This document shows, one piece after another, positions 1 through 64,000 of a DNA stretch of 64,000 nucleotides; the stretch's first letter is position 1, and each line of letters begins with the position of its first letter. The position numbers were made by a program, and so were the translations under genes. Below the pieces are notes generated by a model, which was given only the letters and a program-made list of their open reading frames with translations, did no database searches and had not been told where the DNA came from. The DNA comes from an uncultured Oscillospiraceae bacterium (GTDB lineage Bacteria; Bacillota; Clostridia; Oscillospirales; Oscillospiraceae), in the NCBI GenBank assembly GCA_964630255.1, contig CAZVRP010000002.1, positions 1,774 to 65,773 on the forward strand. The letters run 5' to 3'.

Positions 1-180
1 ATCCGCCCCCGTGCGCACCAGCTCCCGGCTGGCCCGCCCGCCGATTACTGCGTACAGGGCGTCGATGATGATGGATTTGCCCGCGCCCGTCTCGCCGGTC
101 AGAACATTCAACCCCGCCCGGAACTGGACATCGGCCCGCTCCACCACCGCGATATTCTCGATGTGGAGGCTTCTAAGCAT
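1..180 (-). CDS. recN: DNA repair protein RecN, first 60 codons only (gene runs off the left edge)
   Basis: Reverse translation from the ATG at 180 gives MLRSLHIENIAVVERADVQFRAGLNVLTGETGAGKSIIIDAL, with Walker A GETGAGKS. It lies next to argR, as in Bacillus and Clostridium. Confidence 0.85.
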   Translation of the reverse strand, partial: MLRSLHIENIAVVERADVQFRAGLNVLTGETGAGKSIIIDALYAVIGGRASRELVRTGAD

Positions 181-193
181 CTTCCCCCACCCC

Positions 194-649
194 TTACCGG
201 CGGTAAGACCGGCGCAGCTGGGCGCATAGGCGTTCCGCAGAGGCCGCGTTGCGCATGACGATGATGCCGGTATCGTCTCCGGCCACAGAGCCCAGAACGG
301 CATCCTCGCCCATGGCGTCCACGGCGCCGCAGACGGCGGAGGCCAGCCCCGGCAGGGTCTTGATGACTACCGTATGCAGGGCGTGGTCAAAGCCCACGCA
401 GCCCTCCCGGAATATCTCCTCCATGCGGCGGGCCTCGTCACTGGCCTCGTCCTGACCGGCCAGCGCATAGCGGTATTTCCCGTCCGGGGACACCTCCTTC
501 ACCAGCCGCAGCTCCTTGATGTCCCGGGAGACGGTTGCCTGGGTGCTGCTCACGCCCCGGGCCCGGAGGGCCTCCAAAAGCTGTCCCTGAGTCTCGATAT
601 CCTCCTGGGCGATGATCTCCAGAATCACGTTTTGTCTGGAACTTTTCAT
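194..649 (-). CDS. argR: Arginine repressor ArgR/AhrC
   Basis: 151 aa. The winged-helix N-terminus reads QGQLLEALRARGVSSTQATVSRDIKEL and the C-terminal oligomerisation domain contains GTVAGDDT-like GSVAGDDTGIIV. A GGGGAGAGG RBS precedes the ATG. Confidence 0.9.
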   Translation of the reverse strand: MKSSRQNVILEIIAQEDIETQGQLLEALRARGVSSTQATVSRDIKELRLVKEVSPDGKYRYALAGQDEASDEARRMEEIFREGCVGFDHALHTVVIKTLPGLASAVCGAVDAMGEDAVLGSVAGDDTGIIVMRNAASAERLCAQLRRSYRR

Positions 650-1500
650 AACCTCTCCCCCAATTTTTCAAATGCCGTTTCGTAAAAGCTCTTGGTGCCC
701 AGATGGGCGATCAGCAGCTTGTGGGCCGACCTTCTCACGATGACCTGATCGTTCTCCTCCAGATCGGTCATGCCCCGCCCGTCCACAGACAGCACGCACC
801 GCCGTTCCTGACCGATCTCCGACGGCACCACGGTCACCACCCGGTCCGGCGTCAGGACAAAAGACCGGGCCGCCAGCATGTGGGCACAGATGGGCGTCAG
901 GATGATGGTCTCCGCCCCCGGCTCCACCAAAGGCCCGCCCGCCGCCATGGAATAGGCCGTGGAGCCCGTGGGCGAAGATATGATGATCCCGTCCCCGGAA
1001 AACGCCAAAATGCGGTTCCCGTCTCCCAATGCCGTGAAACGGACAGTCTGGACGATGCCGGAGATGACCGCCTCGTTCAGTCCCGTGTCGGCAAATATCC
1101 GCCGGTCATCCCGGACGATCTCCACATCCAGCATCATCCGAGGCACCATCTCAAAATCACCGGCGGCCGCCTTTTTCAAAAGCCCGACGCTGCCCCGGTC
1201 CAGTTCTGTGAGAAAACCCTTGTGGCCCAGATTCACCCCCACCAGGGGCACGGCGTGGTGCATCACCTGAGGCGCGATGCGCAATATGGTCCCGTCCCCG
1301 CCCAGGGTCACCAGAAGATCGGCCCCCTCCAGCGCGGCGTCCAGCTCTTCCGTCTCAAAGGGCGCGGGCATATCCGCCGGGCCGCAGACAGGGCTTACCA
1401 GAACACGGCAGCCCTCCTTCTCCAGCATCTCCTTCACCCGAACGGTGAAGGAGAGGTCCCCATCCCGCTGGACATTGGGACACAAAACGACCCTTTTCAT
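646..1500 (-). CDS. nadK: NAD kinase
   Basis: The internal ATG at 1500 (MKRVVLCPN) was chosen because the longer ORF overlaps tlyA. Motifs are LGGDGT (VTLGGDGTILR) and the C-terminal GDGIIISSPTGSTAYSMAAGGP. The stop overlaps the argR start. Confidence 0.9.
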   Translation of the reverse strand: MKRVVLCPNVQRDGDLSFTVRVKEMLEKEGCRVLVSPVCGPADMPAPFETEELDAALEGADLLVTLGGDGTILRIAPQVMHHAVPLVGVNLGHKGFLTELDRGSVGLLKKAAAGDFEMVPRMMLDVEIVRDDRRIFADTGLNEAVISGIVQTVRFTALGDGNRILAFSGDGIIISSPTGSTAYSMAAGGPLVEPGAETIILTPICAHMLAARSFVLTPDRVVTVVPSEIGQERRCVLSVDGRGMTDLEENDQVIVRRSAHKLLIAHLGTKSFYETAFEKLGERL

Positions 1501-1504
1501 ATCG

Positions 1505-2317
1505 TCAGCTCCCCTCTCCGGCCCTGTCAAGGGTCTCATGGGACCGGCGGACGATCCTGTCGCAGTCCGCCTCCGCCGCCCGGCCCTCCGTTTTGAGCCA
1601 GGCAAGATACTCTATGTTTCCCTCCGGGCCGCGCACCGGGGAAAAATCCAATCCCCCAAGAACGAAGCCCATTCGGGCGCTCTGCCCGATGAACCGCTCC
1701 AGTACCTCTTTATGTACCGCCGGGTCCCGGACCACGCCCTTCTTCCCAACCTTCTCCCTGCCGGCCTCAAACTGGGGCTTCACCAGGCAGATCGCCTGTC
1801 CTCCCGGCCCCAGCAGACCCTTCACCGCAGGCAACACCAGATGCAGGGAGATGAAGGACATATCCATCACCGCCATGTCCACGGGACCGGGAAACATGTC
1901 CGGCGTCAGGTGTCTGGCGTTGGTGCGCTCCATAACCGTGACACGCCCGTCGTTCCGCAGGCTCCAGGCCAGCTGGCCGTAGCCCACATCCACGGCGTAT
2001 ACATGCCTCGCCCCCCGCTGCAAAAGGCAGTCCGTAAAGCCGCCGGTGGAGGCGCCGCAGTCCACGCACACCAGTCCGGCAGGATCGATGGCAAATACGT
2101 CCAGGGCCTTTTCCAGCTTCAGGCCGCCCCGGCTCACATAGGGGAGCTTCTCCCCCCTGACCTGTATATCCGATGCCTCTGCTACCGGCGCGCCGGGCTT
2201 CGTCTGCCTCTGACCGTCCACATAGACGGAGCCCGCCATGATGAGCGCCTTGGCCTTCTCCCGGCTTTCCGCCAGGTTCAGGTCGAACACCCGTTGGTCA
2301 AGTCTGATCTTTCCCAT
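1505..2317 (-). CDS. tlyA: TlyA-family 16S/23S rRNA (cytidine-2'-O)-methyltransferase with S4 domain
   Basis: Start at MGKIRLDQRVFDLNLAESREKAKALIMAGSVYVDG (S4 domain). The SAM motif is VCVDCGASTGGFTDCLLQRGA. The position between dxs and nadK is conserved. Confidence 0.85.
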   Translation of the reverse strand: MGKIRLDQRVFDLNLAESREKAKALIMAGSVYVDGQRQTKPGAPVAEASDIQVRGEKLPYVSRGGLKLEKALDVFAIDPAGLVCVDCGASTGGFTDCLLQRGARHVYAVDVGYGQLAWSLRNDGRVTVMERTNARHLTPDMFPGPVDMAVMDMSFISLHLVLPAVKGLLGPGGQAICLVKPQFEAGREKVGKKGVVRDPAVHKEVLERFIGQSARMGFVLGGLDFSPVRGPEGNIEYLAWLKTEGRAAEADCDRIVRRSHETLDRAGEGS

Positions 2318-4154
2318 GCAGCATCTCCATGACCGTTCCGGCAATACCGGGGCCGTCCAGCCCCAGCTTCTCCCGCAGCGCTTCCGGCGTCCCGTGCTCC
2401 AGGATGCCGCTGTCCAGATTGATGAGCCGGCCACATCGAAGGCACAGGCCGCGCTCCTCCGCCATGGACAGCAGCCGTCCCCCGATACAGCCGGCGCGGC
2501 ACACATCCTCCGGCACCGCCAGCACCCTGGTCTTCTCTGCGGAGGCCATGACTGCGTCCGCCTCCAAGGGGCACAGGACGCTGATCTTCACCACCTCCGC
2601 CGAAACGCCCCGCCGGGCCAGGATAGCGGCGGCCTCCATCGCCTCGTTTATCTCCATGCCGTATGCGGCAATGGTCACATCCGTCCCCTCCCGCAGTACC
2701 GCACAGGGCGTCTGAGACGCATCCTCCCGGAAAGCTCCCTCGCCGCCTCGGGGATAGCGCACGGCCACCGGACCCGTATCCTCCAGAACGGCCCGGCGAA
2801 GCATGGTACGCAGCTCGGCGAAGTTGGCCGGGGCATATATGCGCATCCCCGGCACGCTGGACAGATAGGCCACGTCGAAGGAACCCTGATGGGTCTCCCC
2901 GTCCCGGCCCACGATGCCCGCCCGGTCCACGGCAAGCACCACGTGCAGCCCCATCAGGGCCACATCGTGGATGAGCATATCATAGCTGCGCTGCAAAAAG
3001 GTGGAATACACCGCGAAGACCGGCTTGAGTCCCTGGGACGCCATGCCCGCCGCCATGGCGCAGGCGTGTTCTTCAGCGATGCCCACGTCGTAAAACCGCT
3101 CCGGCCACGTCTCCTGGAACCCGATGAGCCCGGTGCCCTCTTTCATGGCGGCCGTGATGGCCACCACAGACGTATCCTCCCCGGCCAGTTCCGTCAGCGT
3201 CCGGCCAAAGACAGAGGAGAAATTCTCCCCCGTATAACGGGGGACGCCGCTGGCCGGGTCGAAAGCTCCCACGCCGTGAAATGCCTCCGGGGCCTTCTCC
3301 GCCGGCGCATAGCCCCTTCCCTTCTGGGTGATGACATGGACCAGCACGGGCTTTTTCTGCTCCTTGGCCCAGCGCAGGACACCCTCCGTCTTTCTGATGT
3401 CATGGCCGTCGATGGGGCCGATATATTCATAACCAAAATCGTCAAATATGTTCTCCGGGATGATCCGCTCCTTGAGCCACCGCTTCATGCGGCTCAGAAT
3501 CGCGGAGAGATACGGTATCCGGGGGAGGAAGGAGTTTCGGTACCACTTCTTGAACTTGATATACTCCACCCGGGTACGCATATTACTGAGCATAGCCGCC
3601 AAGCCGCCCACGCTTTCGTTGATGCTCATCCCGTTATCGTTGAGGATGACCACCAGCGGCTCTCCGCTCTTTCCCGCGTCCGACAGCCCCTCAAAGGCCA
3701 TGCCGCCGTTAAGGGCGCCGTCGCCTATGAGAGCCACCACATCGTAGTCCTCGCCCAGCGCCGTCCTGGCCCGGGCCATGCCCAGCGCCACAGACACCGA
3801 GTTGGAGGCATGCCCCGCGATAAACGCGTCGTGGACGCTCTCCCGGGGCTTGGGGAAGCCGGACATCCCTCCCAGAGAGCGGAAGTCGGCAAATCCATCC
3901 CGACGGCCGGTGAGCAGCTTATGGGTATAGCACTGGTGTCCCACATCGAACACCAGCCGGTCCCGGCCGGTATCATATACCCGGTGTATGGCTACCGTCA
4001 GCTCCACGGCGCCCAGATTCGATGCCAGATGGCCGCCCTCCTTGGACAGGACCCGTATCAAAAATGTCCGTATCTCCCCGCACAGGTCGTCCAGGACCTC
4101 CTCCGGCAGCGCCTTCACATCCATATCGTCATTTAAAATATCCAGCAAACCCAT
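2298..4154 (-). CDS. dxs: 1-deoxy-D-xylulose-5-phosphate synthase
   Basis: 619 aa from MGLLDILNDDMDVKAL. Features are the TPP motif GDGALNGGMAFEGLS, HLASNLGAVELTVAIH, and the transketolase pyrimidine and C-terminal domains. The 49 upstream codons in the track are AT-rich leader, not coding. Confidence 0.95.
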   Translation of the reverse strand: MGLLDILNDDMDVKALPEEVLDDLCGEIRTFLIRVLSKEGGHLASNLGAVELTVAIHRVYDTGRDRLVFDVGHQCYTHKLLTGRRDGFADFRSLGGMSGFPKPRESVHDAFIAGHASNSVSVALGMARARTALGEDYDVVALIGDGALNGGMAFEGLSDAGKSGEPLVVILNDNGMSINESVGGLAAMLSNMRTRVEYIKFKKWYRNSFLPRIPYLSAILSRMKRWLKERIIPENIFDDFGYEYIGPIDGHDIRKTEGVLRWAKEQKKPVLVHVITQKGRGYAPAEKAPEAFHGVGAFDPASGVPRYTGENFSSVFGRTLTELAGEDTSVVAITAAMKEGTGLIGFQETWPERFYDVGIAEEHACAMAAGMASQGLKPVFAVYSTFLQRSYDMLIHDVALMGLHVVLAVDRAGIVGRDGETHQGSFDVAYLSSVPGMRIYAPANFAELRTMLRRAVLEDTGPVAVRYPRGGEGAFREDASQTPCAVLREGTDVTIAAYGMEINEAMEAAAILARRGVSAEVVKISVLCPLEADAVMASAEKTRVLAVPEDVCRAGCIGGRLLSMAEERGLCLRCGRLINLDSGILEHGTPEALREKLGLDGPGIAGTVMEMLHGKDQT

Positions 4155-4205
4155 ATCGGCTCCAAAATCTATCTCAAATCGCGTGGCATATTTTTTAGTT
4201 TTATC

Positions 4206-4234
4206 ATCATAACAAAATACACCTTGAAATTCAA
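4206..4234 (-). promoter_or_regulatory. Sigma-A type promoter for dxs (TTGAAT-17-TATGAT)
   Basis: Minus strand reads TTGAATttcaaggtgtattttgtTATGAT, about 50 nt upstream of the dxs ATG. The -35 lies inside a 10-bp perfect palindrome, ACACCTTGAA/TTCAAGGTGT. Confidence 0.5.
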
Positions 4235-4449
4235 GGTGTGTTTTGCATATTTTCAGTGGAGGATGAATATTTTCATCGTCTTGCGGAATGCCCTCTGTCA
4301 TCTCGCTTACGCGCTGGAATCGTTAAACCCATACCCGGCCTTGCTGATGGTCAGCGTCTCGTTCCGGGCCGTCACGTCTTCGGATTTGAGGACCCGCTTC
4401 CATAAACAGTCCGTTTTTCCAGGCTCTTTCTGCCCATGACCGTCCCGCT

Positions 4450-5265
4450 TCAGTTGTTCCGGCCAGCCAGTTTTTCCGTCAGCTGTCGGAGAAATCCGGT
4501 ATCCTCAAAGCCGTCCAGCAGCTCCAGGGCCTTCCGCGTATACAGTTCCGTCAGCGCGGCGCACTTATCCGCCCCAAGCAGGGCGCAGAAGCCGTCCCCG
4601 TCCAACAGGTCGTCCCGACACTGGAACGCCATGCCCAACGCCATGCCGAAGCCCTCCGCAGCGGCGATGACCGTCTCGTCCGCGCCGGCGGCCGCCGCGC
4701 CCATAGCGCAGGCTGCGCCCATGAGGCTCGCGGTCTTGCCCAGATCGGCGGCGGACAGGCTCTCCGCCGTCCCGCCGCCGCCGTTCAGATCCATGAACTG
4801 CCCGCCGCATATACCGGACACGCCCGCCGCCCGGCTGAGGATGCGGCAGCAGCGAAACCGCTCCGCCTCTCCGATGTCCGCGGCGCATACGGCCTGGAAC
4901 GCCTCCGCCTGGAGGCAGTCGCCGGCCAGCACGGCGGTGGTCTCACCAAAGACCTTGTGGCTGGTGGGCCGGCCCCGACGCTCATCGTCATCGTCCATAC
5001 AGGGCAGATCGTCGTGGATCAGACTGTAGGTATGCAGAAGCTCCGCCCCGCAGGCAACGGGCACAGTCCTGGCCGCATCGCCGCCGCATATCCGGGCGAA
5101 CTCCAGACACAGCACCGGCCGCACACGTTTGCCGCCGGCCAGCACGCTGTAGGCCATGGCCTGACGCAGGCCGTCCGCGCCGTCTCCCGTCGGGACAAAA
5201 TACCCCGCCAGGGCGGCGTCGATCATGGTCCGGTATTTTTCGTATCTCTCGTCCATGGCGCTCAC
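4450..5265 (-). CDS. ispA: Polyprenyl (farnesyl/geranylgeranyl) diphosphate synthase
   Basis: First Asp-rich motif is LIHDDLPCMDDDDERRGRPTSH. Second is FQCRDDLLD. The start overlaps the xseB stop (ATGA). Confidence 0.85.
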   Translation of the reverse strand: MSAMDERYEKYRTMIDAALAGYFVPTGDGADGLRQAMAYSVLAGGKRVRPVLCLEFARICGGDAARTVPVACGAELLHTYSLIHDDLPCMDDDDERRGRPTSHKVFGETTAVLAGDCLQAEAFQAVCAADIGEAERFRCCRILSRAAGVSGICGGQFMDLNGGGGTAESLSAADLGKTASLMGAACAMGAAAAGADETVIAAAEGFGMALGMAFQCRDDLLDGDGFCALLGADKCAALTELYTRKALELLDGFEDTGFLRQLTEKLAGRNN

Positions 5266-5486
5266 TCAAAGGGCATCTCTTCCGGCTCTCCGTCGGGCCC
5301 TTTGCGGAGCTGGACCACCTTCTGCTCCGCCTCGTCCAAAAGCGTCCCGCAGGCACGGATGAGTCCCGCGCCCTCCTCAAACAGGCCCAGACTCTCCGCC
5401 AAGGGGGCGTCACCCTTCTCCAGGAGCTTCACAATTTCCTCCAGCCGGGCCAGACCTTCCTCAAACGTCTTTTTCTTTTCAGCCAT
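5262..5486 (-). CDS. xseB: Exodeoxyribonuclease VII small subunit
   Basis: 74 aa from MAEKKKTFEEGLARLEEIVKLLEKGDAPLAESL, a typical XseB N-terminus. It overlaps the 3' end of xseA. Confidence 0.85.
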   Translation of the reverse strand: MAEKKKTFEEGLARLEEIVKLLEKGDAPLAESLGLFEEGAGLIRACGTLLDEAEQKVVQLRKGPDGEPEEMPFE

Positions 5487-6681
5487 GATGTATCTCCTCC
5501 ACAACGCAGTCCAGACTCCCCCCGGACAGGCGCACATTTACCTTGTCGCCTTTGGCGACCTCATCCAACCTGCGGACGGCAGATCCGTTTTTCTCCAGGA
5601 TGGAATAGCCCCGTCCCAGCACCTTCAGAGGACTCAGTGCATCCAACTTGGCCGCCAGGGCCACATAGCCCTGGCGCTTTTCGCTCATCAGCTTCTCTCC
5701 CGCTCCGGCCAGATTTGACCGGGCATAATCAAGAGCCATGCGCTTTGCCCCCAAATAGACCTCCGGGTCCGTCAGCGCGGGCCGCTCCGAAAGCTCGCTC
5801 AGCCTGCGGGAGAGCCGGTCCAGCTTGACGGCCATGGCCTGCTGGAGCCGGATGCCCGCCTGGGCCACATAAGCCGCCACCTCTTCCATATCCGGTCCCG
5901 CGATCTCCGCGGCGTTGGAGGGCGTGGCCGCCCGCCGGTCCGCCACATAGTCCGCTATGGTCACGTCCGGCTCATGGCCCACGGCGGAGATGACCGGCAT
6001 CTCCGACTCATAGATGGCCCGGGCCACCCGCTCATCGTTGAAAGCCCACAGATCCTCCATGGAGCCGCCGCCCCGGCCGGTGATGATGAGGTCCGCCACC
6101 CGGTACCGGTTGGCGTAGCGTATGGCGCCCACGATCTCCGGCGGGGCCTCAGCCCCCTGCACCCGCACAGGCAGTATCAATATCTTTGCCAGCGGCCAGC
6201 GCTTGCCAAGGACCCGGATGATATCGTGCACCGCCGCCCCCGCGCCGCTGGTGATGACGGCGATACGCCGGGGAAAGGCCGGCAGCGGCTTTTTATGGGC
6301 CGGGTCGAAAAGGCCCTCGGCGGCCAGCTTGGCCTTCAGCTGTTCAAAGGCCACCTGCAGATCCCCAGCGCCCTCCGGCATCAGCTCGTTCACATACAGC
6401 TGATAGGCCCCGTCCCGGGGGAACACCGACACCCGGCCTGCCGCCGTGACGGACATGCCGCTCTCCGGCCGGAACCGGAGCCTGGACGCGCTGGAGCGAA
6501 ACATCACGCACCGCAGGCTGCTATTGCCGTCCTTCATTGTGAAGTAGTGGTGTCCGGAGGGATATATCTTGTAGTTGGACAGCTCCCCTTTTACCGACAC
6601 CCGGTTCAGCATGGGGTCGGCGTCCATGAGCTGCTTTATGTGCTCATTCAGGGCGGAGACGGTAAAGACCATCTCATTCAT
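5479..6681 (-). CDS. xseA: Exodeoxyribonuclease VII large subunit
   Basis: 400 aa. OB-fold N-terminus is VSALNEHIKQLMDADPMLNRVSVKGELSNYKIYPSGHHYFTMKD. Catalytic region is RGGGSMEDLWAFNDERVARAI. Confidence 0.9.
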   Translation of the reverse strand: MNEMVFTVSALNEHIKQLMDADPMLNRVSVKGELSNYKIYPSGHHYFTMKDGNSSLRCVMFRSSASRLRFRPESGMSVTAAGRVSVFPRDGAYQLYVNELMPEGAGDLQVAFEQLKAKLAAEGLFDPAHKKPLPAFPRRIAVITSGAGAAVHDIIRVLGKRWPLAKILILPVRVQGAEAPPEIVGAIRYANRYRVADLIITGRGGGSMEDLWAFNDERVARAIYESEMPVISAVGHEPDVTIADYVADRRAATPSNAAEIAGPDMEEVAAYVAQAGIRLQQAMAVKLDRLSRRLSELSERPALTDPEVYLGAKRMALDYARSNLAGAGEKLMSEKRQGYVALAAKLDALSPLKVLGRGYSILEKNGSAVRRLDEVAKGDKVNVRLSGGSLDCVVEEIHHG

Positions 6682-7171
6682 GGAGCTCGTCCTCCGCCTG
6701 CGTGTCCTCCTCAGGCTCGTCCTGCTTCATGACCTCCGACCGGTAAAAGCCGCCCAGCACGCCGTTGACGAACGCCACCACATCCGCATCCTCATAGCTT
6801 TTGGCCAGCTCCACCGCCTCGTCCATACTGGCGGCGTCCGGCACATCCGGCATATACAGTATCTCAAAGATGGCCTGGCGCAGGATGGACGCGGCGCTGC
6901 GGGAGATGCGCTCCGGCCGCCATCCCTTGGCGTACCTGCCGATATACCCGTCCAGCTCCTCCCGGTGTTCCGTCACTCCGGCCACGCTGCGCACGATAAA
7001 ATCAAGGTCCTTCCGGGAGGGCTTTTCCCCATAGATATCCCCCTCCGAAGACAGGGATGCATAGTGCTCTGGCTCAAAAAAATCCTCCACCACCGCCTGT
7101 GGATCACGCCCGGCAGCAGCGATGGAAAAGCCAAGCTGGATAGCGATCTCTCTTGCCGCAGATCTGGTCAT
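6674..7171 (-). CDS. nusB: Transcription antitermination factor NusB
   Basis: The ATG at 7171 is preceded by GGAGG; the track's GTG at 7183 contains the RBS. Sequence: MTRSAAREIAIQLGF...ILRQAIFEILYMPDVP...AFVNGVLG. Confidence 0.9.
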   Translation of the reverse strand: MTRSAAREIAIQLGFSIAAAGRDPQAVVEDFFEPEHYASLSSEGDIYGEKPSRKDLDFIVRSVAGVTEHREELDGYIGRYAKGWRPERISRSAASILRQAIFEILYMPDVPDAASMDEAVELAKSYEDADVVAFVNGVLGGFYRSEVMKQDEPEEDTQAEDELHE

Positions 7172-7201
7172 AACTGCCTCCACATACTACAAATACAACA
7201 A

Positions 7202-7222
7202 GGAGCCCCGCTGTGGGGCTCC
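7202..7222 (-). terminator. Hairpin GGAGCCCC-N5-GGGGCTCC between asp23 and nusB, with T-rich flanks on both strands
   Basis: 8-bp GC stem. On the minus strand it is followed by TTGTTGTATTTG. Confidence 0.5.
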
Positions 7223-7238
7223 AAATTTTTGTTCTCTC

Positions 7239-7598
7239 TTACTTATCAAAGGATATGCCGGTAACATGGACGTTCACCACGGTGCTCATACCGGTGACGG
7301 ACTCCACCTCGCTGCACACCGTATCCTGTACCCGCACGGCGATATCGGTGATGCTGCCGGTGGCGCGGACATTGATGAGCACGTCGATGGTGATCTTCTC
7401 GTCTAAAAAGCGAATTTTAAGGCCCTTAACGGGGTTTTTCCGCCCAAAGAGTTCCACCAGTTCCGGCGTGGTAGGGCTGCCCATTCCGGAGACGCCTTCC
7501 ACCTCGGCCACGGCGGCGCCCACCATAACGGCGATCACATCCTCGGAAATATTGACCGTGCCCTTTTCTTCCTGTTTGGTGATGTAATTCTCTGCCAT
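7239..7598 (-). CDS. Asp23/Gls24 family alkaline-shock protein
   Basis: MAENYITKQEEKGTVNISEDVIAVMVGAAVAEVEGV...VNVHVTGISF. A GGGGAGG RBS sits 9 nt upstream. The position between spoIIIAH and nusB is conserved (yqhY-like). Confidence 0.85.
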   Translation of the reverse strand: MAENYITKQEEKGTVNISEDVIAVMVGAAVAEVEGVSGMGSPTTPELVELFGRKNPVKGLKIRFLDEKITIDVLINVRATGSITDIAVRVQDTVCSEVESVTGMSTVVNVHVTGISFDK

Positions 7599-7706
7599 CG
7601 CCCAAAACCTCCCCATGCGTGGTTGGGGATATTATAGCACATGCTTTCCAAAAAGAAAAGAGGCAATCTGTCAAATGCCGGAAATCGCGGGGCGGCATCC
7701 GGTTTT

Positions 7707-8267
7707 TTAGTCGGTGACTTCCACGATGTTCAGCGCCTGAGCGGTGTAATCGGTGTTGGAGATCACGGCCTCGGTGATCTGAGCCACCTGGGTCTCCGTC
7801 AGGCCATCCACCGGCGCGGGTACGGCCACTGTCACGCCCTCATCGGACACCAGCACTACGCAGTCCGCGAAATTCTTGGCCAGCAGCTGGTTTTCCAGCA
7901 GGCTCTCCTGCAGGTTCCAGGAGGCCATGGCATTGATCTGCCGCATGGATTCATCGATCACCTCCTGGGAGGTGTCCTCCGCGGCGCAGGCCATCTCCAA
8001 AAGCTCCAGCGCTTCGTCCCGGGAGGTCTGGCGGGTCAGCCGCGCCTCGTCGAAATAGGCGGATACGGCCACGCTCTGTCCCTCCGCGGCGGCGGAAGCC
8101 GCCAGATATTCCTCCTCCGCGGCCAGCATGGCCGCATCCTCCGCCGCTACCATGGCGGAGTCGGCCGTGCCCCAGCGGCTGTTGTAGGACCAGTTCAGAT
8201 ATACCGCCGCGCCCACAAACACCAGCACCGCCGCGATCACGATGTTTCGCTTCAAATTCTTTCTCAA
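7707..8267 (-). CDS. spoIIIAH: Stage III sporulation protein AH
   Basis: TTG start, 7 nt after GGAGGG. It has a single N-terminal TM (IVIAAVLVFVGAAVYLNW) and a YscJ/FliF-like C-terminal domain. It is the last gene of the spoIIIA operon. Confidence 0.75.
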   Translation of the reverse strand: MRKNLKRNIVIAAVLVFVGAAVYLNWSYNSRWGTADSAMVAAEDAAMLAAEEEYLAASAAAEGQSVAVSAYFDEARLTRQTSRDEALELLEMACAAEDTSQEVIDESMRQINAMASWNLQESLLENQLLAKNFADCVVLVSDEGVTVAVPAPVDGLTETQVAQITEAVISNTDYTAQALNIVEVTD

Positions 8268-8270
8268 GGT

Positions 8271-8615
8271 TCATCCCTCCGACTTTATCATGTTATGGAT
8301 CACTATTCTGTCCGCGCCCAGCCCGGTATAACACCGCACCGCCTCCGTGATGTCCAGACGCACTGTGACGCTGTCCGCTCCTTGGCATACCACTGCCGCT
8401 CCGTTTTCTGACAGCAGAACCTTTACCTGCCCCACCCCTTCCATATAGGAGAGCAGCTCCTCCAGCCTCGCCTCCTCCGCGCTCTCCCCGCCGGACGCCT
8501 CGGACAGGGTCTGGCCCGACGGCCAAAGCAGCAGCGCCAGTCCCACGGCAGCCACCAGAAGCACATACTTCCACTGGCCCGCACGCTCCGCCAGAGCCTT
8601 CCATCGGTCACTCAT
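8271..8615 (-). CDS. spoIIIAG: Stage III sporulation protein AG
   Basis: MSDRWKALAERAGQWKYVLLVAAVGLALLL then ...VKVLLSENGAAVVCQGADSVTVRLDITEAV. Operon position fits. GGAGGG RBS. Confidence 0.75.
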   Translation of the reverse strand: MSDRWKALAERAGQWKYVLLVAAVGLALLLWPSGQTLSEASGGESAEEARLEELLSYMEGVGQVKVLLSENGAAVVCQGADSVTVRLDITEAVRCYTGLGADRIVIHNMIKSEG

Positions 8616-9078
8616 CGTCCCTCCAGTCCTGCCGCTCCCGGGGGATGCCCAGCTCGGCTTCGATGACCGAGGACAGACCGGCGTCATACGCCCCGTCCAC
8701 CGTCACCTGCCACGGATACCACAGCAGCTCCTCGCTGTCCCACCGGGCCGACAGATCGACGCCGTCTACGGCGGCGCCCTTCTCGGCCGCTTTGCCTAAT
8801 ATATATGCCTCCAGTTGTTCCTCTATGTATGTCCGATTGAGCATTTTTGTCTCTTCCTCCGCCTGCACTCTGATCTCGCCGGCCTGCATTTCATAGGCGG
8901 CCAGTCCCAGGGCCAGGGACGTCATATCCAGCTTCAGCACCGGCGACGCCACCGCCAGCGCGCACATCAGTCCGCAGGCCAGGCGGGTCACCTGCCGCAC
9001 CCGGCCGGGCGGCGTGGCCGCCATAGCCATGGAGCTCAGCAGCGAAGCGGCCGCGATCCCAATGATCCACTGTCTCAT
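8608..9078 (-). CDS. spoIIIAF: Stage III sporulation protein AF
   Basis: MRQWIIGIAAASLLSSMAMA... with two N-terminal TM segments. Operon position fits, and it overlaps both neighbours. Confidence 0.7.
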   Translation of the reverse strand: MRQWIIGIAAASLLSSMAMAATPPGRVRQVTRLACGLMCALAVASPVLKLDMTSLALGLAAYEMQAGEIRVQAEEETKMLNRTYIEEQLEAYILGKAAEKGAAVDGVDLSARWDSEELLWYPWQVTVDGAYDAGLSSVIEAELGIPRERQDWRDDE

Positions 9079-10142
9079 CCTGTCACCGACTCCATAGACA
9101 GCACGATGGACACGAACAGCATAGCGCCGGCGCTTCCGATCAGCCCCAGGGCCATGCCGTAGGCCGTGCCGATGCTCCCGATGAATTTGGCCAGCCGCGT
9201 GTCCGCAAAGGGCTCCGCGATGCAGGACGCCGCCTTGAACAGCAGATAGTGCAGCCCTAGGCTCAGAAAGGGTCCCGCACACACGCACAGCACCGCCGCC
9301 AGACCAAACGCTCCCACCGCTCCCCGGAGCAGGGCCGCTCCCGCCAGATAGGTTTCCGCCGCGTCTGCCAAGACGGAGCCCACCACCGGAAGCGCCGCCG
9401 ATATGGCGGTCTTCGTGAGGCTGCCGGCTACCTTATCGGCGCTGCCGGCAATCACCCCCGTCAAGGACAGGGCCAGTGTGAACACCGTGGTCAGCGCCGT
9501 CAGAAGCGTGGTGCAGGCCCAGCCGATGAGCTTTACCGGCCCGCCCAGCGCTCCGTTGGGCAGGGCGGCGTTGGCCGTGGCCGCCGCGACATAGGCGAAG
9601 ATCATGGGCAGGATCATCTGTATGCCCACCGTCATCAGAATATCCAGAAACAGCGCCGAAGCGGTATAACGGGCCGCGCCGGCGGCACCGTGGCCACCGG
9701 CGGCGGCAGCGGCGGCGAGGCAGGGCAGCAGAGCCTTGGAAAAGTCCGACAGGTCCCCCAGCGCCGTCTGCACCTGGGCCAGGAAGGACCGCATATCTCC
9801 AGCGCAGGCGGCCATGATGGCCAGCGCGCCGCCCAAGAGCATATATTCCGGCGTCTTGCCGTCGATGCTGATGGCGGCCGCCACCGAGCACAACAGCGTC
9901 ACCGCCAGAGCCACACAGGCGCTTCTGGCCGCCTGCCCCACCTGTTGAGAAAACGTCTCCTCGCACCACTGCCACACGCGCTGCCACAGCCCATTCCCAT
10001 CCATGGCCTCCTGGACCGTGATATCGCCCATGATCTCCCGAGCCGCCTCCGGCAACGCCTGCTCCACCCCGTCGGTGTCCACGGCCAGCGCCGGCACAGA
10101 CAGCAAAAAAATCATGGCCAGAATACACGCGATCATTCTCAT
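9075..10142 (-). CDS. spoIIIAE: Stage III sporulation protein AE
   Basis: 355 aa from MRMIACILAMIFLLSVPALA (signal peptide), followed by a polytopic Gly/Ala-rich membrane domain. The start overlaps the spoIIIAD stop (ATGA). The upstream 138 codons in the track are rejected. Confidence 0.85.
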   Translation of the reverse strand: MRMIACILAMIFLLSVPALAVDTDGVEQALPEAAREIMGDITVQEAMDGNGLWQRVWQWCEETFSQQVGQAARSACVALAVTLLCSVAAAISIDGKTPEYMLLGGALAIMAACAGDMRSFLAQVQTALGDLSDFSKALLPCLAAAAAAGGHGAAGAARYTASALFLDILMTVGIQMILPMIFAYVAAATANAALPNGALGGPVKLIGWACTTLLTALTTVFTLALSLTGVIAGSADKVAGSLTKTAISAALPVVGSVLADAAETYLAGAALLRGAVGAFGLAAVLCVCAGPFLSLGLHYLLFKAASCIAEPFADTRLAKFIGSIGTAYGMALGLIGSAGAMLFVSIVLSMESVTG

Positions 10143-10525
10143 GCCATTTCCCCGATCATGTCGAGCAGCGCCCGGATGAGGGGCAGGACCGTCACCATGG
10201 CGCAGGCCGTGCCGCACAGCTCCACCGACGAGGCTATGGCCCCCTGTCCCGCGTCCTTGCACAGGTCCGCCGACAGGCGCGTCACCACCCCGATGCCCAC
10301 GCATTTGAGCACCGGGCTCACAATGGCAGAGCTCAGCCCCGTCTGCTCCCGCGCCATGTCCACGATCTCCGCCAGATCCCGGAACAGTTCCATGGCCAGC
10401 CCTGCGGCCAGCAGACTTATGGCGATGCTCAGTGCCAGCCCCAGCTCTGGCGCGGCATGCCGCAGCAGCACGGAGATCAGCGCCCCGGCCAGGCCCAGAG
10501 CGGCCGCCTGGATCAGCGCGTTCAT
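10139..10525 (-). CDS. spoIIIAD: Stage III sporulation protein AD
   Basis: 128 aa: MNALIQAAALGLAGALISVLLRHAAPELGLALSIA...KCVGIGVVTRLSADLCKDAGQGAIASSVEL. Confidence 0.85.
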   Translation of the reverse strand: MNALIQAAALGLAGALISVLLRHAAPELGLALSIAISLLAAGLAMELFRDLAEIVDMAREQTGLSSAIVSPVLKCVGIGVVTRLSADLCKDAGQGAIASSVELCGTACAMVTVLPLIRALLDMIGEMA

Positions 10526-10719
10526 CCCAGCTCAAACAGGTCCCGGATGAGATCAAACAGCCCCGCGATCCGCTGGACCAAAATGATCAGCACCACCACC
10601 AGACCCGCGATGGTCACCATCAGCGCCTGTTCATCCCGCCCGGAACGGCTCAAAAGCACGTTGAGAACCGCCACCAGTATCCCCACCGCCGCGACCCTGA
10701 AAATCAAATCTACTTCCAT
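10522..10719 (-). CDS. spoIIIAC: Stage III sporulation protein AC
   Basis: 65 aa: MEVDLIFRVAAVGILVAVLNVLLSRSGRDEQALMVTIAGLVVVL. Confidence 0.85.
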   Translation of the reverse strand: MEVDLIFRVAAVGILVAVLNVLLSRSGRDEQALMVTIAGLVVVLIILVQRIAGLFDLIRDLFELG

Positions 10720-10737
10720 ATATCCCTGTCCTCAGCC

Positions 10738-11235
10738 TCACATCAGGAGCACAGCCGCCACCGCGCCGCTGGCAGCGGAAAGGCCGATATATATCCGCCC
10801 TTTGTCCCGCACCGCCGCGCCGGCCTCGTCCCTGGCCTGTTCCATGTCCCGCAGGCAGACCGCCACCGCCCGCAGCTGCTCTTCCGTACCATACCGTCCC
10901 AATACATGGCCCAGAGGCAGCAGTATGGCCCGTTCGCGCCCCGGAAGGGGCCTCACCGCGTCATCCCATATCCCGGCAAACTCCCGCTCTCCCAGGCTCT
11001 CCAGACCTGTTTCCATACGGCGGCCCAGCGCCGCTCCGGCCCCCTCCGCCTGCTCCGCCAGCGTTTTGAACAGCGCCGGCAGCGGCGTGTGGAACCGGGC
11101 CAGCTCAAACTCCATCAGCGCCAGCATCCGGCACAGTTCCGAGCGGCGGACAGCCTGGGCCCGAAGGGCCTGCAGCGCCATCAGCCCCGCCAGGAGTCCC
11201 GCCGCCGTCAGCAGCGCCGCTCCGGTCAAACGCAT
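10738..11235 (-). CDS. spoIIIAB: Stage III sporulation protein AB
   Basis: 165 aa from the ATG at 11235 (MRLTGAALLTAAGLLAGLMAL...), overlapping the spoIIIAA stop. The longer 359-aa ORF would overlap spoIIIAA. Confidence 0.75.
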   Translation of the reverse strand: MRLTGAALLTAAGLLAGLMALQALRAQAVRRSELCRMLALMEFELARFHTPLPALFKTLAEQAEGAGAALGRRMETGLESLGEREFAGIWDDAVRPLPGRERAILLPLGHVLGRYGTEEQLRAVAVCLRDMEQARDEAGAAVRDKGRIYIGLSAASGAVAAVLLM

Positions 11236-12104
11236 GGCGCCGCCTCCACTGTATACAGCCGCTCTCCATGTCGGTTTTCCACCCACACCCGCCTCTGAAA
11301 GGCCCCGGCGTCCAAAAGCCGGCGGCACGTCCGGCTCTCCGGCTCTCCGCTCTCCCCATGTGCGGTCGCCAGCAGAAGAACGCCGCATCCCACCGCCTCC
11401 AGGAGCGCCCGGGCGTCTCCGGGCCCGGCGATCTCGTCCATGGCCACGATCTGGGGATTCATCACCCGCAAAAGCATCTCTATGCCTTCCGCCTTGGGAA
11501 TGCCTGACATCACATCCGTACAGGGCCCCACATCGAACCGGGGCTCTCCGGCATAGGCGTCCGCGATCTCCCCCCGCTCGTCTGCCACCGCCAGACGGTA
11601 GCCCGCCTCCGACAGCCGCCGTATCAGCGCCCGCAGCAAGGTCGTCTTCCCCCCGCCGGGGGTGGATACGATCAGGGTGGAGCGAAATCCGCCCTCCGTG
11701 AGCGCCTCCCATACGCCGTCGGCGCAGCCGGGCACCTCCCGGGGCACCCGCAGAGCCAAGGATGAGAAATCCCGCATCCCCTCCGGACCGCTCCGACCCA
11801 TGACAGCCGTGCCGCATACGCCCACCCGCACCCCGCCCGGGGCCGGCACGAATCCCCGGATGAGCTTATCTCCCGCCGCGTGGAGCGAGGCGCATGTGGC
11901 CGTTTCCAGCACGGAGCGCAGATCGTCCTCCGTCACACGGTCCATGCCAAGGCCGTATTCCCTGCCCCGTATGAGGGCCGTCATCCGGCGGCCCCGCCGC
12001 AGTCTCAGCTCCTCGCACGCTTCCCGCTCCTCCGCCGGCAGCCGCATCGCGGCCAGCCGAAGGGCCGGCGGCAGCAGCGCCGCAGCCGCCATATAACCGT
12101 CCAT
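11226..12104 (-). CDS. spoIIIAA: Stage III sporulation protein AA (secretion-type ATPase)
   Basis: Walker A is STPGGGKTTLLRALI. Walker B-like is IVAMDEI. It is the first gene of the operon. Confidence 0.85.
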   Translation of the reverse strand: MDGYMAAAALLPPALRLAAMRLPAEEREACEELRLRRGRRMTALIRGREYGLGMDRVTEDDLRSVLETATCASLHAAGDKLIRGFVPAPGGVRVGVCGTAVMGRSGPEGMRDFSSLALRVPREVPGCADGVWEALTEGGFRSTLIVSTPGGGKTTLLRALIRRLSEAGYRLAVADERGEIADAYAGEPRFDVGPCTDVMSGIPKAEGIEMLLRVMNPQIVAMDEIAGPGDARALLEAVGCGVLLLATAHGESGEPESRTCRRLLDAGAFQRRVWVENRHGERLYTVEAAPCV

Positions 12105-12201
12105 GGCCTCATCTCCTCACAGGACAAGTCTATTTGCCCGGGCCTCCCTTTATGCCTGCACACAGGATACCAGTATTCATAGACTATTCACACCCCATAT
12201 A

Positions 12202-12230
12202 TTGACATTGAACTTTGCTTTTGGTAACAT
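12202..12230 (+). promoter_or_regulatory. Sigma-A type promoter for the ABC exporter pair (TTGACA-17-TAACAT)
   Basis: TTGACAttgaactttgcttttggTAACAT, about 50 nt upstream of the ATG at 12282. Confidence 0.5.
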
Positions 12231-12281
12231 ATACAAATAAAGAATTTACTATGATTCTTGGAAAGGAGCAGTTCCTATCCC

Positions 12282-14027
12282 ATGCGACAAATCCTGACAG
12301 GATACTGGGACAAGTACCGCAATTCCCTGTTCCTGACCCCTATTTTTGTGCTGCTGGAAACTGTTGTTACTCTGGCTCTGCCCACCATCATGTCGAACAT
12401 CGTTGATGTGGGCGTAGCCAGCGGCGACCGGCAGTATATCATTGTTTGCGGGCTTTTGATGACCGGTCTCGCGCTGATGAGCGCCGTGTCGGGCTATTTC
12501 AGCACATGGCACGCCTCCCGGGCCTCCAACGGCTTCGGCTCCAATCTGCGGGTGGCCATGTATCACCACATCCAGGAGTTTTCCTTCGCGGACATCGACC
12601 GATTCTCCACCGCCAGTCTCATCACCCGCACCACCAGTGATGTGCGGCAGCTGCAAATGGCCGTGCAGCAGATGCTCCGCACCTTCATCCAAGCGCCGTT
12701 CCAGCTTCTGGTGGCGCTGGTCATCGTGTTTACCTACAGCTGGAAGCTGGCGCTCATCTATCTGGTGGCGGTGCCCGTCCTGTTTATCGGCGTCATCTCC
12801 GTCATGACCTTCGTGGATAAGATGTTCCTCATCGTCCAGCAGAAGCTGGACGCCATGAACGCCGATATCCAGGAGAACCTCATCGCCATCCGGGTGGTGA
12901 AGGCGTTCGTGCGCCAGCACTACGAGCGGCAAAAATTCAAAAAGACCAACGATGACCTGACCCGGGCCAACCTGAAGGCCGTGGGCATCATCATCGTCAT
13001 GAGTCCTCTCGCCACCATCATCCTGAACGCCGTGACCCTGTGCCTATACTGGTTCGGCGGGCGCATGGTGGCCACGGGCGAACTCCAGTCCGGCCAGCTT
13101 CTGGCCGTCATCAGCTACCTCACCCAGATCATGATGAGCGTCATGATGTTCTGCATGGTGCTGATGCAGTACACCCGCAGCCGGGCCTGCGGCAAGCGTA
13201 TCGCCGAGGTCTTGAACACCGTGCCCGACATCCAGAACAAGCCGGACGCAAAGCCGCGCACCATTGCCAGGGACCACGGAATGGTAGAGTTTCGGGACGT
13301 TTCCTTCCGCTACTCCAAGGCCGGCGCGGGCGAGGACGTGCTGAAAAACATATCCTTCACCGCCAGGCCCGGCCAGACGGTGGCCATCGTTGGCGGCACA
13401 GGCTCCGGCAAGTCCAGCCTTGTCAACCTGATCCCTCGGTTTTACGATGTGACCGGGGGCGCGGTGCTGGTGGACGGCATCGATGTGCGGGATTACCGCA
13501 TAGAGGACCTGCGCACCGGCGTGGGCATGGTTCTGCAAAACAATATCCTGTTCACCGGCACCATCCGGGAGAACATCGCCTGGGGCAAGGCGGACGCCAC
13601 TGACGAGGAGATCATCGCCGCTCTGAAAAGCGCCCAGGCATGGGATTTCGTCTCCGAAATGCCCCAGGGCCTCAACACCTATATCCACCAGGGCGGCACC
13701 AACGTATCCGGCGGCCAGAAGCAGCGGCTGTGCATCGCCCGGGCCATGCTCAAGCATCCCGCCATTCTCATCCTGGACGACAGCACCAGCGCCGTGGACT
13801 CCGACACCGAAGGCCGCATCCGGGACAGCTTCTCCCGGGATCTGGCGGACACCACCGTGTTCATCATCGCTCAGCGCATATCCTCCGTGGTAACGGCAGA
13901 CATGATAATCGTCCTGGACGAGGGGCGCATCGAAGCCACCGGCACCCATGAGGAGCTGATGCGCACCAGTCCGATCTACAAGGAAATCTTTACATCTCAG
14001 GTAAAGGAGGCGCTGGCCGATGGCTGA
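12282..14027 (+). CDS. ABC exporter permease/ATPase, degenerate-site half (LmrC/BmrC/TM287-like)
   Basis: The ATG at 12282 follows GGAAAGGAG. It has a six-TM domain and an NBD: Walker A GGTGSGKSS, signature VSGGQ, Walker B ILILDDSTSAVD (Asp replaces the catalytic Glu), and H-loop IIAQR. Confidence 0.9.
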   Translation: MRQILTGYWDKYRNSLFLTPIFVLLETVVTLALPTIMSNIVDVGVASGDRQYIIVCGLLMTGLALMSAVSGYFSTWHASRASNGFGSNLRVAMYHHIQEFSFADIDRFSTASLITRTTSDVRQLQMAVQQMLRTFIQAPFQLLVALVIVFTYSWKLALIYLVAVPVLFIGVISVMTFVDKMFLIVQQKLDAMNADIQENLIAIRVVKAFVRQHYERQKFKKTNDDLTRANLKAVGIIIVMSPLATIILNAVTLCLYWFGGRMVATGELQSGQLLAVISYLTQIMMSVMMFCMVLMQYTRSRACGKRIAEVLNTVPDIQNKPDAKPRTIARDHGMVEFRDVSFRYSKAGAGEDVLKNISFTARPGQTVAIVGGTGSGKSSLVNLIPRFYDVTGGAVLVDGIDVRDYRIEDLRTGVGMVLQNNILFTGTIRENIAWGKADATDEEIIAALKSAQAWDFVSEMPQGLNTYIHQGGTNVSGGQKQRLCIARAMLKHPAILILDDSTSAVDSDTEGRIRDSFSRDLADTTVFIIAQRISSVVTADMIIVLDEGRIEATGTHEELMRTSPIYKEIFTSQVKEALADG

Positions 14028-16011
14028 AAAACAGAGCGTATTCTCCCAGCTGAAAGCCCGGCTGGCTGTGGACAACGTCGATGTAAACGACGAAAACATC
14101 TACAAGAACATCGCCCGGGGCCCCGGCCCCGGCGGCGGAAAAGATTTCCGCAAGCCAAAGGACACCAAGGGAACCTTGCTGCGCATTCTGAGTTATGCCG
14201 GCAAGAGCAAAAAGCTCATCATCCTCGTCGTTTTGATGATGCTCATCTCCACAGGCTGCACCCTGGTGGCCAGCTATTTCCTGCGGCCCCTTATAGACGA
14301 TTACATCGTCCCCCTCATCACCCAGCCGGAAAAGGATTTTCTCCCGCTGCTGAGACAGCTTGGTATCCTGGCGTGCATCTACCTGGCCAGCGCCATCGCC
14401 ACCTATTTCACCTCCCGCAGCTGCATGCAGCTGGCCCAGTGGTCCACCAACGCCATCCGCCAGGATCTGTTTTCCGCGCTGCAGGACCTTCCCATCACCT
14501 ACTACGACCAGCACCCACACGGAGAACTGATGAGCCGCTTCACCAACGACGCGGACAACGTGCAGATGTGCCTGGAGCAGGGCATCGTTCAGTTCCTGTC
14601 CGGCATCATCACCTTTGTGGGCACAGTGGTGCTGATGGTGGTGCTCAGCTGGAAGCTGTTCATCATCACCGTCATCACCATCGTCCTCTCTGTTCTTCTG
14701 GTGAAGGGGGTCGGAAAATACTCCAAGATACTCTTCAAAAAGCAGCAGTCTTCCCTGGGCGTCATGAACGGCTATATCGAGGAGCTGCTTGACGGCCTGA
14801 AGGTCGTCAAGGCCTTCAGCTATGAGGAGCGGAGCAAGGCAGAGTTCGGCGAGCTGAACGACGAGTACCGGGAAAACGCCATCTTCGCAAACTTCCTGGG
14901 CGCCATCATCTTTCCCACAATGAACGCCGTCATGAACGTCTGTTATGCCGTCACCGCGGTCCTGGGCGGCTTCATGACCGTCATGGGCAGCTTCACCATC
15001 GGTTCTCTGGGCGTATACCTCAACTACATCCGCCAGGTGACCATGCCCATCAATATGATGAGCAACCAGGCCATCAACCTGTTCTCGGCCATCGCCGGCG
15101 CGGAGCGCATTTTCGCCGTCATCGACCATGAGCCGGAGCCGGACGACGGCACCGTCACTCTGGTCACCGTCAACCGGAGCGGGGACGGCGTCCTCACCGA
15201 GACCGGCCACGGCGAACGCACAGGCCTCTGGGCCTGGAAGATCCCCCAGGCCGACGGTTCCTTCGAATTCAGAGAGGTCATGGGCAATGTGCGGCTGGAG
15301 GACGTGCGGTTTTCCTATGTGCCGGATAAGCCGGTGCTCAAGGGCGTCACCGTATGGGCAAAGCCCGGCCAGAAGATCGCGTTCGTTGGCTCCACCGGCG
15401 CTGGCAAGACCACCGTCACCAACCTCATCAACCGCTTTTATGAGATCGACAGCGGCCGCATCCTTTTCGATGGCATCGATGTGAAGGATATCAAAAAGGC
15501 CGGTCTGCGCCGGAGCATGGGTATCGTGCTCCAGGACACCAACCTGTTCACCGGCACCGTCATGGACAACATCCGCTACGGCAAGCTGGACGCCACCGAC
15601 GATGAGTGCATCCAGGCGGCCAAGGCCGCCAACGCCCACGGTTTTATCAGCCGCCTGCCTGACGGCTACAACACCATGATAAGCGGCAACGGTCAAAACC
15701 TGTCCCAGGGCCAGCGCCAGCTTCTGGCCATCGCCCGCACCGCCGTGGCCCGCCATCCGGTGCTGATCCTGGACGAGGCCACCAGCTCCATCGATACCCG
15801 CACGGAAAAGCTCATCGACCGGGGCATGGACGCTCTGATGGAGGGCCGCACCGTGTTCGTCATCGCCCACCGCCTGTCCACCGTCCGCAACGCCCAGGCC
15901 ATCGTGGTCATTGAGCATGGCGAGATCGTGGAGCGGGGCAGCCACGACGAGCTTCTGGAGCGGCAAGGCCGGTATTATATGCTCTACACCGGCCAGAGTG
16001 AGCTGGATTGA
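14020..16011 (+). CDS. ABC exporter permease/ATPase, consensus-site half (LmrD/BmrD/TM288-like)
   Basis: Overlaps the upstream gene by 8 nt. Walker A is GSTGAGKTT, the signature is degenerate (LSQGQ), Walker B is LILDEATSSID, and the H-loop is IAHRLS. Confidence 0.9.
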   Translation: MAEKQSVFSQLKARLAVDNVDVNDENIYKNIARGPGPGGGKDFRKPKDTKGTLLRILSYAGKSKKLIILVVLMMLISTGCTLVASYFLRPLIDDYIVPLITQPEKDFLPLLRQLGILACIYLASAIATYFTSRSCMQLAQWSTNAIRQDLFSALQDLPITYYDQHPHGELMSRFTNDADNVQMCLEQGIVQFLSGIITFVGTVVLMVVLSWKLFIITVITIVLSVLLVKGVGKYSKILFKKQQSSLGVMNGYIEELLDGLKVVKAFSYEERSKAEFGELNDEYRENAIFANFLGAIIFPTMNAVMNVCYAVTAVLGGFMTVMGSFTIGSLGVYLNYIRQVTMPINMMSNQAINLFSAIAGAERIFAVIDHEPEPDDGTVTLVTVNRSGDGVLTETGHGERTGLWAWKIPQADGSFEFREVMGNVRLEDVRFSYVPDKPVLKGVTVWAKPGQKIAFVGSTGAGKTTVTNLINRFYEIDSGRILFDGIDVKDIKKAGLRRSMGIVLQDTNLFTGTVMDNIRYGKLDATDDECIQAAKAANAHGFISRLPDGYNTMISGNGQNLSQGQRQLLAIARTAVARHPVLILDEATSSIDTRTEKLIDRGMDALMEGRTVFVIAHRLSTVRNAQAIVVIEHGEIVERGSHDELLERQGRYYMLYTGQSELD

Positions 16012-16106
16012 TGCTTTGAACATTTGTGCCGCACGACCCACCGTATTGTACCAGGCACTCAGCCCGGTCACCGAGCGCGGCAACAGGACCGAAAGGCGGT
16101 GTAACG

Positions 16107-16661
16107 TTGGACAGCTGGGAAAAACTCAAGGCCGACTGCGGCGGCTGCCAAAACTGTGAACTGGGCAGGACCCGGCATAACCTTGTGTTTGGCGTGGGCA
16201 ATGAACACGCCGACGTGATGTTCATCGGCGAGGGTCCCGGCGAACAGGAGGACCTGCGGGGGGAACCCTTCGTGGGACCTGCGGGGCAGCTTTTGGACAC
16301 CATGCTGGCAATCATCGATCTGGACCGGACAAAGGTGTATATCGCCAACATCGTCAAGTGCCGGCCGCCCAGAAACCGGGACCCGCTGCCGGATGAGCAG
16401 TCCGCCTGTATCGGCTGGCTCCACCGGCAGATCGCCCTGGTCGACCCAAAGATCATGGTCTTTCTGGGGCGCATCGCCGCCATGGCATTTATCAAGCCGG
16501 ACTTTCGCATCACCCGGGAGCACGGGCAATGGTTCGATGTAGCCGGCCGCCGGGCCATAGCCATGTACCACCCCTCCGCCCTGCTCCGGGACCCCTCCAA
16601 GCGACCGGAGACCTTTGTAGACCTAAAGATATTGCAGCAGGAGATCAAAAAAACCTTATGA
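16107..16661 (+). CDS. Family 4 uracil-DNA glycosylase
   Basis: CGGCQNCELGRTRHNLVFGVGNEHADVMFIGEGPGEQEDLRGEPFVGPAGQLL...KCRPP...HPSALLR. The start is uncertain: TTG at 16107 after GAAAGG, or GTG at 16026. Confidence 0.8.
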   Translation: MDSWEKLKADCGGCQNCELGRTRHNLVFGVGNEHADVMFIGEGPGEQEDLRGEPFVGPAGQLLDTMLAIIDLDRTKVYIANIVKCRPPRNRDPLPDEQSACIGWLHRQIALVDPKIMVFLGRIAAMAFIKPDFRITREHGQWFDVAGRRAIAMYHPSALLRDPSKRPETFVDLKILQQEIKKTL

Positions 16662-17560
16662 TTGACTTACACCCCATCTCTCTGACCGACAAGTCCTGGA
16701 TTGATGCCTGTGTCCTGGCAGAAAATTCCCCCAGCGCGGATTATAATTTCGGCAACATGTTCCTCTGGGATGAAACCTTCCACCAGCAGGTAGGCCGGCT
16801 GAACGGCCGTATGATCGTGCTCCCCTGCTATGAGGACGATCCTTTTTTCTCCTGGCCTGTCGGCTCCGGCGAGCTTCTGCCGGTCCTGGAGGAGATGCGC
16901 GCCTATGCCGGAACCCACGGTTTCCCTTTTGTCCTCCGGGGCGTGACGGCGGATCATCTTCCCATGGCGTGGGAGCTGTGGGGAGACACATGTACCGTCA
17001 TGGAAGAGCGGAACCTGTGGGACTATCTCTATGCCGCGGAAAAGCTGGACACGCTCTCCGGAAAGCATCTGCACGGAAAGCGCAACCATATCAACCGCTT
17101 TGAGGCGGAAAACGACTGGCATTTCGCTCCTTTGACCCAGGCGGATTTTCCCGCCTGCCGGGTCATGCTGGACGAGTGGATGGACTCCTGCGGCGAGGAT
17201 GAACGCGACGGCATCGACGATGAGTACCGGGCTATACGCCGGGCCTTTGAGCACTACGAGGACCTAGGCCTGGACGGCGGCGCATTGTGGGTTGGCGACC
17301 GGCCCGTGGCTTTTACCATGGGGGAGGTCATCAGCTCCGACACCTTTGACACCCACTTTGAAAAAGCGTATGCGGACATCAACGGCGCATACACTATGAT
17401 AAACCGGGAGTTTGTCCGCTACATCCGGCGCAAATATCCAAGCGTCCAATGGATAAACCGGGAGGATGACACCGGCCGGCTCAGCCTCCGCCAATCCAAG
17501 CTCAGCTACCATCCGGACCGGATGGTTGAAAAATACAAGTTGGTGTTTGACAATGTCTGA
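16658..17560 (+). CDS. DUF2156 (MprF C-terminal, lysyl-PG-synthase-like) domain protein
   Basis: The ATG overlaps the UDG stop (ATGA). Motifs typical of DUF2156: DYLYAAEKLDTLSGKHLHGKRNHINRF, FEKAYADINGAYTMINREF, NREDDTGRLSLRQSKLSYHP. Confidence 0.75.
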   Translation: MIDLHPISLTDKSWIDACVLAENSPSADYNFGNMFLWDETFHQQVGRLNGRMIVLPCYEDDPFFSWPVGSGELLPVLEEMRAYAGTHGFPFVLRGVTADHLPMAWELWGDTCTVMEERNLWDYLYAAEKLDTLSGKHLHGKRNHINRFEAENDWHFAPLTQADFPACRVMLDEWMDSCGEDERDGIDDEYRAIRRAFEHYEDLGLDGGALWVGDRPVAFTMGEVISSDTFDTHFEKAYADINGAYTMINREFVRYIRRKYPSVQWINREDDTGRLSLRQSKLSYHPDRMVEKYKLVFDNV

Positions 17561-18407
17561 TCATATTCTGCGCCCATGGAAAGCGGATGATATCCCCCAG
17601 CTCACAGACCTGTGGCGCCTGGCCTTTGGGGATGACGAGGAGTATATCAATACCTTCCGGGAAATTTTTTTGAAAAGCGGCGGCTGCATCGTTGCCGAGG
17701 CGGACGGGAAGGTAGTCTCCGCCATGTATATCCTGGACGGTCCCACCCTGTACCCCTTCCGGCAGGAAAAGCTCTCCACCGCCTATACCTACGCCCTGGC
17801 GACCCTGCCTGAATACCGGGGCCGCGGCATCGGCACGGCAGTATACAAGGCGTGCGTCGCCGCCGCCCTGGAGCGGGCGGACGCCGCCTGCGTCCTGCCG
17901 GCGGAAAAAGAGCTCTCCCACTTCTATGAGACCGCCTCCGGCAGTACGCCTATCAGCTATGTGCGCCAGGCCCGCTTCATCCGGGAGGAGCTGCGGGTGA
18001 CCGGACGGTGTATGACAGCCCGCATCACCGCTGCGGAGTACGCCCGCTACCGGGACATGGCCCTGGGCGGTATGCCCTACGCCTCCCTGCCGGACAGCTT
18101 TCTTGACCTGGAGGAATATTACACGGAAAAGACCGGCGGAGGGTTCTTCCTCACCGCAGAGGGCGTGGCCGCCGTGGAGATGGATGGCAACATCTGCCAT
18201 GTCAAGGAGCTTCTTACCCCCGGCGGGGACGGCATGGCCTCCCTGGCAGGCGTGGCGGCCTTCTGCCCGGCCCGGGAATACATCGTCCGCTCCCCCGCTT
18301 TCCTGCGCGGCCCCGGCGAGGTACAGCCCTTCATGCTGGCGGCTCTGAAAAAGCCCGCCGCCTATCCCTTGCCGACCGATCTCTGGTGGGGGGTCGCTTT
18401 CGATTGA
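17553..18407 (+). CDS. GNAT N-acetyltransferase with a C-terminal extra domain
   Basis: The ATG at 17553 overlaps the DUF2156 gene end. The acetyl-CoA motif is LATLPEYRGRGIGTAVYKA. About 130 aa of additional C-terminal domain follow. Confidence 0.75.
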   Translation: MSDHILRPWKADDIPQLTDLWRLAFGDDEEYINTFREIFLKSGGCIVAEADGKVVSAMYILDGPTLYPFRQEKLSTAYTYALATLPEYRGRGIGTAVYKACVAAALERADAACVLPAEKELSHFYETASGSTPISYVRQARFIREELRVTGRCMTARITAAEYARYRDMALGGMPYASLPDSFLDLEEYYTEKTGGGFFLTAEGVAAVEMDGNICHVKELLTPGGDGMASLAGVAAFCPAREYIVRSPAFLRGPGEVQPFMLAALKKPAAYPLPTDLWWGVAFD

Positions 18408-18563
18408 TGCGTAAAGCCGTGTTTTTTGCGACTTGCGCAAATATTTCACGATATTTAATACTTTTGAAACAATCTTTCGCTTGCTTTTGTAACATCCGTT
18501 CTGTAGACTAATACTTGCAAGAGTCAGTTTCATCTTTTTCATTTTGTCCTCAATCCATAAGGG

Positions 18564-18607
18564 AACCGCCGGAACGATGTCGCAAGTTCCGGCGGTTTTC
18601 TTTTTTG
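18564..18607 (+). terminator. Rho-independent terminator (12-bp stem plus T tract)
   Basis: AACCGCCGGAAC-gatgtcgcaa-GTTCCGGCGGTT followed by TTCTTTTTT. Confidence 0.75.
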
Positions 18608-18653
18608 GCTATTTGTAGTATACTGGGACCAACGAATCAGAGGTCGGATCATT

Positions 18654-21218
18654 ATGAAAAGACTTGCCATAGGCATACTGGCCCACGTGGACGCCGGAAA
18701 AACGACCTTGTCGGAGGGTATGCTGTATCTCACGGGAAAAATCAAAAAGCTGGGCCGGGTGGACCACAGGAACACCTACCTGGACACCCACGACCTGGAG
18801 CGGGCCCGAGGCATCACCATCTTCTCCAAGCAGGCCATATTGCAGGCCGGAGACATGGAGATAACCCTGCTGGACACACCGGGGCATATAGACTTCTCCC
18901 CCGAGGCGGAGCGTGTTTTACAGGTGCTGGACTACGCCATTCTGGTCATCAGCGGCACAGACGGCGTCCAGGCCCACACGGAGACGCTGTGGGCTCTCCT
19001 GCGCCGGTATCGGGTCCCCGTCTTTCTGTTCGTCACCAAGATGGATGTGAACGGCGCGGACCGGGCCGCCGTCATGGCCGATCTGCGCAGCCGTCTGGAC
19101 GGCGGATGCGTGGACTTCTCCCCCGCCCCGCCCGCTGTCCGGGACGAGGAGGCTATCGCCATGCTGGACGAGGCTGCACTGGACCGCTACATGGAATCCG
19201 GCGCCGTTCCCAGGGACGACATCGTCCGCATGATCCGGGAACGAAAGCTGTTTCCCTGTTTTTTCGGTTCGGGACTCAAGCTGGACGGCGTGGAGGCATT
19301 TCTGTCCGCCCTGGACCGGTATACCGCCGCGTCTGCCTATCCCGCTCCCTTTGGGGCCCGTGTCTACAAGATCGCACGGGATGGCACAGGGAACCGGCTG
19401 ACCTATTTGAAGGTCACGGGCGGCAGTCTCTCCGTCCGTGCGCCCATGCGCTATCTGCCTCTTCACGGCCAGGAGCCGGTGGAGGAAAAGATCAGTCAGA
19501 TACGCCTGTACTCCGGCATCAAATTCGACGCCGCCGACACCGTCCAGGCCGGCCAGGTATGCGCCGTGACGGGCCTGTCCCAGACCTGGCCGGGCCAAGG
19601 TTTGGGGGCGGAGCCGGACGGGGACGAGCCCTTCCTCACCCCGGTGATGGGCTACCGCATAGTCCTGCCGCCTGACTGTGACGCCCGGGTGATGCTTCCT
19701 AAGCTCAAGCAGCTGGAGGAAGAGGAGCCACAGCTCCATATCCTTTGGCAGGAGCGTCTGGGCCAGATACATGTACAGCTCATGGGCGCCGTGCAGATAG
19801 AGGTGCTCAAAAGCCTGATCCGTTCCCGGTTCGATGTGGATGTCGATATCGACGCCGGGCAGGTCCTTTACCGGGAGACCATCGCGGGTCCCGTGGAGGG
19901 CGTGGGCCATTTCGAGCCCTTGAAGCACTATGCGGAGGTCCATCTTCTGCTGGAGCCCGGGCCGCCCGGCTCCGGCATCGTGCTGGACACCGCCTGCAGC
20001 GAGGATGTGCTGGACCGGAACTGGCAGCGGCTCATACTCACCCATCTGGAGGAGAAGCGGCATTTGGGTGTGCTGACCGGCTCTCCCCTCACCGATGTGA
20101 AGATCACCCTTCTGACCGGACGAGCCCATGTGAAGCACACTGAGGGCGGGGATTTCCGCCAGGCCACCTACCGGGCGGTACGCCAGGGGCTCATGCAGGC
20201 CCAGAGCGTACTGCTGGAACCCTGTTACGCCTTCCGGCTGGAGGTGCCCGCCGCCCAGATCGGGCGGGCCATCAGCGATATACGGTCCATGGGCGGGACC
20301 CATGACAGCCCTGTCGCTGCGGAGGACCGCATGATCCTCACCGGCACGGCCCCCGTATCCTCCATGGGCGATTATATGGCTCAGGTAGCCGCCTATACCG
20401 GCGGCCGGGGCCGCCTTGCCTGCCATGCAAACGGCTACCGGCCCTGCCATAATGCCCAAGCGGTCATCGAGGCCATGGGCTACGACCCGGAGGCGGACCT
20501 GGAAAACACGCCGGACAGCGTGTTCTGTGCCCACGGCGGCGGCTTTCCGGTGAAGTGGGACAAGGTGCGCGAGTATATGCACCTGGAGAGCGGCCTGAAA
20601 GACCCCCCGCAGCCTCCGGAGGATGATACCGCGCCCCGGCTTCGCCGCGAAAATCTGAACATCGACGAAAAAGAGCTGGCAGCCATCATGGAGCGGGAAT
20701 TCGGCCCCATCCGCCGGAAACAGTACGCCGCCCCTCAGGTGAACAGCGCCCCCGGCATCCAGTTCCAGGCCCGGAAGACCCGGGAGCACATCATCGTGGA
20801 CGGCTACAACGTCATCTTCGCCTGGCCGGAGCTGAAAGCGCTGGCCGCCAAGGGCCTGGGCCTGGCCCGGACCCGGCTTTTGGATATGCTGGCCAACTAC
20901 CAAGGCTATACCCAGTGCGACATGATAGCGGTCTTCGATGCCTATAAGGTCCCCGGCGGCCAGGGGAGCCGGGAAAACCAGGGGAATGTTCACATCGCCT
21001 ATACCAAGGAGAACGAGACGGCGGATATGTACATTGAGCGGCTGGTGAACGATATCGGCAAAAATGAGACCGTGCGGGTGGTGACCTCCGACCGGCTCAT
21101 CCGCTTGGGGGCGCTGCGCTCCGGCGTACTGCGCACATCCTCCTCGGAGTTCAAGGCGGAACTGGATCGGGTCCTGGAGCAGATATCCCAGGCCGTCAGG
21201 CGGTCACAGGAGCAATAA
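18654..21218 (+). CDS. TetM/TetO/EF-G-like translational GTPase fused to a C-terminal YacP/Rae1-type NYN ribonuclease domain
   Basis: 854 aa. G motifs are AHVDAGKTT, RGITI, DTPGH and TKMD, with domains II-V colinear with ribosomal protection proteins. From residue 705 onward the tail reads HIIVDGYNVIF...AVFDAY...YTKENETADMYIERL...VVTSDRL, matching the Rae1/YacP signature. Confidence 0.85.
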   Translation: MKRLAIGILAHVDAGKTTLSEGMLYLTGKIKKLGRVDHRNTYLDTHDLERARGITIFSKQAILQAGDMEITLLDTPGHIDFSPEAERVLQVLDYAILVISGTDGVQAHTETLWALLRRYRVPVFLFVTKMDVNGADRAAVMADLRSRLDGGCVDFSPAPPAVRDEEAIAMLDEAALDRYMESGAVPRDDIVRMIRERKLFPCFFGSGLKLDGVEAFLSALDRYTAASAYPAPFGARVYKIARDGTGNRLTYLKVTGGSLSVRAPMRYLPLHGQEPVEEKISQIRLYSGIKFDAADTVQAGQVCAVTGLSQTWPGQGLGAEPDGDEPFLTPVMGYRIVLPPDCDARVMLPKLKQLEEEEPQLHILWQERLGQIHVQLMGAVQIEVLKSLIRSRFDVDVDIDAGQVLYRETIAGPVEGVGHFEPLKHYAEVHLLLEPGPPGSGIVLDTACSEDVLDRNWQRLILTHLEEKRHLGVLTGSPLTDVKITLLTGRAHVKHTEGGDFRQATYRAVRQGLMQAQSVLLEPCYAFRLEVPAAQIGRAISDIRSMGGTHDSPVAAEDRMILTGTAPVSSMGDYMAQVAAYTGGRGRLACHANGYRPCHNAQAVIEAMGYDPEADLENTPDSVFCAHGGGFPVKWDKVREYMHLESGLKDPPQPPEDDTAPRLRRENLNIDEKELAAIMEREFGPIRRKQYAAPQVNSAPGIQFQARKTREHIIVDGYNVIFAWPELKALAAKGLGLARTRLLDMLANYQGYTQCDMIAVFDAYKVPGGQGSRENQGNVHIAYTKENETADMYIERLVNDIGKNETVRVVTSDRLIRLGALRSGVLRTSSSEFKAELDRVLEQISQAVRRSQEQ

Positions 21219-21964
21219 TGGAAAAAAAGCTTGAAAACCGCATAGAGGAACTGGCCGCCCGGTGTGAAAAGACCAGCTGCGTCACCGCCACCGGCTTTCT
21301 CACCATGGCCGAGCAGATGGACGTGACCGTCTGGGCAAAGCGGCAGACGGATGTGAAACTGTGTTTCCACGGGGGCGATACCGCCTGCGAACGAAAGGCC
21401 GCCTTCTTCCTCCCCTACTATATGGAGGCGGAGGACCTGGACGCCGGGGAGTATATCCGCGCCGTGAAGGTGACCGCCTACTTCGGTGAGCCATCCCACC
21501 GGGACTATATGGGCGCGGCTCTGGGCCTGGGCATCCGACGGGAATGGCTCGGTGACTTCCGGGTCCGGGGGAGCACAGCCTATATCTTCTGCCTGCCCTC
21601 CGTGGCAGGGCTTCTCACCGACGAGCTGACAAAAGCCGGGCGGGTGAGCGTCAGGACCGTCCCCTGCTCCCTGGCTGATGTGCCCGCGCCGGAGAGGAAG
21701 GTGAAAAGGCTCACTTTCACCGTCAAAAGCCTGCGGCTGGATGCGGCGGCCGGCAGTATGTTCGGCCTGTCCCGCACCGCCGCGGCAGAGCTTATCCGGG
21801 CAGGGGCCGCAAGCCTCAATCACGTCCTATGCCAGCATGTGGACGCCCCCATCGGTGAGGGAGACGTGATCTCCCTTCGGGGGTACGGCAAGGGTGCAAT
21901 CATGAAGATCGGCAGCAAATCCCGTAAAGACCGGACCTTTGTCGAGGCAGAGATATATCTTTAG
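21218..21964 (+). CDS. ylmH: YlmH-like S4-domain RNA-binding protein
   Basis: The ATG overlaps the upstream stop (TAATG). Colinear with B. subtilis YlmH: ERKAAFFLPYY, DYMGAALGLGIRREWLGDF, KSLRLDAA, GDVISLRGYGKG, KSRKDRT. Confidence 0.8.
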   Translation: MEKKLENRIEELAARCEKTSCVTATGFLTMAEQMDVTVWAKRQTDVKLCFHGGDTACERKAAFFLPYYMEAEDLDAGEYIRAVKVTAYFGEPSHRDYMGAALGLGIRREWLGDFRVRGSTAYIFCLPSVAGLLTDELTKAGRVSVRTVPCSLADVPAPERKVKRLTFTVKSLRLDAAAGSMFGLSRTAAAELIRAGAASLNHVLCQHVDAPIGEGDVISLRGYGKGAIMKIGSKSRKDRTFVEAEIYL

Positions 21965-22055
21965 GACTTTACCTGTCCCTCCGATTTGCCGTAACGGCCC
22001 GGGAAGAAAACTTCCCGGACCGTATTTTTTTCTGCGTTCGGCGCAAACTAAGGCC

Positions 22056-23075
22056 ATGGAAACAAAACGATTGGGAAATCAGACCGTCCATCTCGCGCTT
22101 CAGCCGGGCATCGCCGCGGCTGCCTGCGTCGGCGGCAAAAAAGAGGGCCAGGGTCCACTGAGGAAATATTTTGATTATTTGAGCGACGACTCCCGCTTCG
22201 GCGCCAGGAGCTGGGAAAAGGCGGAGAGCGCCATGCTGAAGATGTGCTACTCCATCGCCTGCGACAAGGCGAAAACCGCGCCAGGGGATGTGGAATATGT
22301 GTTCTCCGGTGACCTTTTGAATCAGTGCGCCGGGTCCGCCTATGCCATGCGGGAGTGCGGTGTGCCCTATTTCGGGCTCTACGGCGCCTGCTCCACCATG
22401 GCGGAGGGGCTGTCCCTGGCCGCCATGCTGATCGACGGCGGCTTTTGCGATATCGCGGCGGCGGCCACCAGCTCTCATTTCTGCTCCGCCGAGCGGCAGT
22501 ACCGCTATCCCCTCCAGTATGGCAGCCAGCGGCCGCCTACGGCCCAGTGGACCGTGACCGGCGCGGGCGCGGCCATATTGAAAGGCGATGGTCCCGCCCC
22601 TTATGTGACCCATATCACCACCGGCGCCATCACCGACGCGGGCGTCACGGATATGAACAACATGGGCGCGGCCATGGCCCCCGCGGCCTATGACACCCTG
22701 GCCGCCCACTTTGAGGACACCGGCCGGAGTCCGGACTACTATGACGCTATCGTCACCGGCGACCTGGGCGTGGTAGGCTCCGACATCCTGCGAGATCTGT
22801 TTATGAGAGACGGCGTCGATCTGGGCCTCCGGTATATGGACTGCGGACGGCTCATCTACTCCATCGAGAGCCAGGACGCCCACAGCGGCGGTTCAGGCTG
22901 CGGCTGCTCTGCCTCCGTCCTGTGCGGCCACCTGCTCCATGGGATGCTGGAGGGCCACTGGAGCCGTCTGCTGTTCGCCGCCACCGGCGCCATGATGAGC
23001 CCCACCACCAATCAGCAGGGCGAGAGCATCCCAGCCATCTGTCATGCGGTAGCTCTGGAAAATACCCGATGCTGA
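22056..23075 (+). CDS. spoVAD: Stage V sporulation protein AD
   Basis: 339 aa from METKRLGNQTV. Thiolase-like fold: GDLLNQCAGSAYAMRECGVPYFGLYGACSTMAEGL...GGSGCGCSA. Confidence 0.9.
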   Translation: METKRLGNQTVHLALQPGIAAAACVGGKKEGQGPLRKYFDYLSDDSRFGARSWEKAESAMLKMCYSIACDKAKTAPGDVEYVFSGDLLNQCAGSAYAMRECGVPYFGLYGACSTMAEGLSLAAMLIDGGFCDIAAAATSSHFCSAERQYRYPLQYGSQRPPTAQWTVTGAGAAILKGDGPAPYVTHITTGAITDAGVTDMNNMGAAMAPAAYDTLAAHFEDTGRSPDYYDAIVTGDLGVVGSDILRDLFMRDGVDLGLRYMDCGRLIYSIESQDAHSGGSGCGCSASVLCGHLLHGMLEGHWSRLLFAATGAMMSPTTNQQGESIPAICHAVALENTRC

Positions 23076-23096
23076 AATCGGAGGTGGAATGTTGAC

Positions 23097-23468
23097 ATGA
23101 ACGATACTTTGATGAGCTTTTTAAAGGCCTTTCTTGTGGGCGGGGGGCTGTGCCTTATCGGCCAGCTTCTCATCGACCTGACGAAGCTGACGCCCGCCCG
23201 CATCCTCACCGTATATGTGGTAGCCGGCGTGGTCCTGGGGGCCGTCGGCCTATACCAGCCCTTTGCCGACTGGGCGGGGGCCGGCGCCACTGTTCCGCTG
23301 ACTGGTTTTGGGAACCTTCTGGCCAAGGGTGTGCGGGACGCCGTGGCCCAGCACGGAGTGATCGGCGCTTTCACCGGCGGCTTTACTGCCGCAGCGGGCG
23401 GCATCTGCGCGGCAATTTTTTTCGGCCTCATCGTCGCGCTTGTGTTCAAGAGCAAGGAGAAATACTGA
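23097..23468 (+). CDS. spoVAEB: Stage V sporulation protein AEb (SpoVAC/SpoVAEB family)
   Basis: 123 aa, nearly colinear with B. subtilis SpoVAEb: AFLVGGGLCLIGQLLIDLTKLTPA...AGAGATVPLTGFGNLLAKG...ALVFKSK. Confidence 0.85.
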   Translation: MNDTLMSFLKAFLVGGGLCLIGQLLIDLTKLTPARILTVYVVAGVVLGAVGLYQPFADWAGAGATVPLTGFGNLLAKGVRDAVAQHGVIGAFTGGFTAAAGGICAAIFFGLIVALVFKSKEKY

Positions 23469-23477
23469 TATAAAAAT

Positions 23478-23506
23478 CCCAGGAGGAGCGGCAAGCTCCT
23501 CCTGGG
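23478..23506. terminator. Bidirectional terminator between convergent genes
   Basis: CCCAGGAGGAGC-ggcaa-GCTCCTCCTGGG, a 12-bp stem with T-rich runs on both sides. Confidence 0.75.
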
Positions 23507-23515
23507 GTCGTGTTT

Positions 23516-23887
23516 TTAAGCCTTAGGCTCCTCCGCCGCAGGCGTCTCCACCTCGGAGGCGGCGGCCTGGGCGGCGTCGGCGGCAGTCACGGGGGCCTCC
23601 GGCGCGACCTCTGCGGCGGCAGGCGCGGCGGGCTTCTCCTCCTCATTGAAGACCACCAGATCGTCCTCCACCTTTTTGCCGGCGTTCTCATCGATGTTCA
23701 AAACCTTCATGGCCTTTTTCTTGGCCTTACGCCACAGCACACCGGCGACAGCGCCGCCGGCCACCACCACGCCCACCACAGCCTGGATGGCGAAGGTGGT
23801 CACGGAGGGGTCTACATAGGCGTGGGCAGGCATCATGAGGATGGCGCTGAAGCAGACCATATAAAACAGGGTACGGAGAGTTTTCAA
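23516..23887 (-). CDS. Hypothetical small membrane protein (signal peptide, one TM, Ala/Pro/Glu-rich tail)
   Basis: TTG start, 8 nt after AAGGA. Sequence: KTLRTLFYMVCFSAILMMPAHA; TM AIQAVVGVVVAGGAVAGVLW; low-complexity tail. I recognise no family. Confidence 0.5.
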   Translation of the reverse strand: MKTLRTLFYMVCFSAILMMPAHAYVDPSVTTFAIQAVVGVVVAGGAVAGVLWRKAKKKAMKVLNIDENAGKKVEDDLVVFNEEEKPAAPAAAEVAPEAPVTAADAAQAAASEVETPAAEEPKA

Positions 23888-23942
23888 TGGTTCGTCCTTC
23901 TTTCTTAAATTATGAGTAGTATAACATCGGCGTAAAAGTTAA

Positions 23943-24731
23943 TCAAGGAAAATCTTCATAGCTTTTGTCCAGCGCCCTCAATTCCGCCAGGGTGTCGATC
24001 TCGACGATATCCCCGGGGGCGCACAGCCGCGCCCGAACGGCGTACTGATCCGGGTATAGGTTCAATGGCACCTGCTCAAAGAAGATATCCCGGCCTCCAG
24101 GCGCATTGAACGCTTCCCGGATATGACCTGCCAGTCGGGCGCCGTCCGCAGCCGTCCAGTAAGACAGCACGAACATCTGACAGCAGTCCTCTCCGCCCTT
24201 TTGCACGGACCGGATGCGGCCTTCTCCGTCCACGGTGAAGCACCAGTCGTCAGTGCGTTCCACCGGCAGGGCCAGAAAGTTGGACTCATACTGGTATTTG
24301 GTGATGAGTCCGGGATCAGACAGCAGCAAATCCGCCTCCATCACATAGGCGTTTTGCAGATGCTCCGCCGCCAGCAGCGTGGAGTAAATGGCGTTGGTCC
24401 GGGCGTACAGGCCGTTTTCAATAAATTGCACGGTCGGGTATTTTTCCAGCAGGACATTGAACATCTCCGCCTTATAGCCCCGGACGATGTATATCTCCTC
24501 AATGCCGGCGGCCGTCACCGCGTCCAGCAGAGAGTCGATGATGCGCCTTCCATGCACCGTCACCAGAGGCTTGGGAATCCGCTCTGTCAGAGGCGCCATG
24601 CGGCTGCCAAACCCGGCGGCCATGAATACGGCCCGCCGCACCCGATAAGGCTCCAGCGCCGCCAGCTCCGCCTCTGTGGCCAGGCCAAGCCGCTCTTTTC
24701 CCGTCAGCCGGTCAAACTCCGCTCTCGTCAT
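23943..24731 (-). CDS. LicC-like phospho-alcohol (phosphocholine-type) cytidylyltransferase
   Basis: The NTP-transferase motif is AVFMAAGFGSRMAPLTERIPKPLV. The LicC-like body is IVRGYKAEMF...NAIYS...MEADLL. The start overlaps the kinase gene stop. Confidence 0.75.
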   Translation of the reverse strand: MTRAEFDRLTGKERLGLATEAELAALEPYRVRRAVFMAAGFGSRMAPLTERIPKPLVTVHGRRIIDSLLDAVTAAGIEEIYIVRGYKAEMFNVLLEKYPTVQFIENGLYARTNAIYSTLLAAEHLQNAYVMEADLLLSDPGLITKYQYESNFLALPVERTDDWCFTVDGEGRIRSVQKGGEDCCQMFVLSYWTAADGARLAGHIREAFNAPGGRDIFFEQVPLNLYPDQYAVRARLCAPGDIVEIDTLAELRALDKSYEDFP

Positions 24732-25642
24732 ACCGCCGCCTCCCCATAATGGGCCATGCGCTCAAGGCTGTCCCGGGCGTAGGTGACGCCCAACAGAGCA
24801 TAGTCCCGGTAAAAGGCACGGCTATCTGGCTCCATCTTTGCCTTGAACACGCTCCAGGCGCCCCACATAATGGCCACGGCGGCACAAAAGCCGAAAAGCT
24901 CCCTGCACTCACCGGCTGTGGGCTCCCGGTCCAGATACATCCCCAGCAGCTTCACGCAGGCGGCCTCGTCCAATTCTCCGTCATGGCAGAAGTCCCCCAG
25001 GTCCTCCATGGGCACGCTGACGGCGGCGTACTCCCAGTCGATCAGAGCCGGGGTCCGGCCCGCCGGAAACAGAAAGTTGTGGGGCAGGCTGTCCCCATGG
25101 ACCACCTGGAATCGGCTCTCGTCCTCATAGAGCTTTGAGCAGGCGGCAATGACCGTCTCACGCACGTTCCAGAAATCACGGGGATAAAACTCGTTTCCAT
25201 CCACCCTCTCCACACACTGGATGTAGTACGTCAGCCGGTCCAGAGCCGTATTGCGCTTTTCTCCCCGCAGACGCAGCCCATGAAACCGGCGCAAAAGCGC
25301 CATCGCGCCGCGCAGCTCGCTTTCATCAGATGTATCGACCACATGGCAGTCCGGCCAGTACTCCGTTACACGCACACCTGTATCCGGGTCAAAATAACAT
25401 ATAATATCCGTGATGTTCTCATGCCGCAGCCGCGCATACAAGGCGCACTCCGCCCGGCGGTCGCAGAACATTTCCGTGCCCCGGCCGGGTACCCTGAGCA
25501 GATAGTCGCCCTGGTCCGTGCGGAACACATATGTATCGTTGGATATGCCTCGGCCCGGATTATCATAGGCGTCCAACACACTGTCCGGGGACATATCCAT
25601 CACCTGAAGGAACAGCTCCGTTATCTCTTTATTCACTCCCAT
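24728..25642 (-). CDS. Choline/ethanolamine-kinase-like (LicA/APH fold) kinase
   Basis: Start at MGVNKEITE (25642). Brenner motif is VVHGDSLPHNFLF. Choline-kinase motif is LIDWEYAAVSVPMEDLG. Confidence 0.75.
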   Translation of the reverse strand: MGVNKEITELFLQVMDMSPDSVLDAYDNPGRGISNDTYVFRTDQGDYLLRVPGRGTEMFCDRRAECALYARLRHENITDIICYFDPDTGVRVTEYWPDCHVVDTSDESELRGAMALLRRFHGLRLRGEKRNTALDRLTYYIQCVERVDGNEFYPRDFWNVRETVIAACSKLYEDESRFQVVHGDSLPHNFLFPAGRTPALIDWEYAAVSVPMEDLGDFCHDGELDEAACVKLLGMYLDREPTAGECRELFGFCAAVAIMWGAWSVFKAKMEPDSRAFYRDYALLGVTYARDSLERMAHYGEAAV

Positions 25643-25658
25643 GGACAAGAACCTTTCC

Positions 25659-27236
25659 TCAGATGAACGCCCTGCGGAACAGGCGGTTCCATACGCTCCG
25701 GCACAGCAGTCCCAGCGCGCCGCAGGTCTTTCCTTCAAAAAGCCTGCCCGCCAGGTATAGGGCCTTGACCCGGATAGCGCCGATATCCTCCGCCGTGAGA
25801 GGATCGCCGTCCAGGACCACAAAATCCGCGATCTTTCCCACAGTCAGGCTCCCCCGCTCCTTCTCATCAAAGCTCATATAGGCGGGGTTGTAGGTGATCA
25901 TCCGCAGGGCGTCCAGCCGGTCAAGCCTCTCATCCGGGTCTGGATGACTGGTGGAGCAGGCCATGGCCCGCAGAGGGTCCGGCCTGGTGCACGGCCCGTC
26001 CGATCCGTCCCCCATCACGATGCTCAGCCTGCTGAGGCTCCCCAGGGGGTTGAGTCTGGCCGCCCGTTCCGCGCCCAGGATGCGGTCCAAATATTCCTGT
26101 GGCTCCTGCTTCCAGTATATAAAGGGCGACTGGACCGCCAGGCACAGCCCAAGCTTCTTCACCCGCTCCATCTGGTCCGGGTGGATCATGCAGGCGTGAA
26201 TCATCACATGCCGGGCGTCGGTCCATGGCTTGTCCGCCATGGCCGCCTCATAGGCGGTGATACACTGCTCCACCGCCGCGTCGCCGATAGCATGCATGGA
26301 TATCTGCAGGCCCATCCGGTTGGCCCGGACGGCGAAGTCGCTCACCTGCTCCTGGGTGTAATAGAGTATCCCCTTGTTCTCCGGGTCGTTGGCATAGGGC
26401 TCCAGCAGCGCCGCATCCTCCGATCCGAAGCAGCCGTCCAAGGCCAGCTTGAAGCATCCCCCTACCCGGGGCAGCTTGCGTTTTTTTACCGCCTCCAGAT
26501 CCATGGTCTGGAAGAAGATACGGTATGCCTGGGGCAGACCCGGCGCCAGAATGTTTATCATATCCACATCCAGGTCCCCGGGATAGCCTACGCCCTCCAC
26601 GTTGTGAACCAGACCGATGCCCTTCTCCGCCAGAGCCGCAGCCCCCTTGGACAGGCCCCGCACCACGTCCATAATGGGGATCTTGGCCGTGACCTCGTTG
26701 ACGCCCTTGAAAAAGGCGTTCTGATACAGCCAGCCTGTCTCGGCGTCGCAGCCCGGATCGGACTTGACCTCATCGGACAGCATGGCCAGCATGGCGCTGT
26801 TGCACACGGCCGCGTGTCCGTCGTACTTCATGACCACCAGAGGACGGTCCGTCCACTTGTCCATGTCCTTCCGCTCCGGCAGACGCCCCTCCGCCACCGT
26901 GTGGGCGGAGCAGCCGTAGCCCATGAGTACTCTGGCCTTGGGGTGGGCGACGGCATAGGCGTGGACGATGGACGCCGCCTCGTCAAAGCTGGCGGCGTCC
27001 ATGAGATAAAAGGTCTGCTCAAAGGTGCACAGGGACTCAAAGTGCATGTGGGTGTCTCCAAAGGCAGGAGTCACCACAGTCCCGCCCAGATCAACGCGCC
27101 GGGCGCTCTGATACCGCGCCGGAACGTCGTCAGCCTCCCCCAGCCAGACAATCCGCCCCTTTTTCACCGCCATGGCGGTGAAAAACCGATTCTCCGGTTC
27201 GCAGGAGATGAACCTCGCATTGGTATAAAGCTCCAT
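25659..27236 (-). CDS. Amidohydrolase-3 (YtcJ-like metal-dependent hydrolase)
   Basis: 525 aa. N-terminal metal motif is PAFGDTHMHF. Further motifs are ...SMHAIGDAAV... and ...VLDGDPL at the C-terminus. Confidence 0.8.
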   Translation of the reverse strand: MELYTNARFISCEPENRFFTAMAVKKGRIVWLGEADDVPARYQSARRVDLGGTVVTPAFGDTHMHFESLCTFEQTFYLMDAASFDEAASIVHAYAVAHPKARVLMGYGCSAHTVAEGRLPERKDMDKWTDRPLVVMKYDGHAAVCNSAMLAMLSDEVKSDPGCDAETGWLYQNAFFKGVNEVTAKIPIMDVVRGLSKGAAALAEKGIGLVHNVEGVGYPGDLDVDMINILAPGLPQAYRIFFQTMDLEAVKKRKLPRVGGCFKLALDGCFGSEDAALLEPYANDPENKGILYYTQEQVSDFAVRANRMGLQISMHAIGDAAVEQCITAYEAAMADKPWTDARHVMIHACMIHPDQMERVKKLGLCLAVQSPFIYWKQEPQEYLDRILGAERAARLNPLGSLSRLSIVMGDGSDGPCTRPDPLRAMACSTSHPDPDERLDRLDALRMITYNPAYMSFDEKERGSLTVGKIADFVVLDGDPLTAEDIGAIRVKALYLAGRLFEGKTCGALGLLCRSVWNRLFRRAFI

Positions 27237-27250
27237 GCCGCTATCCTCCC

Positions 27251-29059
27251 TCAGCCGATATGTATCTGCTCCAGAGCGTCATACAGCGCCTGGTTGTCCG
27301 TCTCGTCCCGGACGGCCAGACGGATGAAGTCCCCGCCGCCGAAGCCGTTTTTTGCTGACAGGTCCTTGATGAGCAGATCGTTATTTTTCAAAAGCATATT
27401 GGCCAAATCCTTGGAGCGTATGCCCTCCACCCGGCACATGATGTAGTTGGCCTGCGAGGGATAGGGCTTCAAAAAGGGGAAGGAGGCCAGTTTTTCCGCC
27501 ATCTTGGTCCGCTGGCGGACGATCTCGTCGCAGGCCGCCTCGTAATGGGCGGCGTACAGACCGTAGATCTGGAAGAAATACTCACCAAAGGAGTTGATGT
27601 TCCAGATGGGCAGCAGACCGCGCAGTTTCTCCATCCAGGCCCGGTCGGCGCAGGCGGCCACACCCAGCCGCAGGCCGGGGACGCCATAGCTCTTGCTGAC
27701 GCTCTTGATCACCATCATGTTGGGGTATGTTTCCAGGATTTCATTGTCCAGCAGGGTGAACCGCATCGGTCCTTCAGCAAAATCCACGAAGGACTCGTCC
27801 ACCACGAACCTCGTCCCGTACTCCCGGCAGATCTCCGCCAGCTCCAGGACCTGCTCCCGGGTCAAAAACGCGCCGCTGGGATTGTCGGGATTGATGATGA
27901 CCAGCTCGTCCATCTCCCGGGCGGCCCGGCGAAGCTCGTCCATGTCGAAGCGGTAATCATGGGCCGCTCCGTTCAGGGGGACGATCTCACACTTGGGGAA
28001 GCAGCGGATATACTCGTTGAAGGCGGGGATGGAAATGGCCATGCGCCCTTTGACCGTCCGGCCCAGGGCATTAATGAGCTCGGCGGCGCCGTTGCCCGCC
28101 AAAAGATAGTCCTCCTTCACCCCGAACATCTTCCCCGCCACCAGCTTCTGCACATACATACCAGAGGGGTAGTCCGTCAGGAGGGTATGGAAGAAATACT
28201 CCATCTGCCTGACCATTTTGGGAGGTGGAAAATAGGGATTGACCAGATAGCAGAAATCCTTCAGGCCGTTGAACCGCCAATAGCCTCCAAAGTGGAGTTC
28301 ATAGGCCCGGAGCCGGTCCTCGTCGGCGGCGAAGAGGGTATTGGCGATGTCCAGGTCCTGCACATCGTCGATCTCATACCATTTCATATCCCCCATCTCA
28401 AACGCCTTGAGTCCGGCGAAGGGCAGATGGGCCAGGGCCTTGAGGACCATCTCATAGTATTGGTTCTCCCCATAGGCGCGGATGTATGCTTCCATGAACG
28501 GCAAATACTGCTTCCGGGAGAACGCCCGGCTGAATTTATAGACGTTCACCGTCTTATAGTACTGGTCGGCGCTGTCGAAGCGGAAATCCTTTTTCTCCAC
28601 GAACTCCCGGATGACGCCGTCCTCCCCCACCAAAGTCATGGTGCCGTCCATCCACTGCTCGAACTTGGCCACCGCCACCATATTGGGTTCCGGCGCGTCC
28701 ACCATGCGGCGGATGAGCGACCGATCATAGATCAGGTCGGATTCCAGCAGGATGGTATCATCCCGGGCCAGCTGCTCCCGGGCCAGATACAGAGAATAGA
28801 TATTATTGGTGCTGGCATAGTCCGGGTTTTCCACGAATTCCAGCTCAAAATCCCCCAGCTTCTCCCGGGCGAACGCTTGCAGCTTCTCGCCCTCATAGCC
28901 TGTCACGATGACGAATTTATGTATGCCCGCCAGGCGCAGCGCGTCCGCCGCATGCTCCAGCAGCGTCTGTCCGCCCACCTTCACCATGCACTTGGTCTGA
29001 CCGTCCGTATAGGCGCCCAGACGCTTGCCCATGCCGGCCGCCAGCATCAATGCCTGCAT
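27251..29059 (-). CDS. Bifunctional N-terminal nucleotidyltransferase / C-terminal class I-II PLP enzyme (HisC/CobD fold)
   Basis: The N-terminus is MQALMLAAGMGKRLGAYTDGQTKCMVKV (NTP-transferase G-loop). The C-terminal half has the PLP-lysine region IKSVSKSYGVPGLRLGVAAC, plus NPDNPSG. Confidence 0.8.
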   Translation of the reverse strand: MQALMLAAGMGKRLGAYTDGQTKCMVKVGGQTLLEHAADALRLAGIHKFVIVTGYEGEKLQAFAREKLGDFELEFVENPDYASTNNIYSLYLAREQLARDDTILLESDLIYDRSLIRRMVDAPEPNMVAVAKFEQWMDGTMTLVGEDGVIREFVEKKDFRFDSADQYYKTVNVYKFSRAFSRKQYLPFMEAYIRAYGENQYYEMVLKALAHLPFAGLKAFEMGDMKWYEIDDVQDLDIANTLFAADEDRLRAYELHFGGYWRFNGLKDFCYLVNPYFPPPKMVRQMEYFFHTLLTDYPSGMYVQKLVAGKMFGVKEDYLLAGNGAAELINALGRTVKGRMAISIPAFNEYIRCFPKCEIVPLNGAAHDYRFDMDELRRAAREMDELVIINPDNPSGAFLTREQVLELAEICREYGTRFVVDESFVDFAEGPMRFTLLDNEILETYPNMMVIKSVSKSYGVPGLRLGVAACADRAWMEKLRGLLPIWNINSFGEYFFQIYGLYAAHYEAACDEIVRQRTKMAEKLASFPFLKPYPSQANYIMCRVEGIRSKDLANMLLKNNDLLIKDLSAKNGFGGGDFIRLAVRDETDNQALYDALEQIHIG

Positions 29060-29078
29060 ATCATCCGCTCCCCTTTCA

Positions 29079-29876
29079 TCAATCTTCCCGGAGCAAACGG
29101 GCGTACAACCCTAAAAAATCGTAGCCCATCCGCCGGTGCAGAGACAGGGTGTTCTCATTTTCCGCCCCCAGAAAGGCAAGTCCGCGCTTTCCCTCCCGCA
29201 GCACCAGATTCCATGTACTGGCGGTGATGGCCCGGCCCAGTCCCCTGCCCCGGAGCTCTGTATCCGTGACCAAGCCGCTGATGACGGCCAGCTCCTCCGT
29301 CTCCGCGCTGGTGGCGTTGGTGGCCACCAGGCGGCCTGTCTCGTCCCGCATGACGAACAGGCGGCCAAAGCCGGTCTTCAAGCGGTCCGTGAGCTGCTGA
29401 CACAGGCTCTCATAGGTGTAGACGCTGTTATAGATCGGCTCCTTCATCATCAGAGCCGCGATCTCCGGCACATCGGCCATGCCCGCCTGCCGCACGGCCA
29501 GGTCGGACCTTCCGTCCATCAGGCGGCTGGTGGTGATGATATGGCTCAGCTCATAGGCGTACGTATCCTTCGTCTTTCCCAGCAGCTTGTCGATCGTCGC
29601 CTGAGAACCGGTGACGCACTTGGGCCGCAGCTCGTCTATCAGGCCCAGGGCGTCGCGCCAAGGGAACTTGTCCCGGCTGTAGAGATGCAGAGTGTCAAAA
29701 TACCGGTAGGCCACGCCCTCGATCTCCTCGCCGTCCCCGCTGATCCAAAGGCCCACATCCGGACCCTGTGCGCCGCATTCCAGCAGGTCCATATAGAGAT
29801 AGAAGCACTGGAACTTGCCCTCGCCTATGTACTCCACCACCTGGGGGATATAAGAATCGTCACATTTGATCGTCAC
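29079..29876 (-). CDS. GNAT family acetyltransferase
   Basis: The C-terminal acetyl-CoA motif is ISGLVTDTELRGRGLGRAITAST...LHRRMGY. Confidence 0.65.
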   Translation of the reverse strand: MTIKCDDSYIPQVVEYIGEGKFQCFYLYMDLLECGAQGPDVGLWISGDGEEIEGVAYRYFDTLHLYSRDKFPWRDALGLIDELRPKCVTGSQATIDKLLGKTKDTYAYELSHIITTSRLMDGRSDLAVRQAGMADVPEIAALMMKEPIYNSVYTYESLCQQLTDRLKTGFGRLFVMRDETGRLVATNATSAETEELAVISGLVTDTELRGRGLGRAITASTWNLVLREGKRGLAFLGAENENTLSLHRRMGYDFLGLYARLLRED

Positions 29877-29879
29877 GGC

Positions 29880-31769
29880 TCAGATTTCCCTTTCCTTCTT
29901 TTGATTTTCCAGCATCCGCCCGATGAGGTATTGGGCGGCGCATTTTCCGCTCTCGCCGAAGTTATATATCCGCTCCCGGCGCACCTGCTCCAGCGTCTCG
30001 GCCCACTCCCTGCGGCCGGACACCATGCCGTCGGCGGTCGCCGCCGCCTTTTTCCGGACCTCTCCCGGCTCCAGGGCCACGCCGATGACGCTCCGTATCT
30101 TCGCGTCCGGGGCGCACCGGGCGATGTCCTCATCGGACCAGTCCTCGTTCACCCGCTTCTGAGGGGTGTTGATGAACAGCACCGGCTTTTTCGTCGCCAG
30201 GGCGTACTCATAGCCGATGTTGGACCAATCCGTCACCAGCACATCCGCCGCGAACACCGTCTCATTGGAGCTGAAATTCAGCTGGAAACGGAAGCGGGCC
30301 GCGTCATAGTTCCTGCAGTCCGCCATGAGCTTTTCCAGCCGCTGGGGGAAGCGGCGTATGTACTGGGGATGAGGCCGGACCGTCACATCGTATCCCGCAG
30401 CCAGAAGGGGCTCCGCCAGATCGGCGAGGCAGCTCTCCAGAATGTTCCCCGCCTGCCAGGAGGGCGCGATCAGCACCGTCTTCACAGCGTGCACGGTCTT
30501 TTCCATCCGGTCATACTCCGCCGCCATGTTATCCACCACGCCATAGCCGCAGGGCACCAGCTTCTGGTCGGGCAGGCCGTATTTTTCGTTGTAGCCCCGC
30601 ATCTCCACGTCGAAGCCGGGCGTGGGGGTCAGCAGGGTGTCGAAGTGGTCCAGCGCGCCCTTGCGCAGCGTCACAAGGCCGGAAAAGATGCCGTGGAACA
30701 CATACACGTACTCGATGTCCTTGCGGACGTAGCTGCGCTTATAGTGATAGGTGTTCAGATCCGGCATGGTCATCAAAACGATGTCCGCGTCCATCTTCAT
30801 GAACAGGGTGATGAGCCGCCGCTCGCCGATATAATAAGGCTGGATACGCGGCTCCTTTTCCGCGATGGCGAATATCTGATCTTCCGGGTCGCTGGTGACA
30901 TAGTTTATCACCACGTTCGTCCGGGCCAGCAGCGCCTCGATGATGTTCTGGAAATATTTATAAAAACCGCTGGCCTCGGAATAGAACACCAGCCGCTTGT
31001 TGGCCACGGAGAAGAACCGCTTGTAATCGGCCTTCTCCCGCTTTTTCAGTTCTTTTGTCTGGGCCTGTCCAAACTGATCCAGATCCGCCAGCTCTTTCCG
31101 GCTTTGTTCCAGCGCCTCATAGTCCACATACTTTTTCGGCGGCATGACGGCGTTGCAGGCCAGCTGCACCAGGATGGAGAACAGGTTGGAGAATATCCAG
31201 TACAGCGCCACGCCTGTGGAAACAAAAATACCCAGCACAAAGGATATGCCAACGGATACGCCGTTGGTGGACATCTGTTCCGCCCGGCTCTGCTCCCGCT
31301 GGAGGGGATTGATCCGGTTCTGGGCAAAGCTCAGCACAATGGCCGCCAGGCCCGCTCCCAATGGCATGAGCCAGGTCCAGCCCCCGTCCCGGCAGGGGAT
31401 GAGGCCCAGCTTGGGCGCCGCGCCGGAGTCAGTGATGGTGTGGATGACCCCGATGAGTCCCAGAAGGATGATGATCTGGATGACCAGGGGGATCATGCTC
31501 AGAAGGGGCCGGTAATGGTGGCGCTTGTACAGCGCCGCCTGCTCGTCTCCGATGCGCTCCCGGTCGCCGTAATACTCCGCCTTGATGCGGTTCACATCCG
31601 GCATGATGGACACCATCTTCAGGCCGTTGGCGTTGGTCCACAGGGACACAGGCATCAGGATGATCTTCGTCAGCAGCGTGAACAGGGCGATCGCCGCCAC
31701 ATAGTTGGGTACCAGGGCGTAGCACCAATCCATCACATAGCCCAGGATACCCGCCAGAAAATCGATCAT
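29880..31769 (-). CDS. Fusion protein: N-terminal YidC/Oxa1 insertase domain + C-terminal TagB/TagF-type CDP-glycerol glycerophosphotransferase domain
   Basis: - Residues 1 to about 215 are YidC-like: NYVAAIALFTLLTKIILMPVSL, MPDVNRIKAEYYGD, PLLSMIPLVIQIIILLGL, GVALYWIFSNLFSILVQ.
- Residues from about 265 to 629 are TagF-like: VLIAPSWQ, VTVRPHPQ, VLVTDWSNIGYEYALATKKPVLFI. Confidence 0.85.
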   Translation of the reverse strand: MIDFLAGILGYVMDWCYALVPNYVAAIALFTLLTKIILMPVSLWTNANGLKMVSIMPDVNRIKAEYYGDRERIGDEQAALYKRHHYRPLLSMIPLVIQIIILLGLIGVIHTITDSGAAPKLGLIPCRDGGWTWLMPLGAGLAAIVLSFAQNRINPLQREQSRAEQMSTNGVSVGISFVLGIFVSTGVALYWIFSNLFSILVQLACNAVMPPKKYVDYEALEQSRKELADLDQFGQAQTKELKKREKADYKRFFSVANKRLVFYSEASGFYKYFQNIIEALLARTNVVINYVTSDPEDQIFAIAEKEPRIQPYYIGERRLITLFMKMDADIVLMTMPDLNTYHYKRSYVRKDIEYVYVFHGIFSGLVTLRKGALDHFDTLLTPTPGFDVEMRGYNEKYGLPDQKLVPCGYGVVDNMAAEYDRMEKTVHAVKTVLIAPSWQAGNILESCLADLAEPLLAAGYDVTVRPHPQYIRRFPQRLEKLMADCRNYDAARFRFQLNFSSNETVFAADVLVTDWSNIGYEYALATKKPVLFINTPQKRVNEDWSDEDIARCAPDAKIRSVIGVALEPGEVRKKAAATADGMVSGRREWAETLEQVRRERIYNFGESGKCAAQYLIGRMLENQKKEREI

Positions 31770-31793
31770 TCGTTCATCTCTCCGTTTGCGCCA

Positions 31794-33557
31794 TTAATAG
31801 AAGGAGTCATACAACGGCTCAATGGCGTCGGCCACGCCATAATAATACCAGTACCGCTCCTTGCTCATGATGGTATCCCGGTCGCCGTCATAGCGGAAAG
31901 TGCCGAAGACGTTGTACCGCTCGACGCCGTTGGCCTCCGCATCCCACTGGTCGATGTTGCCGATCCACTCCACCTCCGGGTAGCTGCGCATGTATCCCCA
32001 GACAGAGGTGGTGCGCATGCGGTGATCACCCTCCTCCCAATCATAGACGGTGGTGCCGTCGCAGTAATCGCTGTAATCCCCGCCCACCAGGGACAGGATG
32101 GTGGGGATGATATCCCCCTGGGCCACGGGAGCGCTGGTGGTGGTGAATTCCTCAAAGGTCTGGCCGGGCAGCTTGATGAGGAAGGCCGCCTGGAAGCACT
32201 CAAAGTATCCATGGTCGGCGGATATGATGATGGTGGCGTCGTCGTATACGCCGATCTGCTTCAGCTGGTCAAAATATTCCTCCAGGGCCAGAAGATAGCC
32301 GTGGAGCTGGTCCTCCCGGTTGGTCTCGTCCTCATCGCAGAGGTAGCCGTCATAGTCCACCACATAGGGGAAGTGAGCGCCCTGCATGTGATACCAGTTG
32401 AAGACCTTATGGTCATCGGTGAGGGTCAGCCCCTCCTCCTGGAGCGCCTCATAGAAGTCATAGTTGATGCGCAGCTTGGTCACGCCCTGATAGGCGGAGA
32501 CATCCACGATACCGCCGGTAGAGACGCAGAAAGGATTTTTCAGGATAGTAGGCATATAGCGGTACAGGGACATATCTATCAAAAACTCAAAAAACTGAGG
32601 CGTGATGACCAGATCCCCGGCCTCCACGATATTATCAGCCTTGCCCAGCATGTTCTCCGCGCCCAGGGCGGCGTAGTTGGACTCCAGGAACAGGTTCACC
32701 TGATACCCGTTTTCATGGAGCGTGTCATAGAAATTGTCGGCCTTCTCGCTGTGCCAGGCGTTGTATACCGCCTCCCTGGTGGGCACGGTGAGGTCCAGCT
32801 CATTGCCGGTGAGAAGGTACATCAAAGACGGGAAGGTGAAGGAGTACCGGGAGGACATGTTATCAAAATACAGAAAGTCCTTGAACACATCATAGAAGTG
32901 GGGGTCCCGCTCCAGCGCCTCCTCAAAGATGAGGGGAGAAAGCTGGTCAAGGGTCAGCACCAGGATATTTTCATCGCTGGAGAGGGTAAACTGCTCCTCC
33001 CCGGACAACTGGTAGTTGGGGACACTGTCGTCCTTGGGCACCCAGGTGGTCGCAAGGCTGACTCCCTGGGCCACGACCAGCGCTGCGCAGACGATGAAGC
33101 CGGCCGTACGCATGATATCCGGGAAAAACCAACCCAATGCCATGATCGCCAAAATACATATAGTCCATATAGCCAGGTTCTTATAGGCCGCCGGCGCATC
33201 GCCGCGCCAGTCGAACTCCGTACCGTCCAGTGTCCCCAGGTCGCCGTTGAGCAAAGCGCCCTGGAAATAGAAGAGCACAGAGATGCCCAGCAGCAGAGCA
33301 AACGCCAGGCGGTGGGCCTTGCCGGGGATGAGGGCGAACACCGCCGCAATCACGACAGACGCCGCAACCGTCACCCACGCAACGGAGAACAAAAGATCTC
33401 CGGCGGCGAAGGTCAGATACATCTGGTTGGCGTTCACGATATCCAGCGGGCCGAAAAACACACCTGTAAAGCACAGGAAAAACGCGGGAACGAGCAGCGT
33501 CAAAAACCGCTTGAGCCACCCTTTCCAATATCCGCCCCTTACCTTTTTCTCCTCCAT
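31794..33557 (-). CDS. LtaS/sulfatase-family membrane phosphotransferase
   Basis: The ATG at 33557 follows GGGAGG. It has five N-terminal TM segments and an extracellular sulfatase domain (LVLTLDQLSP, YSFTFPSLMYLLTG, IIISADHGY). Confidence 0.8.
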   Translation of the reverse strand: MEEKKVRGGYWKGWLKRFLTLLVPAFFLCFTGVFFGPLDIVNANQMYLTFAAGDLLFSVAWVTVAASVVIAAVFALIPGKAHRLAFALLLGISVLFYFQGALLNGDLGTLDGTEFDWRGDAPAAYKNLAIWTICILAIMALGWFFPDIMRTAGFIVCAALVVAQGVSLATTWVPKDDSVPNYQLSGEEQFTLSSDENILVLTLDQLSPLIFEEALERDPHFYDVFKDFLYFDNMSSRYSFTFPSLMYLLTGNELDLTVPTREAVYNAWHSEKADNFYDTLHENGYQVNLFLESNYAALGAENMLGKADNIVEAGDLVITPQFFEFLIDMSLYRYMPTILKNPFCVSTGGIVDVSAYQGVTKLRINYDFYEALQEEGLTLTDDHKVFNWYHMQGAHFPYVVDYDGYLCDEDETNREDQLHGYLLALEEYFDQLKQIGVYDDATIIISADHGYFECFQAAFLIKLPGQTFEEFTTTSAPVAQGDIIPTILSLVGGDYSDYCDGTTVYDWEEGDHRMRTTSVWGYMRSYPEVEWIGNIDQWDAEANGVERYNVFGTFRYDGDRDTIMSKERYWYYYGVADAIEPLYDSFY

Positions 33558-33806
33558 GGGACTATAAACCTCCCTGTTGACTTTTTCTTTGTAGCCTTGG
33601 CGCACATCATAAACAAATAGTAATATTTTTCGCTTTGCATACGACACACATTATACTACTATTTTACAACATTAAAATAATATCATGATTTTTCGCGGAT
33701 TACAACCTATTTTATGACAGTGCGCGATTTCCGCCGTTCTTCCGGGGGCAAAATGGGGGATTTTTGCAGGCAGGCAAGATTTTTCATCCATACGTGAACT
33801 TACCTA

Positions 33807-33835
33807 TTGACGGATGCCGGGAAAAAATTTATAAT
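33807..33835 (+). promoter_or_regulatory. Near-consensus sigma-A promoter (TTGACG-17-TATAAT) for the divergent acyltransferase
   Basis: TTGACGgatgccgggaaaaaattTATAAT, about 70 nt before the ATG at 33908. Confidence 0.6.
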
Positions 33836-33907
33836 TTCTTCATGAAATCTTAATGTTGTGGGGCGCAGCTTATGTCGCCCCGCAGCTATGTACAAGGAGT
33901 GTTCACC

Positions 33908-34948
33908 ATGCCGACTCTCGCCGCACCGCTGCAAGCACCCGCTCCCGCCGCCAGAAAGCGCTGGTGGCGGGCCGACAATATCCGCTGGATATTGCTTTTC
34001 AACGTCATCGCGGAGCACATGCTCACCCAGACGGACATCACCTACAACTGGCTGGTGACCGTGCTGGTGTGCTGGTCCCGCATGATAACCATGCCCGCCT
34101 TCTGCTTTTTGTCCGGGTACTTCTCCAAGAAAGGCGATAAGAGCTATCAGAGCGCTATTTTCGACTTTTTGATACCATATATCATCTTTGACACTCTGTT
34201 CGCGGCGATATTCGGCAGCTCCTCGCCCAACATCTTCTCCCCCACCTTCGCCTACTGGTATCTGCTTTGCATGTTCTGCTGGAAGATCATGACCAAGGCC
34301 CTGCAGCAGATCAAGTACATCATCCCGCTGAGCATCATTGTGGCCCTGCTTGTAGGCGGCCTGGACGATGTTGACCATTTCCTCAGTCTGAGCCGGACCA
34401 TCGGTTTCCTGCCTTTCTATGTGGTGGGCATGAAGATGAGCCGGGAGGACGTGGCCAAGCTGGAGAAGCTGCCCAAGCTCCCTGTACTGGCGGTGACCCT
34501 GGCTGTGATGGCGGTCTGGGGCTGGCTGAATGTCAAGGAATACTTCCACATCGATTTTTACTACTACTGGATGCCCTACAGCGGGGACGATACCTACTGC
34601 TATACCTTCTGGTACGGCTTCATGCTCCGGGCTCTTGGCTATGTGGTCAGCGGGCTTTTGATCGTTTTTCTGTTCTGCATGGTGCCGGATAAGTCCCTGC
34701 CCGTCATCCGGGACGGCGGCACCCGCACCATGGTCCCCTATCTGCTGCATACATACTTCATCATGAACATGAAATACCTTTACAGCTTTGTGCCCGCCCT
34801 GAACCACTGGTTCATCACCATCCCCATCGCCCTGGCCATGGGCGTGTTCCTGCTGTGGCTGCTGGGTCTGCCGGCACTGGACGAGCTATACAAGGACCTG
34901 ATGAAGTTTATAAAAAAGCTCCTTTACAAGGAGCCGGAAAAAAACTGA
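33908..34948 (+). CDS. Acyltransferase-3 family membrane O-acyltransferase
   Basis: The ATG at 33908 follows AAGGAG. Sequence: RADNIRWILLFNVIAEHML...MPAFCFLSGYF. About 10 TM segments. Confidence 0.75.
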   Translation: MPTLAAPLQAPAPAARKRWWRADNIRWILLFNVIAEHMLTQTDITYNWLVTVLVCWSRMITMPAFCFLSGYFSKKGDKSYQSAIFDFLIPYIIFDTLFAAIFGSSSPNIFSPTFAYWYLLCMFCWKIMTKALQQIKYIIPLSIIVALLVGGLDDVDHFLSLSRTIGFLPFYVVGMKMSREDVAKLEKLPKLPVLAVTLAVMAVWGWLNVKEYFHIDFYYYWMPYSGDDTYCYTFWYGFMLRALGYVVSGLLIVFLFCMVPDKSLPVIRDGGTRTMVPYLLHTYFIMNMKYLYSFVPALNHWFITIPIALAMGVFLLWLLGLPALDELYKDLMKFIKKLLYKEPEKN

Positions 34949-34960
34949 ACGCCTGGACGC

Positions 34961-35000
34961 AGAACACGGCCGCTCCCCTTCCTGGGGGCGGCCGTGTTCT
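34961..35000. terminator. Long hairpin between convergent genes (probable bidirectional terminator, weak U tract)
   Basis: AGAACACGGCCGC...GCGGCCGTGTTCT, a 13-bp stem with an inner CCCC/GGGG extension. Confidence 0.5.
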
Positions 35001-35025
35001 TATCCCGACATTCTTATCGCAAATA

Positions 35026-35595
35026 TCAGGTCTTCTCTCCGGTCGGAGCCTCGTCCCGGTGGAAACGCACGGCGCCGGTGCGGTCCAGCGCTACCATGAT
35101 GGCGGGGATGAGGATCAGCTGCAGGACAATGCCCGGAATGGCGGTCAAAAACGCGCCGGAGACGAACATCTGCCACGTGAACGCCTCGCCGCCCACGCCG
35201 CTGAGGATCGCCCGGGCCGCGGCCCAAACCACCCGGCCGCCCAGCATGGCGGCCACAAGGGCCTTATACAGGGTCCGCAAACACTGCCAGCGGGAACGGC
35301 TGTATAAAAAGCCCGCGATGGAACCGTAGGCCGCCAGCTCGAACGCCATGGCGATGGCCGTGGGGTAAAGGACCGGCATACCGAACAGAAGCGACCTCAG
35401 CAGCGGCGTGATAAAGCCCAGCACAAGCCCATACTGCCAGCCGCAGATGAGGCCGCACAGAAACACGGGAAAGTGCATGGGGCAGAGCATATTGCCGATC
35501 TGAGGTATCTGCCCGGTGATGAACGGAAGAACGAGGCCGATAGCCAGGAACATAGCCGAAAGGACAAGATTTTTGGTGCGGTGCTTCATATTCAT
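35026..35595 (-). CDS. ECF transporter S component (substrate unknown)
   Basis: 189 aa, six TM segments: LVLSAMFLAIGLVLPFITGQIPQIGNMLCPMHFPVFLCGLICGWQYG. No ecfA/ecfT genes are adjacent. Confidence 0.75.
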   Translation of the reverse strand: MNMKHRTKNLVLSAMFLAIGLVLPFITGQIPQIGNMLCPMHFPVFLCGLICGWQYGLVLGFITPLLRSLLFGMPVLYPTAIAMAFELAAYGSIAGFLYSRSRWQCLRTLYKALVAAMLGGRVVWAAARAILSGVGGEAFTWQMFVSGAFLTAIPGIVLQLILIPAIMVALDRTGAVRFHRDEAPTGEKT

Positions 35596-35720
35596 GCTTG
35601 GTTCTCCTTATCAAAAGTCATTGATCGCCGTCCTTCTGGTCGGCCGTGCCTTCCTGGCTTTTTTACGGAGCGCCTGGGGTATGAGCCTCCCCTGCCGCCT
35701 TCCTGACGGCGGGAACCGCT

Positions 35721-36287
35721 TTAAGGGAACAGTCTGCTCGTGTTGATTATAATGCTGTCCGCCCCGGTTTGGCAAGAGCGAAAATACATCTCCTCCATAG
35801 GAATCCATATATCCTGAAACGCCTGGAAACGCGTTCCCTCCCGTCTCATCAGCCGGCGGCGCTGCACATCGCTTCCGCAGGTGAGAAATATCTTCACATC
35901 ATACAGATCCGCGAGGCGGGGATGGTGGGAATAGCTGCCCTCTATCACTGTTAGCGGGCGCGGCGGCACGGTCACGGACGTTTTGCTCCTCCACGGACGG
36001 TAATCCACCGGCTGTCCCTCGCGGGCCGGGAGGAGCACCTCCCGCCGGACGCGGTCCAGGTCCATATTCCCCGCCGGGATATTCTCCCAATCGGGGTCGC
36101 GCCGGTCAAAGGGCATATAAAAATCGTCCATGTGGAAAACCCGGCAGGAAAACCGCGCCTCCATGGCGGCGGCCAAGGCCGTCTTTCCGCTGCCGCACCG
36201 GCCGTCGATGGCGGCGATCACCGGCGTCCCCGCCGTCAGGGCGGCCTCCACCGCCGCCATGGCCGGAGCAAAGCCCTCCCCGTTCAT
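35721..36287 (-). CDS. Uridine-kinase/PRK-family P-loop kinase
   Basis: 188 aa from MNGEGF. P-loop is AAIDGRCGSGKTALA. Colinear with Udk: VIEGSY...LADLYDVKIFLTCGSDVQRRRLMRR. Confidence 0.65.
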   Translation of the reverse strand: MNGEGFAPAMAAVEAALTAGTPVIAAIDGRCGSGKTALAAAMEARFSCRVFHMDDFYMPFDRRDPDWENIPAGNMDLDRVRREVLLPAREGQPVDYRPWRSKTSVTVPPRPLTVIEGSYSHHPRLADLYDVKIFLTCGSDVQRRRLMRREGTRFQAFQDIWIPMEEMYFRSCQTGADSIIINTSRLFP

Positions 36288-36289
36288 GC

Positions 36290-36721
36290 TCACGGGGCCA
36301 TCAGCGCTTTGACGTGGCCCGCCGCCCGGCGGAGGTACTCCTCCAGCCGGAGCTCCTCCGTTCCGGCTACGAAGACTCCGCAGGTGGAGGTGGGGATCAG
36401 GATCTTCACCGCCTCCGAGCCTGACACGGCGGCCGCCATAGCGGGGGACACCTCGCCCATGATGCCGTTGGCCAGGATCATGCCGATGGGACCAAGGATG
36501 ATATCTGCCCATCCAGCGTTGCAGATGACGGCGTTCTCCCCCGTCGCGCCCCGGGCTGCGCCGGCCTTGAGCATGGCGCTGGTGGCCATCACATTGGTTC
36601 CCACGCACACCAGTTCCCAGCCGTCGGGCAGTTCCTTTGCCAGAAGGCGCACCAGCTGCGCGCCGATGCCGCCGCCCTGGCCGTCCAGGACCAGGACCCG
36701 CCGCACTTCCTTATGCTTCAT
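36290..36721 (-). CDS. DUF3842-like protein
   Basis: 143 aa: VLVLDGQGGGIGAQLVRLL...GTNVMATSAMLKAGAARGATGENAVI...ILGPIGMILANGIMGE. The family was assigned from memory of the motif pattern. Confidence 0.55.
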   Translation of the reverse strand: MKHKEVRRVLVLDGQGGGIGAQLVRLLAKELPDGWELVCVGTNVMATSAMLKAGAARGATGENAVICNAGWADIILGPIGMILANGIMGEVSPAMAAAVSGSEAVKILIPTSTCGVFVAGTEELRLEEYLRRAAGHVKALMAP

Positions 36722-37793
36722 GGGGCACCACCCGCTTTCCGCGTCCAGGATCAAGCGCCGCCGTGGTGAGTACCGACAGCACAAAGCACGCCGGGGCGCA
36801 CACAAGGCACATGGTCCAAATATCCGAGTCCGGGAAAAAATACATATAGGGATAGATGACCACCAGATTATTGAGAAAATAGGCGTAGCTCTGATGGCCC
36901 AGCCAAACGGACAGCCGGTTGTCAAACAGCCTGGAAAACAGGCTTCTGCCCCGAAAGACGCTGATGACGAAGGCGAAAAACAGTATCACGAAAAGGAAGT
37001 CATACTTTCCGGAGTTGGAGTACATCCAAAGCGCGGAGGCCATCATCACCGCCAGTTCCAGCACCGTGGCGATCAGTCCCTCCCGCGGCAGCGTCACATC
37101 CTCCATCCACTCGTACACCCGGTAGGCGATGGCGCCCACGGTGATATCCGCAAACCCCCGGTAAAACCCCATAAACGGCGCGTACTGGGTAAAGATGATA
37201 GTGTTGGCCAGGCTCCCCTTCCTGTCAAAGATGGTGCCGTATATGAGCGCCAGCAGCACCGGCGCCAGGATCTTCAAAAACACGTCCTCGTGCCTGACCA
37301 GCAAATAGTAGATGATCAGGCTGGAAAACAGCAGCGCGCTCAGATACCAGCAGACGATGTTTATGTATTCGTTGCGCACGAAGCCGAACACATTCACCAG
37401 CAGAAGCTCCGCCCAGCCGATCTGAAACAGCTCCCGCAGCCGCAGCTCCTTTGTGAGCAGCATGATGGCCGCCACCATGCACCAGCTCAGCAAATGATGG
37501 GGATACAGGATCTTCACCCGCCGCTTCATGTAATCCACCGTGAGGGCCACGCCGTCCACAGCCTGTCCTCTCGGGACGCGGCGGCGGATGGATCGCAGCA
37601 TCAGAAAGCCGCTCAGGATGAAATACAGCTCCACGAACAGGTAGAATCCCACGAAAACGCCGTCCTCCTGGTCCCGGAAAGCGAAGAAGTAGCAGTGATA
37701 GCACAATATCATCACCGCGCACACAAAGCGGTAAAACTCCATGGCCCGGCACGGCTTGTCCGCGCTGTTCTGTTTTTGCATGGGCGGCCTCAT
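36711..37793 (-). CDS. Acyltransferase-3 family membrane protein
   Basis: FYRFVCAVMILCYHCYFF...LFVELYFILSGFLM. Polytopic. The start overlaps the upstream stop (ATGA). Confidence 0.7.
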   Translation of the reverse strand: MRPPMQKQNSADKPCRAMEFYRFVCAVMILCYHCYFFAFRDQEDGVFVGFYLFVELYFILSGFLMLRSIRRRVPRGQAVDGVALTVDYMKRRVKILYPHHLLSWCMVAAIMLLTKELRLRELFQIGWAELLLVNVFGFVRNEYINIVCWYLSALLFSSLIIYYLLVRHEDVFLKILAPVLLALIYGTIFDRKGSLANTIIFTQYAPFMGFYRGFADITVGAIAYRVYEWMEDVTLPREGLIATVLELAVMMASALWMYSNSGKYDFLFVILFFAFVISVFRGRSLFSRLFDNRLSVWLGHQSYAYFLNNLVVIYPYMYFFPDSDIWTMCLVCAPACFVLSVLTTAALDPGRGKRVVPHEA

Positions 37794-38704
37794 CTCTTAT
37801 TGGCCAGCAGCGGCGAGGCCAGCAGGTTGCGGTACAACACCTCCGTCAGCCGCCGCAGATTGTGTTCAGCCCCGAAGCTGGAGTGGGGCGTGACGATGAC
37901 ATTCGGCATATCCCACAGGGGGCTGTCCTCCGGCAGGGGCTCCGTCTCGAACACATCCAGCACCGCGCCTCCCAGACGGCCGCTCTCCAGGGCCTCCGTG
38001 ATGGCGCGTTCATCCACCACCGCGCCCCGGCAGATGTTCACCAGCACCGCGCCGTCCTTCATACGGGCAAAGCGTCCGCTATCCATGATGTGATAGGTCT
38101 CCCTGTTGCTGGGCAGGCACAGGATGACGATGTCCGCCCCCGGCAGACAGCCGTCCAGCTCCGCCATGGCCAGCACCTCGTCAAAGTGCTCCCGAGTCCC
38201 GGCCGTTCGGGCCAGGCCGGTCACATGGCAGCCAAAGGGCCGCAGCCGTTGGGCAAAGGCCGCGCCGATGCTCCCGGCCCCCACGATCAGCACCCGCTTG
38301 TCCCACAGCTCCAAAAGGTTCCTGCGCAAATTCCACTGGTGGGCGCGCTGCTCCCGGTCAAAGTCCCGAAACCGCTTATACAGGCTCAGTATCTCCCCGA
38401 TGGCAAACTCCGCGATGGGACCGCTGTACACGTCCCGGGCGTTGTGGAATTCTATGCCGTGGGAGCGGATATAGTCCATGGGCATGTGATCAAAGCCGGC
38501 CATGGATATCTGTATGTACTTCAGAGATGTGAACCGTTCGATGGGGACATAGGAAAACAAAAAGCGGCAGGCCACCGCCTCGAATGCCGACGGATCGCCC
38601 TCATAGCTCTCATCGGAACACCGCGTGACCTCCACGCCGGCCTCTGCCAGCCGCGCCAGATCATCCGCGGACAGCTCAAACTTATCCGTTGCCAGCAATT
38701 TCAT
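37790..38704 (-). CDS. D-isomer-specific 2-hydroxyacid dehydrogenase family protein
   Basis: The NAD motif is VLIVGAGSIGAAFAQRL. The catalytic region is NICRGAVVDE...TPHSS. Confidence 0.85.
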   Translation of the reverse strand: MKLLATDKFELSADDLARLAEAGVEVTRCSDESYEGDPSAFEAVACRFLFSYVPIERFTSLKYIQISMAGFDHMPMDYIRSHGIEFHNARDVYSGPIAEFAIGEILSLYKRFRDFDREQRAHQWNLRRNLLELWDKRVLIVGAGSIGAAFAQRLRPFGCHVTGLARTAGTREHFDEVLAMAELDGCLPGADIVILCLPSNRETYHIMDSGRFARMKDGAVLVNICRGAVVDERAITEALESGRLGGAVLDVFETEPLPEDSPLWDMPNVIVTPHSSFGAEHNLRRLTEVLYRNLLASPLLANKR

Positions 38705-40020
38705 ATCATATCCTCCCCGCGCACCACGCCCTTGATAAAGGGAGCGCGCTCCACTTTTCCCGGCCCGATCTCATAGCAGGCCCTGAGCTGCTCAGCCGCC
38801 GCCCGGGCGTCCGCCTCCGTTCGGGCGTGTACCGTACCCAAGCTCTCTCCGGCGGCCACCGCGTCGCCCACCTTTTTATGCAGCACCACGCCCACGGCCA
38901 GGTCGATCTTATCGTCCTTGGCCGCCCGGCCGCCGCCCAGGCGCATACTCACCAGGCCCACATCCTCCGCGTGGATGCGGTTCACCCAGCCGCTATCCGG
39001 CGCAGACGCCTCCATCGTCACCGGGGCACGTGGCAGCAGAGACGGGTCGTATACCGCCGCCGCGTCGCCGCCCTGGGCCCGTACGAACGCGGCAAACCGT
39101 TCCAGCGCCGCGCCGCCGGCCACGGCTTCCTCCAGCATGGCGCGGGCCCTCTCGTCATCGGAAGCGACGCCTCCGGCCCTGAGTATCTGGGTCCCCAAGG
39201 TCAGACACAGCTCCATCAGGTCCCCTCTGTACTCGCCCCGCAGGGCGGCCAGCGCCTCCTTCACCTCCAGGGCATTGCCCACGGCGTTTCCCAGAGGCTC
39301 GTCCATATCCGTCACCACGGCGATGACCTTCTTCCCCGCCCGGCTGCCCACGTCCGTCAGAGTCCGGGCCAGCTCAAAGGCCTCCTCATCCGTCCGCATA
39401 AAGGAGCCGGAGCCGGATTTCACGTCCAGCACGATCACATCCGCTCCCGCCGCCAGCTTCTTGCTGAGGATGCTGCTGACGATCAGCGGCCGGGAGGCCA
39501 CCGTGGCGGTCACATCCCGGAGGGCATAGAGCTTTTTATCCGCCGGGCACAGCTCGGCTGTCTGCCCGGCGATGGCAAAGCCGATGTCGTTGACCTGCTT
39601 GGTAAACGCCTCCTCCGTCAGGCTGACGGAGAAGCCGGGAAAGCTCTCCAGCTTATCCAGCGTCCCGCCGGTGTGTCCCAGTCCGCGTCCGGAGAGCTTT
39701 GCCATTTTCACCCCGCACGCGGCCACCATGGGACACAGCAGCAGGCTGGTCTTGTCCCCCACGCCGCCGGTGGAATGCTTGTCGGCCTTGACGCCCCGGA
39801 TACCGCTCAGATCGATGACATCGCCGGAGCGGAGCATGGCCATGGTCAGCTCATAGGTCTCCTCCCGGTCCATCCCCTGGAAATAGATGGCCATGGTCAT
39901 GGCGCTCATCTGATAGTCCGGGATATCGCCCTTCGTGTAGCCGTCGATCATCCAGCGTATCTCGTCGCCGGTGAGGACGCCGCCGTCTCTTTTTTTCTGG
40001 ATCAGATCGGTCATACGCAT
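38701..40020 (-). CDS. pdp: Pyrimidine-nucleoside (thymidine) phosphorylase
   Basis: The ATG at 40020 follows GAGGTG. Sequence: MRMTDLIQKKRDGGVLTGDEIRWMIDGYTKGDIPDYQMSA...DKHSTGGVGDKT...SGRGLGHTGGTLDKLE. Confidence 0.9.
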   Translation of the reverse strand: MRMTDLIQKKRDGGVLTGDEIRWMIDGYTKGDIPDYQMSAMTMAIYFQGMDREETYELTMAMLRSGDVIDLSGIRGVKADKHSTGGVGDKTSLLLCPMVAACGVKMAKLSGRGLGHTGGTLDKLESFPGFSVSLTEEAFTKQVNDIGFAIAGQTAELCPADKKLYALRDVTATVASRPLIVSSILSKKLAAGADVIVLDVKSGSGSFMRTDEEAFELARTLTDVGSRAGKKVIAVVTDMDEPLGNAVGNALEVKEALAALRGEYRGDLMELCLTLGTQILRAGGVASDDERARAMLEEAVAGGAALERFAAFVRAQGGDAAAVYDPSLLPRAPVTMEASAPDSGWVNRIHAEDVGLVSMRLGGGRAAKDDKIDLAVGVVLHKKVGDAVAAGESLGTVHARTEADARAAAEQLRACYEIGPGKVERAPFIKGVVRGEDMI

Positions 40021-40055
40021 GACGCGCACCTCAAAACATCATAGTTTGCCAAATG

Positions 40056-40084
40056 ATTATAGCACACTTTTCAATATTTGCCTA
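40056..40084 (-). promoter_or_regulatory. Candidate promoter for pdp (TAGGCA-17-TATAAT with TGC extended -10)
   Basis: Minus strand reads TAGGCAaatattgaaaagtgtgcTATAAT, about 30 nt upstream of the ATG. Confidence 0.45.
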
Positions 40085-40087
40085 CTA

Positions 40088-40450
40088 TTAGAAAAAATAT
40101 GGCCTGCCGCCCAGCCAGACCACATGCCTTGCTGTCTCCGGCGGCGTCGGCTTTTCCGGTTCCAGCGGCATTTGATCCGGCCGCGCCGCCGTGCTCACAG
40201 GCCGCTCCGCGGCGTACTGAGGCCGCTGAGGCAGACGTCTCATGTCCAAGGGCGTCAGACGCCTGGTAAGACGAAGCCGTCCCCCCTCCGGCGCGGGCAC
40301 TCCAAGATAGCCCTCTCCGTCGCCATACAGCCGCAGCCGGACCACCCGGCCCACGTCCCGCATATCCGCCCGCATCACAGTGACCGCGCCCTGGCGCTCC
40401 ACCGTAAGGACCCCCTCTTCCGTTCCGTCGATATAGATCGGCAACTGCAT
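40088..40450 (-). CDS. Hypothetical protein (about 120 aa, Arg/Pro-rich C-terminus)
   Basis: MQLPIYIDGTEEGVLTVERQGAVTVMRADM... Codon usage is GC3-rich like the neighbouring genes, but I recognise no family. The start codon abuts the mazF terminator. Confidence 0.4.
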   Translation of the reverse strand: MQLPIYIDGTEEGVLTVERQGAVTVMRADMRDVGRVVRLRLYGDGEGYLGVPAPEGGRLRLTRRLTPLDMRRLPQRPQYAAERPVSTAARPDQMPLEPEKPTPPETARHVVWLGGRPYFF

Positions 40451-40458
40451 ATACAAAA

Positions 40459-40491
40459 CCCCCGTTCATACCACAAGTGTATGAACGGGGG
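40459..40491 (-). terminator. Rho-independent terminator after mazF
   Basis: On the minus strand: CCCCCGTTCATA-cacttgtgg-TATGAACGGGGG followed by TTTTGTAT. Confidence 0.7.
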
Positions 40492-40498
40492 CCGAAGT

Positions 40499-40861
40499 TT
40501 ACGACAGAGACTGGTTCAGGCCAAAGCTGACAGCGATGGCGTCGTCCACCTTGTTCATGGTGGCGCCGCTGAGCTTTCCCATGCGCTCCCGGAGCCGGGA
40601 TTTGTCCAGCGTGCGGATCTGCTCCAGCAATATCACGCTGTCCCGGGTCAGGCCGCTGTCCGGGGCCGGTATCTCGATGTGGGTCGGCAGCCGAGCCTTC
40701 CCCACCTGGGAGGTGATGGCCGCCGCGATCACCGTGGGACTGTGGCGGTTTCCCGTGTCGTTTTGTATGATAAGCACCGGCCGCAGGCCTCCCTGCTCCG
40801 AGCCAACCACAGGGCTGAGATCGGCGTAATAGATGTCTCCGCGTCGAACCGGATTTGTCAT
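40499..40861 (-). CDS. mazF: MazF/PemK/EndoA-type mRNA interferase toxin
   Basis: 120 aa: [46 protein letters not shown]...[10 protein letters not shown]...[17 protein letters not shown]. Confidence 0.9.
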
Positions 40862-40983
40862 GTGCGCACCTTCCGTAAAAGAGTCGCCCGGTACATTCTA
40901 TGTACGGACATGCTCTTATTCTCCCACGGAAGGGATCATTTTATACAAGGACGCGCCGCCAATACGCCAAAAGCCGGGCCTTC

Positions 40984-42105
40984 TCAATCCGCGTACACCC
41001 GCGGCACCCGGGCGCTGACGGCGCAGACCAGCTCATAGTGGATGGTGCCGGCCAGCTCCGCCACATCCCCCGCCGGTATGGTCCGGCCGAATATCTCCGC
41101 CACGTCCCCGGCTTTCACATCCGTGCCGGTCACATCGGCCATGCACATGTCCATACATATCCGGCCGACCTGGGGCGCCTGATGCCCGGCGATATTCACG
41201 GTCAGCCTATTGGACAGCACCCGGTGCAGACCGTCGGCATAGCCGATGGGCAGCACCGCGATGCGGCTTGGCCGCTCCACGGTGAAGGTACGCCCGTAGC
41301 TGATAGTGTCCCCCGGTCGGTGTTCCTCCACGCAGGCCACCCGGCTTTTCAGCTCCATGGCGGGGATGAGATCGACGCCGCTCTTGTCCGGCCCCGGATA
41401 CAGCCCATACAGGGCCACGCCGGGCCGCACCATGTCCATGTATGTCTCCGGGAAGGACAGCATGGCTCCGGAGTTGGTGCAGTGGTGTATCTCAAAGCTT
41501 CGCCCCAACCGGTCCTCCACCGCCTCGAAGCCGGACTTGAACCGCTCCAGCTGCACGTAGGTGAAGTCCCGTACCGATTCATCTCCGTCCGAGACGCAAA
41601 AGTGGGTGAACACACCCTCCGCGTACAGGCCCGGAAGTCCCGCCGCCTGGGCGGCCGCCTCCAGGGCGCTCTCTCCAAAGGCGCGGAAGCCCGTGCGGCC
41701 CATGCCCGTCTCCAGCTTTAAATGGACCTTCAAGGTCCTCGACGTCCCCGCCAGCTCATGGCTCAGCGCCCGGGCCAGCTCCAGGCTTCCCACCGCCTGG
41801 GTGATGTTCATCTCCGCAAGCTCCACCGCATATTCCGGGGGCGTATACCCCAGTATCAGGATGGGCAGCGCTATCCCCGCCTGGCGCAGGGCACGGGCCT
41901 CGTCGATGCAGGCCACCGCCAGATACTCGCAGCCCAGGTCCGCCAGAAGCCGGGATACCGGCACGGCCCCGTGGCCATAGGCGTTGGCCTTCACCACGCC
42001 CAAAAACCGGCACCCCGGCGCCAGCCGGGCGCGCATGGCCCGATAGTTGTGCTCAATGGCCTCCAGGCTTATCTCCGCCCACGTCCTCTTTGTCCTGTCA
42101 TCCAT
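40984..42105 (-). CDS. alr: Alanine racemase
   Basis: The ATG at 42105 follows AAGGAGA. The PLP lysine is in GVVKANAYGHG. The C-terminal motif is YGRTFT...PIGYADG. Confidence 0.9.
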   Translation of the reverse strand: MDDRTKRTWAEISLEAIEHNYRAMRARLAPGCRFLGVVKANAYGHGAVPVSRLLADLGCEYLAVACIDEARALRQAGIALPILILGYTPPEYAVELAEMNITQAVGSLELARALSHELAGTSRTLKVHLKLETGMGRTGFRAFGESALEAAAQAAGLPGLYAEGVFTHFCVSDGDESVRDFTYVQLERFKSGFEAVEDRLGRSFEIHHCTNSGAMLSFPETYMDMVRPGVALYGLYPGPDKSGVDLIPAMELKSRVACVEEHRPGDTISYGRTFTVERPSRIAVLPIGYADGLHRVLSNRLTVNIAGHQAPQVGRICMDMCMADVTGTDVKAGDVAEIFGRTIPAGDVAELAGTIHYELVCAVSARVPRVYAD

Positions 42106-42133
42106 ATCTATGTATCTCCTTTGCGTGTTCTCT

Positions 42134-42700
42134 TTATAGCGGCGCCGCTGCCCATTCGGAAAAGGCGCAGGAGATGACCGTCCTTCCCTGGTCGGCAATC
42201 TCCGCGGCCACCGGCGCCAGAGTGTCCCCGTCGATCCACAGGGTCATCACGGAGTCCTCCCCCACATACAGGCGGGCCGCGATATCGCCGCTCTCCCACC
42301 ACAGCAGCTCCACATAGGCCGAGGCCATGGCGTCCATCATCACCGGCAGAGCGGACATAGGCGTCAGCCCCTCCCGGTCCAGCGGCCCCGCGCCCAGGAC
42401 CGTGTCCTCATAGGCCACGGTTGTCTCGCCCCGCTGGGCGGCGGCCCGGACCCCGGCGATCAGCTCCGGGGCCAGCACCTCCACTTCGGTCCGCTGTCCG
42501 TCATAGACCAGCGCCAGGGTGTATTCCGAAACAGTCTGCCCGTAATCCGCGGTGAGCTCCACCTTGGCGGTGATCTGCTCCGCCGCCGTCACAGTCTGCC
42601 GCAGCTTATCAAAGCCCATCTCCAGCCGCGCCTCCCGCTCCCCGCATCCCGGCAGGAGCAGCAGGGTCATCATCAGTGCGGAAATCACAGCTTTCCGCAT
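42134..42700 (-). CDS. Lipoprotein, LolA-like/unknown function
   Basis: The ATG at 42700 follows AAGGAGAG. Signal peptide plus lipobox: MRKAVISALMMTLLLLPGC. Confidence 0.6.
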   Translation of the reverse strand: MRKAVISALMMTLLLLPGCGEREARLEMGFDKLRQTVTAAEQITAKVELTADYGQTVSEYTLALVYDGQRTEVEVLAPELIAGVRAAAQRGETTVAYEDTVLGAGPLDREGLTPMSALPVMMDAMASAYVELLWWESGDIAARLYVGEDSVMTLWIDGDTLAPVAAEIADQGRTVISCAFSEWAAAPL

Positions 42701-42715
42701 ATAAAACAACTCTCC

Positions 42716-44233
42716 TTATCGTATAATCTCCTTTTCAGCCTCTCCCAAGAGTTCTATGATATCCCCGGCCCGCATGGCATATTCCCCAAACCGTTCGGCC
42801 GCTATATCCCCGGCCCGGGCATGGAGCCAGCAGGCCGTCACCACCGCCCGGCGGGGCGGCATCTGTCCCAGCAGCGCCCCGATCACGCCGGCCAGCACGT
42901 CTCCGCTGCCCCCTTTGGCCATACCCGGGTTTCCCGCATCGATGACATATCCCTTTCCGTCCGGGAATGCGCAGATGGTACGGTGGCCCTTAAGGACCAG
43001 GGCGCAGCCGTGCTCCCGGGCAAAAGCCGCGGCGTCCGTCAGCCGGTCGGCCACCGGGCGGCCCAAAAGCCGGGCAAACTCCCCCTCATGAGGCGTGAGC
43101 ACCACCGGCGCCGCCGCGTCCTCCAGCAGGGACATATCCTCCCCAATGGCCCACAGGGCGTCCGCGTCCGCCACCACGGGGCACTCCGCCTGGCGCAGGA
43201 TGCCGGCCACCACCGCCGCCGTGTCCCGACTGCGTCCCAGGCCTGGCCCGATGACGCACACATCGCATGTCTCCAGCCGGTCAAACAGGGCCGGCAGCGC
43301 GCTCCGGCTCACCTGTCCCTTCCCGCCGGCGATCAGAGGAAAGACCATAGCCTCATCGTTTTTTACGGCCTCTATGGTATATATATCCGCCGGGACGCCA
43401 AGATAGACCAGTCCCGCGCCCGCCCGGACAGCCGCCCTGGCACACAGACTGGGTGCGCCGGTATAGGCCGTGCTGCCGCCCACGACGAGCAGCCTGCCGT
43501 GATCCCCCTTGTGGGATGTCCTCTTGCGTCTTGGCAGGGCCAGATCGTCCCTATGTATGGCGTAAAGGCCGCATCCGGCTCCGGCCAGGATATCCTCCGG
43601 GATGCCGATATCCTCGATGATGAGTTCGCCGCGACACACGCACCCCGGCTCAACGAAATGGCCGGGCTTGGCCATGGAGAAGGTCACCGTGCAGTCGGCC
43701 CGCACGGCCTGTCCCATAATGGCCCCCGTATCCGCAGAGACCCCGCTGGGGATATCAGCCGATACAACCGGCCGGCCGGCGGCGTTCACGAGTCCCACGG
43801 CGGACAGGGCGTCCCCGGTCAGGGGCCTGCTCAGTCCCACGCCGAACAGGGCGTCCACCAGCACGTCCGTCCGCTTCAAAAGGGGCGGCAGGCTCTCATC
43901 CCCCGGATGAAAATCCTCCAGCGCACCCCCGGCGGACTGGAGCTCCCGCTCCATGGCGCGGGTGTCCTCCGTCATCTTCCCTCTGTCACCCACCAGAAAG
44001 GCGCGCACCCGGCAGCCCATGTCCATCAGGATGCGAGCCGCCGCCACGCCGTCGCCCCCATTGTTGCCGGGGCCGCAGAACACGACGGCGGTCCTCTCCG
44101 TCCCCATCCGGTCCGCCGCGGCCCGGGCAAGGGCGCCCGCCGCCGTCTCCATCAGCTTGAGGGACGATATCCCCCGGTCATGGATAGCCGCACTGTCGGC
44201 AGCCTTCATCCTTTTCGCGTCGGAAAGCTCCAT
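42716..44233 (-). CDS. nnr: Bifunctional NAD(P)H-hydrate repair enzyme (epimerase / ADP-dependent dehydratase)
   Basis: 505 aa. The YjeF-N part reads VFCGPGNNGGDG. The carbohydrate-kinase C-terminal part reads HKGDHGRLLVVGGS...GDVLAG. Confidence 0.9.
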   Translation of the reverse strand: MELSDAKRMKAADSAAIHDRGISSLKLMETAAGALARAAADRMGTERTAVVFCGPGNNGGDGVAAARILMDMGCRVRAFLVGDRGKMTEDTRAMERELQSAGGALEDFHPGDESLPPLLKRTDVLVDALFGVGLSRPLTGDALSAVGLVNAAGRPVVSADIPSGVSADTGAIMGQAVRADCTVTFSMAKPGHFVEPGCVCRGELIIEDIGIPEDILAGAGCGLYAIHRDDLALPRRKRTSHKGDHGRLLVVGGSTAYTGAPSLCARAAVRAGAGLVYLGVPADIYTIEAVKNDEAMVFPLIAGGKGQVSRSALPALFDRLETCDVCVIGPGLGRSRDTAAVVAGILRQAECPVVADADALWAIGEDMSLLEDAAAPVVLTPHEGEFARLLGRPVADRLTDAAAFAREHGCALVLKGHRTICAFPDGKGYVIDAGNPGMAKGGSGDVLAGVIGALLGQMPPRRAVVTACWLHARAGDIAAERFGEYAMRAGDIIELLGEAEKEIIR

Positions 44234-44302
44234 ATTCCATCATCCTTCCGTATGTATTTTCATTATAGTCTTCCCGTAAAAATTCGTCAATTTCAATTAT
44301 AG

Positions 44303-44331
44303 TTGCTAAAAAAGGAATATTGTGTTATAAA
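44303..44331 (+). promoter_or_regulatory. Sigma-A promoter for pheST (TTGCTA-17-TATAAA)
   Basis: TTGCTAaaaaaggaatattgtgtTATAAA, about 60 nt before the pheS ATG. Confidence 0.55.
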
Positions 44332-44391
44332 ATAAGCTCAAGGCATTTTTTGTTCGTTTATCTCTGTTATATACACAAGGAGCATTGAAAC

Positions 44392-45417
44392 ATGGAAGAA
44401 AAACTGCGGCAGCTGCGGGAACAGTCTCTGCAAGCCATCCGTGAGGCCGGCGGTCTGGAAGCCCTGGAGGCCGTGCGCGTGAAGTACCTGGGCAAAAAGG
44501 GCGAACTCACCGCCGTCCTGAAGCAGATGGGCGGTCTCTCCGCCGAGGAGCGCCCCCGGATGGGCCAGCTGGCAAACGACATCCGCACGGAGCTGACCAC
44601 GGCGCTGGACAACGCCCGCACAGCTTTGAGCGAAAAGGCCCTGGATCTTCGTCTCGCCGCGGAGCGGGAGGATGTGACCATACCCGGCAAGACGGTCCCT
44701 ATCGGCAGGGAACATCCCCTTACTAAGGTCATCAACGAGGCCAAGGAGATATTCATCGGCATGGGCTTTACCATTGCCGAGGGGCCGGAGGTGGAGCTGT
44801 CCAGCTATAACTTTGACCGGTTGAACACCGAGGAGGGGCACCCTGCTCGGGACCGGCAGGACACCTTCTATTTTGACGATAACGACGAGGTCCTTTTGCG
44901 CACCCAGACCAGCCCGGTCCAGGTGCGCGTCATGGAGACCCAGCCTCTCCCCATTCGCATCATCTCTCCCGGCCGGGTTTACCGCAAGGATGAGGTGGAC
45001 GCCACCCACAGCCCTATGTTCCATCAGATCGAGGGACTGGTGGTGGACGAGGGCATCACCTTCGGCGATCTGAAGGGCACCCTCAACGAGCTTGTGTGGC
45101 AGCTGTACGGGCCGGAGACCCGCACCCGCTTCCGGCCCCACCACTTCCCCTTCACCGAACCCAGCTGCGAGGTGGACATCGAGTGCTTCGAGTGCCGCGG
45201 TGCCGGCTGCCGCGTCTGCAAGGGCGAGGGCTGGATCGAGCTTCTGGGCGCCGGCATGGTCCACCCCAAGGTGCTGGCCGGCTGCGGCATCGACACGGAA
45301 AAATATTCCGGCTTCGCCTTTGGCGTGGGCGCGGAGCGCATGGCCATGTTCCGCTTCAATATCAGCGATATGCGCCTGCTGTTTGAAAACGACGTGCGCT
45401 TCCTGGAACAGTTTTGA
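44392..45417 (+). CDS. pheS: Phenylalanine--tRNA ligase alpha subunit
   Basis: 341 aa. Class II motifs: HPARDRQDTFY, RTQTSPVQVR, FRPHHFPFTEPS, GAGMVHP. Confidence 0.95.
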   Translation: MEEKLRQLREQSLQAIREAGGLEALEAVRVKYLGKKGELTAVLKQMGGLSAEERPRMGQLANDIRTELTTALDNARTALSEKALDLRLAAEREDVTIPGKTVPIGREHPLTKVINEAKEIFIGMGFTIAEGPEVELSSYNFDRLNTEEGHPARDRQDTFYFDDNDEVLLRTQTSPVQVRVMETQPLPIRIISPGRVYRKDEVDATHSPMFHQIEGLVVDEGITFGDLKGTLNELVWQLYGPETRTRFRPHHFPFTEPSCEVDIECFECRGAGCRVCKGEGWIELLGAGMVHPKVLAGCGIDTEKYSGFAFGVGAERMAMFRFNISDMRLLFENDVRFLEQF

Positions 45418-45430
45418 GGGGGTGTAGAAA

Positions 45431-47809
45431 ATGGATCTATCCAGAGAATGGCTGACTGATTATACGACTATCACGGCGTCCGACAAGGAATTCTGCGACC
45501 GAATGACCATGACCGGCTCCAAGGTGGAGGCCGTGACCCACACCGGCGAGGGCATCTCCCTGGTGGTGGCCGGACGCGTCACCTTCATGAGTCCCCATCC
45601 CGACTCCGACCACATGTGGGTCTGCAAGATCGATGCGGGCCAGGCTCGGGAGCTGACCATCGTCACGGGCGCCCAGAACGTGTCCATGGACGACATGGTC
45701 CCCGTGGCCCTGGACGGGGCTACCCTTCCCGGCGGCAAGGAGATCCGCAGCGCCAAGCTCCGGGGCGTCATGAGCGAGGGCATGCTGTGTTCTCTGAGCG
45801 AGCTGGGCTTGGATACCCATGACTATCCCTACGCCATCGAGGACGGCATCTTCATCATGCGCGAGCCCTGCGACCCCGGTGACGATATCAAGAAGGTCCT
45901 GGGTCTGGGCGACAGTGTGGTGGAATTCGAGATCACCAACAACCGCCCCGACTGTCTGAGCGTCATCGGTCTGGCACGGGAGGCCGCCGCTACCTTCGGC
46001 ACGGAGCTGAATATCCCCCAGCCCCAGGTGAAAGGAGCTGGGGACAGCATCGAGAACTACCTGTCTGTCCAGATCGATGAACCGGAGCTCTGTCCCCGGT
46101 ACACCGCCCGGATGGTCAAGAACATCAAGATCGAGCCCTCCCCCGCCTGGCTCCGCCGCCGGCTCCGCGCCTCTGGCATCCGGCCCATCAACAACATCGT
46201 GGACATCACCAACTACGTGATGCAGGAATACGGCCAGCCTATGCACGCCTTTGACTACAGCTGTGTGGGCGGCGGCAAGATCGTCGTCCGCCGGGCCGCC
46301 CACGGAGAAAGCCTGATGACCCTGGACGGCAACAACCGCAACCTCACTCCCAGCATGCTCGTCATCGCCGACGCGGAAAAGCCCATCGGCGTGGCCGGCG
46401 TCATGGGCGGCGGCAACTCCGAGATCGTGGACGAGACCCGGACCATCGTGTTTGAGTCCGCCAACTTCAACGGCACCTCCATCCGCAAGACCGCCATCGC
46501 CCTGGGTATGCGTACCGACGCCTCCAGCAAGTTTGAAAAGGGCCTGGACCCGGAGGGAACCATTCCCGCCGTGCAGCGGGCCTGCGAGCTGGTGGAGCTT
46601 CTGGGCGCGGGCGAGGTCATCGATGGCACGATCGACGTGGTAGCCAGTCCCGCCGTGCAGAAGACCGTACGCCTGGAGCCGGAGCGCATCAACGCCCTGC
46701 TGGGTACGAATCTCACCGGGGAGTACATGGTCGGCGTGCTGGAGAAGCTGGGCTTTACCATGCGGGGCGACCACATCGTTGTGCCCTCCTGGCGCAGCGA
46801 TATCGACCACTACGCCGACATCGCCGAGGAAGTGGCCCGTTTCTATGGCTACGACGTCATCGAGCCCACCATGTTCCGCGGCAAGACTGCCCAGGGCGGC
46901 TGGAGCGATAAGCAGCGGTTTGAAAACCGGCTGGCCGGCCTGTGCCAGTCCATGGGCTTTAACGAGATCCTCACCTACTCCTTCGGCAGCAAGAGCGCCT
47001 GGGACAAGATACGCCTGAGCGCCGACTCCCCCCTGCGCCATGGCCTCGTCATCCAAAACCCCCTGGGCGAGGACCGGAGCGTCATGCGCACCACCCCCAT
47101 GCCCTCCATGCTGGACGTGCTGGCCACCAACACCGCCAAGCGCAATCCCGCCGTGCGCCTGTATGAGCAGGCCACGGTCTACCGTCCGCTCCCGGACAGC
47201 CCGCTGGCCGATGAAAACCTGTGGCTGACCATGGGCGAGTACGGCGGAGACGCGGACTTCTTCCAGCTCAAAGGCTGTGTGGAGGCCATTCTGAAGGATA
47301 TGCGCATCGAAAACGTCTCCTACGCGGCGGAGAGCGGCAACGCCTCCTTCCACCCCGGCCGCTGCGCCTGGATCACCGCCGGTGGCGAGACCATCGGCAT
47401 CATCGGCCAGATCCATCCCGCCGTGTGCGGCGCCTATGATCTGCCGGGCGAGACGTTCTATGCCCAGCTGGACGTCCGTCTCATGCGGGCCCACCAGGGT
47501 CCGGAGCGGACATTCCGGCCGCTGCCCCGGTTCCCCGCCGTCAGCCGGGACCTGGCTCTGGTCTGCCGGGAGGATATCCCCGTGGCCGCGCTGGTGGATA
47601 CCATCACCGCCGCCGGCCGGCCGTATCTGGAGGATGTGAAGCTGTTCGACGTGTATAAGGGCGCCCCCATTCCCGACGGAAGCAAGAGCGTGGCCTTCTC
47701 CCTCACCCTGCGGGCGGCGGACCAGACCCTGACGGAGGAGCATACCGCCGATACCATGAACGCCATTCTGGCTGCCCTCGGCACGGAACACGGCGCGTCC
47801 ATCCGATAA
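45431..47809 (+). CDS. pheT: Phenylalanine--tRNA ligase beta subunit
   Basis: 792 aa with tRNA-binding, B3/4, B5 and FDX-ACB domains. It immediately follows pheS. Confidence 0.95.
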   Translation: MDLSREWLTDYTTITASDKEFCDRMTMTGSKVEAVTHTGEGISLVVAGRVTFMSPHPDSDHMWVCKIDAGQARELTIVTGAQNVSMDDMVPVALDGATLPGGKEIRSAKLRGVMSEGMLCSLSELGLDTHDYPYAIEDGIFIMREPCDPGDDIKKVLGLGDSVVEFEITNNRPDCLSVIGLAREAAATFGTELNIPQPQVKGAGDSIENYLSVQIDEPELCPRYTARMVKNIKIEPSPAWLRRRLRASGIRPINNIVDITNYVMQEYGQPMHAFDYSCVGGGKIVVRRAAHGESLMTLDGNNRNLTPSMLVIADAEKPIGVAGVMGGGNSEIVDETRTIVFESANFNGTSIRKTAIALGMRTDASSKFEKGLDPEGTIPAVQRACELVELLGAGEVIDGTIDVVASPAVQKTVRLEPERINALLGTNLTGEYMVGVLEKLGFTMRGDHIVVPSWRSDIDHYADIAEEVARFYGYDVIEPTMFRGKTAQGGWSDKQRFENRLAGLCQSMGFNEILTYSFGSKSAWDKIRLSADSPLRHGLVIQNPLGEDRSVMRTTPMPSMLDVLATNTAKRNPAVRLYEQATVYRPLPDSPLADENLWLTMGEYGGDADFFQLKGCVEAILKDMRIENVSYAAESGNASFHPGRCAWITAGGETIGIIGQIHPAVCGAYDLPGETFYAQLDVRLMRAHQGPERTFRPLPRFPAVSRDLALVCREDIPVAALVDTITAAGRPYLEDVKLFDVYKGAPIPDGSKSVAFSLTLRAADQTLTEEHTADTMNAILAALGTEHGASIR

Positions 47810-47936
47810 GAAAGCAATTTTTAATATTTTTGTAACATCTTTCCCTCTATTCCTATGCTATAATGCAACATAGCAGGGTATGCTTGCCCTTGTGGACAAG
47901 CCATCCCAATGATCGACAGCAAGGAGGGATATGAGC

Positions 47937-48179
47937 ATGGAAGATTCCACCCGCAAATTCAAGGTCCTGGACCATAGCGCGGAGATACGGGAGATCATGT
48001 CGAGCGTATACAGCGCTCTTCTGGTGAAAGGCTACAACCCAATCAATCAGATCGTAGGCTATATCCTCTCCGAGGACCCCACCTACATCACAAACTACAA
48101 CAACGCCCGCGCCCTGATCTGCCGTCTGGACCGGGACGATCTGCTGCAGGAGCTCGTGTCCTCCTATCTGCAAAAGTAA
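47937..48179 (+). CDS. ireB: IreB-family (UPF0297/YrzL) regulatory phosphoprotein
   Basis: MEDSTRKFKV...IMSSVYSALLVKGYNPINQIVGYILSEDPTYITNYNNARALI. The ATG at 47937 is 8 nt after GGAGGG; the track's ATG at 47931 is too close to the RBS. Confidence 0.75.
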   Translation: MEDSTRKFKVLDHSAEIREIMSSVYSALLVKGYNPINQIVGYILSEDPTYITNYNNARALICRLDRDDLLQELVSSYLQK

Positions 48180-48185
48180 TACGGC

Positions 48186-48217
48186 AGCGGCGCCGCTTTT
48201 GCGGCGCCGCTCTTTCT
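48186..48217 (+). terminator. Rho-independent terminator after ireB
   Basis: AGCGGCGCCGC-tttt-GCGGCGCCGCT followed by CTTTCT. Confidence 0.8.
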
Positions 48218-48302
48218 GTCTCCGGAGGGTTTTAAAATCCTCCGGCGTCTGCTATAATAAATAAATCGTCAAATCGTCGTTATAGCACAAGGAGGCACAT
48301 GT

Positions 48303-49361
48303 ATGGCAGTATCTCTGACAAAGGCCCGGGAACTGACCGACCGTCTTCCCCGGACGGCGCTGGGCTTCTTCCCTACGCCCCTATACAGACTGGATAACCT
48401 GTCACGGGAGCTGGGCGTCAATCTTTATATCAAGCGGGACGATTTCACCGGCATGAATCTGTTCGGCGGCAACAAGATACGCAAGCTGGAATATCTGCTG
48501 GGCGAGGCCAAGGCCCGGGGCTGTGAATATGCCGTCACCTATGGCGCCACCCAATCCAACCACGCTATGGAGACCGCCGCCAGCTGCCGGCGGGCGGGCA
48601 TCCGGCCCATCTTATACCTCACGGCGGTGGTGGAGCCGGACGAGGCGGACGTGCGCTCCAATCTTCTGCTGGACAGGATACTGGGCGCGGAGATACATAT
48701 CGTGGACATTCTCCCCGGTGAAACGGAGGACGACGCGGACGCCAGAGCCGCCGGGATGGGCGCCGAGCATGCCCGGTCCCTGACGGAGTCCGGCCACCCC
48801 TGCGCCGACATTCCCATGGGCGGCGCCAACGAGACAGGCTCCGTGGGCTTTGCACGGGGTTATGTGGAGATGCGGGAGCAGGCCGAGGCCCTTGGTATCG
48901 CCCCGGACTATATTTTCCATTCCACCGGCACCGGCGGCACCATGGCCGGTCTGGCCGCCGGAAGGGCGCTTCTGGGCGGCGCGGAGCGGATCATTTCCGT
49001 CACTGCCAGTCCTAAGAACGAGCCGGTTTACCTGAAAAAAGTGGCGGGGCTTTCCAACAGGGTCCTGACCATGCTGGGCGCGGCGGAGCGGGTGGACGCC
49101 GCCGATCTTCAGATCGATCTGAATTACTATCTGCCGGGCTATGAAAAGCCCAACTCCTTGGCCTCCGAGGCCATCCGGCTCATGGCCCGCACCGAGGGTC
49201 TATTTCTGGACCCTGTATACACCGGCAAGGCCTTTGCCGGACTTCTGGACTGGGTGCGCGGCGGCCGGATCGAACCGGACAGCACCGTGCTCTTCTGGCA
49301 TACCGGCGGCGCTACCGCTCTTTTTGCCGAGCAGGAGATACTGGGCAATATATACAGCTGA
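48303..49361 (+). CDS. D-cysteine desulfhydrase / ACC deaminase family PLP enzyme
   Basis: The family motif with the PLP lysine is FGGNKIRKLEYLLGEA. Also TYGATQSNH and a GTGGT loop. Confidence 0.8.
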   Translation: MAVSLTKARELTDRLPRTALGFFPTPLYRLDNLSRELGVNLYIKRDDFTGMNLFGGNKIRKLEYLLGEAKARGCEYAVTYGATQSNHAMETAASCRRAGIRPILYLTAVVEPDEADVRSNLLLDRILGAEIHIVDILPGETEDDADARAAGMGAEHARSLTESGHPCADIPMGGANETGSVGFARGYVEMREQAEALGIAPDYIFHSTGTGGTMAGLAAGRALLGGAERIISVTASPKNEPVYLKKVAGLSNRVLTMLGAAERVDAADLQIDLNYYLPGYEKPNSLASEAIRLMARTEGLFLDPVYTGKAFAGLLDWVRGGRIEPDSTVLFWHTGGATALFAEQEILGNIYS

Positions 49362-49382
49362 ACAAAGGGAGGCAGACCCGCC

Positions 49383-49955
49383 ATGAATTTTCGCTTTGCC
49401 ACAGAAAACGACGCCCCCGCCCTGCGGGACATATATGGGCAGTACATAGCCACCTCCATCACCTTTGAGACGGAGCTGCCTACGGTGGAGGAATTTGCCG
49501 GGCGCATCCAGGACATCCGCCGGGAGTGGCCCTATCTGATCTGGGAGGAGGATGGCCGCGCCGCAGGCTATGCTTACGCCCACCACGCCAGGGAGCGGGC
49601 GGCATATAACTGGTATGTGGAACTGTCTATCTACCTTGACCGATCGCGCACCGGCCGCGGGGCGGGAGCCCGGCTCTATGCCCTGCTGCTGGATATGCTG
49701 CGCCTGCAGGGCGTCAAGACCGCCATGGGATGCGTAACCGCGCCCAATCCCGCCAGCGAGGCCCTGCATAGGGCTATGGGCTTTCGCCTGACAGGCACAT
49801 CACTCAATGCGGGCTATAAAAACGGCGCCTGGCACGATGTGCTCTGGTTTGAAAAGGCCATCGGCCTCTACGACATCCCCCCCGCGCCGGTCGTCCCCAT
49901 CGGCGCCGTGCCCCGCCGGGCGCTGGAGGCGGTCATGGGGAAGCACACCGGATAA
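49383..49955 (+). CDS. GNAT acetyltransferase, phosphinothricin/methionine-sulfoximine acetyltransferase-like
   Basis: FRFATENDAPALRDIYGQYIATSITFETELPTVEEF...YLDRSRTGRGAGARLY...NPASEALHRAMGF. Confidence 0.75.
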   Translation: MNFRFATENDAPALRDIYGQYIATSITFETELPTVEEFAGRIQDIRREWPYLIWEEDGRAAGYAYAHHARERAAYNWYVELSIYLDRSRTGRGAGARLYALLLDMLRLQGVKTAMGCVTAPNPASEALHRAMGFRLTGTSLNAGYKNGAWHDVLWFEKAIGLYDIPPAPVVPIGAVPRRALEAVMGKHTG

Positions 49956-50068
49956 GCCCTGTTCTTTCCCTGGCGGACCTACTTGACTATATCAAAAACA
50001 CTCGGCAATATGCTGGGTGTTTTATTTGTTTTTTGACTGTTTTTGTAATATTTTTCGTGAAAAACCTC

Positions 50069-50097
50069 TTGCAAAGGTCCCGATTGCTTGGTATCAT
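50069..50097 (+). promoter_or_regulatory. Sigma-A promoter for the hydrogenase operon (TTGCAA-17-TATCAT)
   Basis: TTGCAAaggtcccgattgcttggTATCAT, about 75 nt before the hydC ATG. Confidence 0.5.
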
Positions 50098-50111
50098 AAC
50101 AAAGGAACAGG

Positions 50112-50137
50112 ATTTGTTAGTTTTTAAATTAACATAT
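50112..50137 (+). promoter_or_regulatory. Inverted repeat ATTTGTTA-N10-TAACATAT just downstream of the hyd promoter (possible repressor operator, with Rex-like half sites)
   Basis: 8-bp arms with 7/8 complementarity. The half sites TTGTTA/TAACA resemble the clostridial Rex half site, but the spacing is 4 bp longer than the consensus. Confidence 0.3.
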
Positions 50138-50172
50138 CCGCGTCATACAGGAACCATCGAGGAGGGACACCC

Positions 50173-50646
50173 ATGTTAGACCGGTCCTATTACGACAAGG
50201 CGGATGAGTTCGTTGAGCGGCATGGCCGCAAAGCCGCCTCGCTGATCCCCATCCTCCAGGACATCCAGGCGGAGTACCGCTACCTGCCGGAGGAGCTTCT
50301 GGCCTATGTGGCGGACGCCATTGGCATCACAGAGGCAAAGGCCTACAGCGTTGCCACGTTCTATGAGAACTTTTCCTTTGAACCCAAGGGCAAATACGTC
50401 ATCAAAGTCTGCGACGGCACGGCCTGCCATGTGCGCAAATCCGGCCCAGTTCGGGACGCGCTGCTCAGAGAACTCGGCCTGAGCAACAAAAAGCACACCA
50501 CAGACGACATGCTGTTTACCGTGGAGACGGTATCCTGCCTTGGAGCCTGCGGCCTTGCGCCCACACTCACCGTCAACGACGAGGTCCACCCAAAAATGAC
50601 GCCTGAAAAGGCCATGGATCTATTGAAAGAACTGAGGGGGGAATGA
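50173..50646 (+). CDS. hydC: [FeFe] hydrogenase gamma subunit, NuoE-like [2Fe-2S] thioredoxin-like ferredoxin
   Basis: 157 aa. Cys motif: VCDGTACHV...SCLGACGLAP. Confidence 0.85.
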   Translation: MLDRSYYDKADEFVERHGRKAASLIPILQDIQAEYRYLPEELLAYVADAIGITEAKAYSVATFYENFSFEPKGKYVIKVCDGTACHVRKSGPVRDALLRELGLSNKKHTTDDMLFTVETVSCLGACGLAPTLTVNDEVHPKMTPEKAMDLLKELRGE

Positions 50647-50649
50647 CCC

Positions 50650-52521
50650 ATGAGCATAGCCACAAGAGAAGAACTTATCGCCAAACGCGATGAGGCCCGG
50701 CGGGCCATCGATGCGTATACCTGCCGCGTATTGGTATGCTCCGGCACCGGGTGCATCGCCTCAGGTTCCATGCTCATTTACGAGCAGATGAGAAAGCTCT
50801 GCGAGAGCTTGCCAGGCGTACTGGTCGAAATGCTGCATGAGGTCCCCCATGTGGGCGTGGTGAAGACCGGCTGCCAGGGCCTTTGCGAGCTGGGCCCTCT
50901 GATGCGCATAGAGCCACAGGGTTATCAGTACGTACATGTTCAGCTCACGGACTGCCAGGAGATCGTGGATCGCACGATCCTGGGCGGCATGCCTATCGAG
51001 CGCCTTTTCTACGAGCGGAACGATAAGCCCTGCCCCCGCCCCGATGATATTCCCTTTTTAAAGCTGCAGACCCGGGTAGTGCTGGAAAACTGCGGCAAAA
51101 TCGACGCTGAATCCATCGACGAGTACATCGCCTCCGGAGGATACGCGGCCCTGGCCAAGGCCCTGTTTGACATGACGCCCCAGGACGTCATCGACGAGGT
51201 CTCCAGGTCCGGCCTGCGGGGCCGCGGCGGCGCTGGCTTTGCCGCCGGCAAGAAATGGAGCCAGGTAGCCGGCCAGGCGGAAAAGGTGCGCTACGTCGTC
51301 TGCAACGGCGATGAGGGCGACCCGGGCGCATTCATGGACGGCTCCGTCATGGAGGGCGACCCCTACAAGATGATCGAGGGCATGACCATAGCGGCCTATG
51401 CGGTCGGCGCGGAGGAGGGATACATATATGTCCGCGCCGAGTACCCCATGTCCGTCAAACGGCTGCGGATGGCCATGGAGCAAGCCCGGGAGTACGGACT
51501 TCTGGGCGACAACATCCTGGGCAGCGGCGTGAACTTCCATCTGCACATCAACCGGGGCGCCGGCGCTTTCGTCTGCGGCGAGGGTTCCGCGCTGACCGCC
51601 TCCATCGAGGGCAACCGGGGCATGCCCCGGGTCAAGCCGCCGCGGACGGTGGAAAAGGGCCTGTGGGAAAAGCCCACCGTCCTCAACAACGTGGAGACCT
51701 ACGCTAACGTGCCCCAGATCATCAACAGGGGCGCGGAATGGTTCCGCAGCATCGGCACGGAAACGAGCCCGGGCACCAAAACCTTCTCTCTGACCGGCTC
51801 CATTGAGAACACCGGCCTTATCGAGGTTCCCATGGGCACGACGCTGCGCCATATCATCTATGACATCGGCGGCGGCCTCAAGAGCGGCGCGGCCTTCAAG
51901 GCCGTTCAGATCGGCGGGCCCTCCGGCGGCTGCCTCACCGAGGAGCAGCTGGATGTTCCTTTAGACTTCGACTCCGTGAAGAAGCTGGACGCCATCGTTG
52001 GCTCCGGCGGCCTGGTGGTCATGGATGAGAACACCTGCATGGTGGAGGTGGCCCGGTTCTTCATGAGCTTCACCCAGCGGGAGAGCTGCGGCAAGTGCAT
52101 CCCCTGCCGGGAGGGCACCAAGCGTATGCTGGAGACCCTGGAGCGCATCGTGGAGGGCAAGGGAAAGCTGAGCGATCTGGACGAGATGGAGGAGCTGGCT
52201 GAGATGGTCCAGAACATGTCTCTCTGCGGCCTTGGCAAAAGCGCCCCTCTGCCCGTCATCAGCACCATAAAAAGGTTCCGGAATGAGTATGAGGAGCACA
52301 TCGTGCAAAAGCGCTGCCGGGCCAAGGTCTGCACGGCGCTGCGCCAGTACCATATAAACCCGGAATTCTGCATCGGCTGCGGCAAGTGCGCGAGAAACTG
52401 TCCCGCCGGCGCCATCACCGGCAAGGTCAAGACCCCCTACAGGATCAACAACGACCTCTGCATCAAGTGCGGCGCCTGCAAGGACAACTGCAACTTCAGC
52501 GCCGTGTACGTAGAAGTGTAA
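50650..52521 (+). CDS. hydB: [FeFe] hydrogenase beta subunit, NuoF-like NADH/FMN-binding flavoprotein
   Basis: 623 aa. The FMN/NADH region is GRGGAGFAAGKKW...VVCNGDEGDPGAF. The SLBB/4Fe-4S region is ESCGKCIPCREG. Two C-terminal ferredoxin CxxCxxCxxxCP motifs follow. Confidence 0.9.
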   Translation: MSIATREELIAKRDEARRAIDAYTCRVLVCSGTGCIASGSMLIYEQMRKLCESLPGVLVEMLHEVPHVGVVKTGCQGLCELGPLMRIEPQGYQYVHVQLTDCQEIVDRTILGGMPIERLFYERNDKPCPRPDDIPFLKLQTRVVLENCGKIDAESIDEYIASGGYAALAKALFDMTPQDVIDEVSRSGLRGRGGAGFAAGKKWSQVAGQAEKVRYVVCNGDEGDPGAFMDGSVMEGDPYKMIEGMTIAAYAVGAEEGYIYVRAEYPMSVKRLRMAMEQAREYGLLGDNILGSGVNFHLHINRGAGAFVCGEGSALTASIEGNRGMPRVKPPRTVEKGLWEKPTVLNNVETYANVPQIINRGAEWFRSIGTETSPGTKTFSLTGSIENTGLIEVPMGTTLRHIIYDIGGGLKSGAAFKAVQIGGPSGGCLTEEQLDVPLDFDSVKKLDAIVGSGGLVVMDENTCMVEVARFFMSFTQRESCGKCIPCREGTKRMLETLERIVEGKGKLSDLDEMEELAEMVQNMSLCGLGKSAPLPVISTIKRFRNEYEEHIVQKRCRAKVCTALRQYHINPEFCIGCGKCARNCPAGAITGKVKTPYRINNDLCIKCGACKDNCNFSAVYVEV

Positions 52522-52533
52522 GGAGGACCAGCG

Positions 52534-54228
52534 ATGCCTATTATGACGATCGACGGCCGCAAGGTCGCTTTCACAGATGAACAAAACGTCCTGAGCGTCG
52601 TCCGCAAGGCGGGTATCAACATCCCCACCCTGTGCTATCAGCCGGAGCTGTCCATCTATGGCGCCTGCCGGCTGTGTACCGTGGAGGACGACAAGGGCAA
52701 GACCTTTGCCTCCTGCTCGGAGCGTCCCCGGGATGGCATGGTGATCTACACCAACACCGCCCGGCTGCGCCTATATAGAAAGCTCATCGTAGAGCTTCTG
52801 CTGGGCTCCCACTGCCGGACCAGCTGCACCACCTGCCGGGAGAACGGCGAATGCAAGCTCCAGGAGCTGACCCATAAGCTGGGCATCCGGAACATCCGCT
52901 TTGAAAACTACAAGCCCGAGTATGAGCTGGATACCTCCTCCCCCGCCATCGCCCGCGACCCCAACAAGTGCATCCTGTGCGGCAACTGCGTCCGGGCCTG
53001 CGAGGAACTCCAGGGTATCGGGGTGCTGGGCTTCGCTCACCGTGGCACAGACGCCATAGTCATCCCCGCCTTCAACAAGCCTCTGGCGGAGACCCAGTGC
53101 GTCAACTGCGGCCAGTGCCGGGTCTATTGTCCCACCGGCGCCATCACCCTCTGGTCCAACAAGACAGCGGTCTGGGCCCGTCTGGCCGACCCCGGCACCC
53201 GGGTGGTGGCTCAGGTCGCCCCCGCGGTCCGGGTGGCCATCGGCGAGCGCTTTGGCCTGCCCAAGGGCAAGAGCGTCATCGGACGGATCGTCAACGCCCT
53301 GCACAAGATGGGCTTTGACGAGGTGTATGACACCACCTTCGGCGCAGACCTGACCATCATGGAGGAAACCCGGGAATTTCTGGACCGGCTGGATAACGGC
53401 GGCACACTGCCCCTGTTCACCTCCTGCTGCCCTGCCTGGGTGAAGCTGCTCACCGACCAGTATAAGGACCTTATCCCCCACATCTCCACCTGCCGAAGCC
53501 CCCAGGGGATGCTCTCGGCTGTCATCAAAGAGTATTACCGCGACCCGGCCCATAACGATGGGCGCAAGACCGTCATGGTCTCCATCATGCCCTGCGCGGC
53601 GAAGAAGGCCGAGGCCCTGCGGCCCAACAGCAAAACAAAGGGCGAGCAGGACACGGATATCGTTATCACCACCTCCGAGCTGCTGCAGATGATCGAGGAA
53701 TACGGCCTGGATCTGTCCACTCTGGATACAGAGGCATGCGACATGCCCTTTGGCTTTGGCTCCGGCGGCGGCGTCATCTTCGGCGTCACCGGCGGCGTGA
53801 CGGAAGCTGTCCTGCGCCGGCTGTCCCCCAGCCATTCCGGCGGCGCCCTGCAGCTCATCGCCCAGAGCGGCGTCCGGGGCTATGCCGGTGTGAAGGAGTT
53901 CACCGTTCCCTACAAGGACACGGAGATCAGAATCGCCGTGGTCAGCGGCCTTGCCAACGCCCGAAAGGTGCTGGAGCGCATCCGTAAGGGCGAGGCGGAA
54001 TACCATCTGGTGGAGGTCATGGCCTGCACCGGCGGCTGTGTCATGGGCGGCGGTCAGCCCACCTATGGCCGGCGAAGCGGCACCCAGGCGGCCCGCACCG
54101 AGGGCATCTATGCGGCCGATAGCTCCGCCATCGTCAAAAAGAGCGATGAAAACCCTCTCATCGTGAATCTCTATCGGAGCTTCCTCAAGGGCAGGACCCA
54201 CGAGCTGCTGCACAATCAGTTTTATTAA
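52534..54228 (+). CDS. hydA: [FeFe] hydrogenase catalytic subunit
   Basis: H-cluster motifs are TSCCPAWV, MPCAAKKAE and EVMACTGGCVMGGGQP. The N-terminus carries 2Fe-2S and 4Fe-4S ferredoxin domains. Confidence 0.9.
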   Translation: MPIMTIDGRKVAFTDEQNVLSVVRKAGINIPTLCYQPELSIYGACRLCTVEDDKGKTFASCSERPRDGMVIYTNTARLRLYRKLIVELLLGSHCRTSCTTCRENGECKLQELTHKLGIRNIRFENYKPEYELDTSSPAIARDPNKCILCGNCVRACEELQGIGVLGFAHRGTDAIVIPAFNKPLAETQCVNCGQCRVYCPTGAITLWSNKTAVWARLADPGTRVVAQVAPAVRVAIGERFGLPKGKSVIGRIVNALHKMGFDEVYDTTFGADLTIMEETREFLDRLDNGGTLPLFTSCCPAWVKLLTDQYKDLIPHISTCRSPQGMLSAVIKEYYRDPAHNDGRKTVMVSIMPCAAKKAEALRPNSKTKGEQDTDIVITTSELLQMIEEYGLDLSTLDTEACDMPFGFGSGGGVIFGVTGGVTEAVLRRLSPSHSGGALQLIAQSGVRGYAGVKEFTVPYKDTEIRIAVVSGLANARKVLERIRKGEAEYHLVEVMACTGGCVMGGGQPTYGRRSGTQAARTEGIYAADSSAIVKKSDENPLIVNLYRSFLKGRTHELLHNQFY

Positions 54229-54235
54229 TCCTCAA

Positions 54236-54283
54236 AACAAACCGGCCGGCATGTCAAGCATCTGACATGCCGGCCGGTTTGTT
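54236..54283. terminator. 21-bp perfect hairpin between convergent hydA and the nucleotidyltransferase gene (bidirectional terminator)
   Basis: AACAAACCGGCCGGCATGTCA-agcatc-TGACATGCCGGCCGGTTTGTT. Confidence 0.85.
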
Positions 54284-54290
54284 GATCGCG

Positions 54291-55205
54291 TCACAGATCC
54301 CCGAACAGATCGTCGGCCCTGTACACCCCCGCCTCGATAAGGCGGCTGAACGCCGCCGCCACAGGTTCCCTGTCCTCGCGGTACGTCATGCCAAACCATT
54401 TGTCGTCCGTGGACAGAACCTTCACCCTGACCTTATGCTCGCGCAAAAGCTGGCCCACGATCTCCGGCAGAAGATATTCGTCCTTCAGCGGGTCGCCCAT
54501 ACTCTCCTTAAACGCCTCGAAACCGGCCTCCAGCCCGTCCATAAAAGCAGACGGCAGCATCCACAGATTCATGGAGACCAGCCCGTCCCCATCCAGGGGC
54601 CGCAGGCCGTCATCCTCCCGCACCGCCGCGCCCTCCGGCGTCTTGACGATATTGTGCGTCTCCCGGATATCCGTCAGATATCGGTTTTCATCGACGGCGC
54701 ATACGCCTCGCGTCACCCCGCCCACCTCGGAAAGGGTATTTTTCAGCACAAAGCCCACCATGCCATAGAGCTCAGACTCCTCCGGCCGGTAAGCGCTCAA
54801 AAAGTCAAATGCCTGGACGTATGCCTGCTTGCCGTAATAGTCATCGGCGTTGATGACCGCGAAAGGACCGTCCAGCAGCTCCTTGCAGCACAGTATCGCC
54901 TGACCCGTGCCCCATGGCTTCGTCCGGCCCTCCGGCATATTCTCCGCCTCTTGGAACGCGTAGGCCCACTTCACACCAAGCTCCCGGAACCGGACCTCCA
55001 TCCGATCGCCGATGACCTCCATAAAATCATCGTAAATATCCTTGCGGATGATGAACACGACCCGGTCGAATCCCGCCTCTATGGCGTCGTGGATGGAATA
55101 ATCAATGATGAGCTCACCATTGGGTCCCACGGACTCCAGCTGCTTTATCCCCGCGCCGTACCGCGAGCCGATGCCCGCCGCCAGAACCACAAGCGTTATA
55201 TCCAT
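54291..55205 (-). CDS. Sugar-phosphate nucleotidyltransferase family protein
   Basis: The G-loop is VVLAAGIGSRYGAGIKQL. Also KPWGTGQA and NADDYYG. Confidence 0.7.
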   Translation of the reverse strand: MDITLVVLAAGIGSRYGAGIKQLESVGPNGELIIDYSIHDAIEAGFDRVVFIIRKDIYDDFMEVIGDRMEVRFRELGVKWAYAFQEAENMPEGRTKPWGTGQAILCCKELLDGPFAVINADDYYGKQAYVQAFDFLSAYRPEESELYGMVGFVLKNTLSEVGGVTRGVCAVDENRYLTDIRETHNIVKTPEGAAVREDDGLRPLDGDGLVSMNLWMLPSAFMDGLEAGFEAFKESMGDPLKDEYLLPEIVGQLLREHKVRVKVLSTDDKWFGMTYREDREPVAAAFSRLIEAGVYRADDLFGDL

Positions 55206-55382
55206 GTCGCACGCCCTCCCTGCTGTCTGATCATTTTGAAGCGTTAAGCATTAGCATTATAGTATATTTCTCCCATATTGACAAGACAATTGTTCCTTAA
55301 TTTATAGAAGCGTCCCGTAAAACTGCACAAACAACGCTCCTCCTATCTGTAAAAATTTGGCCGGCGCCGGCTTGACCGCCCA

Positions 55383-55411
55383 TTGACTTCACCTCTTTAG
55401 CGTGGTAACAT
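55383..55411 (+). promoter_or_regulatory. Sigma-A promoter for the yerC-his operon (TTGACT-17-TAACAT)
   Basis: TTGACTtcacctctttagcgtggTAACAT. A second TTGAC copy lies 11 bp upstream. Confidence 0.5.
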
Positions 55412-55448
55412 GATCAAGTGATTATTTTTTCCCCAGGAGGTCGTTCCC

Positions 55449-55748
55449 ATGTCCCTGCCCCGAAGCGCTGAAACAGACGTTCTGTTCCGCTCCATCCTCG
55501 CGTTGGAAAACGTGGAGGAGTGCTATCGATATTTTGAGGATCTGTGCACCGTCCGGGAGGTTCAGTCCATCGGACAGCGGCTGGCCGTAGCCCGGATGCT
55601 GGCCAACGGCCAGTCCTATCAGCAGACCATCGCCGAGACCGGCGCCAGCTCCGCCACCATCAGCCGGGTAAAGCGGTGCCTGGATTATGGCGCGGGCGGC
55701 TATCAGATCGTGCTGGATCGTCTGACCGGGCGGGAGGATACCCCGTGA
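55449..55748 (+). CDS. YerC/YecD TrpR-like DNA-binding protein (HisR-type candidate regulator of his genes)
   Basis: 99 aa: LFRSILALENVEECYRYFEDLCTVREVQSIGQRLAVARML...SYQQTIAETGASSATISRVKRCL. The stop overlaps the hisZ GTG start. Confidence 0.75.
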   Translation: MSLPRSAETDVLFRSILALENVEECYRYFEDLCTVREVQSIGQRLAVARMLANGQSYQQTIAETGASSATISRVKRCLDYGAGGYQIVLDRLTGREDTP

Positions 55749-56836
55749 ACGCCATCATCCCCCCGGCGGAACAGGTTTCCCTCACCCTGCGCGGACTGTA
55801 TCAGACCTACGGCTACCAGCAGTACAAAATGAGCAAATTTGAGGAATATGACCTGTATGCCCAGAACAAAAACTTCCTCGCCAGCCCCCAGATCCTCACC
55901 TTCAGCGACCAGAACGGCCGCCTCATGGCTCTAAAGCCGGACATCACCCTGTCCATTATCAAAAACACCCGGGACGACAAGCAGACCAGAAAGGTGTGGT
56001 ACACCGAGAATGTGTATCGCGTTCCCCGGAACGCCTGCGGCTTTCGGGAGATCATGCAGACCGGACTGGAGTACATCGGCGCTATCGACCTGTACGCCAT
56101 GTGCGAGGTGATGATGCTGGCGGCCCGCAGTCTGGAGACCATCAGCCCCCGCTATGTGCTGGAGCTGTCTCATATGGGTATTTTGACGGGCGTCCTCGCG
56201 GACATGAATGTGTCCGCCGCCACGGCGAGTGCGCTCATGACCGCCTTCGGCGAAAAGAACATCCACTCGTTGACCGCCGCCTGCGCACAGGGCGGGCTGA
56301 GCGAAGACGCAGCCGCCTTCCTCACCGAGCTGTGCCGTCTGTCCGGCCCGGCCGAGGAGACCATCGGACGCCTGCTGGCGCTGCCCCTGCCCCCCGCCGC
56401 CATGGAGGCCGCCCGGGAGCTGGAAGCCCTGTGCCGCCTGCTGACTGGCTTTGGGCGGTATAACGTGAGCTTCGACATGTCCGTCATCAATGACACAGAC
56501 TACTACAACGGCCTGCTCTTTCGCGGCTTTGTGGACGGCATCCACACCGGCATCCTGTCCGGCGGCCGGTATGACAGTCTTCTCAACCGCATGGGACGCC
56601 GCGGGGGCGCCATCGGCTTTGCGGTGTATCTTGACGAGCTGGAGCGCTTTTTGACCCGCCGGCCGGAAAAGGACGTGGACACTCTTCTGGTATACGGCCC
56701 TTCGGATGACCCCGCCCAGATCATCGCCGCCGCCCAGGCAGAGGTGGCCAGAGGCCGCACTGTGCGCGTTCAGCCCGCCGGCGGCTCATCCGTCACCTAC
56801 GACCGGCGCATCGGCCCGGATGGCGGGGAGGCATGA
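55745..56836 (+). CDS. hisZ: ATP phosphoribosyltransferase regulatory subunit
   Basis: The GTG at 55745 gives VNAIIPPAEQVSLTLRGLYQTYGYQQYKMSKFEEYDLY. It is a HisRS-like catalytic core without an anticodon domain and directly precedes short-form hisG. Confidence 0.85.
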   Translation: MNAIIPPAEQVSLTLRGLYQTYGYQQYKMSKFEEYDLYAQNKNFLASPQILTFSDQNGRLMALKPDITLSIIKNTRDDKQTRKVWYTENVYRVPRNACGFREIMQTGLEYIGAIDLYAMCEVMMLAARSLETISPRYVLELSHMGILTGVLADMNVSAATASALMTAFGEKNIHSLTAACAQGGLSEDAAAFLTELCRLSGPAEETIGRLLALPLPPAAMEAARELEALCRLLTGFGRYNVSFDMSVINDTDYYNGLLFRGFVDGIHTGILSGGRYDSLLNRMGRRGGAIGFAVYLDELERFLTRRPEKDVDTLLVYGPSDDPAQIIAAAQAEVARGRTVRVQPAGGSSVTYDRRIGPDGGEA

Positions 56837-56839
56837 GAT

Positions 56840-57487
56840 ATGGAACAGTTTTTGAATATAGCCCTGCCCAAGGGGCGTCTGGGGGAAAAGGTGTACGGTC
56901 TTTTCCAGGCGGCGGGCTACGACTGCCCCGCCCTGCTGGAACCGAATCGGAAGCTGATTTTTGAAAACGAGGCTGCGGGCGTCCGGTATTTTTGGGCCAA
57001 GCCCTCGGATGTGGCCATCTATGTGGAGCGGGGGGCAGCGGACATCGGCGTGGCCGGAAAGGATATCCTGATGGAGTACACGCCGGACGTGTATGAGCTT
57101 CTGGACCTAAACATGGGAAAATGCCGTATGTGCGTGGCCGGCTTTAAGGATTTTCGGGACGACATGGCCCACACCCTGCGGGTGGCCACTAAGTTTCCCA
57201 ACATCACCCGGGACTATTACGCCTCCCAGAGCCGGGAGATCGATATCATCAAAATGAACGGCTCCATCGAACTGGCTCCCATCGTGGGGCTGTCGGATGT
57301 GATCGTGGACATCGTGGAGACGGGCAAGACCCTGATGGAAAACGGCCTGGCGCCGCTGGAGACCATCGCCCCCATCAGCGCCCGGCTCATCGCCAACAAG
57401 GCCCGGTTCAAGTTTGCCGGCGGCCGCGTCGAGACCCTGTGTGACCGCATCGCCCCGCTTTTGGAGCAAAAGGAGACCAGTATATGA
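56840..57487 (+). CDS. hisG: ATP phosphoribosyltransferase (short form)
   Basis: 215 aa: LNIALPKGRLGE...DVAIYVERGAADIGVAGKDIL...DIVETGKTL. Confidence 0.9.
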   Translation: MEQFLNIALPKGRLGEKVYGLFQAAGYDCPALLEPNRKLIFENEAAGVRYFWAKPSDVAIYVERGAADIGVAGKDILMEYTPDVYELLDLNMGKCRMCVAGFKDFRDDMAHTLRVATKFPNITRDYYASQSREIDIIKMNGSIELAPIVGLSDVIVDIVETGKTLMENGLAPLETIAPISARLIANKARFKFAGGRVETLCDRIAPLLEQKETSI

Positions 57488-58764
57488 GGATATACCGTTT
57501 TGGAGAGGTTCCCCTGGAGGACCTTTTGATACGGACAGTGGAGACCTCCGGGGTATCGGACGCGGTGCGGGATATCATCGCAGACGTGGCCCGCCGCGGG
57601 GACGAGGCCCTCATGGACTACGCCCGCCGGTTCGACAGCTCCGCCCCAATAGCTCTGGAGGTCACCGGTGAGGAGGTAGACCGGGCCTGGGAGAGCACCG
57701 ACCCGGCCCTGCGCCAGGTGATGGAGACGGCCGCCGCCAACATCCGCGCCTTTCACGAAAGGCAGATACCCCAGGGCTACCGGCTGGAACGGCCGGACGG
57801 TTCCTTTCTGGGGGTGAAGGTCACGCCCATCGAGAAAGTGGGGCTGTGCGTGCCCGGGCACACCGCCGCCTATCCCTCCACGGTGCTGATGACAGCCATC
57901 CCGGCCAAACTGGCCGGATGCCGGGAGCTGATAATGATCTCACCTCCCGGCCCGAACGGAAAGCAGCCGGACGCCATCCTGGCCGCCGCCCGCATCGCCG
58001 GGGTGGACCGGATCTTTCGGGTGGGCGGAGCCCAGGGTGTGGCGGCTCTGGCATACGGGACGGAGACGGTCCCCCGAGTGGACAAGATCGTGGGTCCCGG
58101 CGGCGCCTATGTGGCGGAGGCCAAGCGTCAGGTTTTCGGCCGGGTGGACATCGACATGATCGCTGGCCCCAGCGAGATATTGGTGATAGCGGACGACAGC
58201 TGCGATCCCGCCCATGTGGCTGCGGACTTGTTAAGTCAGGCGGAGCACGACCGGCTCTCCGCCGCCGTGCTCATCACGGACAGCATGGCCCTGGCCCAAG
58301 CCGTGAGCGCCGAGCTTGAGCGGCAGCTCGCCCTTCTGCCCCGGGAAGATATCGCCCGGGCATCTATGGAGAGCAACGGCAAGATCATCGTGACGGAGGA
58401 CCTGCCCGCCGCTGTGGAGGCCGCGAACCTTCTGGCCCCGGAGCATCTGGAGCTGTGCGTGGACGACCCCATGCCTTATCTTGATCTGGTGCGAAACGCG
58501 GGCTCCGTGTTTTTGGGTAAGTATACCCCGGAGGCTCTGGGCGACTACCTTGCCGGACCCAACCACACCTTGCCCACCTGCGGCGCGGCCCGGTTTTCCA
58601 GCCCTCTGGGTGTGGAGGATTTCGTCAAGCGGACCCAGTATTCCTGCTACAGCGCCAAGGCTCTGGAGAGAGTCAGCGGCGACGTCGCCCTGTTCGCCCG
58701 GGCGGAGGGTCTGGAGGGCCATGCCCGCTCCGCCCTCATCCGATTTGAGGAGGCGGGACGATGA
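57484..58764 (+). CDS. hisD: Histidinol dehydrogenase
   Basis: 426 aa: GGAQGVAALAYGTE...VDKIVGPGGAYV...SQAEHD...APEHLEL. Confidence 0.95.
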   Translation: MRIYRFGEVPLEDLLIRTVETSGVSDAVRDIIADVARRGDEALMDYARRFDSSAPIALEVTGEEVDRAWESTDPALRQVMETAAANIRAFHERQIPQGYRLERPDGSFLGVKVTPIEKVGLCVPGHTAAYPSTVLMTAIPAKLAGCRELIMISPPGPNGKQPDAILAAARIAGVDRIFRVGGAQGVAALAYGTETVPRVDKIVGPGGAYVAEAKRQVFGRVDIDMIAGPSEILVIADDSCDPAHVAADLLSQAEHDRLSAAVLITDSMALAQAVSAELERQLALLPREDIARASMESNGKIIVTEDLPAAVEAANLLAPEHLELCVDDPMPYLDLVRNAGSVFLGKYTPEALGDYLAGPNHTLPTCGAARFSSPLGVEDFVKRTQYSCYSAKALERVSGDVALFARAEGLEGHARSALIRFEEAGR

Positions 58765-59831
58765 GCCGTTTTTTTAGCCGCGGATTTGCCGATCTGAAGG
58801 CCTATACCCCCGGCGAGCAGCCCCGGAGCGGGCAGTATGTGAAGCTCAACACCAACGAGTCCCCCTTCCCCCCCTCTCCTCAGGTTCTGGAGGCTGCGGC
58901 GCGGGAGGCCCGGCGGCTGAATCTCTACTGTGACCCGGCCTGCACGGAGCTGCGGCAGGCAGCCGCGGAGCTCCACGGCCTTGATCCGGAGAATATTCTG
59001 CCTGTCAACGGCTCGGACGAGGCTCTGTATTTCGCTTTCATGGCCTTTTGCGACGAAACCCGGCCCATGGCCTTCTCCGACATCACCTATGGTTTTTACC
59101 CGGTATACGCCGCCGTGAACCGTATCCCAGCCCACGTGATACCTTTGAAAGAGGACTTTTCCCTGGACCCGGCGGACTATATGGGTCTTGGCGAAAACAT
59201 GGTCATCGCCAACCCAAACGCCCCCACAGGCATGGCCCTGCCCCGGGACCGGATTGAGGATATCATCCGCTCCAATCCGGACAATGTGGTCGTCATTGAC
59301 GAGGCGTATGTGGATTTCGGCGGAGAGAGCTGCGTCCCTCTCATACACAGGTATGACAACCTTCTGGTGATACAGACCTTCTCCAAATCCCGCTCCCTGG
59401 CGGGGGCCCGGCTGGGCTTTGCCCTGGGCAGCCGGGAACTCATCGCCGACCTGAACACCCTCAAATTCTCCACGAATCCCTATAACGTCAACCGCATGAC
59501 CCAGGCCGCCGGCGCGGCGGCCATCGCCTCCAACGACTACTACATGGCAAACTGCCGCGCGATCATGCAGATCCGGTCCTATACCGCCAGGGCCCTGGAG
59601 GACATGGGCTTTGAGGTGCTCCCCTCCGCCGCGAACTTCCTCTTCGCCCGGCGCCCTGACACGGACGGGGCCGAACTGCATGCCGCCCTTCGGGCCCGGC
59701 GTGTGCTGGTGCGCCGTTTTGACGCGCCCCGCATCCGGGACTGGCTTCGCATCACCGTGGGCTCGCGGGAGCAGATGGACGCCCTGCTGGCCGCCGTCAG
59801 GGCTATTTTGACTGAAAGAGAGGTCATCTGA
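58761..59831 (+). CDS. hisC: Histidinol-phosphate aminotransferase
   Basis: 356 aa. Motifs: NPNAPTG, and QTFSKSRSLAGARLGF containing the PLP lysine. Confidence 0.9.
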   Translation: MSRFFSRGFADLKAYTPGEQPRSGQYVKLNTNESPFPPSPQVLEAAAREARRLNLYCDPACTELRQAAAELHGLDPENILPVNGSDEALYFAFMAFCDETRPMAFSDITYGFYPVYAAVNRIPAHVIPLKEDFSLDPADYMGLGENMVIANPNAPTGMALPRDRIEDIIRSNPDNVVVIDEAYVDFGGESCVPLIHRYDNLLVIQTFSKSRSLAGARLGFALGSRELIADLNTLKFSTNPYNVNRMTQAAGAAAIASNDYYMANCRAIMQIRSYTARALEDMGFEVLPSAANFLFARRPDTDGAELHAALRARRVLVRRFDAPRIRDWLRITVGSREQMDALLAAVRAILTEREVI

Positions 59832-59834
59832 AAC

Positions 59835-60422
59835 ATGCGCAACGCCGTCATAGAACGCAAGACCGCCGAGACCGACATAAAGCTGCGCCTGTGCCTGGAC
59901 GGCTCAGGTAAGACCAGTATCCACACAGGCATCGGCTTTCTGGACCACATGATGACCCTGTTCGCCGCCCATGGACACTTCGACCTGGCCGTATCCTGTC
60001 AGGGCGACCTGCATGTGGACGGACACCACACCACGGAGGATATCGCCATCGCCCTGGGCGCGGCATTTGCCCAGGCGCTGGGGGACAAGCGGGGCATCCG
60101 CCGGTACGGGGACGTCCTGCTGCCCATGGACGAGGCTCTGGTACTCTGCGCCGTGGATATCTCCGGCCGGAGCTGTTTGCGGTACAGCCTGCGGCTCCCC
60201 AGTCAGCGGACGGGAGATTTTGACACGGAGCTGGCGGAGGAATTTTTCACCGCCTTCACCCGCGCCGCCGGCGTCACGCTGCATCTGCGGCAGCTGGACG
60301 GGGTGAACACCCACCATATTCTGGAGGCCGCCTTCAAGGGCTTCGGCCGGGCCATGGCCCAGGCCGTCAGCGTGGACGCGTCCCGGCCGGACGCCATCCC
60401 CTCCACCAAAGGGGTGCTGTGA
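59835..60422 (+). CDS. hisB: Imidazoleglycerol-phosphate dehydratase
   Basis: 195 aa: RKTAETDI...GIGFLDHMM...DGHHTTEDIAIALG...NTHHILEAAFKGFGRA. Confidence 0.95.
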   Translation: MRNAVIERKTAETDIKLRLCLDGSGKTSIHTGIGFLDHMMTLFAAHGHFDLAVSCQGDLHVDGHHTTEDIAIALGAAFAQALGDKRGIRRYGDVLLPMDEALVLCAVDISGRSCLRYSLRLPSQRTGDFDTELAEEFFTAFTRAAGVTLHLRQLDGVNTHHILEAAFKGFGRAMAQAVSVDASRPDAIPSTKGVL

Positions 60423-61030
60423 TGATCGCCATCGTGGATTACGGCGTGGGGAACCTGTTCTCATTGCGGCACTCCCTGGCCAATGTGGGAGCGGATGCCG
60501 CCGTCACCTCGGATAAAACAGTCATCGCCGGCGCGGACAAGATCATCCTTCCCGGCGTGGGAGCCTTTGGTGACGCGGCGAAAAAGCTGCGGGACGCCGG
60601 CCTGGATCAGGTGCTCTGCGACCAGGCGCGGACAGGCAAATATATCATGGGCATCTGCCTGGGGATGCAGCTTTTGTTCGACCGGAGCTTTGAGTTTGGC
60701 AAACACCCCGGTCTGGGGCTTATCCCGGGGGATGTCATCGACATGACGCCAGATCTTCCGGCGGGCTATAAGGTCCCCCATATCGGATGGAACGCCCTGC
60801 ATTTCCGCCGGAGCCACCCCCTGTTCCGGTACACCCGGGAGGGGGAGTGTGTGTACTTTGTCCACAGCTACTACGCCAGCCGGTGCGGCGACGCGATAAT
60901 CGCCACTGCTGAATATGGGCCGGAGCTGACCGCCGCCGTGGCCAGGGACAATGTGCTGGGCTGCCAGTTCCATCCGGAAAAGAGCGGTCCCGTGGGGCTT
61001 GCCATTCTCAAAGCATTCTGCGAACTATAG
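60419..61030 (+). CDS. hisH: Imidazole glycerol phosphate synthase, glutaminase subunit
   Basis: 203 aa: IAIVDYGVGNLFS...LPGVGAFG...GICLGMQLL...PHIGWN...FHPEKS. Confidence 0.95.
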   Translation: MMIAIVDYGVGNLFSLRHSLANVGADAAVTSDKTVIAGADKIILPGVGAFGDAAKKLRDAGLDQVLCDQARTGKYIMGICLGMQLLFDRSFEFGKHPGLGLIPGDVIDMTPDLPAGYKVPHIGWNALHFRRSHPLFRYTREGECVYFVHSYYASRCGDAIIATAEYGPELTAAVARDNVLGCQFHPEKSGPVGLAILKAFCEL

Positions 61031-61038
61031 GAGCGTAT

Positions 61039-61752
61039 ATGAACATCTTACCCGCTATTGATCTGTATGAGGGCAAGGCCGTGCGTCTTTTCCGCGGCGA
61101 CTATGACCAGATGACCGTCTACAGCCACGACCCCCTTTCCGTGGCCCGGGATTTTGAGGCCGCCGGGGCGGAATACATCCACATGGTGGACCTGGCGGGG
61201 GCCAGGGACGGGACCACGCCAAACTTCGATGTCGTGGCCGCCGTGGCCGCGAACACCGGTCTTAAGGTGGAGATAGGCGGCGGCGTCCGCAGTGAGGGCG
61301 TTATCCGCCGGTATCTGGACGCGGGCGTCAGCCGGGTGATTCTGGGCACCGCCGCCGTCACGGACTGGGACTTTTTTGCCGCCATGGCCGCCAAATACGG
61401 CCCCCGTCTGGCCGCCGGGGCTGACTGCCGGGACGGCCTGGTGGCCATCAAGGGCTGGAAGGAGACATCCGCCCTCACCTGCTATGACTTCTGCAGAAAG
61501 CTACAGGACGCCGGGGTGGGGACCGTTATATGCACAGACATCTCCAAGGATGGCGCCTTGGGCGGGACGAACCGGGCGCTGTACCGGGCCCTAACGGGAG
61601 CGCTGGATATTCAGATCATCGCCTCCGGCGGCGTATCCAGCCTGGAGGATATCGCCGCCCTGCGGGATATGGGCCTGCACGGGGCCATACTGGGCAGGGC
61701 GTACTACACCGGGGCGGTGAATCTGATAGAAGCGATCGAGGTGGCCAAATGA
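61039..61752 (+). CDS. hisA: ProFAR isomerase
   Basis: 237 aa: ILPAIDLYEGKAVRL..GDY...HMVDLAGA...GGGVRS...SGGVSSLEDI. Confidence 0.95.
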   Translation: MNILPAIDLYEGKAVRLFRGDYDQMTVYSHDPLSVARDFEAAGAEYIHMVDLAGARDGTTPNFDVVAAVAANTGLKVEIGGGVRSEGVIRRYLDAGVSRVILGTAAVTDWDFFAAMAAKYGPRLAAGADCRDGLVAIKGWKETSALTCYDFCRKLQDAGVGTVICTDISKDGALGGTNRALYRALTGALDIQIIASGGVSSLEDIAALRDMGLHGAILGRAYYTGAVNLIEAIEVAK

Positions 61753-62507
61753 TCACAAAGCGCATCATACCCTGCCTGGATGTAAAGGACGGCCGGGTAG
61801 TCAAGGGCGTCAATTTCATGGGGCTGGCGGACGTGTCCCATCCGGTGAAGCTGGCGGAATACTACTCCCAGTGCGGCGCGGACGAGCTGGTGTTTTATGA
61901 CATCACCGCCTCTGCCGAGGGCCGCGCCATCTTCACAGATATCCTGCGCCAGGCGGCCTCCACCGTGTTCATCCCCCTCACCGTTGGCGGCGGCATCCGA
62001 ACCCTGGCGGACTTTGACCGGGTTTTAAAGTGCGGCGCGGACAAGGTGAGCGTGAATTCCGGCGCCCTGGCGGACCCGCAGCTCATCTATACCGCCGCCA
62101 AGCGATACGGAAGTCAGTGCGTGGTGCTGTCCGTGGACGCCAAGCGGATGGACGGCGGCTTTCGGGTATTCGCCAAGGGCGGCCGGGAGGACACCGGGCT
62201 GGACGCCATCGAGTGGATACGCCGGGGCGTGGAGCTGGGCGCAGGCGAGATCGTGCTCAACTCCATCGACACCGACGGTGTGCACGGGGGGTTCGATCTG
62301 GAGATGCTGGATGCGGTTTGCCAGGTGGTGAACGTGCCTGTGATCGCCTCCGGCGGCGCGGGGTGCATCCAGGATTTCATCACGCTGTTCAAGACACTGC
62401 CCAAGGTGGACGCGGGCCTGGCCGCCGGCATCTTCCACTTCGGGGAGGTATCCATCGCGGAGCTTAAGGACGCCCTGGCGGCAAATCATATCCTTGTGAG
62501 GAGATAA
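61749..62507 (+). CDS. hisF: Imidazole glycerol phosphate synthase, cyclase subunit
   Basis: The ATG at 61749 overlaps the hisA stop. Sequence: MITKRIIPCLDVKDGRVVKGVNF...TVGGGIRT...DKVSVNS...DTDGV..GFD...ASGGAG. Confidence 0.95.
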   Translation: MITKRIIPCLDVKDGRVVKGVNFMGLADVSHPVKLAEYYSQCGADELVFYDITASAEGRAIFTDILRQAASTVFIPLTVGGGIRTLADFDRVLKCGADKVSVNSGALADPQLIYTAAKRYGSQCVVLSVDAKRMDGGFRVFAKGGREDTGLDAIEWIRRGVELGAGEIVLNSIDTDGVHGGFDLEMLDAVCQVVNVPVIASGGAGCIQDFITLFKTLPKVDAGLAAGIFHFGEVSIAELKDALAANHILVRR

Positions 62508-62512
62508 TCTTT

Positions 62513-63160
62513 ATGCTTGACATCGACAGCCTGAAATTCGACGACCGGGGCCTCATCCCCGCCATCGTGGTGGATTCCGCCAGCAAGAAGGTGCTGACGC
62601 TGGCCTATATGAACCGGGAGAGCCTGTCTATATCCATGGAAAAGGGCCTCACCTGCTTTTTCAGCCGCAGCCGTCAGCGGCTCTGGCTCAAGGGAGAGAC
62701 CAGCGGCAACTATCAGCACATCGTATCCATCACCGCCGACTGCGACCGGGACGCCCTGGTGGTGGAGGTCCGGAAGGACGGCCCCGCCTGCCATCTGGGC
62801 ACAGACAGCTGCTTCAACGACACGCTGTACCTGGGCGAGACAGTCCCGGCCTTCCAGTATGAGGGGCTCATGGACCTGCTCCGTGGACGGAAGGAACACC
62901 CGCGGGAGGGGTCCTATACCTCCTACCTCTTTGAAAAAGGGACGGACAAAATACTGAAAAAGATCGGCGAGGAGGCCACGGAGGTAGTTATTGCCGCCAA
63001 GGACGACGACCGGGCCAACACTGTCTATGAACTGGCGGACCTGGCCTATCATGCCATGGTGCTCATGGTGCAGATGGGCATCGGCCTGGAGGATGTGAAG
63101 GCCGAGCTGGCCTCCCGCCACGTTATCGACCGCAAGGTCAAGCAAGAGAAAATGGTATGA
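62513..63160 (+). CDS. hisIE: Bifunctional phosphoribosyl-AMP cyclohydrolase / phosphoribosyl-ATP pyrophosphatase
   Basis: 215 aa. HisI part: LIPAIVVD...LAYMNRESL...SRSRQRLWLKGETSGN...DCDRDAL. HisE part: SYTSYLFEKGTDKILKKIGEEATE. Confidence 0.9.
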   Translation: MLDIDSLKFDDRGLIPAIVVDSASKKVLTLAYMNRESLSISMEKGLTCFFSRSRQRLWLKGETSGNYQHIVSITADCDRDALVVEVRKDGPACHLGTDSCFNDTLYLGETVPAFQYEGLMDLLRGRKEHPREGSYTSYLFEKGTDKILKKIGEEATEVVIAAKDDDRANTVYELADLAYHAMVLMVQMGIGLEDVKAELASRHVIDRKVKQEKMV

Positions 63161-64000
63161 CGTGTAAGCAGAACCTGCACACTCATACGACCTTCGATGA
63201 CGGGGCCGGCACCCCGGCGGAGATGGCACGGGCCGCCCTGGCGGCCGGGCTGACCAGTCTTGGCTTTTCCGGTCATAGCCCCATGGCGTATGAAAACGAT
63301 TGGGCCCTGACGGCGGACACGCTCCCGAAATACCGGAGGGAGGTTGAGCGGGTCCGGTCAGCCTATGAGGGCCGTCTGGCCGTCTACTGCGGCCTGGAGT
63401 GGGACGCCTCATCCCCCATGCCTTCCGATGACTATGACTATATCATCGGCTCGCTGCACCTCATCTCCCCGGGAGAGGAGAGCGCCTCCATCGACTATGA
63501 ACCCTCCATCACCCGGGATATACTGGACCGCCGGTTCGGCGGGGACAGCCAGGCCATGGTGCGGGCCTATTTTGACCAGTACGCCGCCTTGGCGGCCGAC
63601 CCCCGCATAGATATCATCGGCCACTTCGACCTCATCACCAAGTTCTGCGAATCGGACGGCCTGTTCGACGCCCACGCTCCCTATCTGCTGCGCTGTGCCA
63701 GACAGGCCATGGAGCCGCTGGCCCGGGCCGGCAAGATATTCGAGGTGAACACCGGGGCCATGGCCCGGGGCCGCCGCTCCGAGCCCTATCCTTCCGTTCC
63801 CCTGCTCCGGACGCTTTTGGATATGGGCGGCCGGGTCACCCTCTCCTCCGACGCCCACAGCGCGGATAAGGTAGCCTATGGCTTTGCCGGAATGGAGCGG
63901 CTTTTGAAGGACATCGGCTTTGCTGAGATATGGATGTATGACGGAAACAGCTTCGTTCCCACAGCGCTTAGTAAGCCTCAAATACAGGGGCGGGCTTGTC
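63157..64000 (+). CDS. hisJ: PHP-family histidinol-phosphatase (HisJ/HisK type), runs to or past the right edge
   Basis: Not in the ORF track because no stop falls within the window. My own translation from the ATG at 63157, which overlaps the hisIE stop, gives MTCKQNLHTHTTFDDGAGTPAEMARAALAAGLTSLGFSGHSP...IIGHFDLITKF...FEVNTGAM...LSSDAHS. Confidence 0.8.
   Translation, partial: MTCKQNLHTHTTFDDGAGTPAEMARAALAAGLTSLGFSGHSPMAYENDWALTADTLPKYRREVERVRSAYEGRLAVYCGLEWDASSPMPSDDYDYIIGSLHLISPGEESASIDYEPSITRDILDRRFGGDSQAMVRAYFDQYAALAADPRIDIIGHFDLITKFCESDGLFDAHAPYLLRCARQAMEPLARAGKIFEVNTGAMARGRRSEPYPSVPLLRTLLDMGGRVTLSSDAHSADKVAYGFAGMERLLKDIGFAEIWMYDGNSFVPTALSKPQIQGRAC

Follow-up and report, generated by a model that had tools for sequence, protein, structure and literature searches.

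What would a translational GTPase do with an endoribonuclease attached to its C-terminus? The question is raised by a gene in the window, the 64,000-nucleotide stretch of an uncultured Oscillospiraceae bacterium analysed here, and by the ylmH homologue that follows it directly. The first-pass annotation proposed that a ribosomal-protection-type GTPase delivers an NYN nuclease to some ribosomes, perhaps stalled or drug-bound ones, and that YlmH handles what is left. The features of the locus are given below.

18563..18606, + strand: upstream terminator-like hairpin, a 13-pair stem (18563-18575 / 18586-18598) followed by a T-run
18654..21218, + strand: fusion gene, a single open frame of 854 codons for an EF-G-fold translational GTPase, a flexible tether and a Rae1/YacP-type NYN endoribonuclease
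18654..19325, + strand: G domain, aa 1-224 (Pfam GTP_EFTU, 6.9e-47), with motifs G1-G4 and the putative catalytic His78
19857..20456, + strand: EF-G domains IV and V, aa 402-601 (Pfam EFG_IV, 8.1e-19; EFG_C, 1.1e-13)
20118..20192, + strand: domain IV tip motif GRAHVKHTEGGDFRQATYRAVRQGL, aa 489-513, near-invariant in the fusion family
20445..20588, + strand: family-specific Cys/His module, aa 598-645, recognised by conservation and folded at moderate confidence by AF2
20589..20783, + strand: flexible tether, aa 646-710, of low complexity, low AF2 pLDDT and variable length
20784..21215, + strand: NYN_YacP (Rae1-type) endoribonuclease domain, aa 711-854 (Pfam, 3.1e-43; alignment to PDB 5mq9)
21218..21964, + strand: ylmH homologue of 248 aa, with an N-terminal domain, an RRM-like YlmH_RBD and S4
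21999..22030, + strand: downstream terminator-like hairpin, CCGGGAAG...CTTCCCGG, followed by a T-run, before spoVAD

The locus and the two halves of the protein

The fusion gene is surrounded by a GNAT gene, ylmH and spoVA genes (spoVAD, spoVAC). Its stop codon (TAA, 21216-21218) overlaps the ylmH ATG (21218-21220) by one base, as already noticed at first reading, and the two genes form a tight bicistron with a hairpin on either side. The downstream hairpin is the boundary of this bicistron. The upstream one, seen by reading the sequence and recovered in part by a hairpin scan, bounds the pair on the upstream side and is most simply explained as the terminator of the preceding GNAT gene. The leader of the fusion gene matches no Rfam family.

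The identity of the C-terminal domain is clear. Residues 713-853 match NYN_YacP (PF05991) at 3.1e-43 and 148.1 bits, against a cutoff of 24.6, and the domain aligns to residues 4-141 of B. subtilis YacP (PDB 5mq9) at 1e-22. The motifs VDGYN, VFDAY, YTKENETADMYIERL and VVTSD are all found, and the acidic residues D716, D762, D791 and D813 are each present in all 79 family sequences over which conservation was counted. D716 is the equivalent of Rae1 D7, and D791 of Rae1 D81; the D7N D81N double substitution is the catalytic mutant of Rae1 (PMC10351889). The AF2 model folds the domain confidently beside a disordered tether. The acidic signature that had suggested a Rae1/YacP nuclease is thus borne out by profile, structure alignment and invariant Asp residues. 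With all four Asp kept, the NYN half looks catalytically intact.

The GTPase half is equally recognisable. Pfam places GTP_EFTU at residues 4-224, EFG_IV at 402-517 and EFG_C at 519-601, all over cutoff, and EFG_III at 329-399 with 23.8 bits, slightly under its gathering score of 27. These matches give the five-domain architecture of EF-G, and the profile searches have therefore confirmed both halves of the fusion. The best Foldseek matches of the AF2 model are EF-G structures (E ~1e-48 over ~690 columns). The motifs G1 (AHVDAGKTT), G2 (RGITI), G3 (DTPGH) and G4 (TKMD) are all present; D13 is kept in 79/79 sequences and H78 in 78/79. The first residue of G4 is Asn in 56 members, Thr in 21 and Ser in two, NKMD being the form of the wider family, and Thr or Ser coincides with the clade that carries ylmH alongside (see below). 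In SRP-type GTPases the usual form of G4 is TKxD, which leaves GTP binding plausible despite TKMD. Given the conservation of G1-G3 and His78, this half also looks catalytically competent.

The tip of domain IV carries a family motif, AHxKHTEGGDFRQATYRAVRQGL (consensus start rAHxKH), in which H492 is kept in 78/79 sequences and H495, D500 and R502 in every one. H492 aligns with His584 of E. coli EF-G; the EF-G-type His is retained at the tip.

What lies between the two halves is more structured than first supposed. The linker of about 60 residues in the first-pass annotation exists, but disorder begins only at about residue 646, and residues 598-645 form a conserved, family-specific Cys/His module (SVFCAHGGGF...WDKVREYMH). 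C598 and H627 are each kept in 77 of the 79 sequences and C625 in all of them, and the three residues may constitute a metal site. The tether that follows ranges from 59 to 125 aa across the family (median 77). Its AF2 pLDDT falls below 50 at residues 652-670 and 684-708, with a helix at 672-683 that corresponds to the one short conserved segment of the tether, DEKELAAIMEREFGPIRR (aa 671-688). Most of the GTPase subfamily carries the nuclease. Unfused members of the clade terminate shortly past the Cys/His module; they are complete genes with no NYN gene nearby, which argues that the GTPase chassis has a ribosomal role of its own.

The ylmH partner and the proposed mechanism

The downstream gene encodes a genuine YlmH homologue, as the first reading held. 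YlmH_RBD (PF17774) scores 33.9 bits against a cutoff of 23, residues 24-242 align to residues 34-251 of B. subtilis YlmH (PDB 8s1p_V) at 8.9e-29, and related homologues carry PF21278 (YlmH_1st) and PF01479 (S4), in keeping with the three-domain YlmH architecture of N-terminal domain, YlmH_RBD and S4. The LRLD and LSR residues of the window protein align with LRLD and QSR of B. subtilis, so that the S4 arginines are kept; in B. subtilis these arginines, R182 and R195, are needed for 50S binding (PMC11317155).

The ylmH gene usually lies in the ylm/dcw operon, in the order sepF-ylmG-ylmH-divIVA. Here, neither sepF nor divIVA is found near it, and it sits between the GTPase-NYN gene and spoVAD. 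The linkage is restricted within the family: among 80 loci whose neighbourhoods were compared, ylmH adjoins the fusion gene in 17, with junctions of -26 to +10 nt in most of them, and no other neighbour recurs. All 17 belong to one clade, and therefore the adjacency arose once and is limited to one sub-lineage. Within that clade it has been lost in 6 of 22 tips. Given a single origin and these losses, the link could be a matter of operon inertia.

How, then, might such a protein act? We consider there to be about an even chance that it is a GTP-gated, ribosome-docked mRNA endonuclease serving stalled ribosomes. As a free protein, Rae1 is an mRNA endonuclease whose activity depends on translation; it works at stalled or collided ribosomes, and its cuts feed tmRNA (PMC12407103, PMC13622287). 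From the make-up of the fusion we infer a comparable sequence of events. The GTPase body would dock at the factor-binding site/A-site region of the ribosome, dependent on GTP and on the state of the ribosome, with the near-invariant domain IV tip reading the decoding centre. Docking would concentrate the tethered nuclease locally on particular ribosomes, probably those that have stalled or collided, and the nuclease would cut mRNA close to the docked ribosome as free Rae1 does, the truncated message then passing to rescue via trans-translation. In the clade of the window, the fusion gene would be co-transcribed and translationally coupled with ylmH, whose product is an RqcP-like RQC factor; this coupling fits a common role in ribosome rescue. 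Of the delivery idea in the first-pass annotation, the two competent-looking halves stand, and the delivery itself keeps the status of a proposal.

Two elements of that earlier scheme have to be changed. The view that Rae1 cuts mRNA in the A site is outdated: the cut lies at the tail of ribosomes that have stalled or collided (PMC12407103, PMC13622287). As to geometry, an A site filled by a GTPase factor cannot simultaneously hold a 140-aa NYN domain, and free Rae1 cuts near the mRNA exit/inter-ribosome region, far from the factor site of the same ribosome. The proposed geometry therefore needs the long tether, or else a nuclease that acts across a collided pair.

The second element is the hand-off of cleavage products to YlmH. 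Cleavage of mRNA leaves 70S non-stop complexes, which are substrates of tmRNA, and not the 50S-peptidyl-tRNA that YlmH binds. A hand-off would therefore require an extra, hypothetical splitting step, and the scheme as first worded is not supported.

A fuller version of the mechanism would supply that step, although we regard it as tentative and rather doubtful. The protein would be a sensor-effector for stalled or collided ribosomes, whose EF-G-like body, with the EF-G-type His at its domain IV tip, binds ribosomes that are blocked in translocation or have a vacant A site, and whose GTP-dependent docking licenses a nearby mRNA cut, possibly across a collided pair. In the ylmH clade, the factor would further help to split the subunits, by itself or through its GTPase action, after which YlmH and RqcH would process the 50S-peptidyl-tRNA. 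If so, one operon would link the nuclease/tmRNA route of rescue to the RQC route, and the protein would be the first known case of a translational GTPase delivering a nuclease that is covalently joined to it.

Should the GTP-gated mRNA endonuclease prove correct even in its simpler form, many abundant gut Clostridia (Oscillospiraceae, Lachnospiraceae, Ruminococcaceae) would resolve stalling via a GTPase with a built-in Rae1 nuclease, a variation on the Rae1/tmRNA collision-rescue pathway that was described in Bacillus only in 2025-2026. The fusion would then also be a natural experiment on the targeting of Rae1 to ribosomes.

Distribution of the family and alternative readings

Thousands of protein clusters show the GTPase-NYN architecture. 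The species-representative genomes that encode it number at least 598 and come from Oscillospiraceae, Lachnospiraceae and further Clostridia. It had been suggested that both the fusion and its adjacency to ylmH be surveyed in other genomes: the former is very broadly conserved, but the latter only in the single clade described above. In hundreds of species the family gene is single-copy and core-like. Its loci are chromosomal, lie in varied housekeeping contexts and bear no mobile-element signature, and among related contigs the gene occupies conserved core synteny and not variable islands. The fusion gene is chromosomal, vertically inherited and specific to Clostridia.

Which RNA is cut? The substrate could instead be rRNA or tRNA. 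The nuclease would then act on 16S/23S rRNA or tRNA, either in rRNA maturation and quality control or in the inactivation or dismantling of ribosomes when cells become dormant or sporulate. The earliest link of the NYN_YacP family, made by gene neighbourhood, was to rRNA/tRNA processing genes (mrnC, rlmB), and the tether would emerge from a factor docking beside the rRNA of the decoding and GTPase centres. Moreover, sporulation genes adjoin the gene here (spoVAD, spoVAC) and in Monoglobus (cotJA, cotJB), and the hosts are mostly spore-forming Clostridia. However, neighbourhoods differ across the family, sporulation adjacency is not general, and no rRNA-processing partner recurs among the loci. 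Since Rae1, the sole characterised NYN_YacP enzyme, cuts mRNA in a way that depends on translation, we hold an rRNA or tRNA target to be unlikely.

A second alternative is protection from tetracycline of the Tet(M)/Tet(O) type, with the nuclease adding to or altering the resistance mechanism. Atkinson 2015 suggested such a reading and placed these proteins in the Tet subfamily (PMC4342817), and RefSeq calls the Agathobacter rectalis homologue a TetM/TetW/TetO/TetS family resistance protein. The top-scoring NCBIfam model for the window protein is indeed tet_protect (NF012153), but its 385.5 bits are half of the curated cutoff of 775, and identity to Tet proteins (28-32%) is no greater than to EF-G (29-31%). 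In a neighbour-joining (NJ) tree rooted on E. coli EF-G, with that single EF-G outgroup, the fusion family comes out as sister to the Tet clade, a placement that is only tentative at this depth. It is nevertheless monophyletic in 100/100 bootstraps and lies outside a clade of Tet(M), Tet(O), TetB(P) and an Otr(A)-like protein that is itself monophyletic at 100/100.

The defining residues point the same way. The positions of loop III in Tet(M), Y506-Y507-S508-P509, are occupied in the window protein by A491-H492-V493-K494, and in Tet(M) it is Pro509 that occupies the tetracycline site at C1054 (PMC8161019). No significant similarity to the C-terminal helix of Tet was seen; both groups have the DFR motif that follows the domain IV tip. 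Add to this a chromosomal, broadly inherited gene among housekeeping genes, and the tetracycline reading becomes very improbable. Judged by tree and residues, the fusion GTPase constitutes a subfamily within the EF-G fold, distinct from the Tet ribosomal-protection proteins, and the label "ribosomal-protection-type" was misleading. A practical consequence is that resistome surveys of gut metagenomes probably include fusion genes as false positives, because these genes score highest on Tet models, and in some cases bear Tet names in RefSeq, yet do not have the residues that define Tet.

Still less probable is a toxin-like or anti-phage abortive-infection effector that would halt translation by cleaving RNA on ribosomes. 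Ribosome-dependent RNases are a frequent toxin theme, and the architecture does combine the GTPase as sensor with the nuclease as effector. The gene matches no PADLOC defence model, however, antitoxin-like or defence-island neighbours do not recur across the loci, and hundreds of species have it as a single-copy, core-like gene. Only six relatives occur in 2.9 million viral contigs, most of them at contig edges; five have no NYN domain, and the sixth ends with its contig at residue 721.

That the fusion is an artefact of assembly or annotation joining two genes has next to no probability: one related contig (L096) has the gene called in two pieces, but the split is one in-frame stop at the conserved Trp724, the sister contig (L097) is intact, and the frame is continuous in at least 598 independent genomes and thousands of protein clusters. 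A two-gene artefact was ruled out on these grounds, and the uninterrupted 854-codon frame seen at the outset is a real fusion.

Comparison with known systems

The architecture has been recorded before. "Tet-NYN_YacP" fusions were noted by Atkinson 2015 (PMC4342817), in ten Clostridiales species, and by Matelska et al. 2017 (PMC5499597), and the window gene has exactly the same architecture. Both surveys give the fusion a sentence or two and call the GTPase Tet or TetM-like. Beyond them, our comparison of sequences shows a separate, very widespread subfamily with its own domain IV tip, unfused members and a clade-specific ylmH operon. We found no experimental study of a GTPase-NYN fusion in the literature, in agreement with the initial remark that no member of this architecture has been characterised.

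With Rae1/YacP of B. subtilis (PDB 5mq8/5mq9) the fusion shares its nuclease: the C-terminal 140 aa span the whole NYN core with the active-site acids kept, and the predicted activity is ribosome-associated endonucleolytic cleavage of RNA. Rae1, in contrast, exists by itself (~170 aa) and locates stalled or collided ribosomes unaided, whereas the fusion NYN is the end of an 854-aa GTPase and does not have the C-terminal tail of Rae1. The genes also differ in setting, rae1 lying in a cysS-mrnC-rlmB-yacP operon and the fusion gene in an unrelated context.

Like Tet(M) and Tet(O), the protein is a five-domain EF-G-like GTPase with a short G' region; unlike them, it adds the Cys/His module, tether and nuclease, and its gene is chromosomal and vertically inherited where Tet is mobile. 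EF-G (fusA) and its paralogues agree with the fusion in fold, in G motifs and in the tip residue equivalent to His584. The fusion GTPase differs from them in a much shorter G' insertion (94 residues from G4 to domain II, compared with 142 in EF-G), a family-specific domain IV motif and the C-terminal extension.

The closest conceptual parallels lie further away. SmrB of E. coli and Cue2/NONU-1 are collision-sensing nucleases, and Hbs1-Dom34 is a GTPase-delivered A-site factor. In concept, all pair a sensor of ribosome state with mRNA cleavage or rescue, although they have no sequence kinship with the fusion, and their sensor and nuclease, or GTPase and A-site factor, lie on separate proteins or consist of unrelated domains. 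In the fusion, GTPase and nuclease are one polypeptide.

A Rae1-type nuclease tethered to a GTPase

The fusion gene runs for 854 codons without interruption on the + strand of the window (18654-21218). Pfam matches both halves of the product, bearing out the first-pass annotation, which had read a GTPase and an NYN nuclease in one ORF, and every sequence motif listed there is present. The domains, numbered by residue of the fusion, are:

4-224, GTP_EFTU (Pfam, 6.9e-47)
329-399, EFG_III (Pfam, 23.8 bits, slightly under the gathering score of 27)
402-517, EFG_IV (Pfam, 8.1e-19)
519-601, EFG_C (Pfam, 1.1e-13)
713-853, NYN_YacP (Pfam, 3.1e-43; 148 bits vs a cutoff of 24.6)

No second NYN, translational GTPase or ylmH gene was found in the 64-kb window, and an exact-protein look-up gave no record identical to the fusion. 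Two antisense ORFs, of 346 aa at 17502-18542 (-) and 691 aa at 18918-20993 (-), overlap GNAT and the fusion gene. These are spurious ORFs of a kind typical of high-G+C DNA, and are best left out of annotations.

Residues 713-850 align with residues 4-141 of B. subtilis YacP/Rae1 (PDB 5mq9; 1e-22). The published catalytic mutant of Rae1 is D7N D81N (PMC10351889), and these aspartates correspond to D716 and D791 of the fusion, which, with D762 and D813, are invariant in the family (79/79 members). In the AlphaFold2 model (43-sequence alignment; pLDDT 76, pTM 0.49), the NYN domain is modelled with confidence at 711-853, while residues 652-670 and 684-708 are disordered, with a short conserved helix, 672-683 (DEKELAAIMEREF), between them. 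Tether length among family members ranges over 59-125 aa (median 77), and the tether sequence is of low complexity. A Foldseek search with the whole model matched EF-G structures only.

What, then, might the tethered nuclease do? In an EF-G-fold factor, domain IV takes up the A-site region, which leaves no room there for the NYN domain at the same time. The earlier reading had Rae1 cutting in the A site, a model withdrawn by its own authors; the cut lies 12 nt upstream of the A-site codon, at the trailing edge of a stalled ribosome, and collided ribosomes are possibly required (PMC12407103). A 2026 preprint reports that tmRNA tagging after collisions depends on Rae1 (PMC13622287). The long flexible tether suggests concentration by docking: binding of the GTPase would raise the local concentration of the nuclease on selected ribosomes, and the cut would fall on nearby mRNA, possibly across a collided pair.

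The ylmH operon and its surroundings

The fusion's stop codon, TAA (21216-21218), overlaps by its final base the start codon, ATG, of an ORF of 248 codons. This ORF scores above the Pfam cutoff for YlmH_RBD, and its residues 24-242 align with B. subtilis YlmH (PDB 8s1p; 8.9e-29), so the overlap is, as first described, with a genuine YlmH homologue. The S4 arginines equivalent to R182 and R195, which B. subtilis YlmH needs for function (PMC11317155), are kept in the window's protein. By tblastn, ylmH lies directly downstream of the fusion in 17 of 80 loci; among neighbours within +/-3 genes at 77 loci there is no other recurrent partner, only small scattered clusters. The linked loci fall in one clade of 22 tips, 16 with the adjacency and six without (L007, the seventeenth locus, is not among the sequences in the tree), and this branching pattern points to a single origin with later losses. 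The junction is tight in most of the clade, from -26 to +10 nt (a 4-nt overlap in the related contig L097), and a wider synteny is conserved there: UDG - LPG_synthase_C - GNAT - fusion - ylmH - spoVAD - spoVAC. The coupling of the two genes is thus real and kept over considerable divergence, but it belongs to one lineage and is a lineage-specific trait, not a definition of the architecture.

It had also been proposed that YlmH handles the products of cleavage. An mRNA cut of this kind leaves a 70S non-stop complex, the substrate of tmRNA, whereas YlmH binds the 50S-peptidyl-tRNA complex. The hand-off would therefore need an added, hypothetical splitting activity, and a better reading of the operon link is that both genes belong to one ribosome-rescue regulon. 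Overall, the first-pass observation is confirmed and its interpretation supported in part.

Two hairpins flank the gene pair, which therefore looks like an isolated bicistron:

18563-18606, hairpin of 13 pairs with a T-run, upstream of the fusion gene
21999-22030, second terminator-like hairpin, downstream of the ylmH homologue

The 246-nt leader was considered as a possible regulatory RNA or attenuator, and the idea was rejected: the leader has no Rfam match, and its counterpart in the closest relative, locus L001, is an intergenic stretch of about 65 nt. No sigma-70-like promoter was detected in the leader either. Therefore, the upstream hairpin is most simply the terminator of the upstream gene. 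A leader peptide controls tet(M). In the window, a 13-codon ORF (MSQVPAVFFFGYL*) at 18577-18618 has its start within the upstream hairpin's loop and its end 36 nt short of the fusion's ATG; the closest relative does not keep the leader's length, and Rfam gives no matching family.

The G+C content is 61%, and the remainder of the window looks like ordinary Clostridia chromosomal housekeeping DNA, with larger ORFs that, judged by their leading residues only, resemble pheS/pheT, the his operon, xseA/xseB and nusB. Neither tRNA genes nor signs of mobile elements were found near the fusion locus. Two related contigs carry an ECF-type sigma factor gene (Sigma70_r2/r4_2) and a zf-HC2 anti-sigma-like gene between GNAT and the fusion (L096:2156-3365, L097:2148-3369), a pair absent from this position in the window.

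Directly downstream of the locus, in the window (21939-23468) and in its clade, lie spoVAD and spoVAC, and cotJA and cotJB directly follow the fusion in Monoglobus (L081:8911-9367). These adjacencies may be coincidence or a hint of stage-specific expression. They also hint at another possible role, in which the fusion acts on rRNA or tRNA, or dismantles ribosomes in connection with sporulation, although the spoVA/cotJ neighbourhood is not general in the family.

The GTPase half

The GTPase had been described as of the ribosomal-protection type, and tetracycline protection is a rival reading. Among NCBIfam models tet_protect fits the GTPase best, yet the score of 385 bits falls short of the curated cutoff, 775. 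We built an alignment from 79 family members plus Tet(M), Tet(O), TetB(P), an Otr(A)-like protein and E. coli EF-G. In it the GTPase body shares 28-32% identity with the Tet proteins and 29-31% with EF-G. Bootstrapped NJ trees recover the fusion family as monophyletic (100/100) and place it outside the Tet clade, itself monophyletic (100/100).

The most telling feature of the GTPase half is the tip of domain IV, GrAHxKHTEGGDFRQATYRAVRQGL, nearly invariant in the family. Here A491-H492-V493-K494 aligns with loop III of Tet(M), Y506-Y507-S508-P509, whose proline fills the tetracycline site, at C1054 (PMC8161019). Since these positions are held by A-H-V-K, the tetracycline-site proline is absent from the fusion; H492 (78/79) aligns with EF-G His584. 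With a score under the cutoff, no Tet loop III and a clade of its own, the GTPase is misleadingly labelled as ribosomal-protection, and these points, with the housekeeping context, also disfavour tetracycline protection.

G1 to G3 are kept across the family, and with them the catalytic His78. G4 (aa 128-131, window 19035-19046) reads TKMD in the window; most of the family has NKMD, but the window's clade has TKMD or SKMD. As 22 of the 23 sequences with Thr or Ser at G4 belong to the ylmH-linked clade, the change from Asn is a synapomorphy of that clade. Homology with the C-terminal helix of Tet(M) was tried and rejected: DKVREYM, in the fusion's module after domain V, recalls DKVRYMF of Tet(M) and DKVRHMF of Tet(O), but shuffles matched the local alignment scores in 516/2000 and 114/2000 cases. 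The likeness is not significant; we therefore claim no homology and draw nothing from it about the tether's exit from the ribosome.

Public annotations vary, among them "NYN domain-containing protein", "small GTP-binding protein" and "translation factor GTPase family protein". The Agathobacter rectalis member (NZ_CP143948.1 24809-25192, hit H33) bears the RefSeq name TetM/TetW/TetO/TetS family resistance protein. Because the family lacks the Tet loop III and reaches half the NCBIfam cutoff, its members are probably miscalled as resistance genes in gut metagenomes.

Distribution, unfused members and known systems

A defence or toxin role for the fusion finds no support: PADLOC gave zero matches, and the handful of relatives on viral contigs either lack the fusion or are clipped by the contig end, and lie mostly at contig edges. 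The matches listed from the 5.8-billion-protein collection share the fusion's length and Pfam architecture. With each species represented by one genome, at least 598 species genomes encode a relative; these include Oscillospiraceae, Ruminococcaceae, Acutalibacteraceae, Anaerovorax and Lachnospiraceae (Blautia, Dorea, Herbinix, Mediterraneibacter, Acetatifactor). A separate plasmid-collection search added Monoglobus, in whose multi-record PLSDB assembly, perhaps not a whole genome, the fused copy was the only NYN found when a stand-alone rae1 was sought. Examples of complete genomes with the fusion are those of Mediterraneibacter glycyrrhizinilyticus f23, Intestinimonas butyriciproducens, Flavonifractor and Agathobacter rectalis.

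In contig L096 (L096:3458-5998; ENA ERZ15610158 NODE_85) the gene is called as two, a 716-aa GTPase and a 108-aa NYN fragment. This is not a naturally split version: one in-frame stop in place of the conserved Trp724 (IFA*DELKAL) accounts for the two-piece call, and the gene is intact in a sister contig from the same sample (L097:3464-6004). Either the NYN has been knocked out naturally or the stop is a sequencing error. With the same architecture so widely spread and this split reduced to a single stop, an assembly artefact is excluded.

Searching 1.84 billion cluster representatives gave 2283 relatives at E < 1e-30. Of the 150 best, 122 reach 800 aa or more, and some 15 are unfused yet complete, at 634-663 aa. 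Two of these sit inside contigs of 98 kb and 153 kb with no NYN gene nearby, and for the unfused members below the flanking 6 kb holds none.

L087:6001-7971, unfused member (P0186)
L088:6001-7962, unfused member (P0262)
P0184, P0203, P0235 and P0268, further unfused members

Therefore, the chassis is a self-standing translational GTPase subfamily to which tether and nuclease were added.

The architecture itself is not a discovery: it is already in the literature (Atkinson 2015, PMC4342817; Matelska et al. 2017, PMC5499597), yet uncharacterised. The first-pass annotation knew of no characterised member, and our full-text literature search found no experimental work on the architecture. The present analysis adds four things: it moves the GTPase into a non-Tet subfamily of its own that has unfused members, gives residue-level support for the probable activity of both halves, shows the ylmH operon to be clade-restricted, and warns of resistance mis-annotation. 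Given the 2025-2026 revision of Rae1 biology, the fusion is a timely experimental target.

The unfused members stop just past a family-specific module that follows domain V (aa 598-645), SVFCxHGxG...W..V..MH. Within and beside it (window 20421-20537, aa 590-628), Cys598 (77/79), Cys625 (79/79) and His627 (77/79) are near-invariant, and Cys590 (54/79) and His599 (56/79) partially conserved; these residues may form a metal (zinc) site. The Cys/His module is present in the family and absent from the Tet proteins and EF-G.

Follow-up and report, generated by a model that had tools for sequence, protein, structure and literature searches.

A gut Clostridia operon for the probable synthesis of a CDP-activated amino-alcohol and its attachment to the envelope

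Introduction

The FtaABCD system of C. difficile makes CDP-threonine, tailors its amine in the CDP-linked form and relies on a TagF-like enzyme for transfer to a sugar (bioRxiv 10.64898/2026.02.12.704994). Compared by description, the gut Clostridia operon analysed here would share with it a CDP-activated small amino compound, the tailoring of an amine and a TagF-like (non-CDP-AP-motif) phosphotransferase acting on a hydroxyl. In FtaABCD, however, the threonine head group keeps its carboxylate, a methyltransferase does the tailoring and the acceptor is GlcNAc on cytoplasmic flagellin, and the system is without a fusion of PLP decarboxylase to nucleotidyltransferase, a YidC-like domain or an outer-face sulfatase-fold transferase. 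The Lic pathway, which delivers phosphocholine, resembles the operon in its LicC-type cytidylyltransferase, in its LicA-type kinase (found here in an accessory cassette) and in the use of a CDP-alcohol donor for a single decoration. Here, in contrast, a fused PLP enzyme, and no kinase, would supply the core phospho-alcohol de novo, Glu replaces LicC Asp105 in both nucleotidyltransferase domains, and the window (the whole 64-kb stretch of DNA that was analysed) has no LicB and, by an HMM made from two LicD sequences, no LicD.

The operon's fusion of a nucleotidyltransferase to a CobD-like PLP domain (NTP::CobD) has a counterpart in the PntC::AEP-transaminase of Treponema denticola (PDB 6PD1; Rice et al. 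2019, PMC6697681), in which an N-terminal LicC-like cytidylyltransferase is likewise joined to a PLP enzyme that makes a 2-aminoethyl substrate. The two have an ESD motif in common and both appear to be directed at the cell surface, but the PLP domain here is of the class I/II, CobD-like (decarboxylase) type where the Treponema enzyme has a class V transaminase, the window contains no linked PEP mutase, and the predicted product is a phosphate ester in place of a phosphonate. In sequence, the C-terminal domain is closest to CobD and SMUL_1544, O-phospho-amino-acid decarboxylases from cobamide biosynthesis, and keeps their PLP-lysine motif, yet it does not reach the CobD equivalog cut-off, has a nucleotidyltransferase fused to it and lies in envelope rather than cobamide loci.

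LtaS and EptA take phosphoglycerol and phosphoethanolamine, respectively, from a lipid and hand it on to an acceptor in the envelope. Like LtaS, EptA (MCR-1) and PbgA, one protein of the operon combines five TM helices with an outer-face domain that keeps the metal ligands and the Thr-type nucleophile position. It is nevertheless very distant from LtaS (18 bits to the LtaS equivalog, against a cut-off of 970 bits), forms a narrow family of its own (123 matches) and differs from all three in its genetic tie to a CDP-alcohol pathway and to a YidC-like domain, to which it is fused in Treponema. By analogy, the operon may also follow the logic of three-component glycosylation (GtrA/GtrB/GtrC; CsbB/GtcA/YfhO), in which a cytoplasmic transferase loads a lipid carrier, a small membrane protein flips it and an outer-face transferase uses it for polymer decoration, although the unit moved would be a phospho-alcohol instead of a sugar, the putative translocator is of YidC/Oxa1 rather than GtrA type, and the final transferase is of alkaline-phosphatase rather than GT-C fold. 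The features described below suggest that the operon probably makes a CDP-activated amino-alcohol, for example CDP-ethanolamine, and attaches it to the envelope.

Results

Eight close-set genes run along the minus strand from 33557 to 23516, flanked by a terminator and a divergent gene:

31794-33557, minus strand, LtaS/EptA-like sulfatase-fold protein (ORF call)
29880-31769, minus strand, YidC::TagF-like fusion (ORF call)
29079-29876, minus strand, GNAT (ORF call)
27251-29059, minus strand, NTP::CobD-like fusion (ORF call)
25659-27236, minus strand, Amidohydro_3 hydrolase, accessory cassette gene 1 (ORF call)
24728-25648, minus strand, LicA-like kinase, accessory cassette gene 2 (ORF call)
23943-24731, minus strand, LicC-like cytidylyltransferase, accessory cassette gene 3 (ORF call)
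23516-23887, minus strand, small membrane protein (ORF call)
23476-23508, both strands, bidirectional intrinsic terminator at the operon end (stem of 12-14 bp, 9 G-C pairs, T-runs on both strands)
33558-33871, both strands, divergent promoter region (consensus matches only)
33872-34948, plus strand, divergent Acyl_transf_3 membrane O-acyltransferase (Pfam Acyl_transf_3, 32.9 bits)

Successive intergenic gaps measure 24, 3, 19, 14, 10, -4 and 55 nt, the start of the LicC-like gene overlapping the kinase stop by 4 nt, and the same gene calls were obtained independently from an identical Logan contig. Since the terminator lies immediately 3' of the small gene, that gene is probably part of the transcription unit. 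Promoter-like sites, both consensus matches only, precede the operon (minus strand, 33705-33677, TTGTAA-17-TATTAT with TG) and the acyltransferase gene (plus strand, 33807-33835, TTGACG-17-TATAAT, matching 11 of 12 consensus bases). An earlier, sequence-only reading of this DNA had described packed minus-strand genes with the same domains, a small secreted or membrane protein after the LicC-like gene and a divergent Acyl_transf_3 gene with a near-consensus promoter; ORFs, gaps, Pfam and NCBIfam matches, a signal peptide and single TM segment predicted for the small protein, and the promoter match all agree with this layout. The Acyl_transf_3 gene is syntenic with the operon in Oscillospiraceae, being kept upstream and divergent in L003, L005, L007-L010, L016, L024 and L075, and adjoining the operon in L082.

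Homologues of NTP::CobD number more than 8000, with relatives encoded at 296 genome loci, and comparisons were made across 80 species-level loci anchored on this fusion. The conserved unit consists of the LtaS/EptA-like protein, the YidC::TagF-like fusion, the GNAT, the NTP::CobD-like fusion and the small membrane protein. Judged by sequence, the TagF-like domain is a divergent subfamily that co-occurs with NTP::CobD, lying less than 6 kb away in 36 of the 80 loci; the sulfatase subfamily does so in 32, and 31 loci have both. Sixteen loci (Oscillospiraceae, Christensenellaceae and other Clostridia) carry YidC joined to TagF, at least 12 (Treponema and other spirochaetes) carry it joined to the sulfatase-fold protein, and in about 20 spirochaete species the YidC, TagF-like and sulfatase-fold subfamilies all flank NTP::CobD. 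LicD, a phosphotransferase that uses CDP-alcohols, stands beside NTP::CobD in seven of the 80 loci, those partnered in this way being of capsule type with Wzx and glycosyltransferases, while in Ancylomarina a canonical TagF is found there, with a YfhO-like protein upstream of both. L020 and L023 hold importers and HTH-fused LicC/LicA genes with no transferase, indicating that NTP::CobD serves other contexts too. Further contexts comprise opine-dehydrogenase-like enzymes and phosphonate (PEP mutase) clusters, including a complete Ppm-Ppd-PntC::AEPT cluster in Treponema L051. The product of the L051 cluster is a phosphonate analogue of phosphoethanolamine.

The NTP::CobD fusion itself (602 aa; Pfam NTP_transf_3 and Aminotran_1_2) joins an N-terminal LicC/PntC-like nucleotidyltransferase to a C-terminal CobD-like PLP domain. 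The former, in which a G-x-G-x-R motif is conserved, matches LicC 1jyk and PntC 6pd1 and reads ILLESDLIYD where PntC has LLLESDLIYD. In Tde-PntC, Glu104 binds the primary amine of 2-aminoethylphosphonate, at a position where LicC has Asp (PMC6697681). For the PLP domain, whose PLP lysine K456 is conserved within S-K-S-Y-G-V-P-G-L-R-L-G, the closest solved relative is 6oux (5e-43), followed by CobD 1lc5 (2e-28). The annotation of 6oux, 'threonine phosphate decarboxylase-like enzyme', is the one used for SMUL_1544, an L-serine-O-phosphate decarboxylase. SMUL_1544 is reported to govern norcobamide biosynthesis. From these relationships we infer that the C-terminal domain is an O-phospho-amino-acid decarboxylase. 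Its top NCBIfam match, CobD TIGR01140, reaches 175 bits and so falls below the equivalog cut-off of 290 bits. The domain could instead be an aminotransferase, given that HisC family matches are strong too, or take another phospho-amino acid. A genuine hisC lies inside the his operon of the same window.

Going by homology, the most economical substrate would be O-phospho-L-serine, decarboxylated to phosphoethanolamine, with O-phospho-L-threonine, giving aminopropanol phosphate, as the alternative. Most NTP::CobD loci are without a kinase gene, which favours phosphoserine as a ubiquitous metabolite. The alternation of GNAT, OCD/mu-crystallin and Octopine_DH genes beside NTP::CobD points to a modifiable primary amine on the head group, and three features argue for a small one: the ESD motif shared by the N-terminal domain and Tde-PntC, the position of NTP::CobD beside the L051 phosphonate cluster, and the relation to 6oux. 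The N-terminal domain would then couple the product to CMP, yielding CDP-ethanolamine or a close analogue with no need of a kinase. The PntC-type ESD motif would also suit a phosphonate head group (2-aminoethylphosphonate or a relative), with the PLP domain acting on a phosphonate precursor and the nucleotidyltransferase serving as PntC, and Ppm/Ppd genes adjoin NTP::CobD in L021 and L051. Yet these are the only two of the 80 loci with a Pfam-confirmed PEP mutase neighbour (L029 and L074 have a motif match only), the whole 64-kb window is free of PEP mutase motifs, and L051 encodes its own PntC::AEP-transaminase fusion beside NTP::CobD, implying a distinct substrate, so we consider a phosphonate highly improbable.

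The YidC::TagF fusion (629 aa) begins at residue 1 with a YidC/Oxa1-type core of five TM helices (residues ~1-215), followed by a soluble cytoplasmic TagF-like GT-B domain (~255-629), an arrangement that fits the proposed decoration pathway. Pfam finds 60KD_IMP at residues 23-206 (103.8 bits, cut-off 35) and Glyphos_transf at 394-533 (32.7 bits, cut-off 22.1), and Foldseek relates the AF2 model (pLDDT 87) to the TagF-like capsule polymerases 8qoy/8a0c, to TarL 8va1 and to E. coli YidC 6al2. Thirty homologues share K35, H359, R465-P-H467-P and T513-D-W-S516 without exception, giving the TagF-like domain two invariant His residues and a T-D-W-S motif; more than 100 fused homologues are named only 'YidC'. 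The TagF-like domain is thus a putative CDP-alcohol phosphotransferase, which would move the phospho-alcohol from its CDP donor to a hydroxyl of a membrane-bound acceptor (a lipid or lipid-linked glycan) at the inner face.

The groove Arg is important in Gram-positive YidC. The YidC-like domain keeps the full insertase core, and in Firmicutes the groove residue remains positive, with Lys replacing Arg. With these features it could merely insert or scaffold partners such as the procoat-like small protein. YidC might accordingly be an anchor, insertase or scaffold, with the TagF-like domain decorating a lipid-linked glycan inside, an unlinked flippase or ABC transporter exporting it and the sulfatase-fold reaction being separate. 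This would accord with the complete core and its score well over the Pfam threshold, with the resemblance of the small protein to a YidC-only substrate (signal peptide, short acidic loop, TM, basic tail), with the N-terminal TM anchor that Treponema TagF-like proteins carry of their own, and with a type-I ABC exporter pair at 12258-16011, 8 kb from the operon. However, the fusion of YidC to one enzyme or the other according to phylum suggests that it bridges both catalytic steps, the groove Arg is Thr in the Treponema fusions, and no dedicated flippase is kept in the locus; we regard a purely anchoring or inserting role as unlikely, if far from negligible. On the reading that we prefer, the fused 5-TM domain would translocate the TagF product across the membrane. 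E. coli YidC scrambled glycerophospholipids in vitro, and simulations showed the same for each Oxa1-family insertase that was tested, B. subtilis MisCB among them.

The LtaS/EptA/PbgA-like protein (587 aa) has a basic N-terminus, five TM helices, also present in its AF2 model (pLDDT 88.9), and then an extracytoplasmic catalytic domain with weak Pfam matches to Sulfatase and Phosphodiest. Its top Foldseek matches are PbgA 6xlp, EptA 5fgn and MCR-1 9nww, and a family profile run against solved structures matched LtaS 2w5q best (4e-10). The LtaS DH motif and conserved His have their counterparts in D448-H449 and H395 of the alignment, and the Glu of LtaS HLESFQ is weakly matched by D204; all four residues are invariant in 34 homologues, as is T241 (in T-F-P-S). 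The gene stays beside YidC::TagF across loci. Predicted to be a membrane-anchored transferase of the alkaline-phosphatase superfamily, the protein would hand the phospho-alcohol on to the final envelope acceptor at the outer face by means of its Thr nucleophile and metal site.

EptA and LtaS take phospholipid donors, and the end product might itself be a phospholipid, with the TagF-like domain making an (N-acyl)phosphatidylethanolamine-like lipid from diacylglycerol and the CDP-amino-alcohol, YidC scrambling it and the sulfatase-fold enzyme remodelling or consuming it. LPG_synthase_C-type lipid-modifying genes lie nearby in the window (16529-17560) and also in L015, and some NTP::CobD loci look metabolic rather than glycan-related. 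The LicD partners in capsule-type loci and the Acyl_transf_3 association, which suggests a glycan target, point the other way, and enzymes of the TagF family are not known to use diacylglycerol. A phospholipid product consequently seems very unlikely, though less so than a phosphonate.

The GNAT-family acyltransferase (265 aa; GNAT fold in the C-terminal half; Pfam FR47 and Acetyltransf_1) is kept between YidC::TagF and NTP::CobD in Oscillospiraceae; a homologue adjoins NTP::CobD in the LicD-type locus L036, and in L018 an OCD/mu-crystallin enzyme takes its place. On the strength of this association it may be an N-tailoring enzyme for the amino-alcohol head group, acting on the free amine, probably in its CDP-linked form; in other species an opine-dehydrogenase-like enzyme would fill this place. 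The small protein (123 aa) has a signal peptide (A-x-A), a mature N-terminus reading Y-V-D-P-S-V-T-T-F-A-I-Q, one TM segment, a basic RKAKKK stretch and an acidic tail, and searches of Pfam and NCBIfam gave no family match. It is found in 15 related loci from Oscillospiraceae to Christensenellaceae, normally directly after NTP::CobD in those without the cassette, and would act as an accessory subunit or substrate.

The cassette begins with a predicted cytoplasmic metal-dependent hydrolase (525 aa; Amidohydro_3, 214 bits), with no TM segment or signal peptide predicted, whose closest solved structures, 3icj and 3igh, are both uncharacterised. Among related loci it occurs only in L001-L003, L016 and L082, and homologues with 70% identity stand alone on many human-gut contigs. 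The LicA-like kinase (306 aa; Pfam APH, and Choline_kinase at 40.7 bits against a cut-off of 29) has PDB relatives 3dxq and LicA 4r77 and carries the two motifs previously reported for it, HGDSLPHNFLF at residue 184 and LIDWEYA at 202. The LicC-like enzyme (262 aa; NTP_transferase) matches LicC 1jyk over its full length (3e-22), with Glu at the D105 position, and in L023 a homologue with 54% identity and an HTH domain lies directly upstream of NTP::CobD. The trio is missing from most close relatives (L007, L009, L010, L048 and L075), replaced by another ORF in L004/5/8 and found in a different slot in L082. The seven genes therefore do not travel together, and accessory status falls to the proposed deacylase, the kinase and the second of the activation enzymes, which removes the LicC-like enzyme from the core pathway to which two independent activation enzymes had been assigned. 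Our guess is that the cassette probably supplies the same transferases by salvage of a free amino-alcohol (ethanolamine- or choline-like), which the hydrolase would release before it is phosphorylated and cytidylylated.

This bears on the original proposal that all seven enzymes build a glycerophosphate (teichoic-acid-like) polymer, capped or decorated with a possibly N-acetylated phospho-amino-alcohol from two activation enzymes. Close gene packing, the Glyphos_transf match and TagF/TarL-like fold, and a profile search in which LtaS enzymes came out as the nearest solved relatives of the sulfatase-fold protein are consistent with it. The second nucleotidyltransferase, however, belongs to the accessory trio, and the absences already remarked on in the sequence-only reading were confirmed: LicD was not found by HMM, and TagO/TagA/TagD-, Wzx/Wzy- and TagGH-type Pfam families were not found among the ~48 window ORFs scanned, a set that leaves out some small ORFs, nor was a CDP-glycerol synthase seen among them. 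The TagF subfamily is divergent, co-occurs with NTP::CobD and is part of the module in Treponema too. Moreover, ethanolamine phosphate and aminopropanol phosphate, the products of Ser-P and Thr-P decarboxylation, have no second hydroxyl, which disfavours chain growth, and the pairing of NTP::CobD with LicD in other lineages makes a single phospho-alcohol decoration the better model. Nothing in the analysis pointed to a glycerophosphate polymer as such, and we regard it as distinctly unlikely.

Discussion

Domains, folds and NTP::CobD neighbourhoods support an envelope-modification operon built around a nucleotide-activated phospho-amino-alcohol, as first proposed. Taken as a whole, a four-step model of phospho-amino-alcohol decoration, with cytoplasmic, membrane and outer-face steps, would in our judgement sit evenly between right and wrong on these sequence comparisons. 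The suggestion that the YidC fusion and the LtaS-like protein stand in for the missing translocation and transfer steps holds in part: a functional tie to the TagF-like domain is supported by the recurrence of the same three subfamilies in about 20 spirochaetes, whereas translocation by YidC is put forward as a hypothesis.

Our literature search found no published description of a partnership between YidC-like, TagF-like and LtaS/EptA-like proteins. The association of these three domains in gut Clostridia thus appears to be previously undescribed, and it recurs in Treponema, where the domains are fused differently.

Organization of the operon and its surroundings

The window belongs to a spore-forming clostridial bacterium of high GC: its GC content is about 61%, it encodes SpoVAD/SpoVAC and SpoIIIA genes, and its closest homologues bear the name 'MAG: Oscillospiraceae bacterium'. 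Outside the operon it carries housekeeping genes, including those for NAD kinase, DXS, IspA, exonuclease VII, SpoIIIA, PheST, hydrogenase and the his operon. In transcription order, ORF calls placed the operon as follows:

31794-33557, minus strand: sulfatase-fold protein
29880-31769, minus strand: YidC::TagF fusion
29079-29876, minus strand: GNAT
27251-29059, minus strand: NTP::CobD, a nucleotidyltransferase fused to a CobD-like PLP domain
25659-27236, minus strand: amidohydrolase
24728-25648, minus strand: LicA-like kinase
23943-24731, minus strand: LicC-like enzyme (NTP2)
23516-23887, minus strand: small membrane protein
23476-23508, both strands: bidirectional hairpin terminator with a 12-14 bp stem, the sole strong terminator of the region

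The gene list and tight packing described in the sequence-only reading were borne out by these ORF calls, by a separate set of gene calls for a public contig of identical sequence, which yields the same operon genes, and by intergenic gaps of 24, 3, 19, 14, 10, -4 and 55 nt in operon order. Each of its domain calls was confirmed with Pfam and NCBIfam, and both of the kinase motifs that it quoted are present. Shine-Dalgarno-like sequences precede most operon starts and, as the terminator lies directly 3' of the small gene, the transcription unit probably comprises eight genes. In the divergent region the Acyl_transf_3 gene is preceded by a site with 11 of 12 promoter consensus bases, in agreement with the near-consensus promoter proposed in the sequence-only reading, and the operon by a weaker match of the extended -10 type; an Rfam scan of 22-37 kb found no riboswitch, leader or other element. 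The reported lack of LicD, TagO/A/D, Wzx/Wzy and TagGH also held: none of these families was found among the roughly 48 scanned window ORFs, which likewise contained no choline-permease family, and a LicD HMM gave no match in the window.

Between flanks of 0.60-0.65, GC content falls to 0.54-0.57 over 32001-36000, where the sulfatase-fold gene and the acyltransferase lie on either side of the divergent promoter region. A second Acyl_transf_3 membrane acyltransferase is encoded at 36711-37793 (minus strand), 1.8 kb past the divergent one, and an ECF-transporter S component and small DUF3842-type genes lie between the two. On the other side of the operon, 18654-21218 (plus strand) encodes an 854-aa EF-G-like GTPase (GTP_EFTU, EFG_III, EFG_IV, EFG_C) with a C-terminal YacP-like NYN nuclease domain, whose stop is touched by the start of a gene for a YlmH-type RNA-binding protein (21218-21964, plus strand); this arrangement of domains and genes suggests a function in ribosome-associated RNA cleavage or rescue. 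Positions 12258-16011 (plus strand) code for two half-transporters of the type-I ABC exporter kind, and an LPG_synthase_C-like protein without the flippase part (16529-17560, plus strand) is followed by a GNAT (17466-18407, plus strand). LPG_synthase_C is the C-terminal domain of aminoacyl-phosphatidylglycerol synthases. Similar genes recur among related loci, here given L numbers: in L015 the gene after that for the sulfatase-fold protein encodes LPG_synthase_C, and in L023 NTP::CobD is followed by a pair of ABC exporter genes. These ties to the operon may reflect either chance or function.

An accessory cassette within a constant block

A genome scan anchored on NTP::CobD identified relatives in 296 places, from which 80 species-level loci were kept, and close relatives were compared by tblastn with nine window proteins. 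As a simple greedy ORF caller erred in some high-GC loci, our conclusions rest on tblastn and HMM matches rather than on ORF maps. In close Oscillospiraceae, tblastn revealed a constant block made up of the divergent Acyl_transf_3 gene, the sulfatase-fold gene, YidC::TagF, the GNAT, NTP::CobD and the small protein. The trio of amidohydrolase, LicA-like kinase and LicC-like enzyme occupies its slot only in the window and in L002, L003 and L016. In five other loci (L007, L009, L010, L048 and L075) the trio is absent and the small gene directly follows NTP::CobD; in L004, L005 and L008 a 1072-aa ORF without any Pfam match fills the slot between these two genes (12033-15251 in L005); and in a metagenome contig (L082) the trio has the sulfatase-fold gene on one side and Acyl_transf_3 on the other. 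Because it is missing, replaced or moved among related loci, the trio is an accessory cassette, repeatedly tied to the locus but not defining it. The suggestion that seven genes form one co-travelling pathway is thus not supported by comparison of neighbourhoods, nor is the idea that both activation enzymes are core components, since the LicC-like enzyme belongs to the cassette.

The LicA-like kinase matches Choline_kinase (40.7 bits; cut-off 29) and LicA structure 4r77 (2e-14), and NTP2 matches LicC structure 1jyk over its full length (3e-22); the amidohydrolase resembles only uncharacterised structures. It is plausible, as a guess, that the cassette serves salvage, in which the hydrolase would free an amino-alcohol, the kinase would phosphorylate it and the LicC-like enzyme would activate it. 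A 70%-identical Amidohydro_3 homologue is very common in human-gut assemblies (L083-L161), where it is found without kinase or LicC-like genes, so the hydrolase also lives outside the operon.

A YidC domain fused to either of two partners

Searches with family-specific HMMs placed a TagF-like protein of the window's subfamily no more than 6 kb from NTP::CobD in 36 of the 80 loci, a count that covers this subfamily only, because the HMM misses canonical TagF (as in L065); the sulfatase-fold subfamily was found in 32 loci, and both in 31. About 20 of the subfamily-bearing loci are from Treponema or other spirochaetes, in which the gene order is a protein of about 900 aa, a TagF-like protein of about 410 aa and NTP::CobD. 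The first of these proteins is itself a fusion, in which a 60KD_IMP domain (3.6e-22) is joined to the sulfatase-fold family (hhalign 98.7%). A YidC::TagF fusion is encoded in 16 loci, and a fusion of YidC with the sulfatase-fold protein in at least 12. No other evidence speaks as strongly as this 'Rosetta stone' pattern for joint action of the three membrane components with the CDP-donor synthase, and the pattern strengthens the proposal, already made from the window, that the YidC and LtaS-like proteins could provide translocation and transfer. Five Treponema loci (L049, L052, L054, L064 and L074) carry two to three tandem YidC::sulfatase-fold paralogues for a single TagF-like and NTP::CobD pair, which could provide several acceptor specificities from one donor.

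NTP::CobD also occurs in other settings. It is found with LicD in seven loci, for example in a Bacteroides capsule-type locus with Wzx and GT2 genes, another being that of C. clostridioforme, which has a GNAT homologue; with canonical TagF and a YfhO-like protein in Ancylomarina; and with importers and HTH-fused LicC/LicA genes in L020 and L023. In Treponema locus L051 (1101-7413) it lies beside a complete phosphonate cluster of CTP_transf::Ppm, Ppd and PntC::AEP transaminase, and in Lawsonibacter locus L021 (4314-16140) beside one of NTP::CTP_transf::Ppm, Fe-ADH and Ppd; phosphate-ester and phosphonate head-group pathways appear to be joined in one locus. For the window itself a phosphonate pathway was rejected, because the PEP mutase motif is absent from all 64 kb.

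The tailoring gene adjoining NTP::CobD varies between GNAT, OCD/mu-crystallin and Octopine_DH types, the latter two taking the place of the GNAT at:

L018, 8867-9814
L046, 11809-12750
L065, 11803-12924
L021, 6553-7500

Such alternation is expected if the free primary amine of the product is acylated or reductively alkylated according to lineage, and it hints at opine-type (N-carboxyalkyl) derivatives of an amino-alcohol phosphate in these four loci. Homologues of the core proteins are annotated only as 'YidC', 'sulfatase-like hydrolase/transferase' and 'aminotransferase class I/II'.

NTP::CobD as a candidate decarboxylase and cytidylyltransferase

The N-terminal domain of the 602-aa NTP::CobD protein matches both LicC (1jyk, 2e-14) and PntC (6pd1, 4e-11). 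Its motif I-L-L-E-S-D-L-I-Y-D is near identical to the L-L-L-E-S-D-L-I-Y-D of Treponema denticola PntC, in which Glu104 touches the primary amine of 2-aminoethylphosphonate; the corresponding LicC residue, Asp105, is smaller (PMC6697681) and leaves room for a trimethylammonium group. As in PntC, Glu replaces Asp105 in both the NTP domain of the fusion (L-L-E-S-D) and NTP2 (V-M-E-A-D), which in the case of NTP2 argues mildly against choline as a substrate.

The C-terminal domain belongs to the class I/II PLP enzymes (Aminotran_1_2, 100 bits, Pfam), with invariant K456, the Schiff-base lysine, aligned to that of the CobD 'SLTKFYAIPGLRLG' motif. TIGR01140 (CobD) is its top NCBIfam match, ahead of hisC at 124 bits, with 175.2 bits against a cut-off of 290.55 bits; as this falls below the equivalog level, the domain is CobD-like rather than a CobD. 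A role in histidine biosynthesis was rejected, as the window has a genuine hisC within its his operon (58761-59831). The closest solved structure is 6oux, a 'threonine phosphate decarboxylase-like enzyme' (5e-43), followed by Salmonella CobD (1lc5). The molecule name of 6oux is the annotation of SMUL_1544, an enzyme that decarboxylates L-serine O-phosphate to ethanolamine phosphate. SMUL_1544 is described as a gene governing norcobamide biosynthesis; a literature search on 6OUX yielded nothing useful.

We infer each step of the route proposed here from homology, conserved catalytic residues, topology, and gene and domain association. The PLP domain would most likely decarboxylate O-phosphoserine to phosphoethanolamine. 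The main alternative is that it acts on phosphothreonine to give aminopropanol phosphate; we favour phosphoserine, because most loci lack a kinase and phosphoserine is a universal metabolite. The phospho-amino-alcohol produced would then be activated with CTP by the fused PntC-like domain, and the GNAT would probably tailor its amine. Tailoring may take place on the CDP conjugate, by analogy with C. difficile, in which FtaC methylates CDP-threonine before the TagF-like FtaD transfers the product (bioRxiv 10.64898/2026.02.12.704994).

Proposed transfer and translocation by the membrane components

The AlphaFold 2 model of the 629-aa YidC::TagF protein (pLDDT 87) shows a complete YidC core followed by a GT-B domain. 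The former matches 60KD_IMP (103.8 bits against a 35-bit cut-off, profile positions 1-162 of 163), TIGR03592 (90.6 bits against 84.3) and, by Foldseek, 6al2 (rmsd 3.8 over 213 columns). In both types of fusion the canonical conserved Arg is absent from the hydrophilic groove, in the first core TM. At the position five before the conserved Pro, which we take to be the site of this Arg, Firmicute fusions have an invariant Lys (K35) and the YidC::sulfatase fusions of Treponema a Thr.

The GT-B domain matches Glyphos_transf over profile positions 150-292 only (32.7 bits against 22.1), with TagF-like capsule polymerases and TarL as top Foldseek matches. H359 (F-H-G), H467 (R-P-H-P) and T513-D-W-S516 are invariant in 30 homologues; from motif resemblance, the two histidines presumably correspond to the catalytic or pyrophosphate-binding H444 and H584 of TagF, and T-D-W-S to its TDYSS-like motif. 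The operon and the scanned window ORFs contain neither a CTP_transf_like protein (TagD) nor an IspD-type TarI, and the conserved partner of the TagF-like domain is NTP::CobD, a combination that tells against the glycerophosphate-type polymer first suggested as the product. YidC cores are usually oriented N-out/C-in and, as the core begins at residue 1, the TagF-like domain that follows it would be cytoplasmic, where it would move the phospho-alcohol onto a membrane-bound acceptor.

The 587-aa sulfatase-fold protein was modelled (pLDDT 89) as five TM helices and an alpha/beta alkaline-phosphatase-fold domain. PbgA, EptA and MCR-1 are its best full-length Foldseek matches; the family profile matches LtaS best among solved structures (4e-10, over only about 90 residues), and a score of 18 bits against the 970-bit cut-off of NF053595 (LtaS equivalog) marks a distant LtaS/EptA-type member, not an LtaS orthologue. 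D204, T241, D448 and H449 are invariant among homologues. The D-H metal motif and H395 align to the conserved DH and His of LtaS, and D204 aligns weakly (a 0.5-bit stretch) to the Glu of its HLESFQ. T241, within T-F-P-S-L and outside any formylglycine C/S-x-P-x-R motif, is from its spacing the putative Thr nucleophile equivalent. The catalytic domain of the sulfatase-fold enzyme would lie outside the membrane, and its relatives LtaS and EptA draw their phospho-alcohol from a lipid donor. On this basis the product of the TagF-like domain is proposed to be a lipid-linked intermediate, which the YidC-like domain would translocate and from which the outer-face sulfatase-fold enzyme would hand the head group to its final acceptor.

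The main rival explanation is that the YidC-like domain acts as an insertase or scaffold for its partners. In its favour, the small protein resembles a YidC-only substrate in combining a signal peptide and a short acidic loop with a TM segment and a basic tail. This protein has no Pfam or NCBIfam family match; across the window and 15 related loci, from Oscillospiraceae to Christensenellaceae, its mature N-terminus (Y-[VIL]-D-P-S-x-T-x-[FY]-A-I-Q, after an A-x-A signal-peptide site) and its cytoplasmic I-D-E-N-A-G-K...E-D-D motif are almost invariant. Indirect support for a role other than insertion comes from the Lys or Thr groove residue and from reports that E. coli YidC scrambled glycerophospholipids in vitro, as did, in simulations, all tested Oxa1-family insertases, including B. 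subtilis MisCB.

We put forward only tentatively, as a possibility that we consider somewhat unlikely as a whole, that the YidC/Oxa1-family domain is a dedicated translocator (scramblase or flippase) of a lipid-linked phospho-amino-alcohol, physically coupling the TagF-like CDP-alcohol phosphotransferase of the cytoplasmic side to the LtaS/EptA-like transferase of the outer face and fed by a kinase-independent bacterial CDP-ethanolamine route (a phosphoserine decarboxylase::cytidylyltransferase fusion), the whole constituting a new class of envelope-decoration machine common to gut Clostridia and spirochaetes.

Relation to known systems and implications

The components differ from their characterised relatives in distinct ways. 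The GT-B fold and Glyphos_transf match are shared with TagF/TarF/TarL, but no linked TagD/TarI-type synthase was found in the operon or the scanned window ORFs; the five-TM core and fold are those of YidC/Oxa1, but Lys (Thr in Treponema) replaces the groove Arg; five TM helices, the extracytoplasmic AP-fold, putative Thr-type nucleophile and metal site are as in LtaS/EptA/PbgA, but below the level of an LtaS equivalog; and LicA-like and LicC-like enzymes are present as in the Lic pathway, but neither LicB nor LicD was found among the scanned window ORFs and Glu stands in place of Asp105. Literature searches yielded no description of the fusion proteins, NTP::CobD among them, of the module, of a link of YidC to TagF or LtaS, or of bacterial routes from phosphoserine to CDP-ethanolamine, and searches for N-carboxyethyl or N-acetyl ethanolamine phosphate substituents returned irrelevant chemistry only. 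Chemically, the system is a variant of those already known for phospho-alcohol decoration (Lic, Pnt, Fta, EptA/LtaS). Its architecture of three parts linked with YidC seems to be new, as does the fusion of decarboxylase and cytidylyltransferase, and there is a substantial chance that the role of the YidC domain is new in kind.

Small phospho-alcohol decorations, among them phosphocholine, phosphoethanolamine and aminoethylphosphonate, govern how bacterial surfaces are perceived by the host's immune system, by antimicrobial peptides and by phages. The module has a wide distribution in uncultured gut Oscillospiraceae and in Treponema, but its annotation does not go beyond 'YidC', 'sulfatase-like' and 'aminotransferase'. 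Should the model hold, bacteria would own a kinase-free route to CDP-ethanolamine-type donors and a new pairing of donor and transferase, TagF-like with LtaS/EptA-like; a natural YidC/Oxa1-family domain would act on a lipid-linked small molecule instead of proteins; and the recently proposed scramblase activity of insertases would become testable in a physiological setting.

Follow-up and report, generated by a model that had tools for sequence, protein, structure and literature searches.

In the window, i.e. the stretch of 64,000 nucleotides from an uncultured Oscillospiraceae bacterium analysed in this study, one gene joins an N-terminal nucleotidyltransferase domain with a C-terminal PLP domain of the CobD type. 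The fusion protein is likely to make a CDP-linked amino-alcohol for the cell envelope. This idea was already part of the original prediction and is supported by the gene context, with LicD- and TagF-type transferases as partners and as fused domains. As best reading, to which we give slightly more than an even chance, phosphoserine is converted to CDP-ethanolamine for the decoration of a wall polymer.

Fusion gene and distribution of the family

The open reading frame was present as predicted and lies on the minus strand, which had not been named before (Table 1). All motifs quoted for it were recovered, namely LAAGMGKRLG...K, NPDNPSG and the PLP-lysine box SVSKSYGVPGLRLG. A coding signal was obtained for the gene (GC3 0.80 vs. 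GC2 0.35), it is preceded by the ribosome-binding site GGGGAG, and 14-19 nt separate it from the neighbouring gene on either side. The catalytic residues are intact, R13, K23, E106 and D108 in the N-terminal domain and N393, D421, K456, R464 and R580 in the PLP domain. The AF2 model, built with an alignment (pLDDT 97, pTM 0.91), confidently predicts a single rigid body of two domains.

Full-length homologues of the fusion protein number more than 8000, and at least 580 matches were obtained among species-representative genomes. The family is spread over Clostridia, Bacteroidota, Spirochaetes, Akkermansia, Saccharibacteria and Campylobacterales. Clostridium culturomicium (locus L019), Ancylomarina euxinus M1P (L086) and Prevotella sp. 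MGM2 (L073) are among the cultured bacteria that carry it. A literature search for a characterised member yielded nothing relevant.

Table 1 Features of the fusion gene and of the surrounding operon (positions in the window)
Feature	Position	Strand	Basis
Terminator-like hairpin, strong and bidirectional, closing the operon	23478..23506	minus	12-14 bp stem, then T-run
Stand-alone LicC-like cytidylyltransferase, 4-nt overlap with the kinase stop codon (ATGA)	23943..24731	minus	PDB
LicA-like choline/ethanolamine kinase, 304 aa (public-collection call), P0271	24728..25642	minus	Pfam Choline_kinase and APH, PDB
Amidohydro_3 metal hydrolase, 525 aa, opening a separable three-gene module	25659..27236	minus	Pfam
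Fusion gene, 602 aa, cytidylyltransferase and CobD-like PLP decarboxylase domains (predicted)	27251..29059	minus	Pfam, profiles, AF2
CobD-type PLP domain, aa 263-602	27254..28273	minus	TIGR01140, PDB, Foldseek, tree
K456 codon, PLP Schiff-base lysine	27692..27694	minus	Aligns to SeCobD K216 (Salmonella) and SMUL_1544 K244
LicC/PntC-like nucleotidyltransferase domain, aa 1-245	28325..29059	minus	Pfam NTP_transf_3 and NTP_transferase, PDB matches
LLESDL, aa 104-109, within LLESDLIYD	28733..28750	minus	PntC alignment
G-loop LAAGMGKRLG...K, aa 6-23 (LAAGMGKRLG aa 6-15, then K23)	28991..29044	minus	PntC alignment
GNAT/FR47-like acyltransferase, 265 aa, directly upstream of the fusion gene	29079..29876	minus	Pfam
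YidC-like membrane domain fused to TagF-type CDP-alcohol phosphotransferase	29880..31769	minus	Pfam, profiles
Membrane transferase of the LtaS/sulfatase fold, opening the operon	31794..33647	minus	Weak Pfam Sulfatase and Phosphodiest matches
Promoter-like site ahead of the operon, TTGTAA-17-TATTAT with TG	33677..33705	minus	Consensus match alone
Acyl_transf_3 membrane acyltransferase, divergent	33872..34948	plus	GC3 test, Pfam

Nucleotidyltransferase domain and the rival phosphonate route

In the N-terminal domain, NTP_transf_3 was assigned by Pfam to aa 3-134 (E 1.3e-16). Among solved structures it matched LicC (1jyk, 57 bits) and PntC (6pd1, 47 bits, alignment covering aa 2-239). The catalytic pair of PntC is retained, as R13 aligns to R15 and K23 to K25, and among 84 members of the fusion family these residues were found in 83 and 82, respectively. 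The stretch LLESDLIYD is identical to residues 102-110 of Tde-PntC. In it, E106 corresponds to the amine ligand E104 (retained in 81/84 members) and D108 is the conserved acidic residue (83/84). E104 of PntC binds the primary amine of aminoethylphosphonate, and the role of K25, equivalent to K38 of FrbH, has been described (PMC6697681). With a G-loop carrying Arg and Lys and with the acidic motif for head group and metal (LLESD in PntC, xDxD in LicC), the domain has the sequence characteristics of a LicC/PntC-type cytidylyltransferase and is predicted to act as such.

The FrbH-like layout that had been proposed was confirmed. In FrbH of FR-900098 biosynthesis in Streptomyces rubellomurinus, a cytidylyltransferase is followed by a CobD-like PLP decarboxylase at the C-terminus, and the domain order of the fusion protein is the same (PMC8976061). 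Both steps of FrbH proceed consecutively on 2-amino-4-phosphonobutyrate and give a CMP-linked amine (PMC8976061). In this comparison, which follows the published description of FrbH, cytidylylation comes first in FrbH. Its substrate is the C-P isostere of phosphoserine, and by analogy the fusion protein appears to be the phosphate-ester counterpart of FrbH. While FrbH handles a phosphonate and belongs to a PEP-mutase-dependent antibiotic cluster, no Ppm was found in the 89% complete assembly with the fusion gene, which stands in a LicD/TagF envelope context.

A phosphonate route as in FrbH or PntC-AEPT, in which the protein would activate and tailor a C-P compound whose synthesis is encoded at another site of the genome, would suit the FrbH domain order and the identity of the N-terminal motif with that of the phosphonate-specific PntC. 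However, the reported lack of a PEP mutase in the window holds for the whole assembly (89% complete), in which no match to TIGR02320 was found. PEP mutase and phosphonopyruvate decarboxylase were also absent among the leading Pfam-annotated neighbour gene families of related loci. PntC-AEPT of Treponema denticola (Tde1415, 6PD1/6PD2) has the same LLESDLIYD motif and R/K catalytic pair and likewise fuses a LicC-like cytidylyltransferase to an amine-making PLP enzyme for cell-surface tailoring (PMC6697681). In contrast to the class I/II C-terminal domain of the fusion protein, its PLP domain belongs to the class V aminotransferases; it is active on phosphonoacetaldehyde and needs PEP mutase. The N-terminal domains alone align (aa 2-239), the TM of the whole proteins is 0.35 and the C-terminal domain is of class I/II; thus, membership in PntC-AEPT was rejected. 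With no TIGR02320 match in the assembly, of which 11% is missing, the phosphonate route was provisionally rejected as well and seems highly improbable.

Furthermore, SerC, the enzyme making phosphoserine, is encoded in the genome (472 bits). LicD was not found in the 89% complete assembly, and no TagD was detected at or above its cut-off. Because of the completeness of 89%, the absences of Ppm, LicD and TagD are provisional.

PLP domain: CobD or HisC

Aminotran_1_2 was assigned to aa 315-591 (E 1.7e-28), with NPDNPSG at aa 390-396. The Schiff-base lysine K456 is contained in SVSKSYGVPGLRLG (aa 453-466). Following the suggestion to compare this domain with CobD and HisC, profiles, structures and a tree were used, and the domain did not cluster with HisC but fell into the CobD decarboxylase branch. 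It scored 175.2 bits with TIGR01140 (CobD, cut-off 290.55) and 124.3 bits with the hisC model TIGR01141 (cut-off 276.55). As 175.2 bits is below the cut-off of TIGR01140, it is not CobD proper. The best-scoring solved relative is SMUL_1544 (6oux, 150 bits, 27-29% identity), and 102 bits were obtained for SeCobD (1lc5). With Foldseek, the TM was 0.85-0.86 for SeCobD (rmsd 2.3 Å) and 0.72-0.80 for HisC. In a maximum likelihood tree calculated with IQ-TREE, HisC is split off, with a support of 100/99, from a branch made up of CobD and the fusion domains. Within this branch, the fusion domains form a single clade (99/95), and SMUL_1544 is the sister of that entire clade (100/99). The CobD residue is present at 14 of the 16 columns that discriminate CobD from HisC, and at the position of F424, Tyr (DEAY) is found in each of the 21 HisC rows. 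Six states (L272, S299, S423, K452, I485 and K570) are common to the fusion PLP domain and SMUL_1544 only. Membership in the CobD decarboxylase branch is supported.

A HisC-like transaminase would instead aminate a phospho-ketone, e.g. dihydroxyacetone phosphate to serinol phosphate. From this, the N-terminal domain would make CDP-serinol, a diol resembling glycerol, which TagF-type enzymes could polymerise to an amino teichoic-acid analogue. HisC chemistry leads from a phospho-ketone to a phospho-amine, the folds are very similar (TM values above), the two share the class I/II fold and substrates of the phosphate-ester type, and a Campylobacter DHAP transaminase making serinol phosphate is known. 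Nevertheless, HisC forms a separate clade, and the position in the decarboxylase branch, the CobD-type columns, the replacement of Tyr by Phe and the lower hisC score all speak against a transaminase. A bona fide HisC is encoded in the his operon elsewhere in the window (58761-59831; 288 bits, above the cut-off). Identity with HisC was rejected on the basis of the tree, the hisC score under the cut-off, F424 and this separate HisC, and CDP-serinol formation is improbable.

Two decarboxylases are closest to the domain. CobD, the L-threonine-O-3-phosphate decarboxylase of Salmonella enterica (1LC5/1LC7), has the fold, the PLP Lys, the equivalents of R224 and R337 and the signature residues in common with it, but belongs to a separate clade, and the fusion gene is without cobamide context. 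SMUL_1544 (SmCobD, 6OUX) of Sulfurospirillum multivorans, a decarboxylase governing norcobamide synthesis, represents the nearest solved relative. It is said, in the work of Keller et al. from 2016 and 2019, to act on Ser-P in norcobamide synthesis. Unlike the fusion protein, SMUL_1544 is a stand-alone enzyme of a cobamide operon without nucleotidyltransferase and retains Arg355 at the position of Lys565 in the fusion family.

While the PLP lysine K216, the PLP-phosphate Arg R224 and the substrate-phosphate Arg R337 of SeCobD have their equivalents in K456, R464 and R580, the other substrate-phosphate Arg, R323, is replaced by Lys565. This position holds the second phosphate-binding Arg in CobD and HisC, and a Lys of the K565 type was found in 74/84 members. 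Hence, the phosphate pocket differs throughout the family from that of CobD and SMUL_1544. The altered pocket could fit a CDP-linked substrate, in accordance with the FrbH reaction order, or another phospho-amino acid.

Operon and related loci

Upstream of the fusion gene, the operon encodes the GNAT, the YidC-TagF protein and the LtaS-like transferase. GNAT adjoins the fusion gene in six loci, and a natural NT-PLP-GNAT fusion exists (P0231). The YidC-TagF gene is the sole Glyphos_transf gene found in the assembly. The LtaS-like gene is conserved in L145, L042, L016 and L017, and the divergent arrangement of Acyl_transf_3 recurs in L145. Two further open reading frames were discarded by the GC3 filter: 33800-34807 on the minus strand is the shadow of the plus-strand Acyl_transf_3 gene, and 29136-33620 on the plus strand is an antisense shadow in DNA of 60% GC. 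A search of the operon for Rfam families gave no match.

Related loci were gathered with an alignment of 14 closer sequences (n = 80, at least five phyla). In 56 of the 80, the fusion gene has a CDP-alcohol phosphotransferase nearby, of the LicD type in 35 and of the TagF type in 21, never both together; L086 has a divergent TagF that is not among the 21 counted. LicD is the commonest neighbour of the family (35-37 loci). In natural fusions, the protein is joined to LicD, TagF, GT4, GNAT or SAM-methyltransferase domains. For the CDP-serinol route these partners point in two directions. TagF-type enzymes, present in at least 21 loci, normally polymerise diol phosphates, whereas the LicD partners in 35 loci and the methyltransferase fusions suit a head group that is a mono-alcohol, e.g. 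ethanolamine or choline.

The genes downstream of the fusion gene form a module of their own. The LicA-like kinase (Pfam Choline_kinase, 40.7 bits; PDB 3dxq, 61 bits, and LicA 4r77, 56 bits) showed only a faint match to the homoserine kinase model thrB_alt (20 bits). The stand-alone LicC-like protein matched LicC (1jyk) with 82.7 bits over the full length. A homologue of the amidohydrolase was found in 0/80 fusion loci and one of the kinase in 2/80, and the amidohydrolase-LicA-LicC module also occurs without the fusion gene (L146). It had been predicted that the adjacent kinase works together with the fusion protein. This was not supported: the kinase is ATGA-coupled to its own LicC partner in a separable module, and with 2/80 loci and the occurrence in L146, feeding of the fusion protein by the kinase was rejected as a general mechanism. 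Since most related loci are without the kinase, a standing metabolite such as phosphoserine is suggested as substrate.

Proposed function

For the conversion of phosphoserine, the following steps are proposed; substrate, order of the two reactions and acceptor are those we infer. O-phospho-L-serine, a standing intermediate supplied by SerC, would be decarboxylated to phosphoethanolamine by the C-terminal CobD-type domain. The N-terminal LicC/PntC-type domain would then form CDP-ethanolamine with CTP. The phospho-head group would be moved onto a wall or membrane glycopolymer by the YidC-fused TagF-type transferase, a role that LicD may take in other lineages, and the amine is probably N-acylated by the GNAT encoded next to the fusion gene. 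The module of amidohydrolase, LicA and LicC is probably a salvage route into the same kind of CDP-donor pool. In the Lic pathway of Streptococcus pneumoniae (LicA, LicC, LicD), a CDP-amino-alcohol donor is likewise made by a LicC-type enzyme and used for transfer to a glycan, and the operon also carries a true LicA/LicC-like pair. The Lic pathway, however, depends on imported choline and a kinase, while the fusion protein would obtain its phospho-amine de novo through decarboxylation. It counts against the ethanolamine reading that CDP-glycerol or CDP-ribitol are the classical substrates of TagF-type enzymes and that ethanolamine cannot be polymerised.

Phosphoserine, phosphothreonine and phosphohomoserine cannot be told apart by sequence. 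The same chemistry with O-phospho-L-threonine or O-phospho-L-homoserine would give CDP-1-amino-2-propanol or CDP-3-aminopropanol, and in this operon the phospho-amino acid might come from the LicA-like kinase. L-Thr-P is the substrate of CobD proper, the close fold match described above, the kinase gene is the second one downstream of the fusion gene here and the first one in the Clostridium loci L019 and L024, and its faint thrB_alt match as well as K565 in place of Arg, in a pocket unlike that of CobD and SMUL_1544, would agree with such substrates. On the other hand, homologues of the kinase are missing in 78 of the 80 loci and phosphothreonine is no standing metabolite. The kinase is much closer to LicA and choline/ethanolamine kinases (56-61 bits) and forms a coupled pair with a LicC of its own. 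Furthermore, the PLP domain has SMUL_1544, the Ser-P enzyme, as its sister in the tree and not the Thr-P CobD clade, and the methyltransferase fusions suit a series from ethanolamine to choline. Phosphothreonine or phosphohomoserine is an unlikely substrate.

Together with phosphoserine as substrate, a broader picture may be drawn, which we rate as possible rather than probable. The family may represent a widespread, kinase-independent route from the central metabolite phosphoserine to CDP-ethanolamine, extended by the fused methyltransferases to N-methylated or choline-type donors. In the operon of this Oscillospiraceae bacterium, N-acylation by GNAT and installation by the unusual YidC-fused TagF with an LtaS-like enzyme may constitute an undescribed system for the modification of wall polymers.

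Biological significance

Phosphocholine and phosphoethanolamine displayed by bacteria influence how innate immunity recognises the cell, how well it resists cationic peptides and how it adheres. To our knowledge, LicA/LicC is the only well-described bacterial route to such CDP-donors, and it needs imported choline. Likewise, we know of no described enzyme with the present pair of domains other than FrbH, an enzyme of phosphonate antibiotic synthesis. If phosphoserine is converted to CDP-ethanolamine as proposed, the origin of FrbH would be explained as an enzyme of primary metabolism recruited to a C-P isostere. Thousands of proteins annotated as "aminotransferase class I/II-fold PLP-dependent enzyme" would obtain a function. 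Hundreds of species could then produce these decorations by themselves, and gut, rumen and oral bacteria could place zwitterionic phospho-amines on their surface glycans without choline from the host.

Results

The open reading frame of the original prediction is a real gene on the minus strand and encodes 602 aa. The motifs quoted for it are present, with LAAGMGKRLG at aa 6-15 followed by K23, NPDNPSG at aa 390-396 and SVSKSYGVPGLRLG at aa 453-466. Pfam assigned NTP_transf_3 and NTP_transferase to aa 3-156 and Aminotran_1_2 to aa 315-591. Because of its codon-position GC (GC3 0.80, GC2 0.35), its GGGGAG ribosome-binding site and the gaps of 14-19 nt to both neighbours, the gene is considered genuine and translationally packed. 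AlphaFold2 with an 84-sequence alignment reached a pLDDT of 97 and a pTM of 0.91, which indicates that the two domains form one rigid body in the model.

The C-terminal PLP domain was scored higher by the NCBIfam profile for CobD (TIGR01140, 175 bits) than by hisC (124 bits). Both equivalog cut-offs were missed, and the fusion was thus rejected as CobD or HisC proper. The closest solved structure was 6OUX (150 bits), SMUL_1544, named by Foldseek "a decarboxylase from Sulfurospirillum multivorans", followed by 3FTB and Salmonella CobD (SeCobD) with 102 bits and true HisC with about 73 bits. Fold comparison gave TM 0.85-0.86 and rmsd 2.3 Å for SeCobD versus TM 0.72-0.80 for HisC structures. A tree (IQ-TREE, LG+C20; ultrafast bootstrap/SH-aLRT) was calculated from the C-domains of 28 fusion proteins, 19 candidate CobD and 20 HisC sequences from clostridia, and four PDB sequences taken from HMMER alignments. 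HisC was split from CobD plus the fusion domains (100/99); the latter were monophyletic (99/95) and grouped with SMUL_1544 (100/99). The CobD residue occurs in 14 of the 16 columns discriminating CobD from HisC, including D268, P345, F347, E349, N393, W486 and N589, and the position of F424 is occupied by Tyr in every HisC row. L272, S299, S423, K452, I485 and K570 are common only to the fusion and SMUL_1544. The second phosphate-binding Arg (SeCobD R323, SMUL_1544 R355) is replaced by Lys565, with Lys in 74/84 family members, and R580 (R337 of SeCobD) is kept in 83/84.

The genome has its own HisC (288 bits, above cut-off), and nothing else in the window is a closer paralogue of the PLP domain; CobD above cut-off was not found in the 89%-complete assembly. 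A HisC identity was rejected on the grounds of the profile scores, the tree split, the 14 CobD columns and this separate genuine HisC. The comparison of profiles, structures and active-site residues proposed originally led to a CobD-type domain, which, judged from sequence, is a decarboxylase-type enzyme and not HisC. A HisC-like transamination to serinol phosphate is regarded as highly improbable. In the alignment of 84 diverse family members the PLP lysine, K456, is absent in about nine, with E, V or T instead; misalignment, degeneration or loss of catalytic function could account for these.

The N-terminal domain aligned with pneumococcal LicC (57 bits) and, over its whole length, with the PntC domain of Tde1415, the PntC-AEPT fusion of Treponema denticola (47 bits). 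R13 and K23, the catalytic pair, align with PntC R15 and K25; the latter is the counterpart of the essential K38 of FrbH (PMC6697681). PntC has the identical segment LLESDLIYD at residues 102-110, in which E104 binds the primary amine of aminoethylphosphonate (PMC6697681), whereas LicC has Asp at this position. E203 (in YYE) is a further conserved Glu and probably the equivalent of PntC E196, the local alignment being off by one there.

Gene calls filtered by GC3 resulted in one minus-strand operon. Two shadow ORFs in this 60% GC DNA were excluded by codon-position GC. Elsewhere in the window, an EF-G/GTP_EFTU-like translational GTPase (domains III, IV, C) carries a C-terminal YacP-like NYN nuclease domain, an unusual combination.

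Features of the operon, the window and related loci (L-numbers, other genomes)
Feature	Position	Strand	Remark
Promoter-like site	33705-33677	-	operon start
LtaS-like transferase		-	operon gene 1
YidC::TagF	29880-31769	-	operon gene 2
GNAT		-	operon gene 3
Fusion gene	27251-29059	-	operon gene 4
Amidohydro_3		-	operon gene 5
LicA-like kinase		-	operon gene 6
LicC-like transferase		-	operon gene 7
123-aa ORF		-	operon gene 8
Amidohydrolase-kinase-LicC trio	23943-27236	-	
Strong terminator-like hairpin	23506-23478	-	operon end
Acyl_transf_3 acyltransferase	33872-34948	+	real gene; upstream, divergent
Shadow ORF, 1494 aa	29136-33620	+	excluded
Shadow ORF, 335 aa	33800-34807	-	excluded
hisC	58761-59831	+	
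GTPase-NYN ORF, 854 aa	18654-21218	+	
Trio without fusion gene	L146:2649-5951		
YidC::TagF in relatives	L035:5178-7916; L145:3844-5745		
OCD/mu-crystallin reductase	L031:6321-7265; L003:8867-9814		upstream of fusion in L003
Octopine-dehydrogenase family	L086:11803-12924		
Kinase or LicC-LicA protein	L019:11867-12874; L024:11918-13513		Clostridium

The kinase matched the choline/ethanolamine kinases 3dxq (61 bits) and LicA (56 bits), and its gene shares 4 nt with the start of a full-length LicC homologue (82.7 bits). For Amidohydro_3 the nearest structures, 3icj and 3igh, are both uncharacterised. The close relative L145 kept the entire seven-gene operon and L146 has the trio alone. Thus, the operon is a composite of a de novo module (fusion gene, GNAT, transferases) and a separable amidohydrolase-LicA-LicC module, which probably serves salvage and into which Amidohydro_3 may feed an amino-alcohol cleaved from an amide.

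The fusion architecture is very common, with more than 8000 protein clusters scored, 607 representatives at E <= 1e-30 (50%-identity library) and at least 580 confirmed matches among species-representative genomes. Carriers are Oscillospiraceae, Lachnospiraceae, Clostridium, Christensenellaceae, Treponema, Prevotella, Bacteroides, Akkermansia, Saccharibacteria and Campylobacterales. At the 77 loci with usable gene calls, the commonest genes up to four positions from the fusion were LicD (37 loci, mostly immediate neighbour), TagF-like (19), OCD/mu-crystallin reductase (16, directly downstream), YidC::sulfatase (13), Wzx flippase (10), epimerase (9) and GNAT (6). By tblastn, 56 of 80 loci had a LicD-type (35) or TagF-type (21) transferase and none had both; an extra divergent TagF and an octopine-dehydrogenase-family gene in one locus were missed by this search. 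The two types seem to replace each other on the acceptor side of a single donor. The adjacent LicA-like kinase, originally considered a possible partner of the fusion, was not supported in this role: homologues occur in 2/80 loci, and it belongs to the separable trio. The amidohydrolase had no homologue in the 80 loci.

Discussion

Longer natural fusions were found as NT-PLP-methyltransferase (four clusters), NT-PLP-GNAT, NT-PLP-LicD, TagF-PLP and GT4-NT-PLP (NT, nucleotidyltransferase), one with the PLP domain alone and the others with the two-domain core. As Rosetta-stone links, they connect the product with two processes, namely CDP-alcohol phosphotransfer to glycans and the N-tailoring of a free amine (methylation, acylation or reductive alkylation). 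The OCD/mu-crystallin reductase adjoins the fusion in 16-18 loci, mostly directly downstream, and in L086 the octopine-dehydrogenase-family gene does so; in these lineages this suggests an opine-type reductive N-carboxyalkylation of the head-group amine. In two Clostridium genomes a choline/ethanolamine kinase or a LicC-LicA fused protein directly follows the fusion gene with no other transferase between, which fits a salvage kinase as a further supplier of phosphoethanolamine to the N-domain.

In the window and about 21 related loci, a YidC/Oxa1-type insertase domain forms one protein with a TagF-type CDP-alcohol phosphotransferase; in 13-15 others it is joined to a sulfatase/LtaS-fold domain instead. 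To our knowledge, no wall-polymer transferase with a YidC domain as its membrane part has been described; the domain might be a membrane anchor or a gate for lipid-linked substrates. In the 89%-complete assembly YidC::TagF was the sole Glyphos_transf gene found, and neither LicD nor TagD above cut-off was found.

Reportedly, SMUL_1544 was described by Keller et al. in 2016 and 2019 as L-serine-O-phosphate decarboxylase, the source of ethanolamine phosphate for norcobamides. The title of a publication states that its gene product "governs norcobamide biosynthesis". SerC is present in our genome (472 bits), therefore phosphoserine is made. Phosphoserine is somewhat favoured as the specific substrate; phosphothreonine or phosphohomoserine is rather unlikely. 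The absence of a PEP mutase, originally noted for the window, extended to the whole assembly (89% complete), and a phosphonate route is hardly to be expected.

Decarboxylation followed by cytidylylation is favoured for the fusion enzyme, because two acidic ligands of the free amine suit a small head group that has lost its carboxylate better than a substrate that retains it. For FrbH, cytidylylation comes first (PMC8976061). Compared by description only, both would work alike, but the predicted substrate here is a phosphate ester and that of FrbH its C-P isostere. A cell-surface context is common to the fusion, PntC-AEPT and the Lic pathway. The fusion fell below the CobD and HisC equivalog cut-offs, it differs from FrbH in that no PEP mutase was found in the 89%-complete assembly, and its PLP domain is not of the class V type of PntC-AEPT. 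Literature searches found no characterised member of its family.

In the proposed pathway, SerC-made phosphoserine would lose CO2 on PLP at K456, and the N-domain would convert the resulting phosphoethanolamine with CTP to CDP-ethanolamine. GNAT may acylate the amine, YidC::TagF would pass the phospho-head group to an acceptor, and the LtaS-like enzyme may carry it on to the cell exterior. In general, it is quite probable that the fusion enzyme converts a phospho-amino acid to a CDP-amino-alcohol for decoration of the envelope.
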